Shown: positions 1 through 64,000, counted from the first letter of the stretch. The stretch is DNA of 64,000 bases from Gemmatimonadales bacterium (GCA_036558345.1 DATBFV010000041.1:2289-66288), one strand, 5' to 3'. Made by a program: numbers and translations. The notes: a model not told the origin generated them from the sequence alone.

Positions 1-334
1 GCGCCGCGGAGCGATCACCCTCGTCCAGCTTTTCGTTCATCTTGGCCAGCGCGGCAGTCGCGCTGTCGCGTTGCGGCTGCGTGGCGACCATGAACGAATC
101 GTACGACTGCGCGTAGCGAGTGGCCTGCGCATCGGAGAGCTCGAGCAGCGTGCGGGCCAGTGCAGTGTCGAGCGGCCCCGTCAGCTCGACGCCTGGCAGT
201 TTGGGAGCCTGTGGCGCATACCGCCCACTCTCCATCATCCCGCGTCCGCCTCCTCCATAGCCCCCCATTTGTGCGGCCGCGATGGGGGCAATGCCTGTTA
301 CGCCAAGAAACACGATTGCGACTGACCATTTCAT
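1..334 (-). CDS. secreted hypothetical protein, N-terminal part (gene runs off the left window edge)
   Basis: A minus-strand ATG at 332-334 opens a frame that stays open to position 1. It is absent from the ORF track because there is no stop in the window. Translation: MKWSVAIVFLGVTGIAPIAAAQMGGYGGGGRGMMESG...LELSDAQATRYAQSY... The N-terminus is hydrophobic and signal-peptide-like, and third codon positions are GC-rich. The listed ORF 15..329 is a different, Arg-rich frame. Confidence 0.55.
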   Translation of the reverse strand, partial: MKWSVAIVFLGVTGIAPIAAAQMGGYGGGGRGMMESGRYAPQAPKLPGVELTGPLDTALARTLLELSDAQATRYAQSYDSFMVATQPQRDSATAALAKMNEKLDEGDRSAA

Positions 335-413
335 ACTGGCTCCTGGACTGAAGCGATTGGCGGGACGGACGACCGTACGTACGACTGATGCGCGCGCTGA
401 ATGTTACGTCGCG

Positions 414-2309
414 CTAGCATTTCTTGGCGAGCATCCGCTGCCGTTCTCCCGCGGTGACCATGTCACGTGCCACTACGTCACGCACTATGCGCGCGACGAA
501 GACATATCCGCGTGCCTCCGCCACCAGCCAGTTGCGCCATTCCAGCTCGTCGAGCGCGGCATGCAAGGCGTCCCCGGTGAGATCCGCGCCACAACCGATC
601 CGCTTGGCCGACACGCGTTCGCCGAGGATGGCTGCCGCGATCAGGGCGTGCTGCGCGGCTCGGGACAGGCATCGAAAGTTCACGCGAATCGCAGCCACGA
701 TCGTGTCGGGAAGATCGCCGGGAAATGTCGAGTCGAGCGTACGCAACGGATGGGGCCACGAGCCGCTCATCGATTCGAGATCGAGGCCCTCGGCCATCGC
801 GCGGCAAATCTCCACAGCGAGCAGCGGCAGCCCGCCCGAGTCCGCCTCGATGCGGCGGGCCAGACGATCGGCGCTGGCGCCGGTGTAGCCAGGCAGCGCC
901 CAGTGAATCAGCTCGACGATCGCGTCGTGTGTCAGTTTGCCGAGCGAGATCGCCGCGCCCACGAGATCACGGCCGATACGCGCTCTGAGCTCAGCAAGCT
1001 TGGGCGGAGCAGGTTCGGGCGTGGTGGCCAGTACAATAAGGATTGCGGCACGCGCGAGATCGCGTGTGAGTTGCTCGATGGTCTGATATGACCCCGGATC
1101 AATCCATTGCGCGTCGTCGAACACCAGCAGCAGCGGCTGCTCGGCGCTAGCCACACGCAGCACCTCGGCGACGGCGGCATCCAGGCTGCCGCCGCCCGCG
1201 ACCTGCTTCTGCGGAAAGCGCTCGGCCCACTCGCTGGCATGCGCAGCCAGCGTTGCAAGCGCTGTGGGATTTGCGCCCGCAACACCCGGCGCATCCACCA
1301 GACCGCCGCGCGCGAGGCTGAGCAGGGCGCCCCCCGAGTGCTCGACGTCAGCCTGCACAGCGCGCATCGCGACGATCACGCCGCCGTCCAGCCCAGCGCG
1401 CGTCGCGAGCTCTTCGATGAATCGCGTCTTGCCGCCGCCGGACTCCGCCTCGAGCACGAGCAGACCCAACCGCCCGGTCCGCACGGTGCGCCACTGCGCC
1501 AGCGCCGTCGTCAGCTCACGCTGCCGTCCCAGCAGCGGCGCACGACGCCACGAAATCCTCGGCTCCGGCGCGAGTGCTTCTCGGGGCAGGTGCCAGGCGC
1601 GGCCGCTGCGCAGCCGCTCGACCAGCGCCTTGGTCTCCGGCTCGATGTTGATTCCACCGTCGCGCTGCGCCGCTGTCAGATATTCGTCGAACAGGCGGAG
1701 CGCACCCGAGCGGTCATTCACGGCAGCAAGGCGTCGCATGGCTGCGCGCAACGCCCGCTGCGATAGCGGGTCGATGTCACGCGCTTTGCGCAGTGGCGCG
1801 TCGGCGTTCTGCTCGTCGCCCGATGCGAGGCATGCCTCGGCATGATTCAGCAGCGCTTCGAGCGAGCGACCGTTCCAATGCGATCGCTCGATGGTCAGCC
1901 AGTCCTCGAATCCGGCGGCATCGGAGATCTTGAAGCCGTCGAGGAACTTGCCGTTGATGAGCGGCAGCGTTGCCGCCCAGTCGCGCTGCTTGACGAGCCG
2001 CTCGAACTGATCGGTATCGAGCTCGACCGCGTTCTCCTCTAGCTGGATGACGTCGCCAGCAGTCGTGAGCCGCTCGTCGCCGACGTAGTGGCGCACCATC
2101 CGAATCGCTTCCCGCACGGACTGGCGGGCTGCGGCGTCGTCCTTGTCCGGCCACAGCAGCCCGATGAGCTGTTCGCGCGTGCAGCGCCGCTTGGGTGCGC
2201 GCGCGAGATAGAGGAGGAGCGCGACGTTCTTTTTCCAGAGCAATTGTGACGGCGCTTCGGCGCCGTCGAGCGTGACTTCGAGCGTTCCGAGCGTCTGCAA
2301 GCGGATCAT
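414..2309 (-). CDS. SARP/BTAD-family transcriptional regulator with AAA/P-loop ATPase domain (AfsR-like)
   Basis: Track ORF 414..2330. The N-terminus MIRLQTLGTLEV..LLWKKNVALLLYLA looks like a winged helix. A BTAD-like helical region follows (DTDQFERL, ALRLFDEYL), then a P-loop (EAESGGGKTRF) and a Walker-B-like LLLVFDDAQW. I prefer the internal ATG at 2309 because it forms an ATGA overlap with the kinase stop at 2306-2308. The alternative start is 2330. Confidence 0.85.
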   Translation of the reverse strand: MIRLQTLGTLEVTLDGAEAPSQLLWKKNVALLLYLARAPKRRCTREQLIGLLWPDKDDAAARQSVREAIRMVRHYVGDERLTTAGDVIQLEENAVELDTDQFERLVKQRDWAATLPLINGKFLDGFKISDAAGFEDWLTIERSHWNGRSLEALLNHAEACLASGDEQNADAPLRKARDIDPLSQRALRAAMRRLAAVNDRSGALRLFDEYLTAAQRDGGINIEPETKALVERLRSGRAWHLPREALAPEPRISWRRAPLLGRQRELTTALAQWRTVRTGRLGLLVLEAESGGGKTRFIEELATRAGLDGGVIVAMRAVQADVEHSGGALLSLARGGLVDAPGVAGANPTALATLAAHASEWAERFPQKQVAGGGSLDAAVAEVLRVASAEQPLLLVFDDAQWIDPGSYQTIEQLTRDLARAAILIVLATTPEPAPPKLAELRARIGRDLVGAAISLGKLTHDAIVELIHWALPGYTGASADRLARRIEADSGGLPLLAVEICRAMAEGLDLESMSGSWPHPLRTLDSTFPGDLPDTIVAAIRVNFRCLSRAAQHALIAAAILGERVSAKRIGCGADLTGDALHAALDELEWRNWLVAEARGYVFVARIVRDVVARDMVTAGERQRMLAKKC

Positions 2310-5065
2310 CGCTCGTTGCGTGTCGTGCACTTCAAGGCGTGTGTACGCGTGCGAGCGAACTCAGCGCGCGCGCCGTACGGCGACGGCGATCCCGACCAGT
2401 GCCGCGCCACGGCAGCGTACGCCGCGCACACGTCACCGCGCTGCGCGGGTTGTCCTTTCGAACGGTCGAGCAGCCGCGCCAACCGCCAGCTCGCCAGCGT
2501 GCCGAATGCCCAATCGATCTCCGCCGCTTGTGGGAGATCGGTCGGCAGGCCCACCAGAGCCAGATGCTCATGCCAAATGAGCTCGGATTTTGCCCCCTGG
2601 AAGTCGCCCAGCTGGGCTCGCCACTTGGCCCGCTGCAAGTGGTAGATGGTTCGGAAAAAGGGATCGACCCCCGTGGCGGCGTCAACAGGAACTTGATCGA
2701 GCAGATAGACTGCGGCACGCTGCCGACCGCTGGCCGCGAGGGAATCGGCCGCGAGGTAGAGCTGCAGTGCGCTTGGCGCGGCGTCGCGGAGTGGCGTCGG
2801 ATGGCCGAGCAGCGTGCTCAGCCAACTCGCGCGATCGCGGAGTGTGGAGTCGGTTCCCGCGCTCGCGATCAACGCGCCGAGTGCATCGAGCACGCCGGCC
2901 GTATGGACGCTGCCGGGATCGACGAAGGCGAGCGCCGCTGGTAATTCGGCGTTGAAGAGTTCGATCTCCTTTTCTGGCGAGACCGCCGTCAGCCGACCCG
3001 CGAGGTCGCGGGTCCTGTCCATTCGTCCCAGCGCGACGTCGCCGAGGATTTCGCCGATCAGGCCGGCGCGTTGCAGCTCATGAGACGGTTGCTTCTCGAG
3101 TATCTCTCCCAAATAGATCGCGCCGCGCGGCGCATCGAAGGTCGGAAGCAGCCGCGGACCGGCGCCGAAATCGGGGTTCGACTGCGTCGCGGTATCGCCC
3201 GCGACCTGGTTGGTGAGTTGCGCCGCCGCCTTCTCGGGGAGGAACCGCCACGCGAAGCCGACGTAGAGCAGCGCGCGCAGCCCACGCGAGAACGGATCCG
3301 GCGCGGTGCTATGGCTCTCCAACGAATGGAGCGCGTTGTCCGCTTCGCTCGAGTCGCCTTCGGCCGTTGCTATCCAGGCGAGGTGTTCCCACGCGGGCCC
3401 ATAGTCGGGCCTGAGCCGCGCGGCGCGCTCGAAGGCAGGGGTGGCTTCCGCGCGCCGGTGCCCCAGCAGCGGCCCGCGATGGAACAGCTCGTCGCCGAGC
3501 TGGAACCATCCCAAAAAGTTGTCGCGAAAACCTTCGGTTACCGCGCGCAGCGTATCGAGCCGCGCGCGCAGCGGTAACGTGGAAGCGAGAATGATATTCC
3601 TGTACGGAGGAGGCAACGAGTCGGCGTGAACCGAAAAGATGCGCACAAGCTTGGGATCGGGTTCTCGACCGAGCCAGCGCGAGACATCGGTAATACGCCA
3701 CGCGCAGATCCAGCAGGTCGAATCGGCTCGCTCGGCCTGGCGATAAGTGCTGTCGGCTCTCTCCCACTGCGTCTCGGCGACGAACTGCTCTCCTTCGGCA
3801 AGACCGATCAGTCCTTGGAACCTGCGCGGTAATGCACTTGCGGGCAGCGATCCCGCCAGCGGACTTCGGATCGCCCAGATGGCGAGGGCGATCTGATAAC
3901 TGATCGAGTCGTGCAACGCTGATGATTGATCGAGGGGGACGTGGAACTCGGAAGGAGGAATTCCACCCGCCAGTCGTACGATCACCTCGCTGCCCGTCAC
4001 CGTCATTCGTGCCTGTACGGAGAGCGCAGCGGAGGCCGAGTCGCTGAAATTGACGTGCGCGCCCAGGTCTGAGCGCACATCGCAGAGCAGAGCGTTCGCT
4101 CGAGCGCTGTATTTTCCCGGTCCTTCGTACTCGATCGGGGGAAACGCCACTGCCGGCGCGCGCAGCCGGGGCTGCGGCACGCCGCACGCGTCCTCGCCGT
4201 GGTGGCGTAACATCCGCAACCCAACGCCAAGAATCACCACCGCTCCCACAATGGCGGCGATGCGTCTGGGCGAAATGGGACGGACGCTGCCTGGCTCCAA
4301 CGCCTGCCGGAAGCTCTTGGCGTCTTTCCAACGCGCGTCGGGATCTGGTTCGACGGCCCGTCGCAACACGGTCGCGAGAGGCTCCGGCACGCCGCTCCAG
4401 TCGACGTGGTCACCTTGTGCGTGGAACGGCCGTCCCGTCACCGCCTCATAGAGCACCACGCCGATCGAGCAAATGTCGGTGCGGGGCGTACTGGCCTTTC
4501 GCTGCACCTGCTCGGGCGCCATATAGTCCGGCGTCCCCTCGCTGCGGTGCGCCTCGTCCTGATCCGTGGCGGGCCGCGCGATGCCGAAATCCCCAAGGAC
4601 CGCGCGATCCGGCATCACGAACACGTTGCTCGGCTTGATGTCGCGATGGACGAGCCCGAGCCGGTGCACCTGCTCGAGGCCCGTGAGCAGGTCGATGCCG
4701 ATCTGCACGACGTCGTCCGCGGGGAGCGGGCCGGACTCGAGACGTTGCTCGAGCGTCGGGCCGCCGATCAGCTCCATGATGTAGAAGTCGAGGCCTTCCC
4801 TTTGGTCGGCCCGGTAGATCAACACGACGTTGGGATGGCGGAGGGTCGCGAGGATCCGAGCCTCGCGGAGAAAACCCTCGCTTGCGCCCGCGGTCCACAG
4901 CTCAGGGCGCAACACCTTGATGGCGACGTCGACGTTGAGCAGGACGTCGTGGGCGAGGAACACGACGCCCATCCCCCCCTCGCCGAGCCTGCGTTCCACC
5001 CGGTAGTCGGGGGCCACCACCCTTTGGAGACGCTCCAGCAGGAGGTCGGGAGGTGACGTCGTCAT
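2306..5065 (-). CDS. membrane Ser/Thr protein kinase with large C-terminal helical (TPR-like) domain
   Basis: 919-aa ORF with Hanks kinase motifs GEGGMGVVF, AIK, HRDIKPSN, DFG and TPDYMAPE. One TM segment (IAAIVGAVVILGVGL) is followed by about 600 aa of helical repeat-like sequence. Confidence 0.9.
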   Translation of the reverse strand: MTTSPPDLLLERLQRVVAPDYRVERRLGEGGMGVVFLAHDVLLNVDVAIKVLRPELWTAGASEGFLREARILATLRHPNVVLIYRADQREGLDFYIMELIGGPTLEQRLESGPLPADDVVQIGIDLLTGLEQVHRLGLVHRDIKPSNVFVMPDRAVLGDFGIARPATDQDEAHRSEGTPDYMAPEQVQRKASTPRTDICSIGVVLYEAVTGRPFHAQGDHVDWSGVPEPLATVLRRAVEPDPDARWKDAKSFRQALEPGSVRPISPRRIAAIVGAVVILGVGLRMLRHHGEDACGVPQPRLRAPAVAFPPIEYEGPGKYSARANALLCDVRSDLGAHVNFSDSASAALSVQARMTVTGSEVIVRLAGGIPPSEFHVPLDQSSALHDSISYQIALAIWAIRSPLAGSLPASALPRRFQGLIGLAEGEQFVAETQWERADSTYRQAERADSTCWICAWRITDVSRWLGREPDPKLVRIFSVHADSLPPPYRNIILASTLPLRARLDTLRAVTEGFRDNFLGWFQLGDELFHRGPLLGHRRAEATPAFERAARLRPDYGPAWEHLAWIATAEGDSSEADNALHSLESHSTAPDPFSRGLRALLYVGFAWRFLPEKAAAQLTNQVAGDTATQSNPDFGAGPRLLPTFDAPRGAIYLGEILEKQPSHELQRAGLIGEILGDVALGRMDRTRDLAGRLTAVSPEKEIELFNAELPAALAFVDPGSVHTAGVLDALGALIASAGTDSTLRDRASWLSTLLGHPTPLRDAAPSALQLYLAADSLAASGRQRAAVYLLDQVPVDAATGVDPFFRTIYHLQRAKWRAQLGDFQGAKSELIWHEHLALVGLPTDLPQAAEIDWAFGTLASWRLARLLDRSKGQPAQRGDVCAAYAAVARHWSGSPSPYGARAEFARTRTHALKCTTRNER

Positions 5066-5106
5066 GCAGCGCAGGAACTTACGGCCTGACGGCTACTTGT
5101 GCTCGC

Positions 5107-5691
5107 TCAGCGCAGGCGCGGTAGCCTGGGTGGCTTGGGGCCGTGACGCACGGCGCCGCGCACGGGCACGCAGTCGAGCTGGACGCCGCTGCGCGCGCAG
5201 CGCAGCAGCAGCCCGCCGCGGCTCATGTCGCCGCGCCCCGCGAACGTCTCGGGGAAGAGCAGGCGGTCGCCGAACACGTCCAGGAGCGGACCGACGTACT
5301 TGTCCGTGGCGACGCTGCCGAGCAGGACGACACGGTCTTCAGCGGCGATGCCCTGGTGGAGCCTGGTCGCGTCGCGAATCAGCGGCTCACGGAACGCGGC
5401 AACGTCTTCGTCGACGGGCACCCGCGCCATTTGTCGCAGGTCTTCGACACGGATGAGTAAATCCGCGGGCAAGAGGCCACGCCCAGGCGCAATGACGTAG
5501 GCGCGTCCGAATGCTGTCGCATACGCAAGTTTTCCGCGGAAATACAGACTGCTCATGAATGTGAAGACTTCGCCGAGCGGTGCGCCGCCATTGGCAAGAC
5601 GGGCCGTCAGTGGGCTGGTCTGACTCTTGAGCAGCATCTGCGCCCGGGTTCCTGAACAACTTGCGGGCGAGAGCAAGAATACCGTCACCAT
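5107..5691 (-). CDS. conserved hypothetical protein (no family recognised)
   Basis: 194-aa ORF with strong GC3 bias. Its start overlaps the xthA stop in a TAATG arrangement at 5691. Conserved-looking blocks are SSLYFRGKLAYA and FAGRGDMSRGGLLLR, but I cannot name a family. Confidence 0.7.
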   Translation of the reverse strand: MVTVFLLSPASCSGTRAQMLLKSQTSPLTARLANGGAPLGEVFTFMSSLYFRGKLAYATAFGRAYVIAPGRGLLPADLLIRVEDLRQMARVPVDEDVAAFREPLIRDATRLHQGIAAEDRVVLLGSVATDKYVGPLLDVFGDRLLFPETFAGRGDMSRGGLLLRCARSGVQLDCVPVRGAVRHGPKPPRLPRLR

Positions 5692-6437
5692 TATGGCGCC
5701 AAAGATAACATCACCGGCGCGTGATCACTGGTGCCGACGTCGCTTTGCACGATGCACCCGGTGGCGCGTGAGGCGAGGGCGGGTGAGGCGAGGAAGTAAT
5801 CGAGCCGCCATCCGATGTTGCGGGCGCGCAGATTCCGCCACGGCGCCCACCAGGTGAAGAGATTGTCGTTGTCAGGCTCGAATTGGCGGCTCATATCCAC
5901 GAGCCGCGTGTCGAGCAGCGATTGGAAGAGGGCGCGCTCCTCGGGCCGTTGTCCAACGGCGTTTGGCTTTCGCTCCTTGGGATGCACATCCATGTCGGCA
6001 CGGGCGATGTTCAGATCGCCGCACACGATCAGTTGTCGTCCCTCAGCCGCCAGCCTGCCTGACCATTCGATGAGACTCTTCACGAAGGCGAGTTTCGCGG
6101 CGTAGTCCTTGCCGCCGTTGGGAACGTAGATCGACGCGATGACGAGATCTCCGTGCTCGACCTGCACGATGCGCGATTCCATATCGAACGGCGGATGGGT
6201 GAAGACGGGATCGACGGCAAACAGGTCCTTGCGGACGTGGATCGATACGCCTGAGTACCCCTTGAGGGGGTGCCAGTAGACGTGATAGTCCGCGACGCGG
6301 CACTCGGCCGGGATCTGGGCCGCGGTCGCCTTGAGCTCTTGCAGGCAGACGATGTCGGGGCGATCGCGCTGCATCCATTCGCTCAGCTGGGCGGCGCGGG
6401 CCCGAATGCCGTTCACGTTCCAGGTCGCGATCTTCAC
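5691..6437 (-). CDS. xthA: exodeoxyribonuclease III (AP endonuclease)
   Basis: MKIATWNVNGIRAR.., DIVCLQELK and a C-terminal GTSDHAPV are typical of the endonuclease/exonuclease/phosphatase family. The 248-aa length fits XthA. Confidence 0.9.
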   Translation of the reverse strand: MKIATWNVNGIRARAAQLSEWMQRDRPDIVCLQELKATAAQIPAECRVADYHVYWHPLKGYSGVSIHVRKDLFAVDPVFTHPPFDMESRIVQVEHGDLVIASIYVPNGGKDYAAKLAFVKSLIEWSGRLAAEGRQLIVCGDLNIARADMDVHPKERKPNAVGQRPEERALFQSLLDTRLVDMSRQFEPDNDNLFTWWAPWRNLRARNIGWRLDYFLASPALASRATGCIVQSDVGTSDHAPVMLSLAP

Positions 6438-6453
6438 GCCGCAATCTAAGGCC

Positions 6454-6482
6454 TTGACGGCGCCGCCGGGCGTCTGTACATT
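6454..6482 (+). promoter_or_regulatory. sigma70-like promoter candidate for the ArsR operon (TTGACG-N17-TACATT)
   Basis: TTGACG at 6454-6459, an exact 17-nt spacer, then TACATT at 6477-6482. The ATG at 6494 is only 11 nt after the -10 box and there is no Shine-Dalgarno sequence. This implies a near-leaderless mRNA. Pattern match only. Confidence 0.35.
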
Positions 6483-6493
6483 ACCACTCAGTT

Positions 6494-6892
6494 ATGAAAC
6501 CATCAAGTTATACTCTCGACGCGACCTTCGCGGCGCTCGCGGACCCGACGCGCCGGGCGATCCTCGCCCGGCTGGCCGACGGCGCAGCGACCGTCACGGA
6601 GTTGGGGGCGCCGTTCGACATGAGCCAGCCGGCTATTTCCAAGCATCTCAAGGTGCTGGAGCGCGCCGGTCTCATCTCACGCGGTCGCGATGCCCAGCGC
6701 CGCCCGCGCAAGCTCGAGCCGCGGCCGCTCGCCGAAGCCACCGAGTGGATCGAGCGCTACCGCAAGATCTGGGAAGCGAATTACAAGCGACTGGATGCGG
6801 TGCTGGAAGAATTGAAAGGCAAGCAAAAGAGGGCGGTGGATATGCTGCTCGACGACGTCAAATCCAGGCCGAAGAAAAGGAAACCAAAATGA
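6494..6892 (+). CDS. ArsR/SmtB-family transcriptional regulator
   Basis: FAALADPTRRAILARLADG..TVTEL..MSQPAISKHLKVLERAGLI is the canonical ArsR winged helix-turn-helix. Confidence 0.9.
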   Translation: MKPSSYTLDATFAALADPTRRAILARLADGAATVTELGAPFDMSQPAISKHLKVLERAGLISRGRDAQRRPRKLEPRPLAEATEWIERYRKIWEANYKRLDAVLEELKGKQKRAVDMLLDDVKSRPKKRKPK

Positions 6893-7380
6893 CCAAGACC
6901 GCTCCGCTTCAGGTCACGACACCGAGCGAACGGGAAGTACTCGTGTCGCGCGTCTTCGCGGCGCCGCGGGGTATGCTGTTCGACGCCCACACCAAGCCCG
7001 ACCTGGTCCGGCGTTGGCTACTCGGACCGCCAGGTTGGACGATGCCGGTCTGCGAAATCGACCTCCGGATTGGTGGCAAGTATCGCTACGTCTGGCGGCA
7101 CGACGCGAGCGGCCAGCAGATGGGCGTGGGTGGGACGTTCAAGGAAGTCGCGCGGCCCTCGCGTATCGTGATCACGCAACTGTTCGACGAGGACTGGACC
7201 GGCGGCGAGACGATTGTCGTCACGGAGTTCGCCGAGCAGCAGGGCAAGACGACGGTCACGACCAAGGTTCAATACGCTTCACGGGAAGCCCGGGATGCCG
7301 CGCTCAAGACGGGCATGACGACCGGGATGGAAGCCGGTTACGAACGGCTGGAAAGCCTGCTCACAGAGGAGAAACGATAA
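6889..7380 (+). CDS. SRPBCC / Aha1-like (activator of Hsp90 ATPase homologue 1-like) domain protein
   Basis: The in-frame ATG at 6889 forms an ATGA overlap with the ArsR stop. MTKTAPLQVTTPSEREVLVSRVFAAPRGMLFDAHTKPDLVRRW..GGKYRYVW.. is typical of AHSA1/SRPBCC proteins that follow ArsR genes. The longer track ORF 6331..7380 overlaps xthA and arsR and is rejected. Confidence 0.85.
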   Translation: MTKTAPLQVTTPSEREVLVSRVFAAPRGMLFDAHTKPDLVRRWLLGPPGWTMPVCEIDLRIGGKYRYVWRHDASGQQMGVGGTFKEVARPSRIVITQLFDEDWTGGETIVVTEFAEQQGKTTVTTKVQYASREARDAALKTGMTTGMEAGYERLESLLTEEKR

Positions 7381-7848
7381 TGGCCACTCAGAAAATCACG
7401 CCCTTCCTTTGGTTCGATACTCAGGCCGAGCAAGCGGCGGAGTTCTACACCTCGATCTTCAAGAACTCGAAGATCCTCGAGACCGCGCCGGGACCTGACG
7501 GATCGGTGATGGTCGTCAAATTCCAGATCGCCGGTATGGAAGTCACGGCGTTGAATGGTGGTCCACGCTTCAAGTTCAGCGAGGCCTTCTCGTTCGTGGT
7601 GAGCTGCGACAATCAGGAAGAAATCGACGAGTACTGGAGCAAGCTCACCGCCGGGGGCGGCCAGGAGAGCATGTGCGGCTGGCTCAAGGACAAGTTCGGC
7701 TTCTCGTGGCAGATCGTTCCCAGGCAGATGGGGAAGCTGATGGGTCAGCAGGACCCGCAAAAAGCAGGTCGCGTGATGCAGGCGCTACTGCAGATGAGAA
7801 AACTCGATATCGCGAAGCTCGAGCAGGCTGCCGAAGACGAAGTGCCGG

Positions 7849-7859
<11 letters not shown>
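7380..7859 (+). CDS. VOC-superfamily protein (PhnB / 3-demethylubiquinone-9 3-methyltransferase-like domain)
   Basis: The ATG at 7380 overlaps the upstream TAA (TAATG). [45 protein letters not shown] is the characteristic signature of this family. Confidence 0.85.
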
Positions 7860-8826
<967 letters not shown>

Positions 8827-8837
8827 CGCTCTACCTT

Positions 8838-11800
8838 CTAGAATCCTTCGGTCAAACTGAACCGCACCATCCAGTTCTTCTGCGGCCGGTCGAATGGATG
8901 GACGACGTCCATCTGTCCGATCGCGTAGCCGAACAAGTTCATCCGGAACGAGATGCCCGTGCTTCTCACAACCTGGCGCTGGCCCTTCCCGAAAATTGCG
9001 GCTCCGCTGTCCGACGTCCACGCGACGCCGGCGTCATAGAAAATTCCCGCTTCGATCGGCAGGATCCCGTAGTAGCTGCCGCCGCCCAGTAAGCCAAACG
9101 GCGGGAACCGCAGCTCGACGTTGGCCACCGCGATGCGGCTTCCCCAGAGCTGATCGAACACCGGGCACGAGTTGCCGCTGAGATTGCCGCATTCGCGTGG
9201 CGAGAAGCTGTTGTAGTCATAACCCCGGACAAGGCTCGGGTACCCGAGAAACATCGGATAGAGCCGCGGATCCTCGGGGTCTCGTCCATACCGTCCGACG
9301 TGCAGGAAGCGCGCGCCGATCGTGAACGGCTTGACTGGCATGACATACTTCCGAAAATCGACGAGGCCCGTGACGAACTGCAGATTCCCGAACGTCGGCG
9401 CCACTTCGAGCCGCCAGCGATCGCCGAGGATCGGGCTGGTTGCGCCGAAGAACGAGTTGTCCTGCACCAGTGCCAGGTGGCCGGTCTCGAGCGTCACACC
9501 GGGCGGCACGCAGTTGTTGATCACGGCGCCGCCACACGTCGGGTACTTGAACTTGTCGTCGTAGACGACCTGTCCCGTTGCCGGATTGAAGCCCGTCGTC
9601 CGGATCTCGTAATCGTAGGTGATCTGCTGAATGCCGGCCGACATCTCGATGCGCCGCGAGCGATTGAACGGGTAGGCGAGGATACCGCTGAACTCGCGGT
9701 TGGTCTGCTTGAACCGCTGGAGCTGCTCGACGTAATTGCCGGCGCTATCGTAACCCTGCAACACGCCGCCATAGATGTAGGGGATCTGCTGGGCTCCCAC
9801 CATCCAGTTGATGCGCGACTTGCGATTGCCATAGCCGACCAATGCGGCGAAGTCCGCGAGCCGTCCCTGCACCTGGAACATGGTTACGAGGTTATGATCG
9901 CCCAGCATGTCGCTCCAGTACAGCGTGACGCCGCCGCCGACGTACGTGCCGAACCGGTCGGCCGCGATCGCGAGGCTCGGCTGCGCGATGAAATCGAGCG
10001 ACAGCTTGGGATGGTACGCCTTGACGATGGCCGTCAACGACTGCGGCCCTTCCGGCGGCGGCAGGCCGGTATCCGGGTCCTTGATCAGCGTCGCGATTCC
10101 CGTCCCGATCTCCGCGCGGTCGAGCGGAGGCAGTTCGGCTGCTCCCTTGGGAAGCTCCACGATCGGTCCGCCGCGGAGTCCCTGCAGGTCGTCAATCGCC
10201 TGGATCGAGTAGCCGCCACCCGTATAGACCGAGAACACGGCGCGCGAAGCCTTCTGCGCCACGCTGAGTGCCGGGCTCAACGTCGTAATGCCGGCGACGC
10301 CGGTGAACACATTCGTGACCTGTGAAATGCTGCCGTCGGCGAGCCCCAGGCGGTAGACGTTGCTGATCCCGCCGGGATCGCCGATGAAATACAGATCCTG
10401 CCCTTCCGGACTCCATTGCGGGTTGATGTGCTTGGCACCAGTCAGGTGAGGCAGCTGACGGATCTGGCCGCTCCCGTGCGGATCGATGAGCGCGAGCTGA
10501 TAGTCGCCGTACGACAGAGTGTCCAGCGACGTCGTGAAGCGGTCAGTGACGAACGCGATCTGTGTGCCGTCGGGAGACCAGGCCGGCTCGAGGTCGGCGT
10601 ACGCGTCGTCGGTCAGGCGCGTCAGCTTCTTGCTGTTCAGGTCATACACAAAGAGGTCGGTCACACCTCCCACCTGCGCGCTGAAGGCGATCTGTTGCCC
10701 GTCGGGCGACCAGGTCGGATTGAAGATCTCACCCAGGGACTTGAACTTGATTTCCTTGATCAGGTCGCCGTTGGTGCCTTTGACGATGCGAAGCGCGGGA
10801 TGGCCCGTCACCACCGCGCCGAACACAAAGCGGCTCCCAGTCGCATCCCAGGCCCCCGCCGAGTTGATGAACTGCATGCTCTCGAGGTGTGGGTCGCGGG
10901 TCGCCGACACGAGCTTGCGGAGCGTCTGTCCATTTTCCGCGTCCGCGAGATACATGTCGATGGCGAAGAGACCCGCATCGGAGAAGTAAACCATCCGCGT
11001 CCCATCGGGGCTCAACGCGGGCGCGATGTTGTAGTGCTGCTGCCGTCCCGGACTCACGAGCGCGCGCGCCCCGGCCGTTGTGACGGGGTTCTGGCGTGCC
11101 TCGTTGCGTTCGGCGCGGTCCGTCGGCAGGGTCGTCCCGGTCGCCACGGCGACGGGCTGTGCCGCATCCACCAGCGCGCGGTGCCAGTCGGCAATCAGGC
11201 TGTCGGCGGGACGGTGCGTCAGCTGTTCGAGCGAGGCGATCACGTTGCCGGTACGGCCGGCCGCACGCAGCAGTGCGCCGACGATGTCGTCACCATAGGT
11301 CCCGCCCAGATACGCCCAGAAGGACTGCCCCCACCGATACGGGAACCAGCGTGGATCTTCGAGCTCCCGGAACCCCGGCATCCGGCCGGTCCGGACCGCG
11401 TCGCGCATCCACATCGTCGTATTGGGGTCCACGTTGCCGAGCGAGACGTACTCGGCCATGCCTTCGATGAACCACAGCGGCACGCGGTTTAGTCCCCCGG
11501 CCATCGAGCCGCGGCCAACGCCCGTGATATCGTACTGAAATGCGTGCGTGAGCTCGTGGCCGATGACGTGATCGGTCTCGTAGAGCGACGCGCCCATCGG
11601 CAGAATGATGCGACGCTTCAGGCTCTCGGTGACGCCGCCCGTGCCCTCCCCGGGCGCCTGGCCAAGGACGTTGGTTTGCTCAAAGTCGGGGTGATCGGCG
11701 TACAGGATGAGCGGCTGGCGGCCGTCGAGCTGGTGGCGCAGCACCTGGGAGATTCTGACGTACCAGCGTTCGGCCATGCGCGCGGCCTGGGCTGCGGCTG

Positions 11801-11966
11801 CCGCTTCGTTATCGTAGTAGTAGATGTCGAAATGCTGGGTCTTCAGGATCTTGAATTTGAAGGTCTCGTACTGGACGGCGTTCCGTCCGAAGTACTGAGC
11901 TTCTGCGCGGGAATTAAACAGCGTAAGCGCGCCCAGTAGCAGGGTGACGCGAATAATGTTCTTCAT
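8838..11966 (-). CDS. outer-membrane multidomain protein: MA-clan Zn-peptidase-like domain, PD40/TolB-like beta-propeller and Omp85-like C-terminal beta-barrel
   Basis: Signal peptide [24 protein letters not shown]. An HExxH motif ([10 protein letters not shown]). Repeated PD40-like blocks ([46 protein letters not shown]). The C-terminus (..[24 protein letters not shown]) resembles a bacterial surface antigen/BamA-type barrel ending in F. Confidence 0.85.
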
Positions 11967-12351
11967 GTCCTAGGATTACCCCCGTACGGCTTGTTCGGCA
12001 CCTGAAGCGATCTGAGTCCAGTAGGAACGTACAACATCTTGGAAGAGTTCACATCACCGTCGCCATGGCACCACTGAGCGTGCTCGCTCTTTCTTCATAT
12101 CAGCTTAACGCCCAGACCCTGCATGGACGGAAAACGGTGAACAGCATCCGGGGGCTGGTTGGCGTTCGCCGCAGTGCTGTTCACGTCACAATTCGCGTGG
12201 TCACAGGACCTGCTGCTCACGGAGGCGCCCGGGTAACGTTTACACAGACGGTGTTCAGGAGGGGCGTGTTAACAGAGCCCTGACGCCGTGAACCCCACGA
12301 CCTGTGCGAGGCCGTTGCAGGCGATGATCTCGGAGTGAATGTTAGGCGCGA

Positions 12352-13491
12352 ATGAGCGCCCCGCCTGCCCTGACCTCCCGCGTTCAATCGATCGACCTGA
12401 TTCGCGGCGCCGTCATGGTGCTGATGGCAATCGACCACGTTCGCGTCTATGCCGGCGTGCCCGCGGGCGGCCCGTGGCCGGGCGTGTTCTTTACGCGGTG
12501 GGTGACCCACTTCGTGGCGCCCGCCTTCATTTTCCTGGCAGGGACGAGTGCGTTCTTCTACGGTCGCAAGCATACCGATCTGTCGCGCTTCCTGCTCGTC
12601 CGCGGCATCTGGCTCGTGCTGCTCGAGCTCACGGTGCTGCGTGTGTGCTGGACGTTCAACTTCGACTTCCGTCACTACATGCTGGCGGGCGTCATCTGGG
12701 TGATCGGCTGGTGCATGATCCTGATGGCGGCGTTCGTCCGGCTGCAGCCAAAAACGGTCGGAATCATCGGCGCCGCGATCATCGCGCTGCACAACGCGGT
12801 AATGCCCTGGGTCGTGAATCATGTCCCGCTCGGCCCGTTCTCGAACATCCTGTACGGCATCGGTCCCGTGGGGAGCTCACCGCTCCTGGTGCTCTATTCG
12901 ATCATCCCGTGGATCGGCGTGATGGCCGCGGGCTACTGGTTTGGCACCGTGCTCGCCATGGAGCCGGCACGTCGTAACCGCATCTGCCTGCGACTCGGCC
13001 TCGGCGCCACCGCGCTGTTTTTGTTCTTGCGCGCGACCAACATCTACGGCGATCCGCGGTCCTGGGCGTCGATGCAGATGCCACGACTGCTGGCATTCCT
13101 CAACACGACCAAGTACCCGGCTTCGCTTTCCTTCTTGTTGATGACACTGGGGCCCACGATCGCGTTGATCCCGCTGCTCGATCGGGCGCACGGCCGCGTG
13201 GCGCAGTGGCTCACGGTGTTCGGACGCGTGCCGTTCTTCTACTATCTGCTTCACATCCCCCTCATCCACGCCCTCGCTCTGGTCGTGTCGCTGATTCGTA
13301 CCGGCAGCGTCGATCCCTGGCTATTCACGAACCATCCGATGGCGCCCGGCAACGTGCCGGACGGCTACATGTGGAGCCTGGGACTGCTCTATCTCGTGTG
13401 GGCGATTGCGGTCGTGCTGCTCTACATCCCCAGCCGGTGGTACGCCGAGCTCAAGGCTCGGCGCACCGACTGGTGGCTGAAATACCTCTAA
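12352..13491 (+). CDS. DUF1624 / acyltransferase-like integral membrane protein (heparan-alpha-glucosaminide N-acetyltransferase-like)
   Basis: SIDLIRGAVMVLMAIDHVRVY near the N-terminus and about 9-10 hydrophobic segments. Confidence 0.8.
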   Translation: MSAPPALTSRVQSIDLIRGAVMVLMAIDHVRVYAGVPAGGPWPGVFFTRWVTHFVAPAFIFLAGTSAFFYGRKHTDLSRFLLVRGIWLVLLELTVLRVCWTFNFDFRHYMLAGVIWVIGWCMILMAAFVRLQPKTVGIIGAAIIALHNAVMPWVVNHVPLGPFSNILYGIGPVGSSPLLVLYSIIPWIGVMAAGYWFGTVLAMEPARRNRICLRLGLGATALFLFLRATNIYGDPRSWASMQMPRLLAFLNTTKYPASLSFLLMTLGPTIALIPLLDRAHGRVAQWLTVFGRVPFFYYLLHIPLIHALALVVSLIRTGSVDPWLFTNHPMAPGNVPDGYMWSLGLLYLVWAIAVVLLYIPSRWYAELKARRTDWWLKYL

Positions 13492-13500
13492 ACACTCAAC

Positions 13501-15198
13501 TCATTGCACGCAGGGCGCGTGCGGATCGGTGGGCTTCGGCACGTCTCGTTTGGGACGTTCCGGCGCATTCGCTACCGCGAGCGCGCCGTCGTGGACCATC
13601 TGCGCAACGCGGGCGAGGTCCCCATAGCTGATGTACTGTGCTTCGTCGGTTACCTGGTGATAATCGAGATGCTCGCCGCGCGAGAACGCCACTGACGGGA
13701 TGCCGTAGCGCGCGTAGCTGTAGTGATCGGCGCGGCAATAGTACTGCAGCGGGTGGCCGGGAGCGTCGTAGGTGTAGTCGAACACGAACGGGACGGGCTG
13801 CTTCGCATTGGCGCTCTCGAGCATCTCTCCAAATTCCCGCGAGATTCGTTTCGCGCCGATGACCTCGAGATAGGTGGGGCCGCCGGCGCCCGTGCCGCCG
13901 CGCGGGAAATCGGACGCCGTGCCGCGCCCGACCATGTCTTCATCGATCTCCCCGACGATGGAGTCGATGGGCACCGTCGCATGATCGGAGTACCAGCGCG
14001 ACCCGAGCAGTCCGGCTTCTTCCCCGGTGTGACTCACGAACAGAATCGAGCGGCGTGGCCGCTCGGCCCCCTGCGCGCGCGCGAAGGATTCTGCGATCTC
14101 CAAAATGGCGACCGTGCCGGAGCCGTCGTCATCGGCGCCGTTGCGGATCGAATCGAGCCGGGGCGGCCGGATGGCCCGCAAACTGTCGAGGATCGTGTGG
14201 ATCTTGCCCCACTCGGCGTCGGTGGGCTCCCGGTTCGGAGAGTCAGCGCCCATGGGCCGCACGACGCGGTTGAACGCGCGGAGCGAGTCGTGATCAACGG
14301 GGTGGTGATCGAAGCCGACGTGGTCGTGATGCGCGGTCAGCGAGACGTATTCGCCTCGCAGCGTGGAGTCACTCCCGCGGAGAATGCCGACGACGTTGCG
14401 CGCGGGGTAGGCAACCGGTTTTCGCGTGAAGTCATACCGTCCGCTGACGGTGGTTCCCGTAACAGTGCCGGGTGCGATGGTGCTCGGCTCCTTGCCAAGC
14501 ACGGCAGTTCCGGCTCGGCGCGTGAGCCACACGAGCGCGATCGCTCGCGGATTGCGCGAGGTGTCCGACACCGGCCGGCCCTCCACTATCCGCGCGATCT
14601 GCTCGCTCCCCAGCTGGTCCAGCGCGATGACGCCGACCGTCAGCGCATCGCGGTAGCGGCCCAGGAATCCGCCGAGCGAGCGGCGATCGAACCCTTGCGG
14701 TACATCGAGCACGACGAACTTGCCGGCGACATCACCCGGCGCAGGCGCCATGAGGTGTGCGCTATCCCCCACCGATCCGGCGTAGATCACCGGCGTCTGG
14801 TCGAGCACGCGGGGCGGGACAGCAAAACTGACTGGTAAGAAGTCGGTTCTGAGTTGGAGCGGACCGCCGAACGAGACGAGCCGCGATGTGGAGTCAACTT
14901 TCACATCCCAGAACGGGACGGTCTGAAAGTACGTCCCGCTGTCGCCTGCGGGCTCGAGCCCGAGCCGCCGAAACTCGCTCGCGACGTACGCCGAAGCTTT
15001 GAAGGCGCCCAGGCTGCCGGTCTCGCGACCCATCATGGAATCGTCGGCGATCAGATAGAGGCGCTGTCGCAGATCGGCCGCTGTGATCGCCGGCTCGCTT
15101 TCCCAGACTGGCACGCTCGGGCCCGACGACTGTGACTGAGTCGGCTGGCACGCAGACAGCAACACGACGGCGATCGGAACAGACAGCGTTCGATGCAT
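13501..15198 (-). CDS. M28-family aminopeptidase (lipoprotein)
   Basis: Trimmed to MHRTLSVPIAVVLLSAC (lipobox, ATG at 15198). M28 metal-ligand blocks are HHDHVGF, DDDGSGTVAILE and HTGEEAGLLGS. The 67-aa track extension would overlap the upstream gene. Confidence 0.9.
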   Translation of the reverse strand: MHRTLSVPIAVVLLSACQPTQSQSSGPSVPVWESEPAITAADLRQRLYLIADDSMMGRETGSLGAFKASAYVASEFRRLGLEPAGDSGTYFQTVPFWDVKVDSTSRLVSFGGPLQLRTDFLPVSFAVPPRVLDQTPVIYAGSVGDSAHLMAPAPGDVAGKFVVLDVPQGFDRRSLGGFLGRYRDALTVGVIALDQLGSEQIARIVEGRPVSDTSRNPRAIALVWLTRRAGTAVLGKEPSTIAPGTVTGTTVSGRYDFTRKPVAYPARNVVGILRGSDSTLRGEYVSLTAHHDHVGFDHHPVDHDSLRAFNRVVRPMGADSPNREPTDAEWGKIHTILDSLRAIRPPRLDSIRNGADDDGSGTVAILEIAESFARAQGAERPRRSILFVSHTGEEAGLLGSRWYSDHATVPIDSIVGEIDEDMVGRGTASDFPRGGTGAGGPTYLEVIGAKRISREFGEMLESANAKQPVPFVFDYTYDAPGHPLQYYCRADHYSYARYGIPSVAFSRGEHLDYHQVTDEAQYISYGDLARVAQMVHDGALAVANAPERPKRDVPKPTDPHAPCVQ

Positions 15199-15215
15199 GT
15201 GAACTCTCCACGTGA

Positions 15216-17459
15216 TTAGAATGCGCCACCTCCACCGCCGCCCCCGCCGCCACCCGAACTGCCGCCGCCCCCAAACCCCGAGCCGCTCGAGCTGCGAGGC
15301 GAGGAAGCCATGGTAGTGGCGGCAACGGTCGAGAGATGTGACATGCTGCTCGAAAAATGTCCGACGTTGAAGCTCGTGACGCTCGGTCCGACGTACCACC
15401 GCGGCGCCTCGGTGTAGATCCCCTCGAATGCGCGGGCGAACTGTTGCTCGACGCCGAAGGCCATTGCGTACGGCAGGTACTTATCGAACAGCTCCGGGTG
15501 GCCGATGATCACGCGCTTCAAGTGCTCGGATTCCACGCGCCGGAGGAATTCCTCGAACCCCAACACCTGCTCCAACGCGCGCGCCCCGGAATCGGTGCGT
15601 GCGGGCATGATCCGCGCGAAGACGATCAGGATGAGCGCTGAGAGAATGCCGGCGATGACAAACGGCACCGGCGTGAGCAGTGTGAGCTTCGATAGATAGG
15701 TCCCGCCGATTCCGACGACCATGCCGACTGCGACGGCGGCGCCCATCCAGTTGTTCTTGACCTTGTCCGGCCGATTCCTGTAGTAGCCGCTCGCGGTCAG
15801 GCCATCGTAGATCGCGTCCCTGATGGGAGGCAGCTCCTTGTAGAACTCGTTCTTCAGATCCGACAGCTCCACGTTGTCCCCACGGCCGTCGAAAACGCCG
15901 TCAAACACACGGGTTTCATGGGGCGCGAGGGCGTCGCCCTGGATCAGGCGGTGCAGCGTGTATTCCGTCCCACCGCCAAACAACCCAAACAACTTCGGAT
16001 TCTGGTGCTCTTCGATCCGGAGCTTGCCTCGCACGGCCAGGTCCACGAGTGTGGCCGTGATGTCGCGCATGTCGGCGGAATTGTCGAGCAGCGTGCCCGC
16101 TTCAGCGGGCGTCATGCCTTTGGGTGACTCGTACTGGACGGTGATCGGCCGACCGCGCGGATCCCGGCCGGTCCGCGACCAGCGCAGGAACACGAGCAGA
16201 AACACCGCAATGGGAATGAACAGCGGCCAGTTGCTGCGGAGCGCCGCAAATACCTTCGCGCCCGCGCTCGGCGCCGTGACTACGCCCTTGTTCCAGCCCA
16301 CCACCGCAGTCAGTCCTTCGTGATAGCCCAGTCCCTGCGGCATGGCGATGTGGATCACGTCGCCATCGATCGTGACACGCGCGTCGCGCGCCGTGGAGCC
16401 GTACACGCCGTTGAACGCGATCGCGCGCACGCCCGGCGTGTTGGCCGGCAAATCGATCTCGGCGCTGGCAGCGTGAATCGGGACGTCCCACTCGTCGCCG
16501 GTCACGTTCCAGTACAGCTCGTCGTGCTCCTCGAAGAAACGGAGTCCGTTCGTCGCGCGATAGTGCAGCACGATCGCGCGGGTCGCATTCGATGCACCCG
16601 GAATCCAGATCTTGTACTTGATGTAATGGCCCTGCCGGCTCGACTCGGTGCGCAGGGCACGGCCTGCATCGTCCTTTGCGCCCTGGAGCGCGACGCCGAG
16701 GGTCCAGTTCAGTCCGGTGCTCGTGCGGTACTCGATGGGAATGGTGCGATAGAGCCCGTTGTACGAGCCCACAAAACTCGCCGTGATCGTCTCGGTGACG
16801 TCGATGCTCGCGTCACGGTTCACCTGGATCCGGGCGTCGAAGCGGTCGATCGTGTACGAGCGTTGTTGCGCGCGGGCGGACGCCGTCCCGAGGATCAGGA
16901 ACAGGATAACGAGTGGGACCTTGGGGACGGCGCGCTCGGACGGGTCGTCCAGGCCGAAGAACTCGCGGGACTTGAGTCCCATCATCCCCGCGACGATCCC
17001 GGCGGGAAACTGCGCGATCGCGGTATTGAAATCGCGCACGACCGCGTTGTAATAGCGACGCGCGTTCTGAAGATGGTCTTCGACGTCGGTCAACGTCGTC
17101 TGGAGTGAGGCGTAGCTCGCAGCCGCCTTGAGCTCGGGGTAGTTCTCGGCGACCACGAGCATGCGCTGTAACGCATTGGTGAGCGGGTCTTCTTCGCGCG
17201 CCCGAACGGCCGGCCCGGCCTGCGACGCCTGCAGCGCGCGCCCGCGCGCCGCGACGACGGCCTCCAGCGTGCTGCGCTCATATCCCGCATGGCCCTGCAC
17301 GACGGCGACGACGTTGGGAATGAGATCGTGCCGCCGCTTCAGCTGCACGTCGATGTCGGACCATGCGTTGTCGCTGAGCCGCCGCAAGTAGATGAGGCGA
17401 TTGAATGTGTAGACGACCCAACCGATGACGAGCAGCCCGATGATCAGCGCGACTGTCAT
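15216..17459 (-). CDS. LemA-domain / DUF2207-domain fusion membrane protein with poly-Gly C-terminal tail
   Basis: Residues 1 to about 185 form a LemA unit: N-terminal TM, then YNRL-like FNRLIYL, DVQLKRRHDLIPN, AENYPELKA, RRYYNAVVRDFN. A hydrophobic signal-like segment (VILFLILGTASARAQQ) follows. Next comes a DUF2207-like ectodomain (YTIDRFDARIQVNRDASIDVTETI..YRTIP), several TM segments, and the tail SSGSGFGGGGSSGGGGGGGGGGAF. Confidence 0.85.
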   Translation of the reverse strand: MTVALIIGLLVIGWVVYTFNRLIYLRRLSDNAWSDIDVQLKRRHDLIPNVVAVVQGHAGYERSTLEAVVAARGRALQASQAGPAVRAREEDPLTNALQRMLVVAENYPELKAAASYASLQTTLTDVEDHLQNARRYYNAVVRDFNTAIAQFPAGIVAGMMGLKSREFFGLDDPSERAVPKVPLVILFLILGTASARAQQRSYTIDRFDARIQVNRDASIDVTETITASFVGSYNGLYRTIPIEYRTSTGLNWTLGVALQGAKDDAGRALRTESSRQGHYIKYKIWIPGASNATRAIVLHYRATNGLRFFEEHDELYWNVTGDEWDVPIHAASAEIDLPANTPGVRAIAFNGVYGSTARDARVTIDGDVIHIAMPQGLGYHEGLTAVVGWNKGVVTAPSAGAKVFAALRSNWPLFIPIAVFLLVFLRWSRTGRDPRGRPITVQYESPKGMTPAEAGTLLDNSADMRDITATLVDLAVRGKLRIEEHQNPKLFGLFGGGTEYTLHRLIQGDALAPHETRVFDGVFDGRGDNVELSDLKNEFYKELPPIRDAIYDGLTASGYYRNRPDKVKNNWMGAAVAVGMVVGIGGTYLSKLTLLTPVPFVIAGILSALILIVFARIMPARTDSGARALEQVLGFEEFLRRVESEHLKRVIIGHPELFDKYLPYAMAFGVEQQFARAFEGIYTEAPRWYVGPSVTSFNVGHFSSSMSHLSTVAATTMASSPRSSSGSGFGGGGSSGGGGGGGGGGAF

Positions 17460-17465
17460 GGGTCC

Positions 17466-18194
17466 CTACGCTAGCTCGGCAAATGAGCGAATGCGAGGAT
17501 GGCCTGACGTGGGGGAGTCGTCAGAGTCGCGCACACACAGCGCCGTCCGCATTCCTGCGATCCGCGCGGCATCGAGCTCTGCCGCCACGTCCGACACGAA
17601 GAGCACTTGTGCGGGCGGGACGTCCAGCGCTGCCGCAATCGTCTGATAGCTCAGCGCCTCGCGCTTCGGACCCGTGGTGGTGTCAAAATAGCCGGAGAGG
17701 AGATGTGAGAGATCACCCGCAGTCGTATTGGCGAAGAGGTTGCGCTGCGCCTGTACGCTGCCGGACGAAAAGATCGCGATCCTGATTCCGGCGGTGTGCC
17801 ATCGCTCGAGGGCGGGACGAACATCGGGATAGACTTCGCCTTTTCCTTGGAGCTCTCCAGTGCGATAACCGGCTTCCCAGATGCGCCCTTGCAGCGCCTT
17901 GAGCCCGGTGGATTTCCGATCGCGATCCATCAAGAAATAGACGTACGCTTCCGGCTCCCAGGGCGGCAGGTCGGGGGACGGCGGCTCGGCCGCGTACTCG
18001 GCGCGCAGCAGCGCGACATCAGCGGCCACCGCGGGGTCATCACGGTGTTCGTACAAGAAATCGTGGGTACGCGCGCGCGCGTACGGGAACAGCACCTGCT
18101 GGACGAATGCGAGGGGCGTCGTGGTGCCCTCGATGTCCAACAGGACCGCGCGGACGTGCTTCAGCGCAATGGGATGTAGCTCGGGCCCCAGCAC
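17466..18194 (-). CDS. mtnC: enolase-phosphatase E1 (acireductone synthase), methionine salvage
   Basis: HAD motif [11 protein letters not shown], and FVSDV..ELDAA near the C-terminus. The only usable start is the GTG at 18194, which gives a 34-nt overlap with mtnD. Confidence 0.8.
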
Positions 18195-18715
18195 ACGGGC
18201 TGGAAGCCCTTATCGGTTCCGCTGTTGGTGTAATGCGGCGTCCAACCCGCCTTGTCCTGGAAGAGGCGGATCGCGCGAATGTCGCGGTCGCCGCAGAGAT
18301 CGAACCAGTGCCAGGTCCCGCGCGGCACGCGGATGAGGTCGCCCGCTTCGACTTCGATGGCGATGACCGGGCCTTCTCGCGGATGGATGTGGAACAGCCC
18401 GCGGCCGCGGATGATGAACCGCACTTCATCCTCGTCGTGCCAATGCTCGGTGCTGAACTTGGCCAGCATCGTTTCGAGATTCGGCGTCGCCGCGGTGACG
18501 TCGATGACATCGGCGGTGACGTAGCCGCCGCGCGCTTTGAGCTTCTCGATCTCCGGCGCGTACGCCGCGAGAACGGCCTCGGCGGGAGCATTGGCCGCGG
18601 CGCGCTGCGACAACGGCCAGCGCTCGTAGTCGATGCCCAGATTTGCAAGGTATTCCGTCACTTCGGCTTGATCGGTCAGCGTCCGCTGCTCGGCAGGAAT
18701 TTTCACGGTTGCCAT
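18161..18715 (-). CDS. mtnD: acireductone dioxygenase (ARD cupin)
   Basis: Trimmed to [13 protein letters not shown] (ATG at 18715). Cupin/ARD blocks are [21 protein letters not shown] and [16 protein letters not shown]. Confidence 0.85.
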
Positions 18716-19338
18716 GCTGTGTCTCCTCCTCGTTTTCGTCCCATCGCTTCGAACAAGAACTCGAGGATCTCGACGTGCCGCTTGGCTTCCGCCAGATCGC
18801 GGCCCCACGTGTACAGGCCGTGGCGCCGGATGAGGAAGCCATGCGCTGCCAGGTGCCCGCGCAAGAGCCTCTCCACCTGCGGGGCCGCCCGAGCCCAATC
18901 CTGCGTGTTCTCGATGATCGGCAGCGCTTCGCGATGCTCGTGCGTGCGAACGCCGTCCAACCCTTTCAGCATCTCATACCCGTCGAGCGTCAGAGTGCTG
19001 CCGTCATCCGAGAGAATCGTGCTCCAAATGGAGTGCGTATGCAACACCGCGCCGGCACCCCGGGCGCGGACGATGGCAAGGTGCAACGCCGCTTCGGCAG
19101 ATGGTCGCCCGTCTCCCTGGACAACGTGGCCCGCGCTGTCAATCGCAACAATGTCGGTGGATTCAAGCAGCCCTTTATCTATGCCGCTCGTCGTGATGGC
19201 CAGTCTGAGGGGCTCGGCGGCGAGGACGGCGCTGAAGTTGCCGCTCGTGCCCAGCACCCATCCGCGCGCGTAGAAGAGTCGGCCGAGCTCGGCGAGCTGC
19301 TCGGCCGCGACCTCGAAGGATGGTGGCGGCAAACTCAA
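18703..19338 (-). CDS. mtnB: methylthioribulose-1-phosphate dehydratase (class II aldolase/adducin fold)
   Basis: [15 protein letters not shown] and the 211-aa length. The TTG start at 19338 forms a TTGA overlap with the upstream GH57 stop. Confidence 0.8.
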
Positions 19339-21248
19339 GACGAGATCTCAAGCGCCGCGCGGCCCAGCCGTGCCGGCCAACGAGGGGTGATCGAGATTCC
19401 CTGGACGGTTTCCTCGAACCCTCGCTCACTGCGCGCGACCGTGGTGATGTCGGATCGCCAGACCTCCGCGTCGGGCTGCAGACGCAGCGGCACGGCCCGC
19501 GCCAGCGACAGTTCTGGCGCGAAGCTCGCGTCCGGATGTCCCGTCACGTTCCAATCGTACGAAACCGACAAGCATCCAGCGGCGTCGAATGTGATCCGCT
19601 TCTCGAGCTCGTAGCCCCTGAGTGTCACCGTGACGGAGTCAGACGTCACCGATACCTGCGCGGTCATCGGCATCGCGGCCCAGGAGCGGATCGGCTTGTA
19701 TTTCGCGTTCGCGTAATCGTGCGCGGACAGGTCTTTCGGGAGAAGACGCTCGATCAGGATGGCACGCGGATCGTGATCCACGGGTGGGAGTGCCGTGAGT
19801 CGCGCCGCCTTTTCGATGTCGTGAATGCTCGCCGTGCCGCCGCCTTTGGCGTCGCTGTGCCCGGGCACGTGCTGTTTCGGAGGCTCGTGATACGATTCGC
19901 GCCGTCGCGTGAGCACGTCCGCGAGATTGGTGAGGTCGCTGAACCGCGTGAGCATTTCGACGGCACCGCCGCGGTGCGGGCTGATCAGCGCCGAGAACTG
20001 GGCCGAGTGGATCCACAGCTCCGGATAGCCGTCGTAATCGAGATCCAGCTCTTCGCAGGCGAGTGCTTCCCCCGCACGCAGCGCCTGCTCGGCGATGGCG
20101 AGCTGCTGCCAGACCGCGCTGCGGAGATGGGGCAGGTACAGGCCCCCAAACACTCCGTGCCAGTAGGCGTCGTTGCACTGGGCGCGCCCAATCGCCCGGC
20201 GCGCCACCGGCGGATCGCCCCGGCTGCGGGAGAGCTTCGAGAGCGCGACCATCATCTTCTGCATCCGATTCGACTCGCTGTACTTCACCAGGAAGTGATG
20301 CCAGTGTCCTCCCCGCACGAACGATGCTGACGCCGCCAAATGCTTGGGACCGAGCTCGTCTTCGAGCTTGATAAGGTGTATCTGGGCAGGCGCCGGAAGC
20401 GCCCATGTCTCCATCTCGCGGTAGGAAGCCGTGCCCAGATAGGCCAGTCCGCCCGTCGGCACCTGGCGGAACGCCTCCTGGCCGGTCGTGAGCTTGATCT
20501 CGCCGGCCGTCGTCAGCTCCTCCATGGTCTTCAAAAAGCTGTCGAGCCAGCCCGAGCCGTAGACCCAGTCCTTGGTTCCCGGCCATCCGCCGAACTTTTC
20601 GCCGTCATCGGCGAGAACGGCCAGCCCGTGTCCCTGCGACCGCAATTGGCGCAGATACGCCGCCGTTTCCTCGGGCGGACGGAAGGGAATCAGGTAACGC
20701 AGGCGCTCATCGATCGCGAGGAGACCGACGCGTTTTCCATCTGATTCGGTGTGATGTGGGCGGTGCAGCTCGTCCGGGCGAAATCCGCTCACCAAAAAGT
20801 GCCTGTCATCGACGAGCGCGTATTCGACACCCGCGTCAGCGAGATCCGCGGCGATCTCGGGTTGCCACACGCGCTCGGTCAGCCACAGTCCCGTCGCAGA
20901 TGCGCCAAAGCGTCGCTTCAGGTACTCGCGCATACGCCCGATCTGCTCGAGCCGGTCGGCACGGGGAAGCGATGCGAGAATCGGCTCGTCGAATCCCGCG
21001 AGCAACAACTCGAGCCGGCCGTCGGCCGCCAGCCGGCCGATCAAGTCGAGCCAAGATGTGTCGTGCGCCTCCAGCCACTCGAGGAGCGGCCCGGAGACAT
21101 GCAGGGTGAGTGGATAGAAACCGGCGGCACTCGTGCGCTCGATGATCGGCCGATAGACGTCGCGCACGTGATCGGCCATGACGTGGTCGAAATTCCCCAC
21201 CGGCTGATGCAGGTGCAGGCCAAAGACGAGCCGCAGAGGCTGGCTCAC
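19335..21248 (-). CDS. GH57-family alpha-amylase / 4-alpha-glucanotransferase-like enzyme
   Basis: LVFGLHLHQPVGNF at the N-terminus. The nucleophile region is GLWLTERVW and the acid/base region is LADDGEKFGGWPG. The GTG start forms a GTGA overlap with the upstream gene. Confidence 0.85.
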   Translation of the reverse strand: MSQPLRLVFGLHLHQPVGNFDHVMADHVRDVYRPIIERTSAAGFYPLTLHVSGPLLEWLEAHDTSWLDLIGRLAADGRLELLLAGFDEPILASLPRADRLEQIGRMREYLKRRFGASATGLWLTERVWQPEIAADLADAGVEYALVDDRHFLVSGFRPDELHRPHHTESDGKRVGLLAIDERLRYLIPFRPPEETAAYLRQLRSQGHGLAVLADDGEKFGGWPGTKDWVYGSGWLDSFLKTMEELTTAGEIKLTTGQEAFRQVPTGGLAYLGTASYREMETWALPAPAQIHLIKLEDELGPKHLAASASFVRGGHWHHFLVKYSESNRMQKMMVALSKLSRSRGDPPVARRAIGRAQCNDAYWHGVFGGLYLPHLRSAVWQQLAIAEQALRAGEALACEELDLDYDGYPELWIHSAQFSALISPHRGGAVEMLTRFSDLTNLADVLTRRRESYHEPPKQHVPGHSDAKGGGTASIHDIEKAARLTALPPVDHDPRAILIERLLPKDLSAHDYANAKYKPIRSWAAMPMTAQVSVTSDSVTVTLRGYELEKRITFDAAGCLSVSYDWNVTGHPDASFAPELSLARAVPLRLQPDAEVWRSDITTVARSERGFEETVQGISITPRWPARLGRAALEISS

Positions 21249-22582
21249 GACGGCGCGGGCTGCAGCATTTGGCGGAAGACGTCGGCGGCGCTACCGGCGG
21301 CAGGATCGTTACTCCGCGCATCGCCCAGCTTCTCGATGAATCCGGCCTCGAGCCGGCCGCTCTCGGCACCCGTAAGCGTGATCGCGTGCGCCGCGTAGCG
21401 GAGCACCTGGCGGCCTTCCAGACCGGCGATGTCATCGAAGAACCAGCCGCAGGAGGTCATGGCGCGTAGCACGCCGCGCTCCATCTCGATGAGCCGCTGC
21501 GCTTCTGCGTCACCGTTCACGGGGCCAGTCGCTTCCGCGGCGTTTCGGAACGCCCACGGGCCGCCGGGCAAATTTCGGCCGTCGCGCTCGTACAGCGTGT
21601 GAATCTCTCCGGCAAGCCAGTCGATCGCCGCGCGCAGCGGCGCGCGCCAATCCTGCTGGGACGGCCGGTCATGATGGATCCGGCAGCCACACGCTGCGCG
21701 CCAGCGCTCGATGCCGTGCGCGCAGCTCCACGATGTGCGCTCGACCAGCTCGACCGATTCAGTGGGAGGATACTTCGCAAGCGCTGCGGCGAAGTTCGTC
21801 AGCTCGACGTTCGGAAGCTCGCGCAATCGCGCGACCGTCTCCGCGATGCCGCGGACGCCCCCTTTGTGGTGATGACCGAAGGTCTCGCCGTCCACAGCCA
21901 CCGCCTCGATCCGACCGGGCTCGATCTGCTTTGCGGCCAGGATCCAGCGCTCGGCGTTGGACTGCAGGTCGCCGAACGCGATCTCATGGGAGCGCGCGCC
22001 GTCATAGGTGAACACCGCGATCGAGCCTCCCGAGCCGAGCTCGATCCGGACCGGATGGCCGTCGCGTGGTGCACGCGACACCTGATGCGGGGCGAGAACC
22101 GTAAAGGCGATTCCTTCTTTCGCCAGCACGTCGAGTGTCTCCCGGTCCACGGCGGTCTCGGGTAGCCAGAACCCCGTGGGATCACGCCGAAAGCGCCGCC
22201 GGAAGTCCGCGATTCCCCAGCGCACTTCGGTTTCCTTATCGCGACGGCTCGCGAGCGGCAGAATGATGTGGTGATACGGCATCGCGAGCGCGTTTCCGTG
22301 TCCGAGTCGGTGCCGGCTCGCGCCATCAGCGCTGACCACGGCGGCGGGCACGTCTGATGCTTCGCGGTCCATCCACTCGAGCAGCGTCGGACCGAAGTCA
22401 AAGCTGAGGTATTCGTAAACCGCGGCCAGCGGGCGGTACGCCTCGCGCGTGATGCGCGCATTCCAGTCATGATCGGGAGCTGCGGACGGCTCGGCATCCA
22501 CCAGTCCGGTCCAGGGGTTCTCACGAGGCGGCTGGTAAAAATGCCCGTGGATGACGGCAAGGCCTTTCCGCGGGGAGGTCAT
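21245..22582 (-). CDS. GH57-family glycoside hydrolase (DUF3536-associated type)
   Basis: AVIHGHFYQPPRENPW, GFWLPETAV and AVDGETFGHH. ATGA overlap with the upstream gene. Confidence 0.8.
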   Translation of the reverse strand: MTSPRKGLAVIHGHFYQPPRENPWTGLVDAEPSAAPDHDWNARITREAYRPLAAVYEYLSFDFGPTLLEWMDREASDVPAAVVSADGASRHRLGHGNALAMPYHHIILPLASRRDKETEVRWGIADFRRRFRRDPTGFWLPETAVDRETLDVLAKEGIAFTVLAPHQVSRAPRDGHPVRIELGSGGSIAVFTYDGARSHEIAFGDLQSNAERWILAAKQIEPGRIEAVAVDGETFGHHHKGGVRGIAETVARLRELPNVELTNFAAALAKYPPTESVELVERTSWSCAHGIERWRAACGCRIHHDRPSQQDWRAPLRAAIDWLAGEIHTLYERDGRNLPGGPWAFRNAAEATGPVNGDAEAQRLIEMERGVLRAMTSCGWFFDDIAGLEGRQVLRYAAHAITLTGAESGRLEAGFIEKLGDARSNDPAAGSAADVFRQMLQPAPS

Positions 22583-24216
22583 CCCACAACTTCGGCAATG
22601 CTGCGCAGGACATTGGGAAAGACGCCGTCCTGCGCACCCAGCGCTTCAACCCGACGCATCGTCGCGTCGTCAATCGATCCCGTCGCCAGGGCACGCACGA
22701 GATCTTCGGCCTGACCGCAGTGTTCGTCAAAGCGTTGGTTGGCGTAGTCCGCCGCTTCACCGGCCGAAATGATGAACTGCCAGTCCGAGCCCTGAGCGAG
22801 CAGCATCGCGCGCGTCGCTTGTGCGAGCACGGCTTGCTGCTTCGGATCACCCTTCAGCGCCTTGCGCGCGACGGGCCAGTACGCTTCCTCGAGCGCCCAC
22901 AGCCGCTTCCAGGTCCACGACGTCTGATCGTTGAGCCAGTACGAGAAGTCCCCGTCCTTGCCCCACGACCCCGCGGTGAGCTGAATCGTGGGCGCGCGCC
23001 GGCCGTGTGTGGCGACGTGCTCGCGCGCGGTTACGGGCCGTACTCCATTGCCTGCCAGGCGCCGATAGACGTTGGCGAGAAAATCGACGCCCTCGAACCA
23101 CCAATGCCCGAACAGCTCCGCATCGAACGGTGCCGTGACGACCGCGTCCCGCACCTTACTCTTCCCACGCCGCGCCGCCGTCTCCTTCAACACGCCGGCG
23201 AAGTGGTCGGCATGATTGCGCGCTGCGACCTGCGCGGCCTGGGGGTCGTACTGCCGCTTCTCGCCGAGGTCCACGCCCGGCCCCGTGACGCGCCACAACC
23301 GCAGTCCGTCCGGCCAGCGAATCTTGTGGAATTCCAGATACCACTCGTCGCCGGGATAGCCCTGCGCGCGGCTCCACACCTGGGCGGAGGACTTTGGATC
23401 CCGCACCAGCGCGAACAGATCGCGCGCCTTGCCGTCGATCGACGCGACGCGGTACGCGGTGTACGGTGTTCGCTGCCCCGATGCCGGCGCCGCTACGGCA
23501 TCCGGATATTCCATGGCCGGTCCCGCATGCACGAGGTGTGAGTCGACGAAGAAATACTTGAAGCCGACGTCGGTCAGATGCTGCTCGATCCCGACGCGGT
23601 AAGGCTGTGCCTGCGCGCCGAAACCGGGATTCCACGGGCCAGCCGGACGATACGCGCACTCCGGCAGCCAGCAGCCGGTCGGCGCTGTGCCGAACAGTCG
23701 CCTGTGCTCCGACACGCCGACGCGCAGCTGGAGCTGGATGCTCTCGTCGCGCGCGAATAACGGGAGGAACCCGTGGGTCGCGGCCGAGGAGATGATTTCG
23801 ATCGCGCCGCGATCCTCGAAGCCGCGCAGTGTTCCGATCAAATCTTCGTCGATGTCACGGAATAGCCGGTACAGGCGCTGCAGCCGTTGCAGCCAGAAAT
23901 CGGCGATCGGTTTGAGCGCGAGGTCGCCGGACTTGGCGAGCGACGCCGGCGCCGCTGCCGCGGTCTCGAGCCGCCGCTCCATGTACGCTTCGAACTCACT
24001 GACGAACGACGGATGCGCGAGCTGATTCGCGAGAATCGGCGTGATGCCAAGGGTAATGGGAGCGCGGATGCGCTCGCGCTCGAGCTGCTGCAGCACTTCG
24101 ATCAGCGGGAGATAACTGTCGAGCGCACCTTCGGACAGCCAGACGCTGCCGTGTGGCCATCGGCCGTGATGCAAGACGTACGGCAGATGTCCGTGGAGTG
24201 TGAGGACAAAGTCCAT
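22579..24216 (-). CDS. GH57-type 1,4-alpha-glucan branching enzyme
   Basis: Trimmed to MDFVLTLHGHLPYVLHHGRWPHG (ATG at 24216). GCWLPECAY and APFDAELFGHWWFEG are typical of GH57 branching enzymes. The 99-aa track extension overlaps glgA. Confidence 0.85.
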   Translation of the reverse strand: MDFVLTLHGHLPYVLHHGRWPHGSVWLSEGALDSYLPLIEVLQQLERERIRAPITLGITPILANQLAHPSFVSEFEAYMERRLETAAAAPASLAKSGDLALKPIADFWLQRLQRLYRLFRDIDEDLIGTLRGFEDRGAIEIISSAATHGFLPLFARDESIQLQLRVGVSEHRRLFGTAPTGCWLPECAYRPAGPWNPGFGAQAQPYRVGIEQHLTDVGFKYFFVDSHLVHAGPAMEYPDAVAAPASGQRTPYTAYRVASIDGKARDLFALVRDPKSSAQVWSRAQGYPGDEWYLEFHKIRWPDGLRLWRVTGPGVDLGEKRQYDPQAAQVAARNHADHFAGVLKETAARRGKSKVRDAVVTAPFDAELFGHWWFEGVDFLANVYRRLAGNGVRPVTAREHVATHGRRAPTIQLTAGSWGKDGDFSYWLNDQTSWTWKRLWALEEAYWPVARKALKGDPKQQAVLAQATRAMLLAQGSDWQFIISAGEAADYANQRFDEHCGQAEDLVRALATGSIDDATMRRVEALGAQDGVFPNVLRSIAEVVG

Positions 24217-24244
24217 CGTGGGGGCAGTAGTGGGGGCGGGCGTG

Positions 24245-25777
24245 CTAGCGACGGGCGTTGACGCCTCGTCCACTCTTGCCGGCGGTGGACCGTTTGCGTG
24301 GCTTGCGGCCGCTGGGCTCAGGCATGGACGCGTCGGGAAGGGCGCGCGCCGCCGCTGCCCGCCGATAGACCGCCTCGTAGGCTTCGGCCGGCTGGCGCCA
24401 CGAGAAATCTTTGCGCATCGCGCCGCGCGCGAGCTCGGTGAACCGGGCGTGATCCTGGTAGAGCGTGACGCCGCGCTGCACCGCGCGATCGAACGCCTCG
24501 GGACTGTAGGCATCGTACAAGATCCCGGTCACACCATCTTCGATGGTATCGGCCAGCCCGCCGACGCGTCGGGCGACCGGGAGCGCGCCATAGAGCTGCG
24601 CGCGCATCTGCGTCAGGCCGCAGGGCTCGTACAACGACGGCATCATCAGGAAGTCGGCGCCGGCGAGCAATTGATGTTCGAGCTTGTCGGTGAATGCGGT
24701 GTTGATGCCGATCCGCGTCGGATAGCGGGCCGACAGGTCACGCAGCGCGTTTTCGAACTGCGCCTCTCCCGCGCCAAGGAACAGGAACTGCGCATCGAGC
24801 TGGCGCAGCGACTGCGAGGCGACGATTTGATCGAGCCCCTTTTGGGCAACGAGTCGCGCGCTCATGCCGAACACCGGCACATCCGCGCGCAGTGGCAAGC
24901 TCCACGACGCCTGCAGCTCGGCTTTGCACGTCACCTTGCCCGACAGGTCGTCGGCCGTGAACCGCGCCGGAATATCGGGATCGTTGGCGGGATCCCACTT
25001 CTTGACATCGATCCCGTTGCGAATGCCCACCAGGCGATCGCCGAGTTGCCGGAAGCTGTGCTGCAGTCCGAAGCCACCGACATCGGTCAACAGCTCGAAC
25101 GCGTGCGTCGGACTCACCGTGGTGACCATGTCGGCGTAGAGCAGGCCGCCCTTGAGGAAGTTCAGCCGGCCGTACCACTCCATGAAGTCGGGCGACCACA
25201 TGTCGTCGGGGAGTCCGATCTCCTTCATGACGTGATACGGATAGACGCCCTGAAAGCCGCCGTTGTGCACCGTCAGGACGACGGGGAGCCGCTGCAGCTC
25301 GGCGTCATTCCGGTAGACGCGGCGCAAGAAGACGGGCGCCAGCGCGGTATGCCAGTCGTGCGCGTGCAGAATCAGATTGCCGTCGCCGAGGCGCCGGGCG
25401 ATCTGGATGGCGGCCGCCGCGAGCAGCGCGAAGCGGTGCGGATTGTCGGAATAATCGCCGCTCCCGTCGCCGTAAATGCCCGGGCGATTGAACGAGGGCT
25501 CGTGCTCGAGGAAGAGAATCTGCGGGAATCCGTCGCGCACCTCGCGCCAGCAGCGCACCTCTTCGCGGCGATCGCCGATCTCCAGCGTAAACGGATCGAA
25601 CAGCGGCTCCAGCCGGCCGGCGTGCGCGCGCGCCTCGCGGTAGAGCGGCAGCAGGACGTGACTCTCCGTGCCGCTCGCCGCCTGATAATCGGCGATGTCG
25701 GCGACCGCTTGCCCCAAGCCGCCCGTGCGGGCGTAGGGCCAGAGCTCAGCGGTCAGGTGGAGGACACGCCTCTTCAA
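24245..25777 (-). CDS. glgA: glycogen synthase (GT5)
   Basis: VLHLTAELWPYARTGGLGQAV (KTGGL-type motif) plus C-terminal GT-B blocks (PSLYEPCGLTQM). The start was chosen at the TTG at 25777, which is preceded by GGGAGG. The ORF-track start 25906 would overlap glgP by 116 nt. The start is uncertain. Confidence 0.8.
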   Translation of the reverse strand: MKRRVLHLTAELWPYARTGGLGQAVADIADYQAASGTESHVLLPLYREARAHAGRLEPLFDPFTLEIGDRREEVRCWREVRDGFPQILFLEHEPSFNRPGIYGDGSGDYSDNPHRFALLAAAAIQIARRLGDGNLILHAHDWHTALAPVFLRRVYRNDAELQRLPVVLTVHNGGFQGVYPYHVMKEIGLPDDMWSPDFMEWYGRLNFLKGGLLYADMVTTVSPTHAFELLTDVGGFGLQHSFRQLGDRLVGIRNGIDVKKWDPANDPDIPARFTADDLSGKVTCKAELQASWSLPLRADVPVFGMSARLVAQKGLDQIVASQSLRQLDAQFLFLGAGEAQFENALRDLSARYPTRIGINTAFTDKLEHQLLAGADFLMMPSLYEPCGLTQMRAQLYGALPVARRVGGLADTIEDGVTGILYDAYSPEAFDRAVQRGVTLYQDHARFTELARGAMRKDFSWRQPAEAYEAVYRRAAAARALPDASMPEPSGRKPRKRSTAGKSGRGVNARR

Positions 25778-25790
25778 CGGACCTCCCGCG

Positions 25791-28046
25791 TCATTGCGGC
25801 AGAGGTGGTGGATCGCCGGTGATCGTTTCGCCAACCGCGGTGGGCACGTAGTACCGCGTGACGTACTCCTGCAGCATTTGCCGTGTGGTGAAGCGCTCGA
25901 CGGCAACGGCGAGCGCGGCTTTCATCATATGTACCCAGGCGGGCGAATGACGGCCAGGGAGTCGATCGTAGTACGTCGGTACTACTTCTTGCTCGAGCAA
26001 CCGGAACAGGTGCTCCATGTCCTGTTGCTCGGGGTCGCTCCCCGCGCCCGTCCCTTCGGCGCTGGCCAGGGGAATCGCCCAGCCATTCTCCCCGGTATAA
26101 CCCTCCGCCCACCATCCGTCCAACGTGCCGAGTTGCGGCACGCCGTTCAAGGCGGCCTTCATACCGCTCGTGCCACACGCCTCCAGCGGCACGCGCGGCA
26201 CATTCATCCAGAGGTCCACGCCCGCCACCATGCGCTGCGCGAGGTGCAGCTCGTAATCCTCGAGAAACGCAATGCGACCCTCGAAGCCCGGGTCCTGCGC
26301 CGCGGTGAAGACCTTCTGCAGCACGCGCTTGCCCGGCTCGTCGGCCGGATGGGCTTTGCCGGAAAAAATGATCTGGACGGGACGGCGGGGATCGGTGAGC
26401 AGGCGTCTGAGCCGCTCGGGATCGCGGAACAGGAGGTCGGCGCGCTTGTAGGTGGCAAACCGGCGCGCAAAACCGAGCGTCAGAACGTTGGGGGAAAGGA
26501 GCGCACCAGCTCCCGCAAGCTTGGCCGGGTCCTTCCACTGGTCGCGCCAACGGTGACGTGCCTCCTCGCGGATATAATGAAACAACAGGTGGCGGAGGCC
26601 CTCATGCACTGTCCACAGCCGGTCATCGTCGATGCTTCGTACCGCCGCGGCCACGGCTGCCGGTTCAGCGTCCGACTCCCAGTCGGAACCGAGGGAATCG
26701 GCAAGCATGTCGCGGATCGGCCGTGCCATCCACGTGCCGAGATGAACCCCGTTGGTGACGTAACCGATCGGGATGTCTTCCACGGGTTTGTCTTTCCAGA
26801 CCCAGCGCCAAATCCGGCGAGACTCTTCACGGTGGCGGGCCGAGACCCCATTCACGCGACCGGCGAGTCGCAGCGACAGCACGGTCATCTCAAAGTGCTG
26901 ATCCTTCAAACCGGGCTGTCCAAACGCCATAAACTGCTCGCGCGTCATACCCATCGTGTTCCAGAACGGTCCTGTCACTTGCTCGATTTGGTCGAACGAA
27001 AATACGTCGTGCCCCGCAGGCACCGGCGTGTGAGTCGTAAACACACTGGTCGCGCGGATCTGCTCCCGCGCTTGCGACGGCGTGAGACCTTTTCCGATGA
27101 GCTCGCGCATACGCTCGATGTAGCTGAATCCTGCGTGCCCTTCATTGGCATGCCAGATCTCGGGGGCAAGGCCCAGCGCGCGCAAAATCCGAACGCCGGC
27201 GACGCCGAGCACCCATTCCTGCCGCAAGCGCCACTCGGCGCCGCTGGTGTAGAGACGCGCAGTCAGATCGCGATCGGCCGGATCGTTGCACTCGAGGTCG
27301 GTGTCGAGCAGGTACACCGGCACGCGTCCCACCATCACGCGCCACGCGCCCACTTGTACTTCGCGCCCGGAAATCGTCACGGCGGCGACACAGGGATCAC
27401 CGTCGGGGCCATTCACGCGGACGACAGGATTGACGGTGGGATCGACCGGATCGTCGGAGTCACGCTGCCACCCGTCGAGGCCGATGGTCTGATCGAAATA
27501 GCCGCCGTGGTAGTACAGTCCGATGCCGACGAGCGGCACACCCAGGTCGGAAGCCTCTTTGCAGTGATCGCCCGCGAGCACGCCGAGCCCACCCGAGTAG
27601 ATGGGCAGGGAACGATGCAGCGCGAATTCGGCTGAGAAGTAGGCGATTACGCGATTCTTCAGCTCGGGATAGCGAGTGGTGAACCAGGTGGCGGTGCCGT
27701 TCTGCTGCGTCAGATCCTCGAACCGCTTGATGACCTGGTCGTAGCGCTCGAGAAACAGCGGATCACGGGCCCGCTCCGTTAGGCGATCGGGTGCGACCTG
27801 CCGCAGAAACTCGACCGCGTTATGGCGGGTCGCTTCCCAGAGGTGGTGGTCGATCCGGTGGAACAGCTCGCGCGCATCGAGCTGCCAGCTCCACCAGAGG
27901 TTCTGGGTGACGTCGCCGAGCAGCCGGATGCGATCCGGCAGGTGGTTCGGCTCGGAGGGCTGGCTCGTGTGGGGCGATACGGCAACCGGTGCCGGGGCCG
28001 TGGGGGACGGGGAAGTGGGGGATTCTGGAGTCATCGGTTGCGACAT
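25791..28046 (-). CDS. glgP: alpha-glucan phosphorylase (maltodextrin/glycogen phosphorylase, GT35)
   Basis: NLWWSWQ..ARELF in the N-terminal block and EACGTSGMKAALNG in the PLP-lysine region. 751 aa. Confidence 0.9.
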   Translation of the reverse strand: MSQPMTPESPTSPSPTAPAPVAVSPHTSQPSEPNHLPDRIRLLGDVTQNLWWSWQLDARELFHRIDHHLWEATRHNAVEFLRQVAPDRLTERARDPLFLERYDQVIKRFEDLTQQNGTATWFTTRYPELKNRVIAYFSAEFALHRSLPIYSGGLGVLAGDHCKEASDLGVPLVGIGLYYHGGYFDQTIGLDGWQRDSDDPVDPTVNPVVRVNGPDGDPCVAAVTISGREVQVGAWRVMVGRVPVYLLDTDLECNDPADRDLTARLYTSGAEWRLRQEWVLGVAGVRILRALGLAPEIWHANEGHAGFSYIERMRELIGKGLTPSQAREQIRATSVFTTHTPVPAGHDVFSFDQIEQVTGPFWNTMGMTREQFMAFGQPGLKDQHFEMTVLSLRLAGRVNGVSARHREESRRIWRWVWKDKPVEDIPIGYVTNGVHLGTWMARPIRDMLADSLGSDWESDAEPAAVAAAVRSIDDDRLWTVHEGLRHLLFHYIREEARHRWRDQWKDPAKLAGAGALLSPNVLTLGFARRFATYKRADLLFRDPERLRRLLTDPRRPVQIIFSGKAHPADEPGKRVLQKVFTAAQDPGFEGRIAFLEDYELHLAQRMVAGVDLWMNVPRVPLEACGTSGMKAALNGVPQLGTLDGWWAEGYTGENGWAIPLASAEGTGAGSDPEQQDMEHLFRLLEQEVVPTYYDRLPGRHSPAWVHMMKAALAVAVERFTTRQMLQEYVTRYYVPTAVGETITGDPPPLPQ

Positions 28047-28139
28047 ATCTAATCGGTGAGATTGTAAGGCTCCAGTCAGGGCCGCAACCTTTTGCGATTG
28101 CGCCGCGTCGAACCCTATATCCTAGCCCCCGTGATCACG

Positions 28140-30824
28140 ATGCCGAGACTTACCGTCGCTCTCGCCTTGCTGTGCGTCCCTTCCTTCTTATTAGCGCAAA
28201 ACGTTCACCCCACACCCCCGCCAGACGTGCGGGCGGTGCCGCTCCAGGGTGAGATTCGCCTCGACGGGCGGCTGGATGAGCCCGTCTGGCAGAGCGCGCC
28301 GGCAGCGACGGACTTCCTGCAGAACCAGCCCCATCAGGGTGAGCGTGCGACGCAGCGGACCGAGGTTCGATTCGCATTCGACGCAGCCGCGATCTACGTC
28401 GGCGCGCGTATGTTCGACGATTCGGGCTCTCGTGGTGTGCGGACACGTCTTGCCCGCCGCGACGCGGACATCAGCACCGATTACATCCAGGTCATCTTCG
28501 ACACCTATCACGACCACATCGGGCGGCTGTTCTTTCTGGTGAATCCGTCGGGCGTCAAACAGGACGCCAACGGTCTTGGCGGCGGCGGCGATCCCTCGTG
28601 GGACCCCGTGTGGGAAGTACAGACGACGATCGACTCGCTCGGCTGGACGGCGGAGATGCGCATTCCGTTTTCTCAGCTGCGCTATCCGTCGACCGGGCAA
28701 GAGCAGACCTGGGGTCTTCAGATCTGGCGGCAGGAAAACCGTCTGAACGAGCTGTCGCAGTGGTCGTACTGGAAGCCGGAGGAAGTGGGCGGGCCACCGC
28801 AATTCGGCCACCTGCTGGGGATGGTGATTCATCAGGCGCCGGGGCGCGCCGAGGTCCTCCCGTACGTCGTGGGCCGCTCCTCCAACGTGCCCGGCGACCC
28901 GGCCGATCCCTTCTACGATCCGCACGCGATGGACGGGCGCGTCGGCGCCGACGCGATGCTGCGCGTGACGTCGAACCTCACCATGAACGCGACCGTCAAT
29001 CCCGACTTCGGTCAGGTGGAAGTAGATCCGGCCGTCGTGAATCTCAGCACGTTCGAAACGTTCTACGAAGAGAAGCGGCCGTTTTTCGTGGAGGGCGCCG
29101 GGTACTTCGGGCTGGGGGGATTCAGCTGCTACTTCTGCTCGAACGCGTTCTCACTGTCGATGCTCAACACCAGGCGCATCGGACGCGAGCCGCAGTTACC
29201 GGCCGTGCGCGACAGCGTCGCGTACGCGGACGCGCCCGACAACACGCGAATCATCGGGGCCCTCAAACTCACCGGTCGAACCCCGAGCGGCTGGTCGATT
29301 GGAGCCTTGAACTCACTGACCGCGCAAGAGCAGGCGCCCGTAGTCCTGGACGATAGCGCCGTTACCCCAAGCGTCAGGACTGTCGAGCCGCTCACCAATT
29401 ACTTCGTGGCCCGCTTCGCGAAGGACGTGCGCGGCGGCGCCACCGTCTACAAGGTCATGGCCACGTCGGTTCGCCGCGACCTGGCGAATGATCCCTACAT
29501 GAACGAGCGCCTGTCGCGGCACTCCGAAGCACTGGGTGTCTCGACCGAGATGTGGTGGAGCAAGCGGACCTACCGTCTGATGGCACAGCTCGCCGGCACG
29601 CAGGTCATCGGCGACACGGCGGCAATTCGCCGGGTCAAGGAGTCGCAGCGGCACTTCTTCCAGCGACCCGATCGCTCCGATACGCTCGACGTCCGGAAAC
29701 CGTGGACATCGATGTACGGCCTGGGCGGCTTTGCGCGAATGTCAAAGGAGCAAGGCCACATTCTTTGGGAGACCAGCGTCAACTTTCGGTCGCGCAGTTT
29801 CGACAACAACGACATCACGATTCTCCCACAGGGTGAGTTCGTGTGGATGAGCGCGAACCTGTTCCCGCTGTGGACGAAGCCGACAAAGTGGTACCGGCAA
29901 CTGGTGCTCATCGCTGGAGCGCAACAGCAGTACAACCTCGACGGGGATTTGACAAACAGGGACTACCACCTCTACGGACAGATGCAAACGCTCGGATACT
30001 GGGGATTTTCGGCGTTCTGGATTGGTTCACCAACTGTGCTGGATGACCGTTTGACGCGTGGTGGACCGGTCGTCGGTCGCCCGGGCAGGGATTATTTCTC
30101 CCTAGACGTACGAAGCGACAACCGTAAGGCGGTCGTCGGGGAGCTCACTCTGGATGGAGGCTGCAACAGGGACGGTGACTGCCAGCGCGACGTGTCGTTG
30201 TCACTCGAGCTGAAACCAAAATCGAACGTGAGCGTGTCACTGGGGCCGAGCTTCAGCAACTCTCACTCGGGCGTTCAGGCTGTCGCACGGGATTCGAGTA
30301 ACGCCGGCTTGGGACTGTATGACTGGCATTACGTCTTCGGACAGCTCGAGCGCAACGAATTCGGGATGAACACCCGTCTCAACGTGACGTTCTCGCCTAC
30401 GCTGACATTGGAGCTGTACGTACAGCCGTTCATCTCGGCGGGCGATTACACGAGCTACAACGAGTTCGCGGCGACGCGGACGACCAAACGGCTTACGTAC
30501 GGCCGCGACATTGGCACCATTGTCGTCACGCCGCCATCATCGCCGGGGGGCTCGAACACCATCACCCTCGACGCCGACGGCCCCGGGCCGGATTCCTCCT
30601 TCACCTTTGCCGATCCCAGCTTTACGGTCCGTTCGCTGCGCGGCAACGCGGTGCTCCGCTGGGAGTATCACCCCGGCTCGACGCTGTTCCTGGTTTGGAC
30701 GCGGAGCGGCGCGACGCAGGAATCGCGCGGGCAGATCAATTGGAACGAAGACACGAGCGCTCTGTTTCAGGGCCCGTCAGAGAACATTTTCATGGTCAAG
30801 GTCAATTACTGGTTGGGGTTCTAA
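28140..30824 (+). CDS. CBM9-like / DUF5916-type outer-membrane protein
   Basis: Trimmed to MPRLTVALALLCVPSFLLAQ (signal peptide). DGRLDEPVWQSA..ATDF.. matches a CBM9/DOMON-like module. The long beta-rich remainder ends ..VNYWLGF. Confidence 0.75.
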   Translation: MPRLTVALALLCVPSFLLAQNVHPTPPPDVRAVPLQGEIRLDGRLDEPVWQSAPAATDFLQNQPHQGERATQRTEVRFAFDAAAIYVGARMFDDSGSRGVRTRLARRDADISTDYIQVIFDTYHDHIGRLFFLVNPSGVKQDANGLGGGGDPSWDPVWEVQTTIDSLGWTAEMRIPFSQLRYPSTGQEQTWGLQIWRQENRLNELSQWSYWKPEEVGGPPQFGHLLGMVIHQAPGRAEVLPYVVGRSSNVPGDPADPFYDPHAMDGRVGADAMLRVTSNLTMNATVNPDFGQVEVDPAVVNLSTFETFYEEKRPFFVEGAGYFGLGGFSCYFCSNAFSLSMLNTRRIGREPQLPAVRDSVAYADAPDNTRIIGALKLTGRTPSGWSIGALNSLTAQEQAPVVLDDSAVTPSVRTVEPLTNYFVARFAKDVRGGATVYKVMATSVRRDLANDPYMNERLSRHSEALGVSTEMWWSKRTYRLMAQLAGTQVIGDTAAIRRVKESQRHFFQRPDRSDTLDVRKPWTSMYGLGGFARMSKEQGHILWETSVNFRSRSFDNNDITILPQGEFVWMSANLFPLWTKPTKWYRQLVLIAGAQQQYNLDGDLTNRDYHLYGQMQTLGYWGFSAFWIGSPTVLDDRLTRGGPVVGRPGRDYFSLDVRSDNRKAVVGELTLDGGCNRDGDCQRDVSLSLELKPKSNVSVSLGPSFSNSHSGVQAVARDSSNAGLGLYDWHYVFGQLERNEFGMNTRLNVTFSPTLTLELYVQPFISAGDYTSYNEFAATRTTKRLTYGRDIGTIVVTPPSSPGGSNTITLDADGPGPDSSFTFADPSFTVRSLRGNAVLRWEYHPGSTLFLVWTRSGATQESRGQINWNEDTSALFQGPSENIFMVKVNYWLGF

Positions 30825-30904
30825 AAGGAGCAGGGAGCGGGGAGCAGCGGAACCTGGTAGCGTTTTAGGAGAGACAGCTCCCAGCTCACTGCTCCCTGCT
30901 CCTT
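30825..30904. repeat. 80-nt intergenic inverted repeat (perfect 14-bp arms plus a nested 6-bp stem)
   Basis: AAGGAGCAGGGAGC at 30825-30838 is the exact reverse complement of GCTCCCTGCTCCTT at 30891-30904. The inner GGGAGC (30840-30845) pairs with GCTCCC (30877-30882). The structure starts right after the TAA at 30822-30824 and ends 8 nt before the pirin ATG. Confidence 0.7.
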
Positions 30905-30912
30905 GAGGTCAT

Positions 30913-31827
30913 ATGTCGATCCGTGCCGTCAAGTCCATTTCCCAGTCGCTGCCCACGCTCGAAGGCGCCGGCGTCAAGCTGCGCCGTGCGTTTGGCTTTG
31001 GCCGCACCGGCGACTTCGATCCGTTTCTCTTGCTGGACGATTTCCGCAATGAGCATCCCGAGGACTATCTCCCCGGCTTTCCGTGGCATCCGCACCGCGG
31101 TATCGAGACGATCACCTATGTGCTGAGCGGCAGCGTGCAGCACGGTGACAGCCTGGGCAACCGCGGGACGATGGGTGCGGGCGACGTGCAATGGATGACC
31201 GCCGGCAGCGGGATTCTGCATCAGGAAATGCCGAAGGGCGATGAACGGGGCCGCATGCACGGTTTTCAACTCTGGGCCAACCTGCCGCGCAGCCTGAAGA
31301 TGACGGCGCCGCGGTATCAGGATATCCATTCGAAGGAAATTCCCGAAATCGTCGATGACGATGGCACGCGTGTTCGGGTCGTCGCCGGGGATTTCTGGGG
31401 CAAGCGCGGGCCCGTCGAAGGCGTTGCCGCCGACCCGCGCTATCTGGACATCTGGATTCCGCCGCGCGTGCGCAAGACGATTCCGGTCGAGGCGTCACGC
31501 CACGCGTTCGCCTATGTGTTCGAGGGGAGCGGCTCGTTCCGCGATGCGTCGGCCCCACTGGGCGTGCAGACCGATCGCGTCTCGGCGGGTGGCCGCGATG
31601 CCGGCAGTGAGAGCGCGCAAGAGACCGCCAATCGCTCGCTCGTCCTGTTCGATTCGGGAGACGAGATCACGGTCCAGGCGGGAGAGCAAGGGATGCGGTT
31701 CCTGCTCGTTTCAGGGCAACCGCTGCAGGAACCGGTCGCGTGGCAGGGACCGATCGTGATGAACACGCGGGATGAGCTGCAGCAGGCCTACGAGGAACTG
31801 CGGCGCGGGACGTTCATCAAGCGCTAG
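30913..31827 (+). CDS. pirin-family protein
   Basis: FPWHPHRGIETITYVLSGSVQHGDS and WMTAGSGILHQEMP are the canonical pirin cupin motifs. Confidence 0.9.
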   Translation: MSIRAVKSISQSLPTLEGAGVKLRRAFGFGRTGDFDPFLLLDDFRNEHPEDYLPGFPWHPHRGIETITYVLSGSVQHGDSLGNRGTMGAGDVQWMTAGSGILHQEMPKGDERGRMHGFQLWANLPRSLKMTAPRYQDIHSKEIPEIVDDDGTRVRVVAGDFWGKRGPVEGVAADPRYLDIWIPPRVRKTIPVEASRHAFAYVFEGSGSFRDASAPLGVQTDRVSAGGRDAGSESAQETANRSLVLFDSGDEITVQAGEQGMRFLLVSGQPLQEPVAWQGPIVMNTRDELQQAYEELRRGTFIKR

Positions 31828-31866
31828 CCTTTTCGGTTTTGGGGCGGTTATCGTTCACGCCGCGCT

Positions 31867-33141
31867 ATGTGGACCTTCCTTCGCCGCCGCACCCTCACAC
31901 AGTGGATTGTCGTGTCCATGGTGGTCGGTGTGGCGCTCGGGATTCTTTGTCCCAGCTTCGCCGTCTCGATTCGCCCGGTCTCGACCGTCTTCTTGCGCAT
32001 GATCCGATCGATCATCGTGCCGCTCATTTTCGGCACGCTCGTCGTCGGTATTGCCGGACACGGCGACGACATGAAACGGGTCGGGCGGCTCGCGCTCAAG
32101 TCGATCATCTATTTCGAAATCGTCACCACCCTCGCGCTCTTCATCGGGCTGTTCGCGGTCAACATCCTGAAGCCCGGCGTCGGCGTCTCGCTCGCCGGTG
32201 AGACGGGCACGGCGCCGCCGGCGAGTACGCAGATCACGTTCGGCAGCGTGCTCGAGCACATCGTGCCGCAGAGCTTCTTCGAAGCCGCGGCGACGAATGA
32301 GATGCTGCAGATCGTGTTCTGGTCGGTGTTGTTCGCGATCGGGCTGTCGCAAGTGCGCGGCAGACCCAAGGAAGTCATGGTTGGTTTTTGCGAGGCGCTC
32401 GCCGAAGTGATGTTCAAGTTCACCGGCGTGGTGATGAAGTTCGCCCCGTTCGGTGTGGCGGCCGCGCTCGCGTTCACGGTGGGGCAGGCGGTCGTGAAAT
32501 ACGGCGGCCCCGAGGGTGCCTGGCACATTCTGCGGAGCCTCGGCCTCGTGGTGCTTACGCTGTATATCGCGCTCGTGGCCTTCGGGCTCTTCGTGCTGTA
32601 TCCCGTGGCGCGCCTCGCGCGGGTCCCGGTCGGGCCCTTCACCGCTGCCGTCAAGGAACCCGCGCTGATTGCATTCTCCACAGCATCCTCCGAAGCCGCG
32701 CTGCCCAAAGCCATGGAGCAGATGGAAGCGATCGGAGTGCCGCGCCGCATCGTCGCCTTCGTGATGCCGACCGGGTATTCGTTCAACCTCGATGGCAGCA
32801 CGCTGTATCTGTCGGTCGCGTCGGTCTTCGCGGCCCAGGCGGCAGGCGTGTCGCTCACCGTCGGACAACAGTTGCTGATGATGCTGACGCTGATGCTCAC
32901 GAGCAAAGGTGTGGCCGGCGTGCCGCGGGCGGCGCTCGTCATTCTGACCGGCACGCTCGCGTCGTTCAATCTGCCGGCGGAAGCCGCCGTCGTGCTGCTG
33001 GGCGTCGACGTGTTGATGGACATGGCGCGCACGACGGTAAACCTCATCGGCAACTGTCTCGCGACCGTCGTCATGGCGCGCTGGGAAGGCGAGTACGACG
33101 AGGCGCGCGTCGTCGTAACCAAAGCGGCCGAAGCCGCGTAA
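31867..33141 (+). CDS. dicarboxylate/amino acid:cation symporter (DAACS family)
   Basis: Multiple TM segments. Family blocks are FSTASSEAALP, TGYSFNLDGSTLY and LTSKGVAGVPRAALV. Confidence 0.9.
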   Translation: MWTFLRRRTLTQWIVVSMVVGVALGILCPSFAVSIRPVSTVFLRMIRSIIVPLIFGTLVVGIAGHGDDMKRVGRLALKSIIYFEIVTTLALFIGLFAVNILKPGVGVSLAGETGTAPPASTQITFGSVLEHIVPQSFFEAAATNEMLQIVFWSVLFAIGLSQVRGRPKEVMVGFCEALAEVMFKFTGVVMKFAPFGVAAALAFTVGQAVVKYGGPEGAWHILRSLGLVVLTLYIALVAFGLFVLYPVARLARVPVGPFTAAVKEPALIAFSTASSEAALPKAMEQMEAIGVPRRIVAFVMPTGYSFNLDGSTLYLSVASVFAAQAAGVSLTVGQQLLMMLTLMLTSKGVAGVPRAALVILTGTLASFNLPAEAAVVLLGVDVLMDMARTTVNLIGNCLATVVMARWEGEYDEARVVVTKAAEAA

Positions 33142-33150
33142 CTTCTCCCC

Positions 33151-34734
33151 GTGACCACACCCGCGGCATCCGCCGAGATCCCCGCCGATCTCGCGGCGGC
33201 CCTCGCCGACCGCTACGCGCTGCGGCGCGTGCTCGGACGCGGCGGCATGGCGACGGTCTATCTTGCGGACGATAAGAAGCACTACCGGGCCGTCGCCCTG
33301 AAAGTGCTCCTGCCCGGCCTGGCGGCCTTTCTCGGCGCCGAGCGCTTTCTGAAAGAGATTCAGATCGCCGCGCGCCTGACGCATCCGCACATTCTCACTC
33401 TGCACGACTCCGGTGAGGCCGGCGGCTTTCTTTATTACGTGATGCCGTACATCGAGGGTGGCTCGCTGCGCCAGCAGCTCGAGGGTCCGCCGCGACGCGC
33501 GCTGTCCGAGTCGCAGGCGCTGGCCATCGCCGAGCCGGTGGCGGATGCGCTGACGTACGCGCATCGGATGGGTGTGCTGCATCGCGACATCAAGCCGGAA
33601 AACATCCTCTTCTTGGAAGGGCATCCGATCGTTGCCGATTTCGGCATCGCCAAGGCGGTCAGCACCGCCGGCGGCGCGAACCTGACCCGCACCGGCTTCC
33701 CGGTCGGGACGCCGGGCTACATGAGTCCGGAGCAGGCGGCGGGTCTCACCGATCTCGATGCGCGCACGGACGTGTACAGCCTCGCCGTCGTGATTTACGA
33801 AATGCTCGTCGGCGACGTGCCCGGCCGCTGGCCCACCGAGGACGCCGTGCGCGCCGGCCGCTTCCTCGAGGCCTCGGCGTCACACCGCACGCGGCTTACG
33901 ACTCTCGGGCCGGTGATTGAAGGCGCCTTAGTGCGCGGCTTGGCGATCCGCCAGGATCAGCGCACGACCTCGACGGCCGAGCTGATGGACGAGCTCGCGC
34001 GCGGTTCCGCGCCACGGCGGCGCTATGACAAGGACGAGGTGCAGGAAATCGTCAAGCGCGCCACAGAACTCGAGGCGTCGAACAAGACGGCGTCAGGTGC
34101 CATGACGATCGGCGGCGTAGAAGCGTTGGCGGGAGAAGTTGGCGTCGCGCCGGCAATCGTACGGGCCGCCGCGCAATCGCTCGAGGCGCCATACGTCGGG
34201 CCCGCGTCGCTGACGCCCAATCGCACGAATCCGTGGGTGGCCGGACCTACCGAGCTCTTTTTCGAGCGCGTCATCGAAGGCGAACTGCCCGAGTCCGAGT
34301 ACGCAACGGTCGTCGAGGAGATTCGGCGCGTGCTGCGCAACGCCGGGCAGGTCAGCCAATTTGGCCGATCGTTCTCATGGATCGCGGCTCCGCGCCAGGC
34401 GATTCGGCGTGACCTCGAAGTCGCCGTGTCCGTGCGACGCGGTCAGACGCGAATCACGATTCAAGAGAACATGAGTCAGCTCATCGGAGCTGTGTTTGGC
34501 GGGATCGGCGGCGGTATGGGTGGCGGCGGAATGGGTCCCGTCGTGGGGATCGGGGCGGGGGCGCTCCACCTCGGCCCGATGGTCCTGGCGGTGGTTCCCG
34601 TTTGGTTGGGCATCACTTACGTCACGGCGCGAACAGTATACCGCCGCAGCAGCACTAAACGTTTGCGCGAGCTCGAGAATCTGGCGAATCGGCTCGACGG
34701 TCTTGTGCGCGAGTTAGTTGTCGTTCCGCACTAG
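33151..34734 (+). CDS. Ser/Thr protein kinase with uncharacterised C-terminal domain and Gly-rich membrane anchor
   Basis: GRGGMATVYLA, ALK, HRDIKPENIL, DFGIAK and GTPGYMSPE. The C-terminus carries GGIGGGMGGGGMGP followed by hydrophobic segments (LGPMVLAVVPVWLGITYV). Confidence 0.9.
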   Translation: MTTPAASAEIPADLAAALADRYALRRVLGRGGMATVYLADDKKHYRAVALKVLLPGLAAFLGAERFLKEIQIAARLTHPHILTLHDSGEAGGFLYYVMPYIEGGSLRQQLEGPPRRALSESQALAIAEPVADALTYAHRMGVLHRDIKPENILFLEGHPIVADFGIAKAVSTAGGANLTRTGFPVGTPGYMSPEQAAGLTDLDARTDVYSLAVVIYEMLVGDVPGRWPTEDAVRAGRFLEASASHRTRLTTLGPVIEGALVRGLAIRQDQRTTSTAELMDELARGSAPRRRYDKDEVQEIVKRATELEASNKTASGAMTIGGVEALAGEVGVAPAIVRAAAQSLEAPYVGPASLTPNRTNPWVAGPTELFFERVIEGELPESEYATVVEEIRRVLRNAGQVSQFGRSFSWIAAPRQAIRRDLEVAVSVRRGQTRITIQENMSQLIGAVFGGIGGGMGGGGMGPVVGIGAGALHLGPMVLAVVPVWLGITYVTARTVYRRSSTKRLRELENLANRLDGLVRELVVVPH

Positions 34735-35453
34735 AAGGCCGCACGCCACTCAACGCGAGCGCCTCCCGGTTCGACAAGAAAATGTGGCGGGCGCAAGCCA
34801 AAGACATGCCAGCGACCCTCCATGACTTTTCCGGCGGTTACGCCGATCGTCGCGCCTGCCAGGACGTCGGAGAGCCAGTGCTTATGGTCGTTGAGGCGCG
34901 ACCACGCCGTGCCGGTGGCGCCGGCATAGAGCACAGCGGTGGCCCACGGACGCCGGATTTCCTCGGAAAGAGATGTCGCCAGCGCAAACGCCATCGTCGC
35001 GTGGCCCGATGGGAACGCGTCGTGATTGGAGAACGGCCGGAAGATGTATTGACTCGTGGCCTCGTCCGGGCGAAAACGGCCCACGACGAACTTGAGCGCG
35101 CCGGTCGTCACGCCCGCCAGGGCGACCGAGCCGAGCACGCGACCGCCGCTGCGCTGGAGCTTCGGGTTCTTGGTTGCGATGCCCGTCACGATGATCGCCG
35201 CCGGGACGCCGAACGCGACCGCCGGCGAGCCGCCCCATTTGAAGACGCGCGCGATGTCGTCGCTCTCAGCGCTCCGCTGGTCCTGGAACCAGTGGTCGAC
35301 GTGGAGGTCGGAGATACTGACGAGGCCGACGGCACCGGCGGCAATCGCGGCTTCCCACCAGCGCACCGTATGGACCGGAGGGAAAGGGGCAGGAGCAAGC
35401 GCAGGTTGCGTCTGAAGGACGATCGCGAGGAGCGCGGCGTTCACGACTTCCAC
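34731..35453 (-). CDS. PAP2-family phosphatase (membrane)
   Basis: PAP2 motifs KFVVGRFRPD, FPSGHA and SRLNDHKHWLSDV. The start is set at the GTG at 35453 (VEVVNAALL..), just downstream of the YceI stop. The track start 35552 would overlap yceI by 74 nt. The start is uncertain. Confidence 0.75.
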   Translation of the reverse strand: MEVVNAALLAIVLQTQPALAPAPFPPVHTVRWWEAAIAAGAVGLVSISDLHVDHWFQDQRSAESDDIARVFKWGGSPAVAFGVPAAIIVTGIATKNPKLQRSGGRVLGSVALAGVTTGALKFVVGRFRPDEATSQYIFRPFSNHDAFPSGHATMAFALATSLSEEIRRPWATAVLYAGATGTAWSRLNDHKHWLSDVLAGATIGVTAGKVMEGRWHVFGLRPPHFLVEPGGARVEWRAAF

Positions 35454-35478
35454 ATTCCCTCGAGTCGTTCGAACGTGC

Positions 35479-36126
35479 TCAGGGGGTCGCTGTTCTCTCG
35501 ATGGCCTCGACGTCGATCGTGATGCGGACATCGTCGCCCACGATCTGGGCACCCTCCATCAAGCGATTCAAGGTGATGCCGTAATCCTGGCGCTTGAGCG
35601 TCGTGGTGGCGGAGAACGCGGTGCGCCGGCCGCGCGGGCTCGCGAGCACGCCACCCATGTCGGTCTCGAGCACCACCGGGCGCGTGACGCCGCGCAGGGT
35701 GAGATCGCCGGTGATCCGCAGGTGATCGGCGGCCGTGCGCTCCACCTTCGTGCTCGTGAACGTGATTGCGGGGAAGCTGTCCACCGCCAGGTAGTTCTGG
35801 CGCACGTCGTTGTCGCGACGGTCGTTCCCCGTCGTAATCGTCGCGCTCTGAATCTTCGCGACGACGCTCGCCGCCTCGGGCTTGCTGGGATCGTAACTCA
35901 AGTCCGCGGTCCATTGTCCGAACGAGCCGTTGACCCACGTGATGCCGAGATGCCGGACGCGGAAGTTGACCGCGCTGTGCGCCGGGTCTGCCGCCCAGCG
36001 ATTGCTTGGTGCCGGCGGGGGGAGCGACGCAGCGGCAGTTTGAGACGGTGTGGTTTGGGATGTCTGCGCGGCCAGCGAGAAGGGAGCCGGCGCGAGCAGG
36101 ACGAATGCAAGAAGAGAACGTGTCAT
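35479..36126 (-). CDS. YceI-family periplasmic (polyisoprenoid-binding-like) protein
   Basis: Trimmed to MTRSLLAFVLLAPAPFSLAAQ (signal peptide, ATG at 36126, ATGA overlap with DUF456). YceI-like blocks are HSAVNFRVRHLGITWVNGSF and ITGDLTLRGVTRPV. Confidence 0.85.
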   Translation of the reverse strand: MTRSLLAFVLLAPAPFSLAAQTSQTTPSQTAAASLPPPAPSNRWAADPAHSAVNFRVRHLGITWVNGSFGQWTADLSYDPSKPEAASVVAKIQSATITTGNDRRDNDVRQNYLAVDSFPAITFTSTKVERTAADHLRITGDLTLRGVTRPVVLETDMGGVLASPRGRRTAFSATTTLKRQDYGITLNRLMEGAQIVGDDVRITIDVEAIERTATP

Positions 36127-36632
36127 GGCGCGTAAGATAGCACGGCGAATACGCCGATGACGGCAATCACGACACCGAGCGCGATCTTGACCGCCGCACC
36201 CGCGGCCCGCCCCACTACCGCCCCCCAACCGGCGCGCGTTGCAACGCCGGCATGCCGCGAGTACGTGTACTCGAACAGCCCGGCCCCCACGAATGAACCG
36301 ATGAACGCGCCGATCACGCTGCCGATGATGGCGACCGGGACGCCGATGACCGCGCCGACCAGTCCGCCGATGAGGGCGCCCCATCCGGAGCGGGTCGAGC
36401 CGCCGTAGCGCTTTGCATATCGGAACCCGATCCAGTTTTCGATGATCTCACCCAGAAACGCGAGCGTGAGTGCGATCGCGATGGTCGCAATGCCTACCGA
36501 ATGGAAATGCGTGAGCCACCCATAGATCAGGATCCCGCCGACCATTACCCAGAGACCCGGCAGGCCGAGGGGAATCATGGCCAGGCCGGCGAGCGTGAAG
36601 ACGCACAACAGCACTACAGCGAGAGCGGTCAT
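36123..36632 (-). CDS. DUF456-family small membrane protein
   Basis: Four hydrophobic segments. GLPGLWVMV..LAFLGEIIE..YGGS..GALIGGLVGAVIG resembles DUF456. Confidence 0.75.
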   Translation of the reverse strand: MTALAVVLLCVFTLAGLAMIPLGLPGLWVMVGGILIYGWLTHFHSVGIATIAIALTLAFLGEIIENWIGFRYAKRYGGSTRSGWGALIGGLVGAVIGVPVAIIGSVIGAFIGSFVGAGLFEYTYSRHAGVATRAGWGAVVGRAAGAAVKIALGVVIAVIGVFAVLSYAP

Positions 36633-36789
36633 CGGCGCGTCCCCATGTTCAGTTGATCATCATACGATCGCGACGCTCGCGACGATTCCGATGCTCGGCA
36701 ATCTAGGCAAAAAGCAAATCGATTAGAACCGGATAGATTCCGGGCATGACCCCCGAGATTCTCGACGCGCTGATCTCGCGCCGCACGCG

Positions 36790-37542
36790 TTGATCGGCTT
36801 CGCGCTTCTTCTCCAAATCACGGTTCCTCCACCGCGGGGATACGTCAACGACTTCGCGGGCGTGCTGGATTCCGCGTCGGTCCGGCACATGGAGGCGGTG
36901 ATCACCGAGGTGCGGGCGAAGACGCAGGGCGAGATCGCGGTCGTCACGCTTCCGGACATCGGCGACCGCGCGGCGAGCGACGTCGCGGTGCAGATCGGGC
37001 GGCAGTGGGGTGTGGGGGCGAAAGGGGAGGCCGGCGACCGCGCGAAGAATCTTGGCATCGTCGTCCTGCTCGTGCCACGAAAGAATCATCAGCCCGGCAC
37101 CGGCGACGTCTTCATCGCGACGGGGCGTGGCGCGGAAGGATTTCTCCCCGACGCGCGCGTCGGGCGGATTCGCGATGCGATGGTGCCGGAGCTCGCACAG
37201 GAGGAGTACGGCAGGGGCCTTTCCATCGGCGTCGACCTGATCGCGCAAGCCTTCGCGACGGAATTCGGCGTCACCCTCACCAGCCCCCAGGACACTGTGC
37301 CGCCCACGGGGGCGGAGCGACCACAGATCCCGGTCGGGCTGATCGTCGCGGTTGTGGTCCTGCTGATCTTCTTCAGCCGGGGCCGAGCACTCTGGATTCC
37401 ATTCTGGATCCTGAATCAGGGGGGGCGGCGTAGCGGGTGGAGCCGTGGCAGCGGCTGGGGCGGTGGCGGTGGAGGTGGTGGGTTTGGTGGATTTGGCGGT
37501 GGCGGTGGCTTTTCAGGCGGCGGGGCGGGAGGGAAATTCTGA
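36790..37542 (+). CDS. TPM-domain protein with TM segment and poly-Gly C-terminal tail (YgcG-like)
   Basis: PPPRGYVNDFAGVLDSASVRHMEAVI..KTQGEIAVVTLPDIG matches a TPM domain. One TM segment (VGLIVAVVVLLIFF). The tail is GSGWGGGGGGGGFGGFGGGGGFSGGGAGGKF. TTG start at 36790; the upstream in-frame stop is at 36724. Confidence 0.8.
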   Translation: MIGFALLLQITVPPPRGYVNDFAGVLDSASVRHMEAVITEVRAKTQGEIAVVTLPDIGDRAASDVAVQIGRQWGVGAKGEAGDRAKNLGIVVLLVPRKNHQPGTGDVFIATGRGAEGFLPDARVGRIRDAMVPELAQEEYGRGLSIGVDLIAQAFATEFGVTLTSPQDTVPPTGAERPQIPVGLIVAVVVLLIFFSRGRALWIPFWILNQGGRRSGWSRGSGWGGGGGGGGFGGFGGGGGFSGGGAGGKF

Positions 37543-37543
37543 C

Positions 37544-38218
37544 ATGGCCCGGATGACGGTGGACGCGTTCACGGGTCGCGTGGCTGAGGCAGCCGGTGCG
37601 CGCCTCGTCGCGCTGCTCCTCTACGGCTCTGCTGTTCGGGAGGCAGGCGCGGCGGCGGCGAGCCCCGAGCCGAACCCGATGAACACGCTGTTGATCGTCG
37701 AGAGCGTGGATGACGAGCTGTTTCAGCGGCTCAGCGGGCCGGTGAGAGACTGGCTGAGCGCCAAGCATCCGCCGCCCCTCGTGCTGACCGATCAGGAATG
37801 GCGCAATTCCGCCGACGCATTCCCGATCGAGTACGACGACATCCGGGCGCATCACCGCGTGCTCGCCGGCCGCGACCCCTGGCGCGGCATCAGCGTGCGG
37901 ACCGCGGACGTGCGCCGCCAACTCGAGCAGGAGCTCATGGGGAAACTCGTGCACCTGCGGCAGGCGTACGTGGCAGCCTGGAATCAGCCCAAGCGCCTCG
38001 CGGAGATCGTGCGCGACACGCGTGCGGGGTTGCTCACCATGTTGCGTGCGGTGCTGCGGTTGGCGGGCCGCACGCCGCCACCCGAGTCGGCGGCTCTGGT
38101 GCGTGAGGCGGCGGGGCTGATAGGATTCGCGTCGGACATCACCGAGCCGGCCGCGTACCTCGACGCGGTCACTCGTACGGCGGCATACGTGAACCGCATG
38201 GAAAGGAACGATTCGTGA
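37544..38218 (+). CDS. nucleotidyltransferase-fold-like protein, catalytic motif apparently degenerate
   Basis: The ATG at 37544 is 2 nt after the TPM stop. LVALLLYGSAVRE resembles the hG[GS] motif of pol-beta-type NTases. The position where [DE]x[DE] is expected reads NPMNTLLIV. GC3-rich frame. The function call is weak. Confidence 0.65.
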   Translation: MARMTVDAFTGRVAEAAGARLVALLLYGSAVREAGAAAASPEPNPMNTLLIVESVDDELFQRLSGPVRDWLSAKHPPPLVLTDQEWRNSADAFPIEYDDIRAHHRVLAGRDPWRGISVRTADVRRQLEQELMGKLVHLRQAYVAAWNQPKRLAEIVRDTRAGLLTMLRAVLRLAGRTPPPESAALVREAAGLIGFASDITEPAAYLDAVTRTAAYVNRMERNDS

Positions 38219-38796
38219 ACGTTCGGAGGTGGTACGTGGGACGTGGTGCGTGGCTTCCGGTGGCGTTGGCGCTCGTCACGGGCTGCGGCTACAACACGAT
38301 CCAGACGCTGGACGAAAAGGTGAACCAGGCGGAATCGCAGATCAAAGTGCAACTGCAGCGGCGCGCCGACCTCATTCCCAACCTGGTCGAGACGGTCAAG
38401 GGATATGCAAAGCAGGAGCAGACAATCTTCATTCAGGTTGCCGAAGCGCGCGCGAAGCTGGCGGGTGCCGTGCAGAGCGGGGACCTGCAGCAGATGGCGC
38501 AGGCGAACGCGGCGCTGACTGCCCCGTTGGGACGGTTGATCGCGATCGCGGAGAATTATCCGCAGCTCAAGTCGAACGAGAATTTCCGGGCGCTGCAGGA
38601 TCAGCTCGAGGGCACCGAGAACCGCATTGCGGTCGCCCGTCAGGACTACAACGAGAGTGTGAACTCGTACAACGCATACATACGCCGCTTCCCGCAGGTG
38701 ATCACTGCAAAGGTCCTCGGCAAGAAATCGCGCGAATACTTCGAGCTGCAAACCCCCGGCGCGGCCGCGGCGCCAAAGGTCGACTTCTCGCACTGA
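38215..38796 (+). CDS. LemA-family lipoprotein
   Basis: The GTG start forms a GTGA overlap with the upstream gene. Lipobox LALVTGC. LemA blocks are YNTIQTLDEKV, QLQRRADLIPNLVETVK, AENYPQLKS and RQDYNESVNSYN. Confidence 0.85.
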   Translation: MNVRRWYVGRGAWLPVALALVTGCGYNTIQTLDEKVNQAESQIKVQLQRRADLIPNLVETVKGYAKQEQTIFIQVAEARAKLAGAVQSGDLQQMAQANAALTAPLGRLIAIAENYPQLKSNENFRALQDQLEGTENRIAVARQDYNESVNSYNAYIRRFPQVITAKVLGKKSREYFELQTPGAAAAPKVDFSH

Positions 38797-38916
38797 GGCG
38801 ATGTGAGCGAGCAGCGTAACGGGTCAGCTCGCCTCGTGCTCGCCCGCTTGCCTATTGCGTCGTCGAAGTGAATGGTAAGAGAGCGCCCCCCGCGCCCAGG
38901 GAGGGGGTTGTTTACC

Positions 38917-39117
38917 GTGTCGCAGATTCATTGCCACTTCTGTGGAGGCATCATCCAGGACGCCGCGACGATCGATTACCGGCCGCCGCGCGCGAGTGCC
39001 CAGTATGCCATGCCCGAGGCGAGGCCCTGCAGCTGCGCTCGCCCCGTGGTTTACGAGCATCCGCCGATGCTCGGCGGTCCGGACGAGGACCAGACGCCGG
39101 ACGGCCAAGCCGCCTAA
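38917..39117 (+). CDS. small Cys4 (zinc-ribbon-like) hypothetical protein, 66 aa
   Basis: The GTG at 38917 lies 9 nt after GGGAGGGGG (38899-38907). This frame has clear GC3 bias, unlike the overlapping Arg-rich frames. Translation: MSQIHCHFCGG...RPCSCARP... (CxxC plus CxC). No family recognised. Confidence 0.4.
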   Translation: MSQIHCHFCGGIIQDAATIDYRPPRASAQYAMPEARPCSCARPVVYEHPPMLGGPDEDQTPDGQAA

Positions 39118-39123
39118 AAGAAC

Positions 39124-39153
39124 ACGGCGCCCCCTGTGAACAGGTGGCGCCGT
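39124..39153. terminator. bidirectional hairpin between the convergent small ORF and cspA
   Basis: ACGGCGCCCCCTGT-GA-ACAGGTGGCGCCGT forms a 14-bp stem with one mismatch. It lies between the stops at 39117 (+) and 39177 (-). There is no clear U-tract. Confidence 0.5.
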
Positions 39154-39176
39154 GCCGCATCAGGTGCCGTGGTGGC

Positions 39177-39386
39177 TTAGAGCTTGACGACGTTCTGCGC
39201 CGCGGGGCCCTTTTGGGCCTGCACGATTTCGAACTCGACGCGCTGGCCTTCGGTCAGCGACTTGAACCCCTCACCTTGAATCGCGGTGTGATGCACGAAG
39301 CAGTCCTTGCCGCCGTTTTCGGGTGTGATGAAACCAAAGCCCTTGGCGTCGTTGAACCACTTCACGGTACCAGTAATACGTGCCAT
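39177..39386 (-). CDS. cspA: cold-shock protein (CspA family)
   Basis: Trimmed to [36 protein letters not shown] (RNP1/RNP2 motifs). 69 aa. Confidence 0.95.
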
Positions 39387-39567
39387 CTGTGTGTTGCTCC
39401 TAGCTAGGTGCGTTGAGCGGGGGAACGGCCTGCACCAGAAACGCGACGAGGACCCAGAGGCGAACAGCCCAGGTCCTCGTTCAAGTCCACTGGTCTTCAG
39501 CGCCACGGCACCGTGCCGTGGCCCCTTCGCTCGCCCGAACGATTATCAACGTGCACAGCGAAGTCAA
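39387..39567 (-). promoter_or_regulatory. cspA promoter candidate plus long structured 5' leader
   Basis: On the minus strand, TTGACT (39567-39562), a 16-nt spacer, then TAATCG (39545-39540). This would give a leader of about 145 nt. The leader contains a 21-nt palindrome GCCACGGCAC-C-GTGCCGTGGC (39502-39522) and a second 8-bp stem (CGAGGACC/GGTCCTCG). Pattern match only. Confidence 0.35.
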
Positions 39568-39600
39568 GCCTGTTCCTCGGTTGAATGAATACACGACCCG

Positions 39601-40362
39601 ATGCAACTTAGTCGCCCTATGCGATCCGCCTTGCCCGTCTTGTTACTCGCGGTACTCGGCGCCGGCTGTCGTCTGTTTCGCTCGCAGGATACGACGCCCG
39701 CCCGGACACCCCCGGACAGCGCGCGCAGCACGCGCCGCCAGCCGACCGTCGCGCGCGATACCGCGCTCGAGTCGCGCGCCGCACGGCTCGAGCTCAAGGT
39801 GCTCGAGCAGGACGCGCAGGTGACGCAGCTGCAAACCCGGCTCGATGACGCGCGGCGCGAGGTCGTCCGTACCATGGCCAAGCTGCAATCGCTTGCCACA
39901 CGTGCTGAGGCGGCATCGGGCATGGCGGAGGCGGAGATTGCACTGCAGGCCCTGCGAAGCTCAAACGGGGGGAGCAAGTCAAATACCTCTCCAGAATACG
40001 GGCAGGGGACCGCGCTGCTGCAACTCGCAACGACAGAGTTCGACCAGCAGAACTACGCGGGCGCGTTGTACCTCGCGACGGAGGCGAAGAATGCGGCGGC
40101 GGCTGGACAGGGACGCGTCTCGGGCGACGATCGCACGGCAACGCGCCAAGGCGAGGTGCCGTTTGCGCTACCGCTGCAGCTCCAGACCACCGGCCGCGCG
40201 AACGTGCGCGACGGGCCGGGCGCGAATTTCAAAGTGCTGTTCACGCTGGAGACGGGGGTTCCGATCGTCGCGTACTCGTACGTGGACCAATGGGTACGCG
40301 TCAAGGACAGCAACGACCGGCCCGGCTGGATTCACCAGAGCCTCATCGACCGGCGCGAGTAG
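39601..40362 (+). CDS. lipoprotein with coiled-coil region and C-terminal SH3-like domain
   Basis: Lipobox LAVLGAGC. A heptad-like region (RLELKVLEQDAQVTQLQTRLDDARREV). The C-terminal ANVRDGPGANFKVLFTLETGVPIVAYSYVDQWVRVKD..GWIHQSL resembles bacterial SH3. Confidence 0.8.
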   Translation: MQLSRPMRSALPVLLLAVLGAGCRLFRSQDTTPARTPPDSARSTRRQPTVARDTALESRAARLELKVLEQDAQVTQLQTRLDDARREVVRTMAKLQSLATRAEAASGMAEAEIALQALRSSNGGSKSNTSPEYGQGTALLQLATTEFDQQNYAGALYLATEAKNAAAAGQGRVSGDDRTATRQGEVPFALPLQLQTTGRANVRDGPGANFKVLFTLETGVPIVAYSYVDQWVRVKDSNDRPGWIHQSLIDRRE

Positions 40363-41973
40363 CTACTTCGCGGGGACTTTGGGTCGCGCCGCCGCGGTCA
40401 CGCGATCGCCGCCCGCGCGCTTGGCGAGGTAGAGCGCGGCATCGGCTTCGGCGATGAGCTGATCGGCGCCGTCGCCGTGCATGGGGAACGACGCCACTCC
40501 CAGGCTCAAGGTGATTTTTCCGTCCGGCAGACGCTCGCTTGCCAACTTCTTCCGAACCCGCTCTGCGAAGTGCGTCGCCCCGTCGAGCTCGGTCTCCGGC
40601 ATCATGATCAGGAATTCCTCACCGCCATAGCGCGCGACAAGGTCCACGTCGCGACTCGCTTCCCGCATGATCGTAGCCACCCGTTTCAGCACGACGTCGC
40701 CGGCCGGGTGGCCGAATTCATCGTTGTATTTCTTGAAGAGGTCCACGTCCGCCATCACGACCGAGAAGCGGTGGTGCAGGCGGCGCGAACGCCGCACTTC
40801 ATTCTCCAGCACTTCCATCATTCGCAAGCGATTAAAGAGGCCGGTCAACGGATCGGTGACGGACAGGCGCTCGAGCTCGGCGCGGCTTTCGCGCAGGCGC
40901 GCCACCATGTTGTTGAACACCTCCGTGAGATATCCGACTTCGCCCCCCGTCGTGACGCGCAGGCCGATGTCCAGATCGCCCTTGGCGACCTTGCCGGCTG
41001 CCTGCGTCAGGCGATCCAACGGGCGGACGATCAGCATGCTCAACAGATAGGCCAGCCCACCGAGCACCGCGAGCAGCAAGGTGACGACCGCCAGCGTAAC
41101 GTTGCGAAGCCGCGCGACCTGCGCAAACGCTTCGGCGGTCGGAATCTCCGACACGACGAGCCAATCGATGGCCGGGATGACGCGTGCACTTCCCAGGACA
41201 CGCTCGCCCGTGTAGCTGCCGAATTGGATCGCGCGTCCCTCCCGCGCGAGCAGCCGGTTGGCCGACGCCCGCGAGTAGCCTTGGCTCATCAGATCGCGCG
41301 AGCTGCCGCGTGAGCTCACGATGATCCGGCCCGCGCGGGTCATCAGATAGATCTGCCCCCCTTCACCCGGAACGAAGCGGCGCAGCGTGTCGGGGACGGT
41401 ATGCATGTTGACGCGCGAGGCGATCGCGCCGATCACGCGCGTTCCGCCGACGCTGCGACCCGCATGCCGGCCGGACTCGATCGGCACGGAGACGACGACC
41501 TCCGCATGAGTTCCGGTGGAATCCCAATAGGGGGCGCCGATGGCCCAGCCGTTGCGCGACAAATCCTTACCCCACTCCGGAGGCAGGGACACAGACCGCT
41601 CGGCGGTGGCGCTGGTCGCCACGACATGCCCATGGCGGTCGAGGACCATGAGCTCCGTGTAATCCGGGAAACGGTCGCGCACGGAGTTCACATAGTCGCG
41701 CAGCCGCCGGTAGTAGATCCCGGAGTGGACCGGCTCGCCGTTCACGAGCGGAATGCTCTCGAGGTTTTCGGTTACCTCATACGAGATCGAGAAGACGAGC
41801 AGGTCGTAGCGCAGCTGTTTGGCCCAGAGATCGACTTCGCGCACTGCTTGGGCGCTGAGGCCGAGCAGCTCCTCGGAGGCTTTCGCCTGCAGGGCGTGCT
41901 TGTTCTCGATGTAGGAAATCCAAACCGTCGTCAGCGATGATAACAACGTCGCGACGACGGCGAACATCAGCAT
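40363..41973 (-). CDS. diguanylate cyclase (periplasmic sensor, HAMP, GGDEF)
   Basis: N-terminal TM, a periplasmic region of about 270 aa, a second TM and a HAMP-like segment (PLDRLTQAAGKVAKGDLD). The GGDEF domain has the active site RYGGEEF and an RxxD I-site (RDVD) five residues upstream. Confidence 0.9.
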   Translation of the reverse strand: MLMFAVVATLLSSLTTVWISYIENKHALQAKASEELLGLSAQAVREVDLWAKQLRYDLLVFSISYEVTENLESIPLVNGEPVHSGIYYRRLRDYVNSVRDRFPDYTELMVLDRHGHVVATSATAERSVSLPPEWGKDLSRNGWAIGAPYWDSTGTHAEVVVSVPIESGRHAGRSVGGTRVIGAIASRVNMHTVPDTLRRFVPGEGGQIYLMTRAGRIIVSSRGSSRDLMSQGYSRASANRLLAREGRAIQFGSYTGERVLGSARVIPAIDWLVVSEIPTAEAFAQVARLRNVTLAVVTLLLAVLGGLAYLLSMLIVRPLDRLTQAAGKVAKGDLDIGLRVTTGGEVGYLTEVFNNMVARLRESRAELERLSVTDPLTGLFNRLRMMEVLENEVRRSRRLHHRFSVVMADVDLFKKYNDEFGHPAGDVVLKRVATIMREASRDVDLVARYGGEEFLIMMPETELDGATHFAERVRKKLASERLPDGKITLSLGVASFPMHGDGADQLIAEADAALYLAKRAGGDRVTAAARPKVPAK

Positions 41974-42163
41974 CTTGGTTCGGATGCTGCCGAACCGTAC
42001 CAGGCGCGGAAAACTCAGGGATCTGCCCCTTTCAAGGCTGCCACAAGATTGATGCCGGCCAGTTTATTGCAAGATGGCCGCGCTAACCGTAAGGCGAATC
42101 ACACGATCTGGCGCAGTTCCGGTCACGGAATCAGACTTGGGCGTCCCCACCCGGAGAGTCCTG

Positions 42164-43777
42164 ATGAATCCCTTGAGTCGGCGCTCTTTCCTCAAGTACG
42201 GTGTCGCTGCCACGCTCGTGCGTCCTCTCCCCCTGACCCCCTCTCCGCGTGCGGAGAGGGGGAACGGAGGTGAGGAGGACGACCTCGAAGAGCTCACCAT
42301 CGCTCAGCTGCAGGAGTCCATGCGCAGCGGCGCGCGCACCTCGCAGGCGATCTGCGCCGCCTACCTCGCGCGCATCGCTCAGCTCGATCCCAAACTGCAT
42401 TCGGTGATCGAGACGAACCCGGATGCGTTGTCAATTGCCGACCGCCTCGACGCCGACCGAAAAGCCGGCCGGGTGCGCGGTCCGCTCCATGGCATCCCCG
42501 TGCTGATCAAAGACAACATCGCGACGGTCGACCGCATGATGACCACCGCGGGGTCGCTGGCCCTCGTCGGTGCGCCCACCCCGCCGCGGGACGCCGCACT
42601 CGTCACGCGGCTCCGCGCCGCGGGAGCCGTGATCATTGGGAAGACGAATCTGTCGGAGTGGGCGAACATTCGCTCTAACCACTCCGTCTCGGGCTGGAGC
42701 GGTCGCGGTGGCCAGTGCCGCAACCCTTATGCACTCGATCGCAATCCGTGCGGCTCGAGCTCAGGAACCGGAGCCGCGATTGCGGCGAACTTTGCCACAG
42801 TTGGCGTCGGCACCGAGACCGATGGATCCATCGTCTGCCCGTCGAACGCGAATTCACTGGTGGGCTTGAAGCCGACGATCGGCCTCGTGAGCCGGTCCGG
42901 CGTCATCCCGATCGCGCACAGCCAGGACACGGCGGGACCGATGTGCCGTACCGTCGCCGATGCCGCAATCCTGCTCGGCGCGCTCGCCGGGACGGATGCG
43001 ACCGATCCGGCGACCGCGACGGCGCCCGCGAGCGTCCCGGACTACACCAAGGCGCTCGATCCTAACGGCCTGAAGGGCGCGCGCATCGGCGTGGCGCGTG
43101 CCGTGTTCGGCTCACCCGAAGGCGACCGGCTCGTGAACGTGGCGCTCGACGTACTAAAGGCTCAAGGCGCGGTCCTGGTCGACCCGATCGAGATTCCGCA
43201 CATGCGCGACTATGGCGATCAGGAATTCACGGTGCTGCTGTACGAGCTGAAGTCTGATCTGAACGCGTATCTCGCAGGACTCGGCGCGACCGCCAAAATG
43301 AAAACCCTGGCGGATGTGATTGCTTTCAACGACGCGCACAAAGACACAGAGATGCCGTATTTCGGTCAGGAGACGTTTATTCAGGCCCAGGATAAGGGGC
43401 CGCTTACTGACGATGCGTACATCGAGGCGCTCGCCCACTGCCGTCGTTTGTCGCGCACCGAAGGCGTTGACGTGGCGTTCGCGAAAGACAAGCTCGACGC
43501 TATCGTGGCGCCGACCGGCGGACCGGCGTGGTTGATCGATCTGGTCAACGGCGACTGCTCCGGCGCCGGCGGCAACTCGAGCATCGCAGCGGTGGCCGGC
43601 TATCCCACAATCACCGTGCCTGTCGGTTATTCCTATGGTTTGCCGGTGGGGATGTCGTTCATCGGGAAGCCGTGGACGGAGGCCACGCTGATCAAGCTCG
43701 CGTATGCGTACGAACAAGCTGCGAAACCGCGCAAGCCGCCGCGGTTCTTGCCGACCGCCGATCTCACAAAGAAATAG
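42164..43777 (+). CDS. Tat-exported amidase (amidase-signature family)
   Basis: Trimmed to MNPLSRRSFLKYGVAATLV, a textbook S-R-R-x-F-L-K twin-arginine motif, with GGAGAG upstream. AS-family blocks are GIPVLIKDNI and NPCGSSSGTGAAIA. Confidence 0.9.
   Translation: MNPLSRRSFLKYGVAATLVRPLPLTPSPRAERGNGGEEDDLEELTIAQLQESMRSGARTSQAICAAYLARIAQLDPKLHSVIETNPDALSIADRLDADRKAGRVRGPLHGIPVLIKDNIATVDRMMTTAGSLALVGAPTPPRDAALVTRLRAAGAVIIGKTNLSEWANIRSNHSVSGWSGRGGQCRNPYALDRNPCGSSSGTGAAIAANFATVGVGTETDGSIVCPSNANSLVGLKPTIGLVSRSGVIPIAHSQDTAGPMCRTVADAAILLGALAGTDATDPATATAPASVPDYTKALDPNGLKGARIGVARAVFGSPEGDRLVNVALDVLKAQGAVLVDPIEIPHMRDYGDQEFTVLLYELKSDLNAYLAGLGATAKMKTLADVIAFNDAHKDTEMPYFGQETFIQAQDKGPLTDDAYIEALAHCRRLSRTEGVDVAFAKDKLDAIVAPTGGPAWLIDLVNGDCSGAGGNSSIAAVAGYPTITVPVGYSYGLPVGMSFIGKPWTEATLIKLAYAYEQAAKPRKPPRFLPTADLTKK
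42222..42265 (+). repeat. REP-like palindromic element, copy 1 (inside the amidase CDS)
   Basis: GTCCTCTCCCCCTGA-CCCCCTCTCC-GCGTGC-GGAGAGGGGG-AAC. The hairpin CCCCCTCTCCGC/GCGGAGAGGGGG spans 42237-42262. The arms match the reverse complement of 43788-43830 at 37 of 38 positions. In the amidase frame it encodes RPLPLTPSPRAERGN. Confidence 0.8.
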
Positions 43778-43787
43778 TCATCCCATG

Positions 43788-43830
43788 GTTCCCCCTCTCC
43801 AGAATGGAGAGGGGGTCAGGGGGTGAGGAC
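43788..43830 (-). repeat. REP-like palindromic element, copy 2 (intergenic, probable bidirectional terminator)
   Basis: GTT-CCCCCTCTCC-AGAAT-GGAGAGGGGG-TCAGGGGGTGAGGAC. The 10-bp stem spans 43791-43815. The element fills the 52-nt gap between the amidase stop (43777) and the puuD-like stop (43830-43832). Confidence 0.8.
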
Positions 43831-45020
43831 TATCGCAGCGGCGCCCCGGCGGCGATCCAGCGACCCAGCAGCGCCCGTTCGTCTTCTGTGATGCCGGTTT
43901 TGTTCGCGAGCGGCATGGTCTTGGTTTCGACCGCGCGGATGCGAATGCGCTCGGCGAGCCGCACGATGTTCTCGGGTGTATCGAACGTCACGCCGCCCGG
44001 CGCTGGCCCAAGCGAGTGGTCGCTTTGATACTGCGAGTGGCAAGGCTGACAGCGCTGCGCGATCACGACGCGCACGGCGGCGAAACTCGGCACCTCCGCG
44101 GCCTCCCCCGTCACGGCCGCCGCCCGCGGCGTCGCGAAAAACACCGCGACGGCGAATGCCAGTCCCGCGGGCACCAGCGCCCAACGCGCGACCCGCGCGC
44201 GACCGATCATCGCATGTCGCACCGCCGCTCCGGCGACAAAAAGCAGGAACAGCACCAACCAGTTCAACGGACTCGCGTACGTCGCCGGGAAATGATTCGA
44301 CACCATGATGAACAGCAGCGGGAACGTCATGTAGCTGTTGTGCACGGAGCGCTGCTTCGCCCGCTCGCCCAGGGTAAAATCCGCCGGCCGGCCGGCCCGC
44401 GTGGCGTCGAGCATCTCCTGCTGCGCGGGAAGAATGCGCTGCCACACGTTCGCCACCATGATCGTACCCAGCAGCGCGCCCACGTGCATGAACGCGGCTC
44501 TGCCTGAGAAGAGCCGGCATGCAAGCAGCGTGACCGCGGCGAGGAGCACGAGCGAAATCGCACTCGCGATCGCCGGCTTCTTGGCAAGTGGAGAGCGCCA
44601 CAGGCCGTCGTACACGGGCCAACCGAGGACCACCATGGCAAGCCCCGAGGCGATCGCGGTACCGCGAGAAATCCGTGAGACACTCGGGTCCAACAGGTAG
44701 GCGCTACTCAGATAGAAGAGGAGAATCAGCAGCGCGATGCCCGTGAGCCAGGTCAGCATCGCTTCCCATTTGAACCAGTGCAGCACCGGAGGGATCTCAC
44801 CCGGTCCGGGACGACGCTTTTCGACCTGGTAGAACCCGCCGCTATGCACCATCCACAGATCGCCCTCGACTCCCGGTCTCGGTGTCTCAGGCTTGGCGAG
44901 GGCCCGATCCAGCCAAATGAAGTAGAAGGAGCTGCCGATCCAGGCGATACCGGCAATGAAGTGCGCCCAGCGCAGGAGCAGGTTTGCCCAATCACCTAGC
45001 CATCCGGTCATGGCGCCCAT
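43830..45020 (-). CDS. puuD: PuuD-like membrane urate hydroxylase with C-terminal cytochrome c domain
   Basis: GDWANLLLRWAHFIAGIAWIGSSFYFIWLDRAL, as I recall the PuuD N-terminus. Multiple TM segments. C-terminal heme-c motif CQPCHS. Confidence 0.75.
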   Translation of the reverse strand: MGAMTGWLGDWANLLLRWAHFIAGIAWIGSSFYFIWLDRALAKPETPRPGVEGDLWMVHSGGFYQVEKRRPGPGEIPPVLHWFKWEAMLTWLTGIALLILLFYLSSAYLLDPSVSRISRGTAIASGLAMVVLGWPVYDGLWRSPLAKKPAIASAISLVLLAAVTLLACRLFSGRAAFMHVGALLGTIMVANVWQRILPAQQEMLDATRAGRPADFTLGERAKQRSVHNSYMTFPLLFIMVSNHFPATYASPLNWLVLFLLFVAGAAVRHAMIGRARVARWALVPAGLAFAVAVFFATPRAAAVTGEAAEVPSFAAVRVVIAQRCQPCHSQYQSDHSLGPAPGGVTFDTPENIVRLAERIRIRAVETKTMPLANKTGITEDERALLGRWIAAGAPLR

Positions 45021-45089
45021 AATTCACCGTGAAACCGTGTGCGGCCAGTGCCCGTCAAGCAGGTGATCCGATCAAAAAGGTCCGTCTTC

Positions 45090-46214
45090 ATGAAGCGTGC
45101 AATCGTTCTCGCCGCTGTTTCGTGTGTTCCCCTTCTGGCATGCAACAAGGCCGATGCCGGCGACGGCTCGGGCCGTCCTTACAAAGTCGGCACCGTCGAT
45201 CGCGGAGACATTCGCGTGATCGTCGAGGAGACCGGCGTCGTCGCGCCAGAGCGCAGCATCGTCGTCAAATCGCCGATCTCCGGGGTGGTGCAGCAGCTCT
45301 ATGTGCGGGAGGGCGATCGCGTTCAGGCGGGGCAGGTGCTCGCGCGCGTCATGCCGGACATCGCCCAGGCGAACAGCCTGGCACAGCTCAGGAGCGAGAT
45401 CGCCAAGGCGCGTATCGCGCGTGACAACGCGAAGCGCGAATTCGATCGCGGCCAGTCCCTCGCCGCGATGGGCGGCATCACGCAGGCCGACCTGGATGTG
45501 CGGCGCGTGACCTACGAGCAGTCAGAGAACCAGTGGCGCACGGCGGAAGATCAACTGCAGCTCGTCCAACGCTCGGGCGTGACCGCGGGCGACTCGACCG
45601 GTAACACCGCACAGTGGGCCCGTATCACCGCTCCAGCTGCGGGCGTCATCATCGGACGCGGCGTCGAAGAAGGCGAGACCGTGGTCGGCGGGACGAGCGC
45701 GTTCGGCGGCGGGACGGAACTCTTCACGATGGCCGATCTCTCCACGCTGCTCGTGAAGGCTGCGATCAACGAAGTCGATATCGGCAAAGTGAAGAAGGGC
45801 GATCAGGTGGCGCTGACGGTCGACGCATTTCCCGGCGATACCGCGCAAGGCGTGGTGCGACTGGTGCCACCGGCCGCCCGTCTTCAGGATCGCGTGCGCG
45901 TGTTTGATGTCGAAATCGTGGTAACCGGTGGCGCGAGCGTGCTCAGGCCTGGTATGACGGCCAACGTGCGCATTTCGGGACCCGTTCGCACCGGAGCGCT
46001 ACGCGTCCCGGTCGAGGCGGTCTTATTAAAGGAAGGGAAGCCGGTCGTCTACAAGATCGGTGGGAGCGGCCCGCAGCCTGTGCCGGTGACGCTCGGGCTC
46101 TCCGACCTCTTCTACGTCGAGATCGCGAACGGCCTGGCTGCTGGCGATTCGATCGCGCTGGAAGATCCGGTGGCGGCCACCGAACGCGCCCGAAACCCGG
46201 CGCGCCGCCGCTGA
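45090..46214 (+). CDS. efflux periplasmic adaptor (HlyD/MacA-like lipoprotein)
   Basis: Trimmed to MKRAIVLAAVSCVPLLAC (lipobox). Lipoyl/beta-barrel adaptor blocks are SGVVQQLYVREGDRVQAGQVLARV and MTANVRI. Confidence 0.85.
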   Translation: MKRAIVLAAVSCVPLLACNKADAGDGSGRPYKVGTVDRGDIRVIVEETGVVAPERSIVVKSPISGVVQQLYVREGDRVQAGQVLARVMPDIAQANSLAQLRSEIAKARIARDNAKREFDRGQSLAAMGGITQADLDVRRVTYEQSENQWRTAEDQLQLVQRSGVTAGDSTGNTAQWARITAPAAGVIIGRGVEEGETVVGGTSAFGGGTELFTMADLSTLLVKAAINEVDIGKVKKGDQVALTVDAFPGDTAQGVVRLVPPAARLQDRVRVFDVEIVVTGGASVLRPGMTANVRISGPVRTGALRVPVEAVLLKEGKPVVYKIGGSGPQPVPVTLGLSDLFYVEIANGLAAGDSIALEDPVAATERARNPARRR

Positions 46215-46882
46215 TGTCGCTCATCGAGGCGCGCGGCCTCGCCAAGACCTACCGGCTGGGGCAGGTGGACGTCCAGGCGCTGCGCGGCGCGGACGTCGAT
46301 GTCGCGGCCGGCGAGTACATCGCGATCACCGGTCCGTCCGGTTCCGGCAAAAGCACACTCATGCACATCCTCGGCTGCCTCGACTCTCCGACGGCGGGCA
46401 GCTACCGGCTGGACGGCGAGGACGTCGGCACGCTCTCCGGCAAACGCCTGGCGTACGTGCGCAATCGCAAGGTCGGCTTCGTGTTTCAGACGTTCAACCT
46501 GATGCCTCGACTCACCGTCGAAGAGAATGTCGCGCTGCCGCTCAAGTACCGCGGTGGTGTGCCGCGCGGTGAGCGGCGGGTACGCGCGCTCAAGCTGCTC
46601 GAGCGGCTTGGCTTGTCGGATCGCATCGGCCATCGTCCCGACGAATTGTCGGGCGGAGAACGCCAGCGCGTGGCCATCGCGCGCGCGCTGGTCGGTGAAC
46701 CGGCGATTCTGATGGCGGATGAGCCAACCGGGAATCTCGATTCCAAAGCCGGCAGCGAGGTGATGAAGACGTTCGCGGAGCTGCACGCGGCCGGTCATAC
46801 GATCGTGCTGGTGACGCACGATCCCGGCGTCGCGGCGCGCGCCGAGCGCATGATCCAGATGAGCGACGGCCTGGTCGTGTGA
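46214..46882 (+). CDS. ABC transporter ATP-binding protein (MacB/LolD type)
   Basis: Walker A GPSGSGKST, signature LSGGERQRV and Walker B ILMADEPT. Confidence 0.9.
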   Translation: MSLIEARGLAKTYRLGQVDVQALRGADVDVAAGEYIAITGPSGSGKSTLMHILGCLDSPTAGSYRLDGEDVGTLSGKRLAYVRNRKVGFVFQTFNLMPRLTVEENVALPLKYRGGVPRGERRVRALKLLERLGLSDRIGHRPDELSGGERQRVAIARALVGEPAILMADEPTGNLDSKAGSEVMKTFAELHAAGHTIVLVTHDPGVAARAERMIQMSDGLVV

Positions 46883-48105
46883 ATCTCGTCGAGTCATTGC
46901 TGACGGGGCTCGACGAGGCGCGGCGTCACTGGGGTCAGACATTGCTCTCGCTCCTCGGCCTCATTCTGGGTACCGGGAGCATCGTGACCGTGCTGGCATT
47001 GTTCGGCGGCCAGACGGCGCTGACGGAGCAGTTTCTGAACGAAGTCGGGGGCCGCGGCACGATCGTCGTCTATGATCGGGAACCCTCCGCGCATCCTGGC
47101 GCGCGCGAGCTGGCGTCGAAGCGGCTCACGTTTCACGACGCGCAGTTCCTGCGCGACCGCGCGACAGCGTTGATGGCCGTCAGCCCCGGCTGGGCGAAGC
47201 AGCTCTCCTATCGCGTCGGCAATGTGAGCTTCGACGGCCAGGTGATCGGGACAGTCCCCGACTACATGACGATCAACGACATCAAGCCTCTCGTGGGCCG
47301 CTATCTCAGCGACCTCGATGTGCGGCAACAAGCGCGCGTGGCCGTGTTGGGGTGGAAGTACGCCGACTCCCTGTTCGGCCGCGCGACGGCTGCGCTGGGG
47401 CAGGTCGTCAGCATCGGGGAGAAGAGCTATCGCGTGGTCGGCGTGCTCGAGCGGGAAGAGTTCTACTTCGCGGCCTGGGAGGACAACGCGCTCGAGTACC
47501 GGAACGAGCGCGCGTACATCCCGATCTCGGCGGCCATCGCGCAGTACAGCGCGAATGACCGCCTGGACTTTCTGACGCTCAAGGCGCGGGCTGGTGCGGG
47601 TGGAGCGGGAGCCCAGGCGCAGGTTCGCAGTCTGCTCTACGCACGACACGGCGTGGAGGATTTCGATATCCGTGCATCGGGGCAGGGCGCCGGTCAGGAC
47701 TCAGGACAGTTTCTCATGCTGTTCAACTTCATCTTCCTCGTCGTCGGCGTCGTGTCGCTCGTGACCGGCGGAATCGTCATCGCGAACATTTTGCTCGCCT
47801 CCGTTGTGGAACGAGTCCGCGAATTCGGCACCCGCATGGCGCTCGGCGCGACCGCCGGCGGAATCTTTGCTCACGTCCTTGCGGAGGTCCTCGTCATCAC
47901 GGCAATCGGAGGGCTGCTGGGTCTGGGCCTGGGCGCCGCGCTCACAGGCATCGTCGCCCAGGCCATGCAAATGCCGGCGGTGGTCAGTCCGTTCATCGCC
48001 ACGATTTCGCTGGCGACCGCGGTGAGCGTCGGTTTGATCGCCGGCTTGTTCCCGGCGCTGCGCGCGGCGCGGCTGTCGCCGGTCGAGGCGCTCCGCTATG
48101 CGTGA
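46879..48105 (+). CDS. ABC transporter permease (MacB-like periplasmic core plus FtsX domain)
   Basis: N-terminal TM, a periplasmic region of about 230 aa and three C-terminal TM segments. It ends ..PALRAARLSPVEALRYA, typical of the FtsX family. 4-nt overlap with the ATPase gene. Confidence 0.85.
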   Translation: MNLVESLLTGLDEARRHWGQTLLSLLGLILGTGSIVTVLALFGGQTALTEQFLNEVGGRGTIVVYDREPSAHPGARELASKRLTFHDAQFLRDRATALMAVSPGWAKQLSYRVGNVSFDGQVIGTVPDYMTINDIKPLVGRYLSDLDVRQQARVAVLGWKYADSLFGRATAALGQVVSIGEKSYRVVGVLEREEFYFAAWEDNALEYRNERAYIPISAAIAQYSANDRLDFLTLKARAGAGGAGAQAQVRSLLYARHGVEDFDIRASGQGAGQDSGQFLMLFNFIFLVVGVVSLVTGGIVIANILLASVVERVREFGTRMALGATAGGIFAHVLAEVLVITAIGGLLGLGLGAALTGIVAQAMQMPAVVSPFIATISLATAVSVGLIAGLFPALRAARLSPVEALRYA

Positions 48106-49348
48106 CTGGGGGGGGCTCGAGCTGGTGGTCGATGCGCTGCGCGAGATCGGGGCACACAAGCTGCGCTCCCTGCTCACGCTCTCAGGCATCGTTTTTGGCG
48201 CCGCCTCGGTGGTCTCGATGACCTCGCTGGCAGCAGCGATGCGGACTCTGGTGTTCGACGACCTGATGTCGATGGGACTGTCGCACAGCTTCTTTATGAA
48301 TGATGCAGGGCCGCGCTCCGACGCACGCGGCGCCACGGCGCTGCGCCACACCGGCATCCGCCTGACCGATCTGGATGCATTGCGCGCGTTGCCAGGCGTT
48401 GGAACCGTGCACGGTCGCAACTTCGGCTCCGAGCAGGTGGTCAACGCGCCGGCCGATCGCCGGCGAGTGCGCATCGACGGGGTAGACGCGGGCTATCTCG
48501 AGATACGGAACTTCCAACTCTTGTCGGGCCGTACCTTGCGGCCGCTGGACATCGAGAATCGGTCCCGGGTGGCGGTGTTGGGCTCCGAGGTAGAGCAGGG
48601 ATTGTTCGGAGCGGCGAATCCGCTGGGTCAAACGATCACCATCGATGGCGTGCGGTTCATGGTGGTGGGCGTGGTCGGGCCAATCCACTTCGACATCATC
48701 CCCGCCGACTTCGATTGGGTCGGCAGGCGCATTTACATCCCGTACACCTACATGACCCGTTACCAAAAGGGCGAAGGACGGTTGGACGAAGCCCTTGTCA
48801 CCTCGGCTTCCACCGCGGACTTCGGCGACGTTCTGCGACGCAGCATTGCGCTCCTCAAGCAGCGCCACGGCGGAACCCAAGACTTCCAAATCGACAATGA
48901 AGCCGCGAACGTGCTGGAGAATCTCGACATGGCCGACAACATCCTCGGTGGTTGGAACGCCGTGATGTTTACGATCGCCGGCGTCACCTTGATCGTGGGC
49001 GGGATCGGGCTCTTCAGTGTGCTGCTGATTTCGGTGCGTGAGCGCGTGCAGGAAATCGGGATTCGCAAAGCACTGGGCGCCGATGACAGCGCCATCCTCC
49101 GGCTGTTCCTGGCGGAGTCGTTGACGCTCGCATTCCTCGGCGCGGTGCTTGGCATTGCGGGTGGCGCGGGTCTCACCATCGTTACGGAGATGATCGGCAA
49201 GCAGTTCGGAAAACCTTTCGTGATTCCCGTAAGCGTACCCGGCGTGTTCCTCGCGGTGGTCTTCGCGCTGATTGTGGGCTTCCTGTTCGGATGGTACCCG
49301 GCGCGCCGCGCGGCGCGGCTCGATCCGATCGAGGCTATTGTCGGTTAA
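48098..49348 (+). CDS. ABC transporter permease (MacB-like periplasmic core plus FtsX domain), second copy
   Basis: Same architecture as the first permease. It ends ..PARRAARLDPIEAIVG. 8-nt overlap with the preceding permease gene. Confidence 0.85.
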   Translation: MRDWGGLELVVDALREIGAHKLRSLLTLSGIVFGAASVVSMTSLAAAMRTLVFDDLMSMGLSHSFFMNDAGPRSDARGATALRHTGIRLTDLDALRALPGVGTVHGRNFGSEQVVNAPADRRRVRIDGVDAGYLEIRNFQLLSGRTLRPLDIENRSRVAVLGSEVEQGLFGAANPLGQTITIDGVRFMVVGVVGPIHFDIIPADFDWVGRRIYIPYTYMTRYQKGEGRLDEALVTSASTADFGDVLRRSIALLKQRHGGTQDFQIDNEAANVLENLDMADNILGGWNAVMFTIAGVTLIVGGIGLFSVLLISVRERVQEIGIRKALGADDSAILRLFLAESLTLAFLGAVLGIAGGAGLTIVTEMIGKQFGKPFVIPVSVPGVFLAVVFALIVGFLFGWYPARRAARLDPIEAIVG

Positions 49349-49374
49349 CGCGCCAGATGTAGACTTCCCGGGCC

Positions 49375-51537
49375 ATGCTCACGCTTTTGCTCAGCGTTCT
49401 GATTCTGCCGGCCGACACGGTTACTGGCCGGATCGTCGACACCGCCGGCCACGCCGTTCCCCAGGCCATTGTCGAAGTTGCGGAGCTTGGCACCAGCGTC
49501 ACCACATCCGCGGACGGCACGTTTCGGTTGAATCTCGCGCCGGGCCGGTACACGCTCGCTGTCCGGCGCCACGGCTATGCGCCCGCCGTGCGCGAAGTCG
49601 TCCTTACGCCGGGAATGCCCGCCGAGCTCCAGATCATGCTTACGCCGAGCGCGTTCCAGCTCGAGCCCCTGACGGTCACGGCGACGCGACAACCACTTCC
49701 GTCGCAAAGCTCGCCACTGCCGTCTACCGCCCTCACCGGCGACGCGCTTCGCAACGCGCAGAGCGTCTCCCTGGCGCACGTCGTCGCGACGTTGCCCGGT
49801 GTGAATGCGATTACCACCGGTTCCCAGATAGGGAAGCCCGTGATCCGCGGATTTGCGGGCCCGCGCGTGCTCGTGCTCGAGAACGGCAGCCGGCTCGAGG
49901 ACTATTCGTGGAGCGATGAAGACGGACCGTCAGTCGAAACGGCGTTCGTCCGTCGCATCGAATTGATTCGCGGACCGGCGAGTGTGCTGTACGGCTCCGA
50001 CGCTGTGGGCGGCGTGATCAACGTGATTCCGGATCAGCTTCCAGATGCGGGCGGCGGTCGGGGATTCATGCGGACCGGCTTCATGGTGTCGGGCGCGACG
50101 AACAATGTCGAGGTCGCGGCCGCGGGACAGGCCGAGGGCGCAAAGGGCAATTTCGGCTGGCGCGTCAATGCGATCGGCCGCGGATCAGGCAACCTCCACA
50201 CCCCCGACGGCGAGCTCGACAACACCGGATTCGGCGCACTCAACGGCGATGCGACCGGCGGCTGGCGCTGGGCGTCGGGCAGCAACCTGGCGTTCCGGGT
50301 CGTGCATTACGGCGGCGAGTTCAAGTTGCTCGAGGCCAACGCGGCGCCGGGTGAGGAGGGCGGCCCGGAGCGCAAAGCCGGCGACAACCGGATTCAGATC
50401 ACAGGCCAGCGTCCGTTGCGCGGTGGCGCATGGCGGCTCGAGGGGAAGGGCCAACTTCAAGCCCATTCGTTGATCGAGGTGTCGGACGACTCCACCGGCA
50501 CGGAGTCCGAGGCGTTCAATCTACAGCTCAAAACCGCCTCACTCGATGTGCTCCTGCATCACGGGGGCACGACGCTCGGGATTACGGGAATCGGCCAGAC
50601 GAATGATGCGAGTGGGCGCGAGCCGATCGTTCCCGACGGGAGCACGATTTCAGGCGCCGCGTTTGCATTGCAACGCTGGAGTCTGGCCAACGGTCGCTGG
50701 GCGTTGCTCGCGGGGCTGCGCGGCGATGCGCAGCGGCTCAGCGCTGACCAGAATGATTCGCTGGGCGTCGTGGCGCAGGATCGCAATGCGCAGGCGTGGT
50801 CCGGGAACGTAGGCCTGGTCTTCATGCCCGCATCCCCCCTGTCGTTGACCGTGAATGTGGGACGCGCGTGGCGCGCACCGACGTTGTTCGAGCTCTTCGC
50901 CAACGGACCGCACATCGGCGAAGCACGGTACGAGCTCGGCGACTCCACGCTGAAGCCCGAGCTAGGCGGAGATGTCGATGTGGGGCTGCGGTGGAACGAC
51001 CACCGCGTTCGGTTCGAAGTCTCCGCGTATTACAACAAGCTGTCCGATTTCATCTACGTCACGCCGACGGCGGCCGTCATCGATTCGTTGCCCGTCTACC
51101 AGTACAGCCAGGCGGAAGCCGAGATGCTGGGCGGCGAAGCGTTTGTCGAGGCCGAAGTCGCGCGAGGGTTTGTGGCGCGCGGCCGGCTCGAGGCTGTGCG
51201 CGGCACCAACCTTGCGGCCCACGAGCCGCTACCGCTCATCCCACCGCGCCGCGCCGCGGCGTCGGTCGCTTGGCGCGACCGTGTAAGCGTCGAGGTCGAG
51301 AACTATGCGACGCCAACACGGCTCAATCCGCTCGACATCGCCACCGAAGGGTACACACTCCTGAACCTCGGCGGTGGCGCCGATCTCCGCCTGTTCGGGC
51401 GCGACATGCGGCTCGACATCCAGCTCCGGAACGCGCTCGACGAGCGTTATAGGAGTTTTCTGAGTCGCTATAAGACATTTGCGGACGATCCAGGCCGGAA
51501 CCTGATCGTCCGGCTGACCAGCGGCTTTATCGATTAG
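49375..51537 (+). CDS. TonB-dependent receptor with N-terminal carboxypeptidase-regulatory-like domain
   Basis: GRIVDTAGHAVPQAIVEV..GRYTLAVRRHGY (CarbopepD_reg-like). Plug blocks are GKPVIRGFAGPRVLVLENG and RIELIRGPASVLYGSDAVGGVINV. A long beta-barrel region follows. Confidence 0.85.
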   Translation: MLTLLLSVLILPADTVTGRIVDTAGHAVPQAIVEVAELGTSVTTSADGTFRLNLAPGRYTLAVRRHGYAPAVREVVLTPGMPAELQIMLTPSAFQLEPLTVTATRQPLPSQSSPLPSTALTGDALRNAQSVSLAHVVATLPGVNAITTGSQIGKPVIRGFAGPRVLVLENGSRLEDYSWSDEDGPSVETAFVRRIELIRGPASVLYGSDAVGGVINVIPDQLPDAGGGRGFMRTGFMVSGATNNVEVAAAGQAEGAKGNFGWRVNAIGRGSGNLHTPDGELDNTGFGALNGDATGGWRWASGSNLAFRVVHYGGEFKLLEANAAPGEEGGPERKAGDNRIQITGQRPLRGGAWRLEGKGQLQAHSLIEVSDDSTGTESEAFNLQLKTASLDVLLHHGGTTLGITGIGQTNDASGREPIVPDGSTISGAAFALQRWSLANGRWALLAGLRGDAQRLSADQNDSLGVVAQDRNAQAWSGNVGLVFMPASPLSLTVNVGRAWRAPTLFELFANGPHIGEARYELGDSTLKPELGGDVDVGLRWNDHRVRFEVSAYYNKLSDFIYVTPTAAVIDSLPVYQYSQAEAEMLGGEAFVEAEVARGFVARGRLEAVRGTNLAAHEPLPLIPPRRAAASVAWRDRVSVEVENYATPTRLNPLDIATEGYTLLNLGGGADLRLFGRDMRLDIQLRNALDERYRSFLSRYKTFADDPGRNLIVRLTSGFID

Positions 51538-52787
51538 CGCTTCGCGAGTGCCGCAGTCGTCGCGGCGTCGAGGATTTTCCAGATCTGGTCTGCCCACGCG
51601 CGGTGCTCCGGCTTCATGAGCACCGAGCGGAGGCAGACGATCGTATCGCGGTCGCGCTGCATCTCCTGCACATCGATCAAACCTACCGGCAGCGTTACGA
51701 GAGCCAGATGAAGCTGGCGCTGCGCGGCCTCCTCGAAAATTCGCTGCGACAGCGCTGAAGCTTCGGTGATGCGCGTGGCGCGCGGTGCCCAGACGAGGAT
51801 GTCGAGCTCTGGCGCCGCGCCGGTCACGAAGCGTCGGTCGGCGCGAATCCGCTGATAGAGGTCCAACGCCGCCGCTCGCCCCGCCGCAAGTCCTTTCGCG
51901 AATTCTCCACCGCGCACGAGCGGAAGTAGGCGCTGCGTCGCCCACAGGGCCACGGCCGCGGCGCCTGGGCGCGAGCATTCCAGTGAGATCTCGCCCAGAT
52001 GCATGTCGGTGGAGGTGTAGTAGGTGTAGGGCGAGTCATGACGGTACAGTCGCCCGACCGCTGGATCCTTGAAGATCACGCAGCCGCAGCCGTAGGGCTG
52101 CAGCCCGTGCTTGTGCGGATCGATGACCACCGACGCGGCCTCGCGCATGAGCTCGAGCGCGAGCCGCGTTTCGTCCCTAAGGTTGTCCGCCAGTAGAAAG
52201 TAGCCGCCGTACGCCGCGTCCGCGTGAATCCGGAAATCGAACCGGCGCCGCAGGTCGACGATCCCCGCGAGGGGATCGACGGCGCCGGTCGCCGTCGTTC
52301 CCATCGTCGCCACGACAGCGCCGACTCCGCCCGCCGCGAGCCGGCGCTCGAGCGCCTGGATGTCCATCCGGCCGGCGCGATCGCAGGGAATGGTCTCGAA
52401 GGGCAGGCCGAGGACGCCCGTAATGCGCTGGTGCGTGTAGTGCGCCTGTGTCGAGGCGAGAATGGTTTTGCCCGCGTGAAGCTGGCCGGCGATCCACAGC
52501 GCTTCGAGATTCGCCATCGTGCCGCCGCTGCACAGGTGACCGAGGTGGGTGTCCCAGCCGATCATGCGCGCGAGCGCGGCAACCGCTTCCTTTTCCATCG
52601 CCGAGCTGGCGCGGCCGCCGTCGAGTGCGTGGTTGTTCGGATTGATTTTGAGGGCCATCTCATACGCGCGACGGGCGATCTCGTGCGGCGGCTTCAGCAT
52701 CTGCCCTGCGTAGAGCGGATCGCCGTATGGGTAGTTGTCCTTGAGGCGTTCCGCGACTTCTCGCAGCACCGCTTCAAGATCCTTCAA
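51534..52787 (-). CDS. PLP-dependent decarboxylase (group II, MfnA/GadB-like fold)
   Basis: GGTMANLEALW and the PLP-lysine block VVIDPHKHGLQPYGCG. The TTG start at 52787 overlaps the Rieske gene end by 14 nt, so the start is uncertain. Confidence 0.8.
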   Translation of the reverse strand: MKDLEAVLREVAERLKDNYPYGDPLYAGQMLKPPHEIARRAYEMALKINPNNHALDGGRASSAMEKEAVAALARMIGWDTHLGHLCSGGTMANLEALWIAGQLHAGKTILASTQAHYTHQRITGVLGLPFETIPCDRAGRMDIQALERRLAAGGVGAVVATMGTTATGAVDPLAGIVDLRRRFDFRIHADAAYGGYFLLADNLRDETRLALELMREAASVVIDPHKHGLQPYGCGCVIFKDPAVGRLYRHDSPYTYYTSTDMHLGEISLECSRPGAAAVALWATQRLLPLVRGGEFAKGLAAGRAAALDLYQRIRADRRFVTGAAPELDILVWAPRATRITEASALSQRIFEEAAQRQLHLALVTLPVGLIDVQEMQRDRDTIVCLRSVLMKPEHRAWADQIWKILDAATTAALAKR

Positions 52788-53895
52788 GGGCCCTCAAGTA
52801 CGTCCTGTCCCAGGCGGCAGGAATGCTTTCACGCGGCGAGTACGGTCCCGGTGCGTACACGCGCGAGCTGACGCCGAGCTGGCTCTGCTCGCAGATGTGC
52901 CAGTCTTGCCGGTTGGTGCGGTCCCAGAACTCTTCCGCATCCTGGATGTTGTACCCCGCGGCGCGCGGCGCGTCGGGGTGCACCATCCATTCGCACACCA
53001 CGCGCGACTCGTTCGCTGACTTGGGCCAAACGGTATAGAACACCGCGTAGTCGGGATGCAGGCTCAGCATCATGCTGGGGAAGAGCGCGTAATAGAACGC
53101 GCGCCGTTGATCGTCCCCGTCGAGCCTGCCGAGCGGCAGCGCGCAAGCGCGGCCCGTCATCGTCGCGCTCTCGTTCGGCGCCTTGATCTCCATGTAGCCG
53201 CCGAGGAACGGTCCTTCGATCAAGTCGTTCGCGCCGCTCGTGTACGGCAGCTTGGTCGACAGCTCGGGATGAATCGTGGGGCAGTGCAAGCATTCATTGT
53301 AGTTCTGCAAGATCAGCTTCCAGTTGGCGCGCACGTCGTATTCGATGCGCCGCACCGTCGTCAGCCGCGGCAAGTTGTAGCGGGAGAATCGCCCGGTGAG
53401 CGGCGCGAACCACTGCGCCGCATCAGCCTGCGCATCCAGGTTCACAAACAGGAATCCCTCCCACTCGGCGAGCGGGACGCGATGCAGCGGGTAATTCTTC
53501 TTGTCGAAGCCCTCGACTTCATTCATGTGTGGGGCGCCGATCAGGCGGCCGTCCAACGCATACGTCCAGGCGTGGTACGGACACTGAATCGTCTCGGACA
53601 GGTGTCCGGATGACGCTTCGCAGAGCCGCGTTCCGCGATGACGGCACACGTTGTAGTACGCGTGCCGCTCGCCCGACTGGTCGCGCAGCACGATGATGCT
53701 CTCGCCTCCGACTTGGACGACGCTATAGTCGCCCGGCTTCTGCAGAGCCGAATCGCGGCCCACACAGATCCAGTGACGGGCGAAAATCCGCTCCTGGTCC
53801 TCGGCGAACACCTCGGGCGACGTGTAGTAGCGGCCGGGCAGCGTCTTCGCGCCCTGCTTGTAGCTGTCGGTGGTCTTGAGGAATGTGGCCATCAC
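52774..53895 (-). CDS. Rieske non-heme iron oxygenase, alpha-subunit type
   Basis: Rieske CRHRGTRLC...CPYHAW. Mononuclear iron motif NYNECLHCPTIHPE (E-x2-H-x4-H). The start is either the GTG at 53895 or the ATG at 53892; both overlap the upstream stop. Confidence 0.85.
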   Translation of the reverse strand: MMATFLKTTDSYKQGAKTLPGRYYTSPEVFAEDQERIFARHWICVGRDSALQKPGDYSVVQVGGESIIVLRDQSGERHAYYNVCRHRGTRLCEASSGHLSETIQCPYHAWTYALDGRLIGAPHMNEVEGFDKKNYPLHRVPLAEWEGFLFVNLDAQADAAQWFAPLTGRFSRYNLPRLTTVRRIEYDVRANWKLILQNYNECLHCPTIHPELSTKLPYTSGANDLIEGPFLGGYMEIKAPNESATMTGRACALPLGRLDGDDQRRAFYYALFPSMMLSLHPDYAVFYTVWPKSANESRVVCEWMVHPDAPRAAGYNIQDAEEFWDRTNRQDWHICEQSQLGVSSRVYAPGPYSPRESIPAAWDRTYLRALEGS

Positions 53896-55184
53896 GTCTC
53901 CTTCAATATCACCTTCGCCGCGTTCCGGCCCGCCGCCCCCGGAATCCCGCCCCCGGGGTGTGTGCCCGCCCCGCAGAGATAGAGCTCCGGTACCGGCGTG
54001 CGATACCGGCTCCAGCCGGGGACCGGTCGCATGAACAGAATCTGGTCGAGCGTCAGCTCACCGTGGTAGAGGTGTCCGTTCGGCGTCTGGAGTCTGACCT
54101 GGTACGCGGGGACGCCGAGCGCCGCCGCGACCCGCGATTCGAGTCCAGAGTCCACGGTCGCGGCGTACTGCACGTGGATCTCATTGCCAAAGGTCTCGAC
54201 GTAGGGGTTTGCCGAAGGCCTGCCGTACTTCGCATCGTCGTAAGCGCGCTCGAGGTAATCCAGCGACGGCGCAACGCACTGCGGTGCGCCAGGAGGAGTC
54301 CCCCCCAACGACCCGCGCACCACACAGTTTCGCGCCTTGATGTTGTGGACGGCCCTCATGAACTCGGGATCGAGTTGGGCCTGGTAAGGCTCGAAGGCGG
54401 TCTTCGGGTCGGCGCTCGACACAACGACCCGAGCGGGTGGCGGGTCGCCCTGAACAACCTCCACACCGGGGAGACCCTCCAGCACCTCTCTCACGTTCGA
54501 CCTCGGCGGCCGGAAGACTCCCACAGCACTTCCCACGTGGTGGTGCAGGAAGTTGAAGGCGGTCCCGCCTGAGCGCGGGCCCTGCTTCAGGTGCCACACG
54601 CCGAGCGCGCCCAGAACCCCCTTGAGCGCGTCGCTCTCGAACCAATCGTCCAGCAGCTCGGCGATGGACATCGGGAGGATGCGGAGCAGATCGATCACGG
54701 TCTGCTTGCCGAGGCGCCGGACCCGCATGCCGAGGCGGCCGAGACGAATCAGCTCGCCGACATCGCGGGACTCGACGTCGGGCGCTGGTTGGAGGTAAAG
54801 CGCCTCCAGGACACCCGCCAGACGGTGCATCCGCGCGCAGAACTCGGGCCATTTCGCCGCGTCCGCGGGGCTCACGCGTTTGATCGCCTCGGCGGACTTC
54901 GCGACGTCGCGCGACAGCGCGAGCCCGCCACCACCAGAGAGGGGCGCGGTGATCCAGGGATCTGGTGCCTCGATCCGCAGGCGGGGCGTCGCCAGGCCCA
55001 GCTCCCTGATGATCTGCGGCGGTACCCAGCCGGTTTCCCACTCCGACGCGATCTCGCGCCGTTCCTGGACGACCACGACTCGCCGCCCTGCGCGCGCGAG
55101 ATAATGCGCTGCGACCAGGCCATTCACGTCCCCGCCGATCACGACGACATCCACTCGCCGTCCTTCGCCGCTCTTCGCCGTCAT
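53892..55184 (-). CDS. CrtI/PYROXD2-like oxidoreductase paralogue, shortened, with a degenerate dinucleotide-binding motif
   Basis: VDVVVIGGDVNGLVAAHYLARAGRRVVVV replaces GGGHNG, and ERREIASEW replaces ERRPRVGGA. It shares the C-terminal blocks PSLDY.ERAYDDAKYG and G.GTHPGGGI.GA.GR.AA..ILK with the neighbouring 528-aa paralogue. ATGA overlap. Confidence 0.8.
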   Translation of the reverse strand: MTAKSGEGRRVDVVVIGGDVNGLVAAHYLARAGRRVVVVQERREIASEWETGWVPPQIIRELGLATPRLRIEAPDPWITAPLSGGGGLALSRDVAKSAEAIKRVSPADAAKWPEFCARMHRLAGVLEALYLQPAPDVESRDVGELIRLGRLGMRVRRLGKQTVIDLLRILPMSIAELLDDWFESDALKGVLGALGVWHLKQGPRSGGTAFNFLHHHVGSAVGVFRPPRSNVREVLEGLPGVEVVQGDPPPARVVVSSADPKTAFEPYQAQLDPEFMRAVHNIKARNCVVRGSLGGTPPGAPQCVAPSLDYLERAYDDAKYGRPSANPYVETFGNEIHVQYAATVDSGLESRVAAALGVPAYQVRLQTPNGHLYHGELTLDQILFMRPVPGWSRYRTPVPELYLCGAGTHPGGGIPGAAGRNAAKVILKET

Positions 55185-56767
55185 CGGCCGTTCTTCAGGA
55201 TCGTCATCGCGGCGAGGCGGCCCGACGCGCCCATGATCCCGCCACCCGGGTGCGTGCCGGAGCCGGCCTGATAGAAGCCCCGCACCGGTGTCGTGAACTT
55301 CGCCCAGCCTGGCGCGGGTCGCAGGAAGAAGAGCTGATGCAGCGCGAGCTCGCCGGCGAAGATGTTGCCCTCGGAGAGCCCCGTGATCTTTTCGATGTCG
55401 AGCGGCGTGATCACCTGGCGGTGCAGAATCAGCGATTTGAAGCCCGGCGCAAAGCTCTCGACGGTGTTCACCACTGCGTCGCCGAAGGCTTCGCGCTTCG
55501 CGTCGGTCCAGCCGCCGTTCTGGTTGTACGGCGCGTACTGCACGAAGATCGACATGACGTGTTTGCCCGGCGGCGCCATCCCCGGATCGATCATCGATGG
55601 AAACACGATGTCCATGTAGGGCCGCCGCGAGAACTCGCCGTACTTCGCGTCGTCGTACGCGCGCTCCACGTAGTCGAGGCTCGGACTGATCGAGACGGCG
55701 CCGCGATGCAGCCGACCGCCCGGTCCGCCGTCGGGCATACAGGCGAACTTCGGTAAACCTGACAGCGCGAGATTCACTTTCCCGGACGAGCCGCGGAACT
55801 TGAAGCGGCGAATGTCACCGATGAGGTCGTCGGGAAGGTCGCCCTTCTCGAGCAGTTGCAGGAACGTGCGGCGCGGATCGAGACTCGACACGATGGTGCT
55901 TGCGCGCAGCTCGTCGCCGTTCTCGAGCGCGACGCCGATCGCGCGGCCGCTCTTTACCATGACTTTGCTGACGCCGGCATCGCAGCGGATCTCCGCGCCA
56001 AAGCCGCGCGCGGCTGATGCGATCGCCTCGCTGACGGCGCCGGTCCCGCCCTTGGCAAAGCCCCAGGCGCGGAAGACGCCGTCCAGCTCGCCCATGTAAT
56101 GATGAAGGAGGACGTACGCCGTGCCCGGGGAGCGCGGCCCCAGGAACGTGCCGATGATCCCGCTGGCCGATTTCGTGGCCTTGAGCACGTCGGTCTCGAA
56201 CCACTCGTCCAGGAAATCGGCCGAGCTCATCGTCATCAGCTTGACGAGCGCGTGCAGCCGCTCGGCGCCCAGGCCGCGGAAATGCTTGCCGAGCTTGAGC
56301 AGTCCCGCGAGGTCGCCGGGAGCGAACGACGTGGGGTCTGGCGGTACCATGCTGAGGATCGGCTTCACCGCTCGGGCCATGAAGTGCATCAGGTGGCCGT
56401 ATTCGTCGTACGCTTCGGCATCGCGCGGCGAATGGCGGTATAGCTCGCGCCGGGTCTCGTCGTGGTCTGCCCAGGCGGCGAGATAATTGCCGTTCTCCAT
56501 CGGCGTGACGGTGCTCTCGAGCGGCAGGATGTGCAGCCCGTGCCGCGGCAGGTCGAGATCGCGAATGATCTCGGGCCGGAGCAGCGACACGACGTAGGAG
56601 AACATCGAAAACTTGAAGCCAGGGAAGATCTCTTCGGTAACGGCGGCCCCCCCCACGCGCGGCCGCCGCTCGAGCACGAGCACCGACTTGCCGGCCCGCG
56701 CGAGATACGCCGCTGTAACCAGGCCGTTGTGGCCGCCGCCGATGATGATCGCGTCGTACTGTTTCAC
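55181..56767 (-). CDS. NAD(P)/FAD-dependent oxidoreductase, phytoene-desaturase (CrtI)/PYROXD2-like family
   Basis: Trimmed to the GTG start VKQYDAIIIGGGHNGLVTAAYLARAGKSVLVLERRPRVGGA (GxGxxG plus E...GG), which forms a GTGA overlap with the upstream stop. C-terminal GSGTHPGGGIMGASGR. The 111-aa track extension lies inside the GcvT-like gene. Confidence 0.85.
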   Translation of the reverse strand: MKQYDAIIIGGGHNGLVTAAYLARAGKSVLVLERRPRVGGAAVTEEIFPGFKFSMFSYVVSLLRPEIIRDLDLPRHGLHILPLESTVTPMENGNYLAAWADHDETRRELYRHSPRDAEAYDEYGHLMHFMARAVKPILSMVPPDPTSFAPGDLAGLLKLGKHFRGLGAERLHALVKLMTMSSADFLDEWFETDVLKATKSASGIIGTFLGPRSPGTAYVLLHHYMGELDGVFRAWGFAKGGTGAVSEAIASAARGFGAEIRCDAGVSKVMVKSGRAIGVALENGDELRASTIVSSLDPRRTFLQLLEKGDLPDDLIGDIRRFKFRGSSGKVNLALSGLPKFACMPDGGPGGRLHRGAVSISPSLDYVERAYDDAKYGEFSRRPYMDIVFPSMIDPGMAPPGKHVMSIFVQYAPYNQNGGWTDAKREAFGDAVVNTVESFAPGFKSLILHRQVITPLDIEKITGLSEGNIFAGELALHQLFFLRPAPGWAKFTTPVRGFYQAGSGTHPGGGIMGASGRLAAMTILKNGR

Positions 56768-58017
56768 GCGCCCCCCCGCTTCCGTTCCGGATTGAAAAAG
56801 GGCAGGGGCGTCACGCGCGCGTGGGCCGCTTTCCGTCGATGTTCGACCGTGATCTCCATGAGCAGCTCGGTGCCGGGCTTTGCGAACTGCGACTCGAGGT
56901 GTACCAGCGCCAAGTACTGCTTGAGCAGAGGCGACCATCCGCCGCTCGTCGCGTAACCGACCTGACGGCCGCCGCGGCCGTCGGCGTAGACGGGGACGCT
57001 CGTGCGCCACGCTTGCGTCGGGAGTCGCGGGGGGAGTCCGACCGTCGCATACAGCAGTTCGAGCGAGTCCCAATCGACCGTGAGACCCGTGAATCGCCAC
57101 GCCGGTCCCCGCGCGCGCTCGGCCTCAAGCGCCGCCTGGCCGTTGTAGCGCTCCTTGTCCGTGGCAACCGTCCAGGCGAGTCCCAGCTCCAGCGGCGACG
57201 ATTTCTGCGCCTCGATCAGCGCGTGGCGGGAGGAGAAATAGTCCACCTCGATGAGCAACAAGCCCGCTTCGATGCGCGCGACGTCGAGCGCGAGCATCCC
57301 GGCCGGCGTGATGCCGTAGGGAGTTCCGGTTTCGATCAGCGCATCCCACAGCTCGACCGCCCGGCTCGCGTCCACCCAGACTTCATAGCCCAGATCCCCC
57401 GTATAGCCGGTGCGAGAAATGGTGACAGGAATGCCGCGAATCTTCGCGCTCGTCAGCCGGAAATACTTGAGCGCGCTGAGATCGCGCTCGGCGGCGAGCT
57501 GGAGAATCTCCCGCGAGCTTGGTCCTTGCAGCGACAACGCGGCTGTCGTGTCGGATACGTCCTGGATTTGGACATCGAGCCCTGATGAATTCAGATGGAG
57601 CCACCGCAGCGTCGGGTCGGCCGAGGTCATCCGGAAGGTTTGTTCGTCGAGGACCGAGATCGTGCCGTCGTCAATTTGCTTTCCTTCATTGTCGCACCAC
57701 GGCGTGTAGAGCACCTGGCCGACCTTCGCCTTGGCCACGTTGCGGGTGACCACGTGATCCAGCAGGCGGCGCGCATCGCGCCCCGTGACGAGATACTTGT
57801 ACAGCGGCGACACGTCGAACAGCGCCGCCGAGTTGCGGATGGCGTGGTACTCGCGATCGTGCGACAGCTCGTACGAGCTGGCGACGACGTAGCCGGCCCA
57901 GCGCCGCCAGGCCTGACCTTCCGAGAGCGGACCCGTGCGGGGATGAAACGGCGTGGTGCGGAGACTCACGTGGCTTCGAAGTTGTCCATGATCGGGCGCG
58001 AAATCTAACTTTGGCAT
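56764..58017 (-). CDS. aminomethyltransferase-family (GcvT-like, folate-binding) protein
   Basis: HAIRNSAALFDVSPLYKYLVTGRDA, ALSLQGPSSREIL, ISRTGYTGDLGYEVW and GMLALDVARIEAGL are typical GCV_T blocks. An alternative GTG start at 57969 is possible. Confidence 0.85.
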   Translation of the reverse strand: MPKLDFAPDHGQLRSHVSLRTTPFHPRTGPLSEGQAWRRWAGYVVASSYELSHDREYHAIRNSAALFDVSPLYKYLVTGRDARRLLDHVVTRNVAKAKVGQVLYTPWCDNEGKQIDDGTISVLDEQTFRMTSADPTLRWLHLNSSGLDVQIQDVSDTTAALSLQGPSSREILQLAAERDLSALKYFRLTSAKIRGIPVTISRTGYTGDLGYEVWVDASRAVELWDALIETGTPYGITPAGMLALDVARIEAGLLLIEVDYFSSRHALIEAQKSSPLELGLAWTVATDKERYNGQAALEAERARGPAWRFTGLTVDWDSLELLYATVGLPPRLPTQAWRTSVPVYADGRGGRQVGYATSGGWSPLLKQYLALVHLESQFAKPGTELLMEITVEHRRKAAHARVTPLPFFNPERKRGGA

Positions 58018-58756
58018 GATGCGACTGCACCTCGTGGAAATTCACGATCTGCGCGGCTGCCCGCCGACGCTGCGCGACGCCTTGACCGACTTTCTGGCTT
58101 TCAGCGTGAACCTCGCGGGCGCATACGACCCCGCGGGACCGCTCTTGCGGCGCGCCGTCGCGCGATCCGGGGCGCGGCGGATCGTCGATCTCTGTTCCGG
58201 TGCGGGCGGCCCATGGCACCGGTTGGCGGCCGAGGTCGGCGTGCCGGTGCTGCTGACGGACCTGTACCCACACGGCGGCGGCGCCGGTGCGCTGCCGTTG
58301 CATGACGAGCCGGTCGACGCGCGTGCCGTGCCGCGAGAGCTCGATGGCTTCCGGACGATCTTCACGGCGTTTCATCATTTTCCACCCGAGCAGGCCCGGG
58401 AGATCCTTGCTGATGCGGTGAGCCGTGGACAGGGAATCGGCATTTTCGAGATCGCGCGGCGCGCGCCACGCGAGCTCGCGATCATCGCCTTCACGTGGCT
58501 CGGCACACTGGTTGCCGCACCCTTCGTGCGGCCCTGGAGCTGGTCGCGCGTGCTCTGGACCTATCTTCCGCCTGTGTTGCCGCTCGTCGGCACGTTCGAT
58601 GGCGTCGTCTCGTGCCTGCGGACTTACACGAAGGGCGAGTTGGCGGAGCTGGTTCGCGGCTTGGATACGTACGACTGGGACATTGGGGATTTTCGGGGAG
58701 GCTGGTCGCCGCTCAGGGGCACCTATCTGATCGGGATTCCGAAAAGCCGGGCCTAG
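58016..58756 (+). CDS. putative class I SAM-dependent methyltransferase-like protein
   Basis: RIVDLCSGAGGP resembles SAM motif I. The frame is GC3-rich and the C-terminal half is hydrophobic. The family assignment is weak. Confidence 0.65.
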   Translation: MMRLHLVEIHDLRGCPPTLRDALTDFLAFSVNLAGAYDPAGPLLRRAVARSGARRIVDLCSGAGGPWHRLAAEVGVPVLLTDLYPHGGGAGALPLHDEPVDARAVPRELDGFRTIFTAFHHFPPEQAREILADAVSRGQGIGIFEIARRAPRELAIIAFTWLGTLVAAPFVRPWSWSRVLWTYLPPVLPLVGTFDGVVSCLRTYTKGELAELVRGLDTYDWDIGDFRGGWSPLRGTYLIGIPKSRA

Positions 58757-58759
58757 CCG

Positions 58760-58782
58760 CCCGCGGTACCGCGGGTTCTCTT
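58760..58782 (+). terminator. intrinsic-terminator-like hairpin
   Basis: The perfect 16-nt palindrome CCCGCGGTACCGCGGG (58760-58775) is followed by TTCTCTT. It lies 4 nt after the TAG at 58754-58756. Confidence 0.5.
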
Positions 58783-58818
58783 ACCAGTCCGCACATTTTC
58801 CCGCTCCGCGGAGGTTCT

Positions 58819-60906
58819 ATGCGTACTTTCGCCGTTGCCGCTGTGTTTGTTGTCTGTCTGAGCCCCGCCGTTGCTGCAAGTCAAGAAACCGCATCCGACA
58901 CGCTCCTCACCGTCAACCACTATCTCGACTGGGAGCAGGTCGCCGACCCGCAGATTTCGCCCGATGGCGCGCAGATCATCTACACGCGCCGCTGGGTGAA
59001 CAAGATCGAAGATCGCTGGGACGCGGGACTCTGGATCATGAATGCCGACGGCTCGCGCAACCGATTCCTGGTCAAGGGGTCGAACGCCCGCTGGGCTCCC
59101 GACGGTTCACGCATCGCCTACTTCGCGGACGGCGACCCGAAGGGCACGCAAGTCTTTGTGCGCTGGATGGACGCCGAAGGCGCGACGTCGCAGGTGACGC
59201 ACCTCAGCGAGAACCCGAGCAATCTGAGCTGGTCGCCTGACGGCAAGTCGCTCGCGTTCACGATGCTGGTGAAGAGCGAGACGCCGTGGAAGATCAGCAT
59301 GCCGGCGGCCCCCGACGGAGCCAAGTGGACACCCGCACCGCGCGTCGTCGACCGGATGCATTACCGCCGCGATCGGCAGGGCTACGTGGAGCAGGGGACG
59401 ACACACATCTTCCTCGTCCTCGCCGACGGCGGCACGCCGCGCCAACTCACGACCGGCGACTTCGCTCCGACCGAGTTCGGCGGCTTCGGCCCTCCGAGCT
59501 ACGACTGGACACCCGACGGTCGAACCATCGTGTTTGACGGCCTGCGCGAACCGGATGGTGATTACCGGTATCGCGAGTCGTATCTGTACGCCGTCGATGT
59601 CACGAGTGGCAAGGTTCGTCAGCTCGTGAGCAAGAAGGGGAGCTGGACGGGACCGGTCGTGTCTCCGGATGGGCGGACGGTCGCGTTTACCGGCGCCGAC
59701 TACGGGACGTATTCGTATCATGCCGACGAAGTCTGGACGGTGGGTATCGACGGCACCGGGATGCGCGCCCTCACGACCTACGATCGCGATCCGGGTAGCG
59801 TGCGTTGGAGCCCGGATGGCAGCGGCGTCTTCTTCCCGCTGGCGGAACAGGGCACGAGCAACGTGTACTTCGCCGCACTGCGCGGCGGCAATCGCAAGGT
59901 CACCGACGGCGACCAGATGCTGTCCCTCGCGTCGATCGCGCGGCGTGGCAAGGAATTCAGCGGCGTGGGTATCCGAACCGACGCGACCAACCCCCCGGAC
60001 GTGGTCCGGTTCGGCCTCGGCGCCGGACGCGTGCAGCCGGTCACGCGCCTGACGAGTGTCAATGCCGACGTGCTGCAGGGCATCAGGCTCGGCGCCGAGG
60101 AGACCATCTGGTACTCCTCGGGCGGCGGCACGAAGGTGCAGGGTTGGATCATCAAGCCGCCGGGCTTCGACAAGAGCAAGAAATACCCGCTCATCATGGA
60201 GATTCACGGCGGACCGCACGGCATGTACAACGGCGCGTTCAGCTATCAGCTGCAGAATTTCGCCGCCAACGGCTACGTCGTGCTCATCACGAATCCGCGT
60301 GGCAGCACCGGCTACGGCAGCACGTTCGGCAATGCGATTGAGCGCGCTTATCCCAGCGTGGACTATGACGACTTGATGGCGGGCGTGGATACCGTCGTCG
60401 GCCGCGGTTACATCGACACGCAGCGCATGTACGTCGGCGGCTGCTCCGGTGGCGGCGTGCTGTCGAGCTGGGTGATCGGTCACACGACGCGGTTTGCGGC
60501 CGCCGCTGTGCGATGCCCGGTGATCGACTGGCTGAGCTTTGCGGGTGAGACCGACGTGCCCCTGTTCACGTACGGCTTCTTCGACGCGCCGTTCTGGGAG
60601 AAGCCGGACCAGTGGATCAAGCAGTCGTCACTCGCGTACGTCGGGAACGTGAAGACCCCGACGCTGCTGATGACGGGGGAACTCGACCTGCGCACGCCGA
60701 TCCCGCAGACCGAGGAGTACTACTCGGCGCTGAAGATGCGGAAAGTGCCGGTTGTGATGCTGCGGTTCAACGGAGAGTATCACGGCACCAGCTCCAAGCC
60801 ATCGAACTACCTGCGGACGCAGCTCTACATGCTGAGCTGGTATCAGCAACACAAGCTCGGCGGCGAGGGCGCCGCAGCTACGACGAGCGAGGCGCGGCAG
60901 CCCTAG
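58819..60906 (+). CDS. S9-family serine peptidase (prolyl oligopeptidase/acylaminoacyl peptidase-like) with N-terminal beta-propeller
   Basis: Trimmed to MRTFAVAAVFVVCLSPAVAA (signal peptide, GGAGG upstream). PD40-like blocks are ISPDGAQIIYT, WAPDGSRIAY, WSPDGKSLAF and VSPDGRTVAF. Nucleophile elbow GGCSGGG. HG-type block MEIHGGPHG. Confidence 0.9.
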   Translation: MRTFAVAAVFVVCLSPAVAASQETASDTLLTVNHYLDWEQVADPQISPDGAQIIYTRRWVNKIEDRWDAGLWIMNADGSRNRFLVKGSNARWAPDGSRIAYFADGDPKGTQVFVRWMDAEGATSQVTHLSENPSNLSWSPDGKSLAFTMLVKSETPWKISMPAAPDGAKWTPAPRVVDRMHYRRDRQGYVEQGTTHIFLVLADGGTPRQLTTGDFAPTEFGGFGPPSYDWTPDGRTIVFDGLREPDGDYRYRESYLYAVDVTSGKVRQLVSKKGSWTGPVVSPDGRTVAFTGADYGTYSYHADEVWTVGIDGTGMRALTTYDRDPGSVRWSPDGSGVFFPLAEQGTSNVYFAALRGGNRKVTDGDQMLSLASIARRGKEFSGVGIRTDATNPPDVVRFGLGAGRVQPVTRLTSVNADVLQGIRLGAEETIWYSSGGGTKVQGWIIKPPGFDKSKKYPLIMEIHGGPHGMYNGAFSYQLQNFAANGYVVLITNPRGSTGYGSTFGNAIERAYPSVDYDDLMAGVDTVVGRGYIDTQRMYVGGCSGGGVLSSWVIGHTTRFAAAAVRCPVIDWLSFAGETDVPLFTYGFFDAPFWEKPDQWIKQSSLAYVGNVKTPTLLMTGELDLRTPIPQTEEYYSALKMRKVPVVMLRFNGEYHGTSSKPSNYLRTQLYMLSWYQQHKLGGEGAAATTSEARQP

Positions 60907-63905
60907 GGCCGCCGCAGCGTCCCCTCGAACACCTGTTGAGCCCGCGGGTCGTCGCTCTCCGCCAACCGGCGGAGGGCGTCGGCCCGGACCTCGCGATTCG
61001 GATGCGACCGCGCGATCTCGATCAGGACCGGGATCCCGGCGCCGTTGTCCATGCCTTCGAGCATCTCGAGCGCGTTGCTGCGGACGTCCTCCGACTGATC
61101 GTTCACCAGCGACTTGAGGAGCGCTACGCCTGAGTCGCTCGGCGCCTGGTCTACGTAGGTTTCCATCGCCTTGTGGCGGAGATCCGGATCGCCGGGAGCG
61201 CGGGCGATGCGGGCGACAATCGCCAGGGCGCGGGCGTCTTTCATGTCGCCGAGTGCCTCGATGGCCTCGCTCGCGCCGTCGGGGTCATTGGTGCGGCGCG
61301 CGAGGTCGCCGAGTACGGCACGGACGCTGTCTTTATGGCCGCTCTCGCCCAGCGTTTCGATCGCCTGCCGGCGCACATCACTCGAGGGATGGGTGCGCGC
61401 GATGTCGACGAGCAGGTCATACGCGCGCTCGTCCCGGAGATCGCCCAGCGTTTCCACGGCCTGGCGCTGGACATCTGAGTCCTTATCGCGGCGGGCGATC
61501 TGCGCGAGAATGTCGAACGCCTGCGCCGGCTGCGCCTTCTCGCCGATCGTTTCCACCGCGGCGCGACGGATGTCGGCGTCGACATGCGTGCGTGCGATGT
61601 CGATGACCGCCGGCAGCCCCGCCTCGCCAATCTCGCCAAGCGTCTCGAGTGATTGACGCTGCACGTCCTCACTGCGACTGCTCGAGGCTAGCCCCGAGAG
61701 GAACTGCACGGTCTCGGCCGTGGGCGCGAGCTCGCCGAGCTTTTCGATGGCGTCGCGCTGGACGTCGGGCTCCGGATCATTCGTCGCGACCGATTTCATC
61801 AGCGTGATTGCCTCGGCGCGCGGAAGATTGTCGCCCAGCGTCTCGATCGCCTCCCGGCGCACATCCGGACGTGGATGGCTGCGAGCGACGTCCTGAACCG
61901 CGGGCAGACCGCGCCCGTTCGGCAGTTCGCCAAGCGTCTCGACTGCTTCGCGCGCGACATCATCGTCCGCGTCGGTCCTGGCAATGGAGACCAGTGTCGC
62001 AAAGGCGCGGTCGCTCGTCTTCTGACCCAGTCCCTCAACGGCCTCCCGTCTCACGTCGGCATCCGTCGCCGTCTTCGCGACGGCGATCAGCGAGTCGGTT
62101 GCCGCTGGCAGCGTGTTATCGCCCAGCGCTTCGGCGGCCTCGCGACGGACGTCGCCCGAGACATCGCTGCGCGCGGCGGCACTCAGCGCGACGACGGCGG
62201 CCGCGGTCGGATGGAACCCCAACCACTCCGCGGCTTGCTGGCGCACCCCTTCCGGTTCGCGGCTCGTGAGCAGTCGTACCAGGACAGGCACGACCACATC
62301 ACTTGATCCGTGAATACCAACCGCCGCGACGACGTCCTCGCGCAGGTCTGGATTGCTGGTTGCGGCAAGCAACTCTTGTACGATCGGCAGGCTCTGTGCG
62401 TCGGTCGCGCCACCCAGCCACAGCAGTGTGCGACCGCGGAAATCGACCGGCAAATACGCACTCGCGACGTGCACATTCGTCAGCACCGGCTTCCCGCCCT
62501 GATCGGACCGGAAGCCGAACAGCATCGCGATATCGTCAGAGTCGCCGCTTCCGGTGAGCGAAGGCAGACGCACGCCGCGGAACATGAGCCCCTGGAAGTT
62601 TCCGTACATCCGGCCACTGATCGTGATGTTCTCGCCCTTCACCTCCGTACCACGATCGACATAGACGGAGTGGTCGAGCCACGCGGGGCGCGGGATCGTG
62701 TACCCGATCCAGAACGCTCGTTTGGAAAGCTGCCGGGCCTCGGTGCGGGCCCACTCCCATCGCTGGGCCAGCGATTGCGACGGATCCGGCGCGCGCACGA
62801 CGGTGTCCGGCGCCGTCCGCGTGGTGTCGGCGCTGAGCGTTGGCGTGGCGCTGGCCTCCGCGATGCGATCGCTTCCGGTCGCGAGCAAGACGACGGTCAC
62901 GGCCAGGATGCCGGCAATGCCGGCGGACCAGCGCGGGAAGTATTCCGGGCGAATGGACGACGGGACGAGCAGGCGCTGCACGCGATGGAGCAGCGATCCA
63001 CCGGTGGCCGCGAGCGCGAGCCGCGGCGTGGCCGGGCGGAGGCGCTCCATGCCGACCAACGCTGATGCATAGAGCTGCGGGTCTCCACAGGTGGCGACAA
63101 CGAGATCGTCGCAACAGTGCTCGCGCTCCTCGCGCACCCGGCGCGACACCCACCACACGGCAGGATGATAGAAGAGCAACGTCTCGATCATGCACTGCAT
63201 GATGTTCACGACGTAGTCGTATCGGCGCACGTGGGCCAATTCGTGCGCGAGCAGGACTTCGAGCTGCTGCGGCGTAAGCCCGCTGAGCGCGCTCGTCGGT
63301 ACGAGAATCACCGGGCGCAGCCAGCCGACGACGGCCGGGACTTCGATGACGAGGGACTCCACGAGGCGAACCGGACGTGTGACGCGAAGCCGCCGGGCAA
63401 GACGGGACAGGATCTGCTGCAAGGCCGCGGAGATTTCACGTGTGCCCTGGGTGCGCAGGCGGCGCGCCATCATCCAGCCGTGCGCCAGCCGCGCCGACAG
63501 GGCGATGACGCCAAGCAACCAAAGGACGACGAGCCACGGCAGGGCGGGTTCGAGCAGTGCCTGAAGTCGGAGCGGGGCCACGACGCTCGGGTGTTGTGCG
63601 TGGCTCTCAACCGCCATCGCGCGAGCGGGGGCGGGGAACGCGGCGGCGTTGTTCGTCGCCGGCTCCATGGCGGTTGGAGGCGCGTCGGCAGGAACGTGAG
63701 CGTTTGCGCGATTGAATAGCCGCACGCCGGTGCCGATCGGAAGCGCCAGCATTAGCGTCAGCGTGAAGAGTGCGAAGGTGTAGCGTGTGCGGGCCGCGGT
63801 CGCCGGTAGCACGGTGAGCGTCACGGCGAGCAGTAGCGCAAGTGTCGCGCCCTGCCACGCGAAGTGGACCAGCGCCCATCCCAGGGCAGAGATCGCGTTC
63901 ATCAC
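60903..63905 (-). CDS. M56-family (BlaR1/MecR1-like) membrane metalloprotease-sensor fused to a C-terminal HEAT-repeat array of about 15 units
   Basis: N-terminal TM segments. HELAHVRRYD (HExxH at residues 221-225), then ETLLFYHPAVWW. A further TM segment at about residues 326-344, a region of about 160 aa, then 15 repeats of the D[VI][RQ]R.A.E.LG type. The start is the GTG at 63905 or the ATG at 63902; both overlap the blaI-like stop. Confidence 0.9.
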   Translation of the reverse strand: MMNAISALGWALVHFAWQGATLALLLAVTLTVLPATAARTRYTFALFTLTLMLALPIGTGVRLFNRANAHVPADAPPTAMEPATNNAAAFPAPARAMAVESHAQHPSVVAPLRLQALLEPALPWLVVLWLLGVIALSARLAHGWMMARRLRTQGTREISAALQQILSRLARRLRVTRPVRLVESLVIEVPAVVGWLRPVILVPTSALSGLTPQQLEVLLAHELAHVRRYDYVVNIMQCMIETLLFYHPAVWWVSRRVREEREHCCDDLVVATCGDPQLYASALVGMERLRPATPRLALAATGGSLLHRVQRLLVPSSIRPEYFPRWSAGIAGILAVTVVLLATGSDRIAEASATPTLSADTTRTAPDTVVRAPDPSQSLAQRWEWARTEARQLSKRAFWIGYTIPRPAWLDHSVYVDRGTEVKGENITISGRMYGNFQGLMFRGVRLPSLTGSGDSDDIAMLFGFRSDQGGKPVLTNVHVASAYLPVDFRGRTLLWLGGATDAQSLPIVQELLAATSNPDLREDVVAAVGIHGSSDVVVPVLVRLLTSREPEGVRQQAAEWLGFHPTAAAVVALSAAARSDVSGDVRREAAEALGDNTLPAATDSLIAVAKTATDADVRREAVEGLGQKTSDRAFATLVSIARTDADDDVAREAVETLGELPNGRGLPAVQDVARSHPRPDVRREAIETLGDNLPRAEAITLMKSVATNDPEPDVQRDAIEKLGELAPTAETVQFLSGLASSSRSEDVQRQSLETLGEIGEAGLPAVIDIARTHVDADIRRAAVETIGEKAQPAQAFDILAQIARRDKDSDVQRQAVETLGDLRDERAYDLLVDIARTHPSSDVRRQAIETLGESGHKDSVRAVLGDLARRTNDPDGASEAIEALGDMKDARALAIVARIARAPGDPDLRHKAMETYVDQAPSDSGVALLKSLVNDQSEDVRSNALEMLEGMDNGAGIPVLIEIARSHPNREVRADALRRLAESDDPRAQQVFEGTLRRP
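60936..62393 (-). repeat. coding tandem repeat region (HEAT-like units, period about 30-33 codons)
   Basis: Repeat cores sit at residues 521, 553, 585, 617, 649, 681, 714, 747, 777, 811, 843, 875, 908, 940 and 972 of the 1000-aa protein. At the nucleotide level, 61345-61379 and 61831-61865 are identical at 33 of 35 positions. Confidence 0.8.
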
Positions 63906-64000
63906 TTGTTTCCCTTTCGCTCATCGATGAGGCGGCGGATCTGTTCCAGCTCAGCGGGGGTCGCTCGGCTAGTGGACAACGCTTGCAGGACGAGCGCCAG
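63902..64000 (-). CDS. BlaI/MecI/CopY-family transcriptional repressor, C-terminal part (gene runs off the right window edge)
   Basis: The minus-strand frame is open from the window edge: ..LALVLQALSTSRATPAELEQIRRLIDERKGNK*. The stop TGA at 63902-63904 overlaps the M56 gene start. The position and the C-terminal helix pattern fit BlaI-type repressors. Only 32 codons are visible. Confidence 0.6.
   Translation of the reverse strand: MALVLQALSTSRATPAELEQIRRLIDERKGNK

Follow-up and report, generated by a model that had tools for sequence, protein, structure and literature searches.

Flavoenzymes that oxidise N-methyl groups are paired with a GcvT-type folate module in DMGO and DMGDH, in sarcosine dehydrogenase and in SoxBDAG, PurU being known to accompany sox operons. 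Another amine-oxidase-fold flavoenzyme, LSD1/KDM1, which carries SWIRM and Tower domains and acts on histone tails, demethylates mono- and dimethyl-lysine via an iminium with release of formaldehyde; it does not act on trimethyl-lysine and is not known to have a dedicated GcvT partner. Among Rieske oxygenases, Stc2 is a stachydrine demethylase, GbcA a glycine betaine monooxygenase and CntA a carnitine monooxygenase. The flavoprotein PYROXD2 has been connected to methylated amines by metabolite-QTL studies, a connection that had been raised in the original prediction and is found in the literature: the HPS1/PYROXD2 locus is associated with trimethylamine and dimethylamine, with HPS1 favoured as the causal gene (PMC9286311), while a PYROXD2 missense SNP accounts for approximately 50% of the plasma N6-methyllysine variance and for 48% of that in N6,N6-dimethyllysine (PMC8109053).

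ORF calling was performed over the whole 64,000-nucleotide stretch of DNA analysed here (the window), which derives from a soil Gemmatimonadales bacterium, and placed five minus-strand ORFs exactly where the original prediction had located an operon (Table 1). The five family assignments made at that time proved correct in both Pfam and NCBIfam, the proposed domain HMM searches returning matches to GCV_T, Amino_oxidase/NAD_binding_8, Rieske plus Ring_hydroxyl_A, and Pyridoxal_deC. None of the five proteins reaches a curated equivalog threshold in NCBIfam and a literature search for a paper describing the five-gene set found none, in agreement with the earlier view that the locus, scoring far under the curated cut-offs, is unlike those already characterised. 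The operon contains no minus-strand terminator-like site and encodes no transporter; a Pfam scan of the operon, its flanks and the other larger ORFs of the window detected no ferredoxin or reductase domain, the absence of such a partner for the Rieske protein from the operon having been anticipated.

Table 1 Features of the operon and its neighbourhood (positions in the window)
Feature	Position	Strand	Remarks
GcvT/Tdm-like tetrahydrofolate-binding protein	56764..57969	-	401 aa, most likely start GTG 57969
FlavL, PYROXD2/CrtI-family FAD oxidoreductase	55181..56767	-	528 aa
FlavS, eroded FlavL paralog	53892..55184	-	430 aa
Rieske non-haem iron oxygenase alpha subunit	52774..53895	-	373 aa
Group II PLP-dependent decarboxylase	51534..52787	-	417 aa, TTG start
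Divergent conserved neighbour	58016..58756	+	246 aa; context only
S9 (prolyl-oligopeptidase family) peptidase	58843..60906	+	Peptidase_S9 154 bits; context only

The GcvT-like and FlavL genes are joined by a GTGA at 56764-56767, read directly off the sequence, and the ORF coordinates give an ATGA overlap at 55181-55184 between FlavL and FlavS, a GTGATG at 53890-53895 between FlavS and the Rieske gene, and a 14-nt overlap at 52774-52787 between the Rieske and decarboxylase genes. Overlaps are common in this genome, occurring at 16 of the 33 same-strand junctions of the window, so those of the operon are by themselves weak evidence of coupling. Their preservation across related loci is stronger evidence: the GcvT-FlavL overlap is present in 51 of 63 related loci, that between FlavL and the second flavoprotein (Flav2) in 55 of 63, that between Flav2 and the Rieske gene in 32 of 43, and that between the Rieske and decarboxylase genes in 15 of 21 adjacent pairs, the 14-nt form of the latter being found in 10 loci besides that of the window. 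The claim of a single coupled unit is therefore upheld by junction overlaps that recur over dozens of related loci.

The five genes are chained here as had been described, but the unit conserved across loci is GcvT plus FlavL and not all five, usually accompanied by a second paralogous flavoprotein, with or without a Rieske gene. The neighbourhood analysis that had been suggested was carried out and retrieved the GcvT-FlavL linkage in at least seven phyla, mostly in start/stop-overlapped form, with representatives in Gemmatimonadota, Anaerolineae, Labilithrix, Vicinamibacteria, Nocardioides, Crocinitomicaceae and Alphaproteobacteria; a flavoprotein is the partner of the GcvT-like protein in 63 loci. 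Carriers available in culture include Fuscovulum ytuae, Rhizobium sp. SL42, Parasedimentitalea marina and Nocardioides caldifontis. Of the 54 loci with room to see one, 43 have a Rieske gene immediately after the flavoprotein pair and the other 11 have none adjacent, nor does one adjoin the unit in Nocardioides and Crocinitomicaceae. Nocardioides also lacks any second flavoprotein, which points to FlavL as the essential enzyme. The surrounding genes are suggestive of one-carbon flux and catabolism: PurU lies directly upstream of the module in Crocinitomicaceae, formate dehydrogenase-like subunits lie downstream of it in one locus (L055), regulators of the IclR, TetR or AraC type adjoin it in related loci, and PotF-type and polar amino-acid ABC importers together with omega-aminotransferases are found near it in Alphaproteobacteria. 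The 246-aa divergent neighbour, which contains a DLCSGAGG motif and belongs to no Pfam or NCBIfam family, occupies the same position in 39 related loci. The S9 peptidase is syntenic in the close clade, and in Nocardioides caldifontis such a peptidase is located directly upstream of GcvT-FlavL.

The GcvT-like protein matches the GCV_T folate-binding domain (PF01571) across positions 8-254 of the 255-position profile, scoring 211.9 bits, and the GCV_T_C barrel (PF08669), scoring 43.2 bits. The longest ORF of its gene reaches an ATG at 58017 (417 aa); alignment of the N-terminus with that of 15 relatives (395-399 aa in length) makes the GTG at 57969 the most likely start instead, giving a 401-aa protein with the N-terminus VSLRTTPFHPR. 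Its top NCBIfam match is the C-terminal half of TMAO demethylase (Tdm; 276 bits, cut-off 1100), a model that is matched only at positions 386-760 of 763; identity as Tdm was rejected on this score and on the absence of the N-terminal catalytic domain. Assignment as the glycine cleavage T-protein was likewise discarded, as the curated GcvT thresholds are missed (NF001567, 223 versus 300; TIGR00528, 163 versus 235.85; NF010093, 139 versus 459) despite the presence of both GCV_T and GCV_T_C, and no H- or P-protein domain indicative of a gcvH or gcvP partner was found among the window ORFs scanned. Among solved structures Tdm (9q5a) scores highest, with 178 bits, and T-proteins, DMGO, DMGDH and SoxA come next; DmdA- or LigM-type methyl transferases score lower. 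The protein thus most resembles the folate domains with which Tdm, DMGO, DMGDH and SoxA capture formaldehyde, which fits its predicted membership of a family of tetrahydrofolate (THF) one-carbon acceptors.

FlavL is matched by Amino_oxidase over residues 15-524 and by NAD_binding_8 in Pfam, with scores well short of the curated CrtO (311.5 bits, cut-off 1000) and crtI_fam (TIGR02734; 110.9 versus 238.1) models. Its sole noteworthy solved relative is CrtI (4dgk, 69 bits), for which reason an amine substrate of FlavL would be deduced from gene context and not from active-site residues. Its conservation amounts to 72-97% overall and to 72-78% identity with orthologs from other phyla, at a dN/dS of 0.04-0.10. 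The label 'PYROXD2-like' given to it originally is apt: in a library of 1.84 billion representatives the 23rd-listed match is the PYROXD2 of oyster (XP_011443058; 44% identity, 455 bits, FlavL residues 3-525 against 42-579), and mayfly, flatworm and choanoflagellate proteins match likewise, identities with animal PYROXD2 being 42-44% over the full length. PYROXD2 is nearer to FlavL than to Flav2 in five of five comparisons. A crude neighbour-joining tree, which carries no support values, groups PYROXD2 with stand-alone bacterial proteins in a clade adjoining the GcvT-linked FlavL proteins, and would therefore place it beside, not nested among, the latter. Given that these closest bacterial relatives have no GcvT nearby and that amidases instead adjoin some members of the family, the link to GcvT is a property of one subfamily.

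As for the two CrtI/PYROXD2-like flavoproteins that had been proposed, the family is right for both, but the second is a truncated and degenerate paralog that has probably lost FAD binding. Aligned with FlavL, FlavS shows 31% identity and 106 gap positions. It gives weaker DAO and NAD_binding_8 matches in Pfam and is missing the RxGG segment as well as some of the FAD-domain meander, both of which other lineages retain in their full-length Flav2 proteins. At the GxGxxG motif it has GGDVNG (D19, codon 55128-55130), and its nearest relatives, with GADVNG, show the same change. FlavS has a dN 4-15 times that of FlavL, yet its indels are in frame and its dN/dS of 0.14-0.22 reveals that it stays under purifying selection. 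Loss of FAD-binding segments and faster evolution, combined with continued purifying selection, suggest that FlavS is probably a non-catalytic partner subunit.

The Rieske protein matches Rieske (76.7 bits) and Ring_hydroxyl_A (158.6 bits) in Pfam, and contains the CXH-X17-CXXH Rieske motif and the E-x2-H-x4-H mononuclear-iron motif with its bridging glutamate; the segments CRH...CPYH and NYNECLHCPTIHP align to NNRECYHCSSNHP of Stc2 and NYMECYHCGPAHP of CntA. With GbcA as top NCBIfam match (232 bits, cut-off 670) and Stc2 (3vca, 194 bits), 3n0q (184 bits) and CntA (6y8j, 155 bits) as best solved relatives, its sequence assigns it to the Stc2/GbcA/CntA (quaternary-amine) group, the amine-cleaving type that had been suggested. 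It was not accepted as a component of GbcAB in view of the GbcA score, no GbcB reductase being encoded in the operon or among the window ORFs scanned. With identities between phyla of only 30-33%, the Rieske partners may differ in their substrates.

The decarboxylase matches Pyridoxal_deC (PF00282) with 85.6 bits against a cut-off of 27, and its translation contains the PLP-binding lysine motif IDPHK. Each specific identity considered was rejected, the score being under the respective cut-off for MfnA (126 versus 299), PanP (116 versus 606), TyrDC (113 versus 905), RhbB (93 versus 900), HDC (82 versus 305) and GAD (32 versus 380); solved relatives are mixed, comprising tyrosine, DABA, cysteine-sulfinate, tyrosine/aspartate and siderophore-pathway decarboxylases. 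The gene is a clade-specific addition: it adjoins the module only in one syntenic Gemmatimonadales clade, whose members also have in common the flanking S9 peptidase, 246-aa gene and TonB receptor, and its adjacency is inseparable from this general synteny. An opposite-strand CHRD gene separates it from the Rieske gene in two loci (L001 and L002) and an 846-aa gene in a third (L045), and approximately 50%-identical homologs in Streptomyces are found in unrelated contexts.

In light of the observed order and coupling of its genes, the families to which they belong, their linkage across phyla and the patterns of selection, the locus is moderately likely to encode a THF-coupled oxidative N-demethylation pathway for a methylated amine or amino acid, of which we infer the complex formation, reactions and substrate as follows. 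FlavL would act on a secondary or tertiary amine, oxidising an N-methyl C-N bond to give an iminium, and the stand-alone GcvT/Tdm-like protein, with bound THF, would convert the one-carbon unit to 5,10-methylene-THF and not to free formaldehyde. FlavS, its FAD-binding elements lost, would serve as a non-catalytic partner of FlavL, comparable to the non-catalytic nucleotide-binding half of the sarcosine oxidase alpha subunit. The Stc2/GbcA/CntA-type Rieske monooxygenase, drawing electrons from a reductase encoded elsewhere, would take a methyl group off a quaternary nitrogen, which is beyond the reach of the flavoprotein. Finally, the PLP decarboxylase, as a downstream addition in this Gemmatimonadales clade, might act on the amino-acid product left by demethylation. 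Our leading guess for the substrate of the pathway is methylated lysines or other N-methyl amino acids derived from protein.

It is possible, albeit rather doubtful, that the functional unit comprises only GcvT, FlavL, FlavS and the Rieske protein, the decarboxylase being an unrelated housekeeping enzyme (making, for example, beta-alanine or a di- or polyamine) that is co-transcribed downstream: its confinement to the syntenic clade, the intervening genes and the Streptomyces homologs are as expected for such an enzyme, whereas the recurrent 14-nt overlap and the 15 overlapping pairs of 21 are not. Moreover, other lineages place an omega-aminotransferase in or beside the module, and this use of a different PLP enzyme suggests that a primary amine or amino acid product has repeatedly had to be processed. 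A variant glycine betaine pathway, in which a GbcA-like Rieske enzyme converts betaine to dimethylglycine and the flavoprotein and GcvT replace DgcAB and SoxBDAG in the conversion of dimethylglycine and sarcosine to glycine, appears unlikely. The top rank of GbcA, the same flavoprotein and folate-protein logic as in DMGDH, DMGO and sarcosine oxidase, and the presence of PurU with the module in one lineage (Crocinitomicaceae), as with sox operons, are in line with it; however, the GbcA score is a third of its cut-off with Stc2 and CntA about as close, GbcB is absent, and no betaine-type transporter, serine enzyme or glycine enzyme is present nearby among the window ORFs scanned. In addition, glycine as the product would leave no role for a group II amino-acid decarboxylase here, or for the omega-aminotransferases and PotF-type importers of Alphaproteobacteria.

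It is very improbable that, instead of oxidising amines, the flavoproteins deliver electrons to the Rieske oxygenase while GcvT traps the formaldehyde that this oxygenase releases. This arrangement would account for the lack of a ferredoxin or reductase with the Rieske gene, both here and in alphaproteobacterial operons, and for its translational coupling to the flavoprotein pair, but not for the loci in which the unit has no adjacent Rieske gene; furthermore, Pfam detects no iron-sulfur or NAD(P)H-ferredoxin-reductase-type domain in FlavL or FlavS, and FlavL is orthologous across phyla while its Rieske partners are not. Hardly any credence can be given to FlavL and FlavS being carotenoid or isoprenoid desaturases or ketolases (CrtO-like) in a lipid-modifying cluster: the beta-carotene ketolase CrtO is indeed the top curated model and CrtI the nearest solved structure, yet the scores are far under the CrtO and crtI_fam cut-offs, none of the window ORFs scanned is a carotenoid (crt) gene, and the flavoprotein has a folate-binding protein as its obligate partner, in contexts made up of regulators, importers, PurU and peptidases. 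Our best reading remains that of an oxidative N-demethylase, coupled to folate and new in its subunit architecture, which operates with a Rieske demethylase directed at quaternary nitrogen.

Such a demethylase would share with DMGO, DMGDH, sarcosine dehydrogenase and SoxBDAG the pairing of flavoenzyme and folate module outlined above; the folate domains of DMGO, DMGDH and SoxA match the GcvT-like protein, and FlavS may parallel the N-terminal half of SoxA. It differs from DMGO, DMGDH and sarcosine oxidase in that the flavoprotein has the CrtI/amine-oxidase (PYROXD2) fold and not the DAO fold, and in that the folate module is a separate polypeptide. DMGDH, SARDH and DMGO were rejected as identities given the separate genes and the full-length Amino_oxidase match of FlavL, DAO matching residues 5-41 only; for SoxBDAG, the soxA (160.6 versus 1164) and soxG (17.9 versus 144) models score under their cut-offs, SoxB, SoxD and SoxG are absent here, and the operon holds no DAO-type SoxB or SoxD gene. 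Tdm, which through its C-terminal folate-binding domain comes nearest to the GcvT-like protein in both NCBIfam and solved structures, possesses an N-terminal catalytic domain that is absent here, and its model is matched at a quarter of the cut-off.

The Rieske protein resembles Stc2, GbcA and CntA in its aligned CXH...CXXH and N-x2-E-C-x-H-C-x3-H-P iron motifs and in having no beta-subunit gene, whereas it is roughly equidistant from all three and under every equivalog cut-off, its cognate reductase (GbcB or CntB) is absent here, and its gene is overlap-joined to a flavoprotein/folate module. No specific sequence relationship to LSD1/KDM1 was detected in the searches; the inability of a flavoenzyme such as LSD1 to act on trimethyl-lysine nevertheless offers a logic for the Rieske partner found here. 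Human and animal PYROXD2 is an orphan mitochondrial flavoprotein that the crude tree puts outside the GcvT-linked clade, but its full-length similarity to FlavL and its genetic link to N-methyl-lysines, N-methylpipecolate, trimethylamine and dimethylamine match a demethylase role. In FlavL, the human orphan PYROXD2 has a close relative among bacteria, and the gene context of FlavL offers a testable idea of PYROXD2 function.

Each of the five minus-strand open reading frames of the original prediction was recovered at exactly its proposed coordinates, in a window with a G+C content of ~65%, which its closest homologs assign to an uncultured soil Gemmatimonadales bacterium; the positions of the five are listed below together with those of other features of the window. 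The four overlaps that had been described between consecutive genes were likewise found, the GTGA junction being read directly from the sequence and the other three being deduced from the ORF coordinates. The ORF of the GcvT-like gene does extend to 58017, but its start is not favoured there: alignment of its N-terminus with those of 15 relatives places the start almost certainly at a GTG at 57969, 48 nt further inside, which would yield a protein of 401 aa.

Coordinates of the operon genes and of other features in the window, with the amino-acid identity of the operon proteins to those of the nearest related locus (L034)
Feature	Position	Strand	Length	Identity to L034
GcvT-like	56764-58017	-	417 aa (longest ORF)	89%
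FlavL (CrtI/PYROXD2-type flavoprotein)	55181-56767	-	528 aa	97%
FlavS (its paralog)	53892-55184	-	430 aa	65%
Rieske oxygenase	52774-53895	-	373 aa	93%
PLP decarboxylase	51534-52787	-	417 aa	90%
Interval between GcvT start and divergent gene	57970-58015		46 bp	
Divergent conserved protein	58016-58756	+	246 aa	
BlaR1-type M56 peptidase/sensor domain with long HEAT-repeat array	60903-63905	-	1000 aa	
Methionine-salvage trio	17466-19338	-		
Glycogen cluster	19335-28046	-		
Amidase and urate-oxidase-N-domain membrane protein	42137-45020			

Given how often genes of this genome overlap (at 16 of the 33 same-strand junctions across the window), the presence of an overlap is by itself a weak sign of coupling, and the window junctions taken alone do not carry the claim that the five genes form one coupled unit. 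That claim is upheld by conservation in related loci, where the overlap is kept in 51/63 cases between GcvT and FlavL, in 55/63 between FlavL and the second flavoprotein, in 32/43 between the latter and the Rieske gene, and in 15/21 between the Rieske and decarboxylase genes. The terminator scan revealed no minus-strand terminator-like sites inside the operon, such sites occurring on the plus strand only and at a count at or below shuffle expectation, and the promoter scan of the window returned no promoters.

The 246-aa protein encoded divergently from GcvT is conserved at the same position in 39 related loci, matches no Pfam or NCBIfam family, and contains a IVDLCSGAGGPW motif reminiscent of SAM-methyltransferase motif I as well as a hydrophobic C-terminal half. 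The BlaR1/M56-HEAT protein is also kept near the operon in several related loci. Further away, the methionine-salvage trio (HAD hydrolase, ARD dioxygenase and class II aldolase) is directly followed on the same strand, with overlapping junctions, by the glycogen cluster (three GH57 proteins, a starch-synthase-type glycosyltransferase and a phosphorylase-like protein), while the amidase/urate-oxidase-N pair, which adjoins MacB/HlyD efflux genes, recurs 3' of the operon in many related loci as part of the general synteny of the clade.

A locus scan of one genome per species identified 80 loci, so that 96 were compared once metagenomic and plasmid loci were included, with gene starts in these loci called from the GC content at third codon positions. 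In a family-level Gemmatimonadales clade, whose loci are all metagenome-assembled, synteny covers the entire arrangement, in the order S9 peptidase, 246-aa protein, small cupin, GcvT, FlavL, FlavS, Rieske, decarboxylase and TonB receptor. Beyond this clade the flanks differ, and GcvT, FlavL and a second flavoprotein are retained in other Gemmatimonadota, Anaerolineae, Labilithrix, Vicinamibacteria and Crocinitomicaceae, and on plasmids of Rhizobium, Shinella, Ensifer, Fuscovulum and Parasedimentitalea. FlavL identity to the window protein is 72-78% across the sampled phyla and ~50% in Alphaproteobacteria and Bacteroidota. In 43 of the 54 loci that extend far enough to show it, the flavoprotein pair is followed by a Rieske gene, but between phyla the Rieske proteins share only 30-33% identity. 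In no locus compared beyond the syntenic clade does the decarboxylase accompany the module. Conservation of the five-gene set holds within the Gemmatimonadales clade; outside it, what is kept is GcvT with FlavL, mostly joined by a second flavoprotein and often by a Rieske gene. Two bins labelled 'Enterobacteriaceae' (L065) and 'Steroidobacteraceae' (L016) contain a Gemmatimonadota-like module, with FlavL 71% and 89% identical to that of the window; these labels probably represent binning errors rather than real spread.

Pfam confirmed the domain calls of all five proteins, and no operon protein (0/5) reached an NCBIfam equivalog cut-off. The GcvT-like protein is nearest to the folate-binding C-terminal half of the TMAO demethylase Tdm (276 bits, where the cut-off is 1100, and 178 bits to the Tdm structure PDB 9q5a), followed by genuine T-proteins and by the folate domains found in dimethylglycine oxidase/dehydrogenase and in sarcosine oxidase alpha. 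A DmdA/LigM-type methyl transferase was rejected, as those models score far below the Tdm, T-protein and SoxA models. The solved proteins closest to the Rieske oxygenase are Stc2 (194 bits), a Ruegeria homolog and CntA (155 bits); its Rieske motif and its N-x2-E-C-x-H-C-x3-H-P iron motif align residue for residue with Stc2 and CntA, and judged by these motifs it is a member of the Stc2/GbcA/CntA group and an equivalog of none. The decarboxylase belongs to the group II PLP enzymes and carries the IDPHK lysine motif; neither curated models nor solved relatives assign it to a substrate class. Its relatives include lysine- and DABA-type decarboxylases, and its Streptomyces homologs occur in aromatic-catabolic or tryptophan-related contexts.

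FlavL is a full-length amine-oxidase/CrtI-fold flavoprotein, CrtI, at 69 bits, being its one noteworthy solved relative. An exhaustive HMMER search of 1.84 billion representative proteins with FlavL returned 2,945 clusters at E <= 1e-30, with animal and choanoflagellate PYROXD2 among the top matches. Identity to animal PYROXD2 is 42-44% (44% full-length and 455 bits for the oyster protein), and in every comparison PYROXD2 proteins resemble FlavL (40-44%) more than they do the second flavoprotein (24-37%). In a crude neighbour-joining tree without support values, PYROXD2 groups with stand-alone bacterial proteins having no GcvT neighbour; other family members occur beside amidases or alone. Nesting of PYROXD2 within the GcvT-linked FlavL clade is supported neither by this crude tree, which places it in an adjacent clade, nor by the contexts of its nearest bacterial relatives.

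The suggested metabolite-QTL link between PYROXD2 and methylated amines proved to be real. The PYROXD2 locus associates with trimethylamine and dimethylamine, with HPS1 argued to be the causal gene (PMC9286311), and with N-methylpipecolate and trimethyllysine, while the common missense SNP rs2147896 in PYROXD2 accounts for 50% of plasma N6-methyllysine variance and for 48% of N6,N6-dimethyllysine variance (PMC8109053). The human protein is mitochondrial and reportedly has no precisely known function, and biallelic variants reportedly cause a severe infantile metabolic disorder (PMC8777681). Given the likeness of FlavL to PYROXD2 and the methyllysine genetics, the bacterial neighbourhood therefore lends independent support to an N-demethylase role of PYROXD2, an idea for which the module offers cultured organisms and soluble proteins for direct tests.

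FlavS and FlavL are paralogs that share 31% identity in an alignment with 106 gap positions. Second flavoproteins of other lineages measure 514-542 aa, with GxGxxG, the RxGG segment and the FAD-domain meander intact; the window's clade has lost these segments by deletion, the window copy being the shortest seen. Its dinucleotide motif reads GGDVNG, with aspartate for the central glycine (GADVNG in the nearest relatives). A pseudogene was rejected: a single reading frame is maintained, indels occur in multiples of three, and dN/dS is 0.14-0.22, as compared to 0.04-0.10 for FlavL. From these in-frame indels and dN/dS values it follows that FlavS is functional though fast-evolving, and it has probably given up catalysis. 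Its AlphaFold2 model is poor (mean pLDDT 63.2). The second flavoprotein is absent from Nocardioides caldifontis, where GcvT-FlavL is present, and its copy in locus L089 has been eroded independently (481 aa). FlavS is also phylogenetically incongruent: it is only 60-65% identical to its L034 counterpart, unlike the other four operon proteins, and 68-72% identical to that of a lineage typified by loci L001 and L004, with which it shares the GxDxxG substitution. Either recombination with replacement of the allele or very fast divergence could explain this.

The neighbours of the module are typical of a catabolism in which a nitrogen compound, imported or derived from peptides, gives up one-carbon units to folate. 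PurU (formyl-THF deformylase) lies directly 5' of the module in one lineage, formate dehydrogenase-like molybdopterin and Nuo51 subunits lie downstream in one locus, and IclR, TetR and AraC regulators adjoin it in independent lineages. Alphaproteobacterial loci contain PotF-type and polar amino-acid ABC importers, omega-aminotransferases and an OYE/Fe-S flavoenzyme. Five peptidase or deacylase families (S9, S58, Tricorn/S41, M24 and AstE/AspA) are represented among the neighbours in independent lineages, an association representing a soft enrichment over ~10 independent contexts and not a statistical test.

Several further arrangements were observed beside the module. In the metagenomic locus L089 (5433-7004) an N-terminal IclR-type helix-turn-helix domain and the GcvT-like protein form a single fusion of 523 aa, which suggests a folate- or substrate-sensing regulator-enzyme. 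In three Anaerolineae loci (L062, L064 and L075) two genes come after the triad, one for an AstE/AspA-family deacylase of ~373 aa and one for a further, divergent GcvT-like protein that shares 26-32% identity with the first. Many relatives, in Gemmatimonadota and Anaerolineae, carry a cupin gene (Cupin_2, 103-108 aa) immediately 5' of GcvT, usually abutting or overlapping it (e.g. 4893-5219 in locus L003 and 4926-5237 in L001), with weak best matches to ureidoglycine aminohydrolase-type cupins; as tblastn detected no cupin near the operon in the window, the gene has been lost or deleted here.

Alongside the directly observed gene order, coupling, family placement, cross-phylum linkage and selection, folate-coupled N-demethylation is moderately favoured as the function of the locus, its complex, reactions and substrate being those we infer here. 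FlavL would oxidise a secondary or tertiary amine at an N-methyl C-N bond, with FlavS as a structural partner, and the GcvT/Tdm-like protein would take the released carbon onto tetrahydrofolate. A methyl on a quaternary nitrogen is not attackable by a flavin amine oxidase, and the Rieske oxygenase may strip such a methyl with a reductase encoded elsewhere. The decarboxylase, a clade-specific addition, would act on the demethylated amino acid. A decarboxylase functionally unrelated to its neighbours, which is compatible with the core demethylation model, is unlikely though still appreciable; in some clade members other genes part it from the Rieske gene. That the operon is a variant of the glycine-betaine pathway is clearly improbable; GbcA, the best curated model for the Rieske protein, gives 232 bits against a cut-off of 670. 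As had been proposed, the Rieske protein lacks a ferredoxin or reductase partner in the operon, the Pfam scan detecting neither there nor among the scanned window ORFs; two window candidates from a motif scan were rejected, Pfam identifying one as a glycogen phosphorylase-like protein and the other being the family-less 246-aa protein. It is very unlikely that the flavoproteins act as the Rieske reductase, and a carotenoid role for them is hardly credible.

Within N-demethylation, a rather unlikely substrate assignment is that the module returns free protein-derived methyl-lysines to lysine. The Rieske oxygenase would then act on trimethyl-lysine and FlavL/FlavS/GcvT on the di- and monomethyl forms, giving the one-carbon unit off as methylene-THF, after which lysine would be decarboxylated here and transaminated in other lineages. 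Hints come from the peptidase/deacylase neighbours recurring in independent lineages, the nearby polar amino-acid importers, the lysine- and DABA-type relatives of the PLP enzyme, and the fit of the PYROXD2 genetics. If true, human PYROXD2 would be the free N-methyl-lysine/N-methyl-amine oxidase hinted at by the metabolite-QTL. It is also a possibility that the two electrons from flavoprotein demethylation pass to the reductase-less Rieske protein, rendering the pathway redox self-sufficient.

At least seven bacterial phyla carry the arrangement of the module. NCBIfam has no model that names FlavL or the triad, FlavL has no close solved structure, and literature searches on this combination of genes, on PYROXD2 homologs in bacteria, and on trimethyllysine with Rieske enzymes found nothing relevant besides the human QTL papers. 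With scores below the curated cut-offs and no paper found on the gene set, the operon is, as originally suggested, not a characterised locus, and the module may represent an unrecognised microbial route for methylated-nitrogen turnover in soil. The window operon lacks the SoxB, SoxD and SoxG genes of heterotetrameric sarcosine oxidase, and the module differs from that enzyme and from dimethylglycine and sarcosine dehydrogenases in its separate folate protein and below-threshold scores. To our knowledge, folate-coupled flavoprotein demethylases are represented only by DAO-fold enzymes with a fused or bound GcvT domain (DMGDH, SARDH, DMGO and sarcosine oxidase), whereas here apparently the same chemical logic is built on a CrtI/PYROXD2-type fold, to which the module adds a decaying paralogous subunit and, often, wiring to a Rieske quaternary-amine oxygenase.
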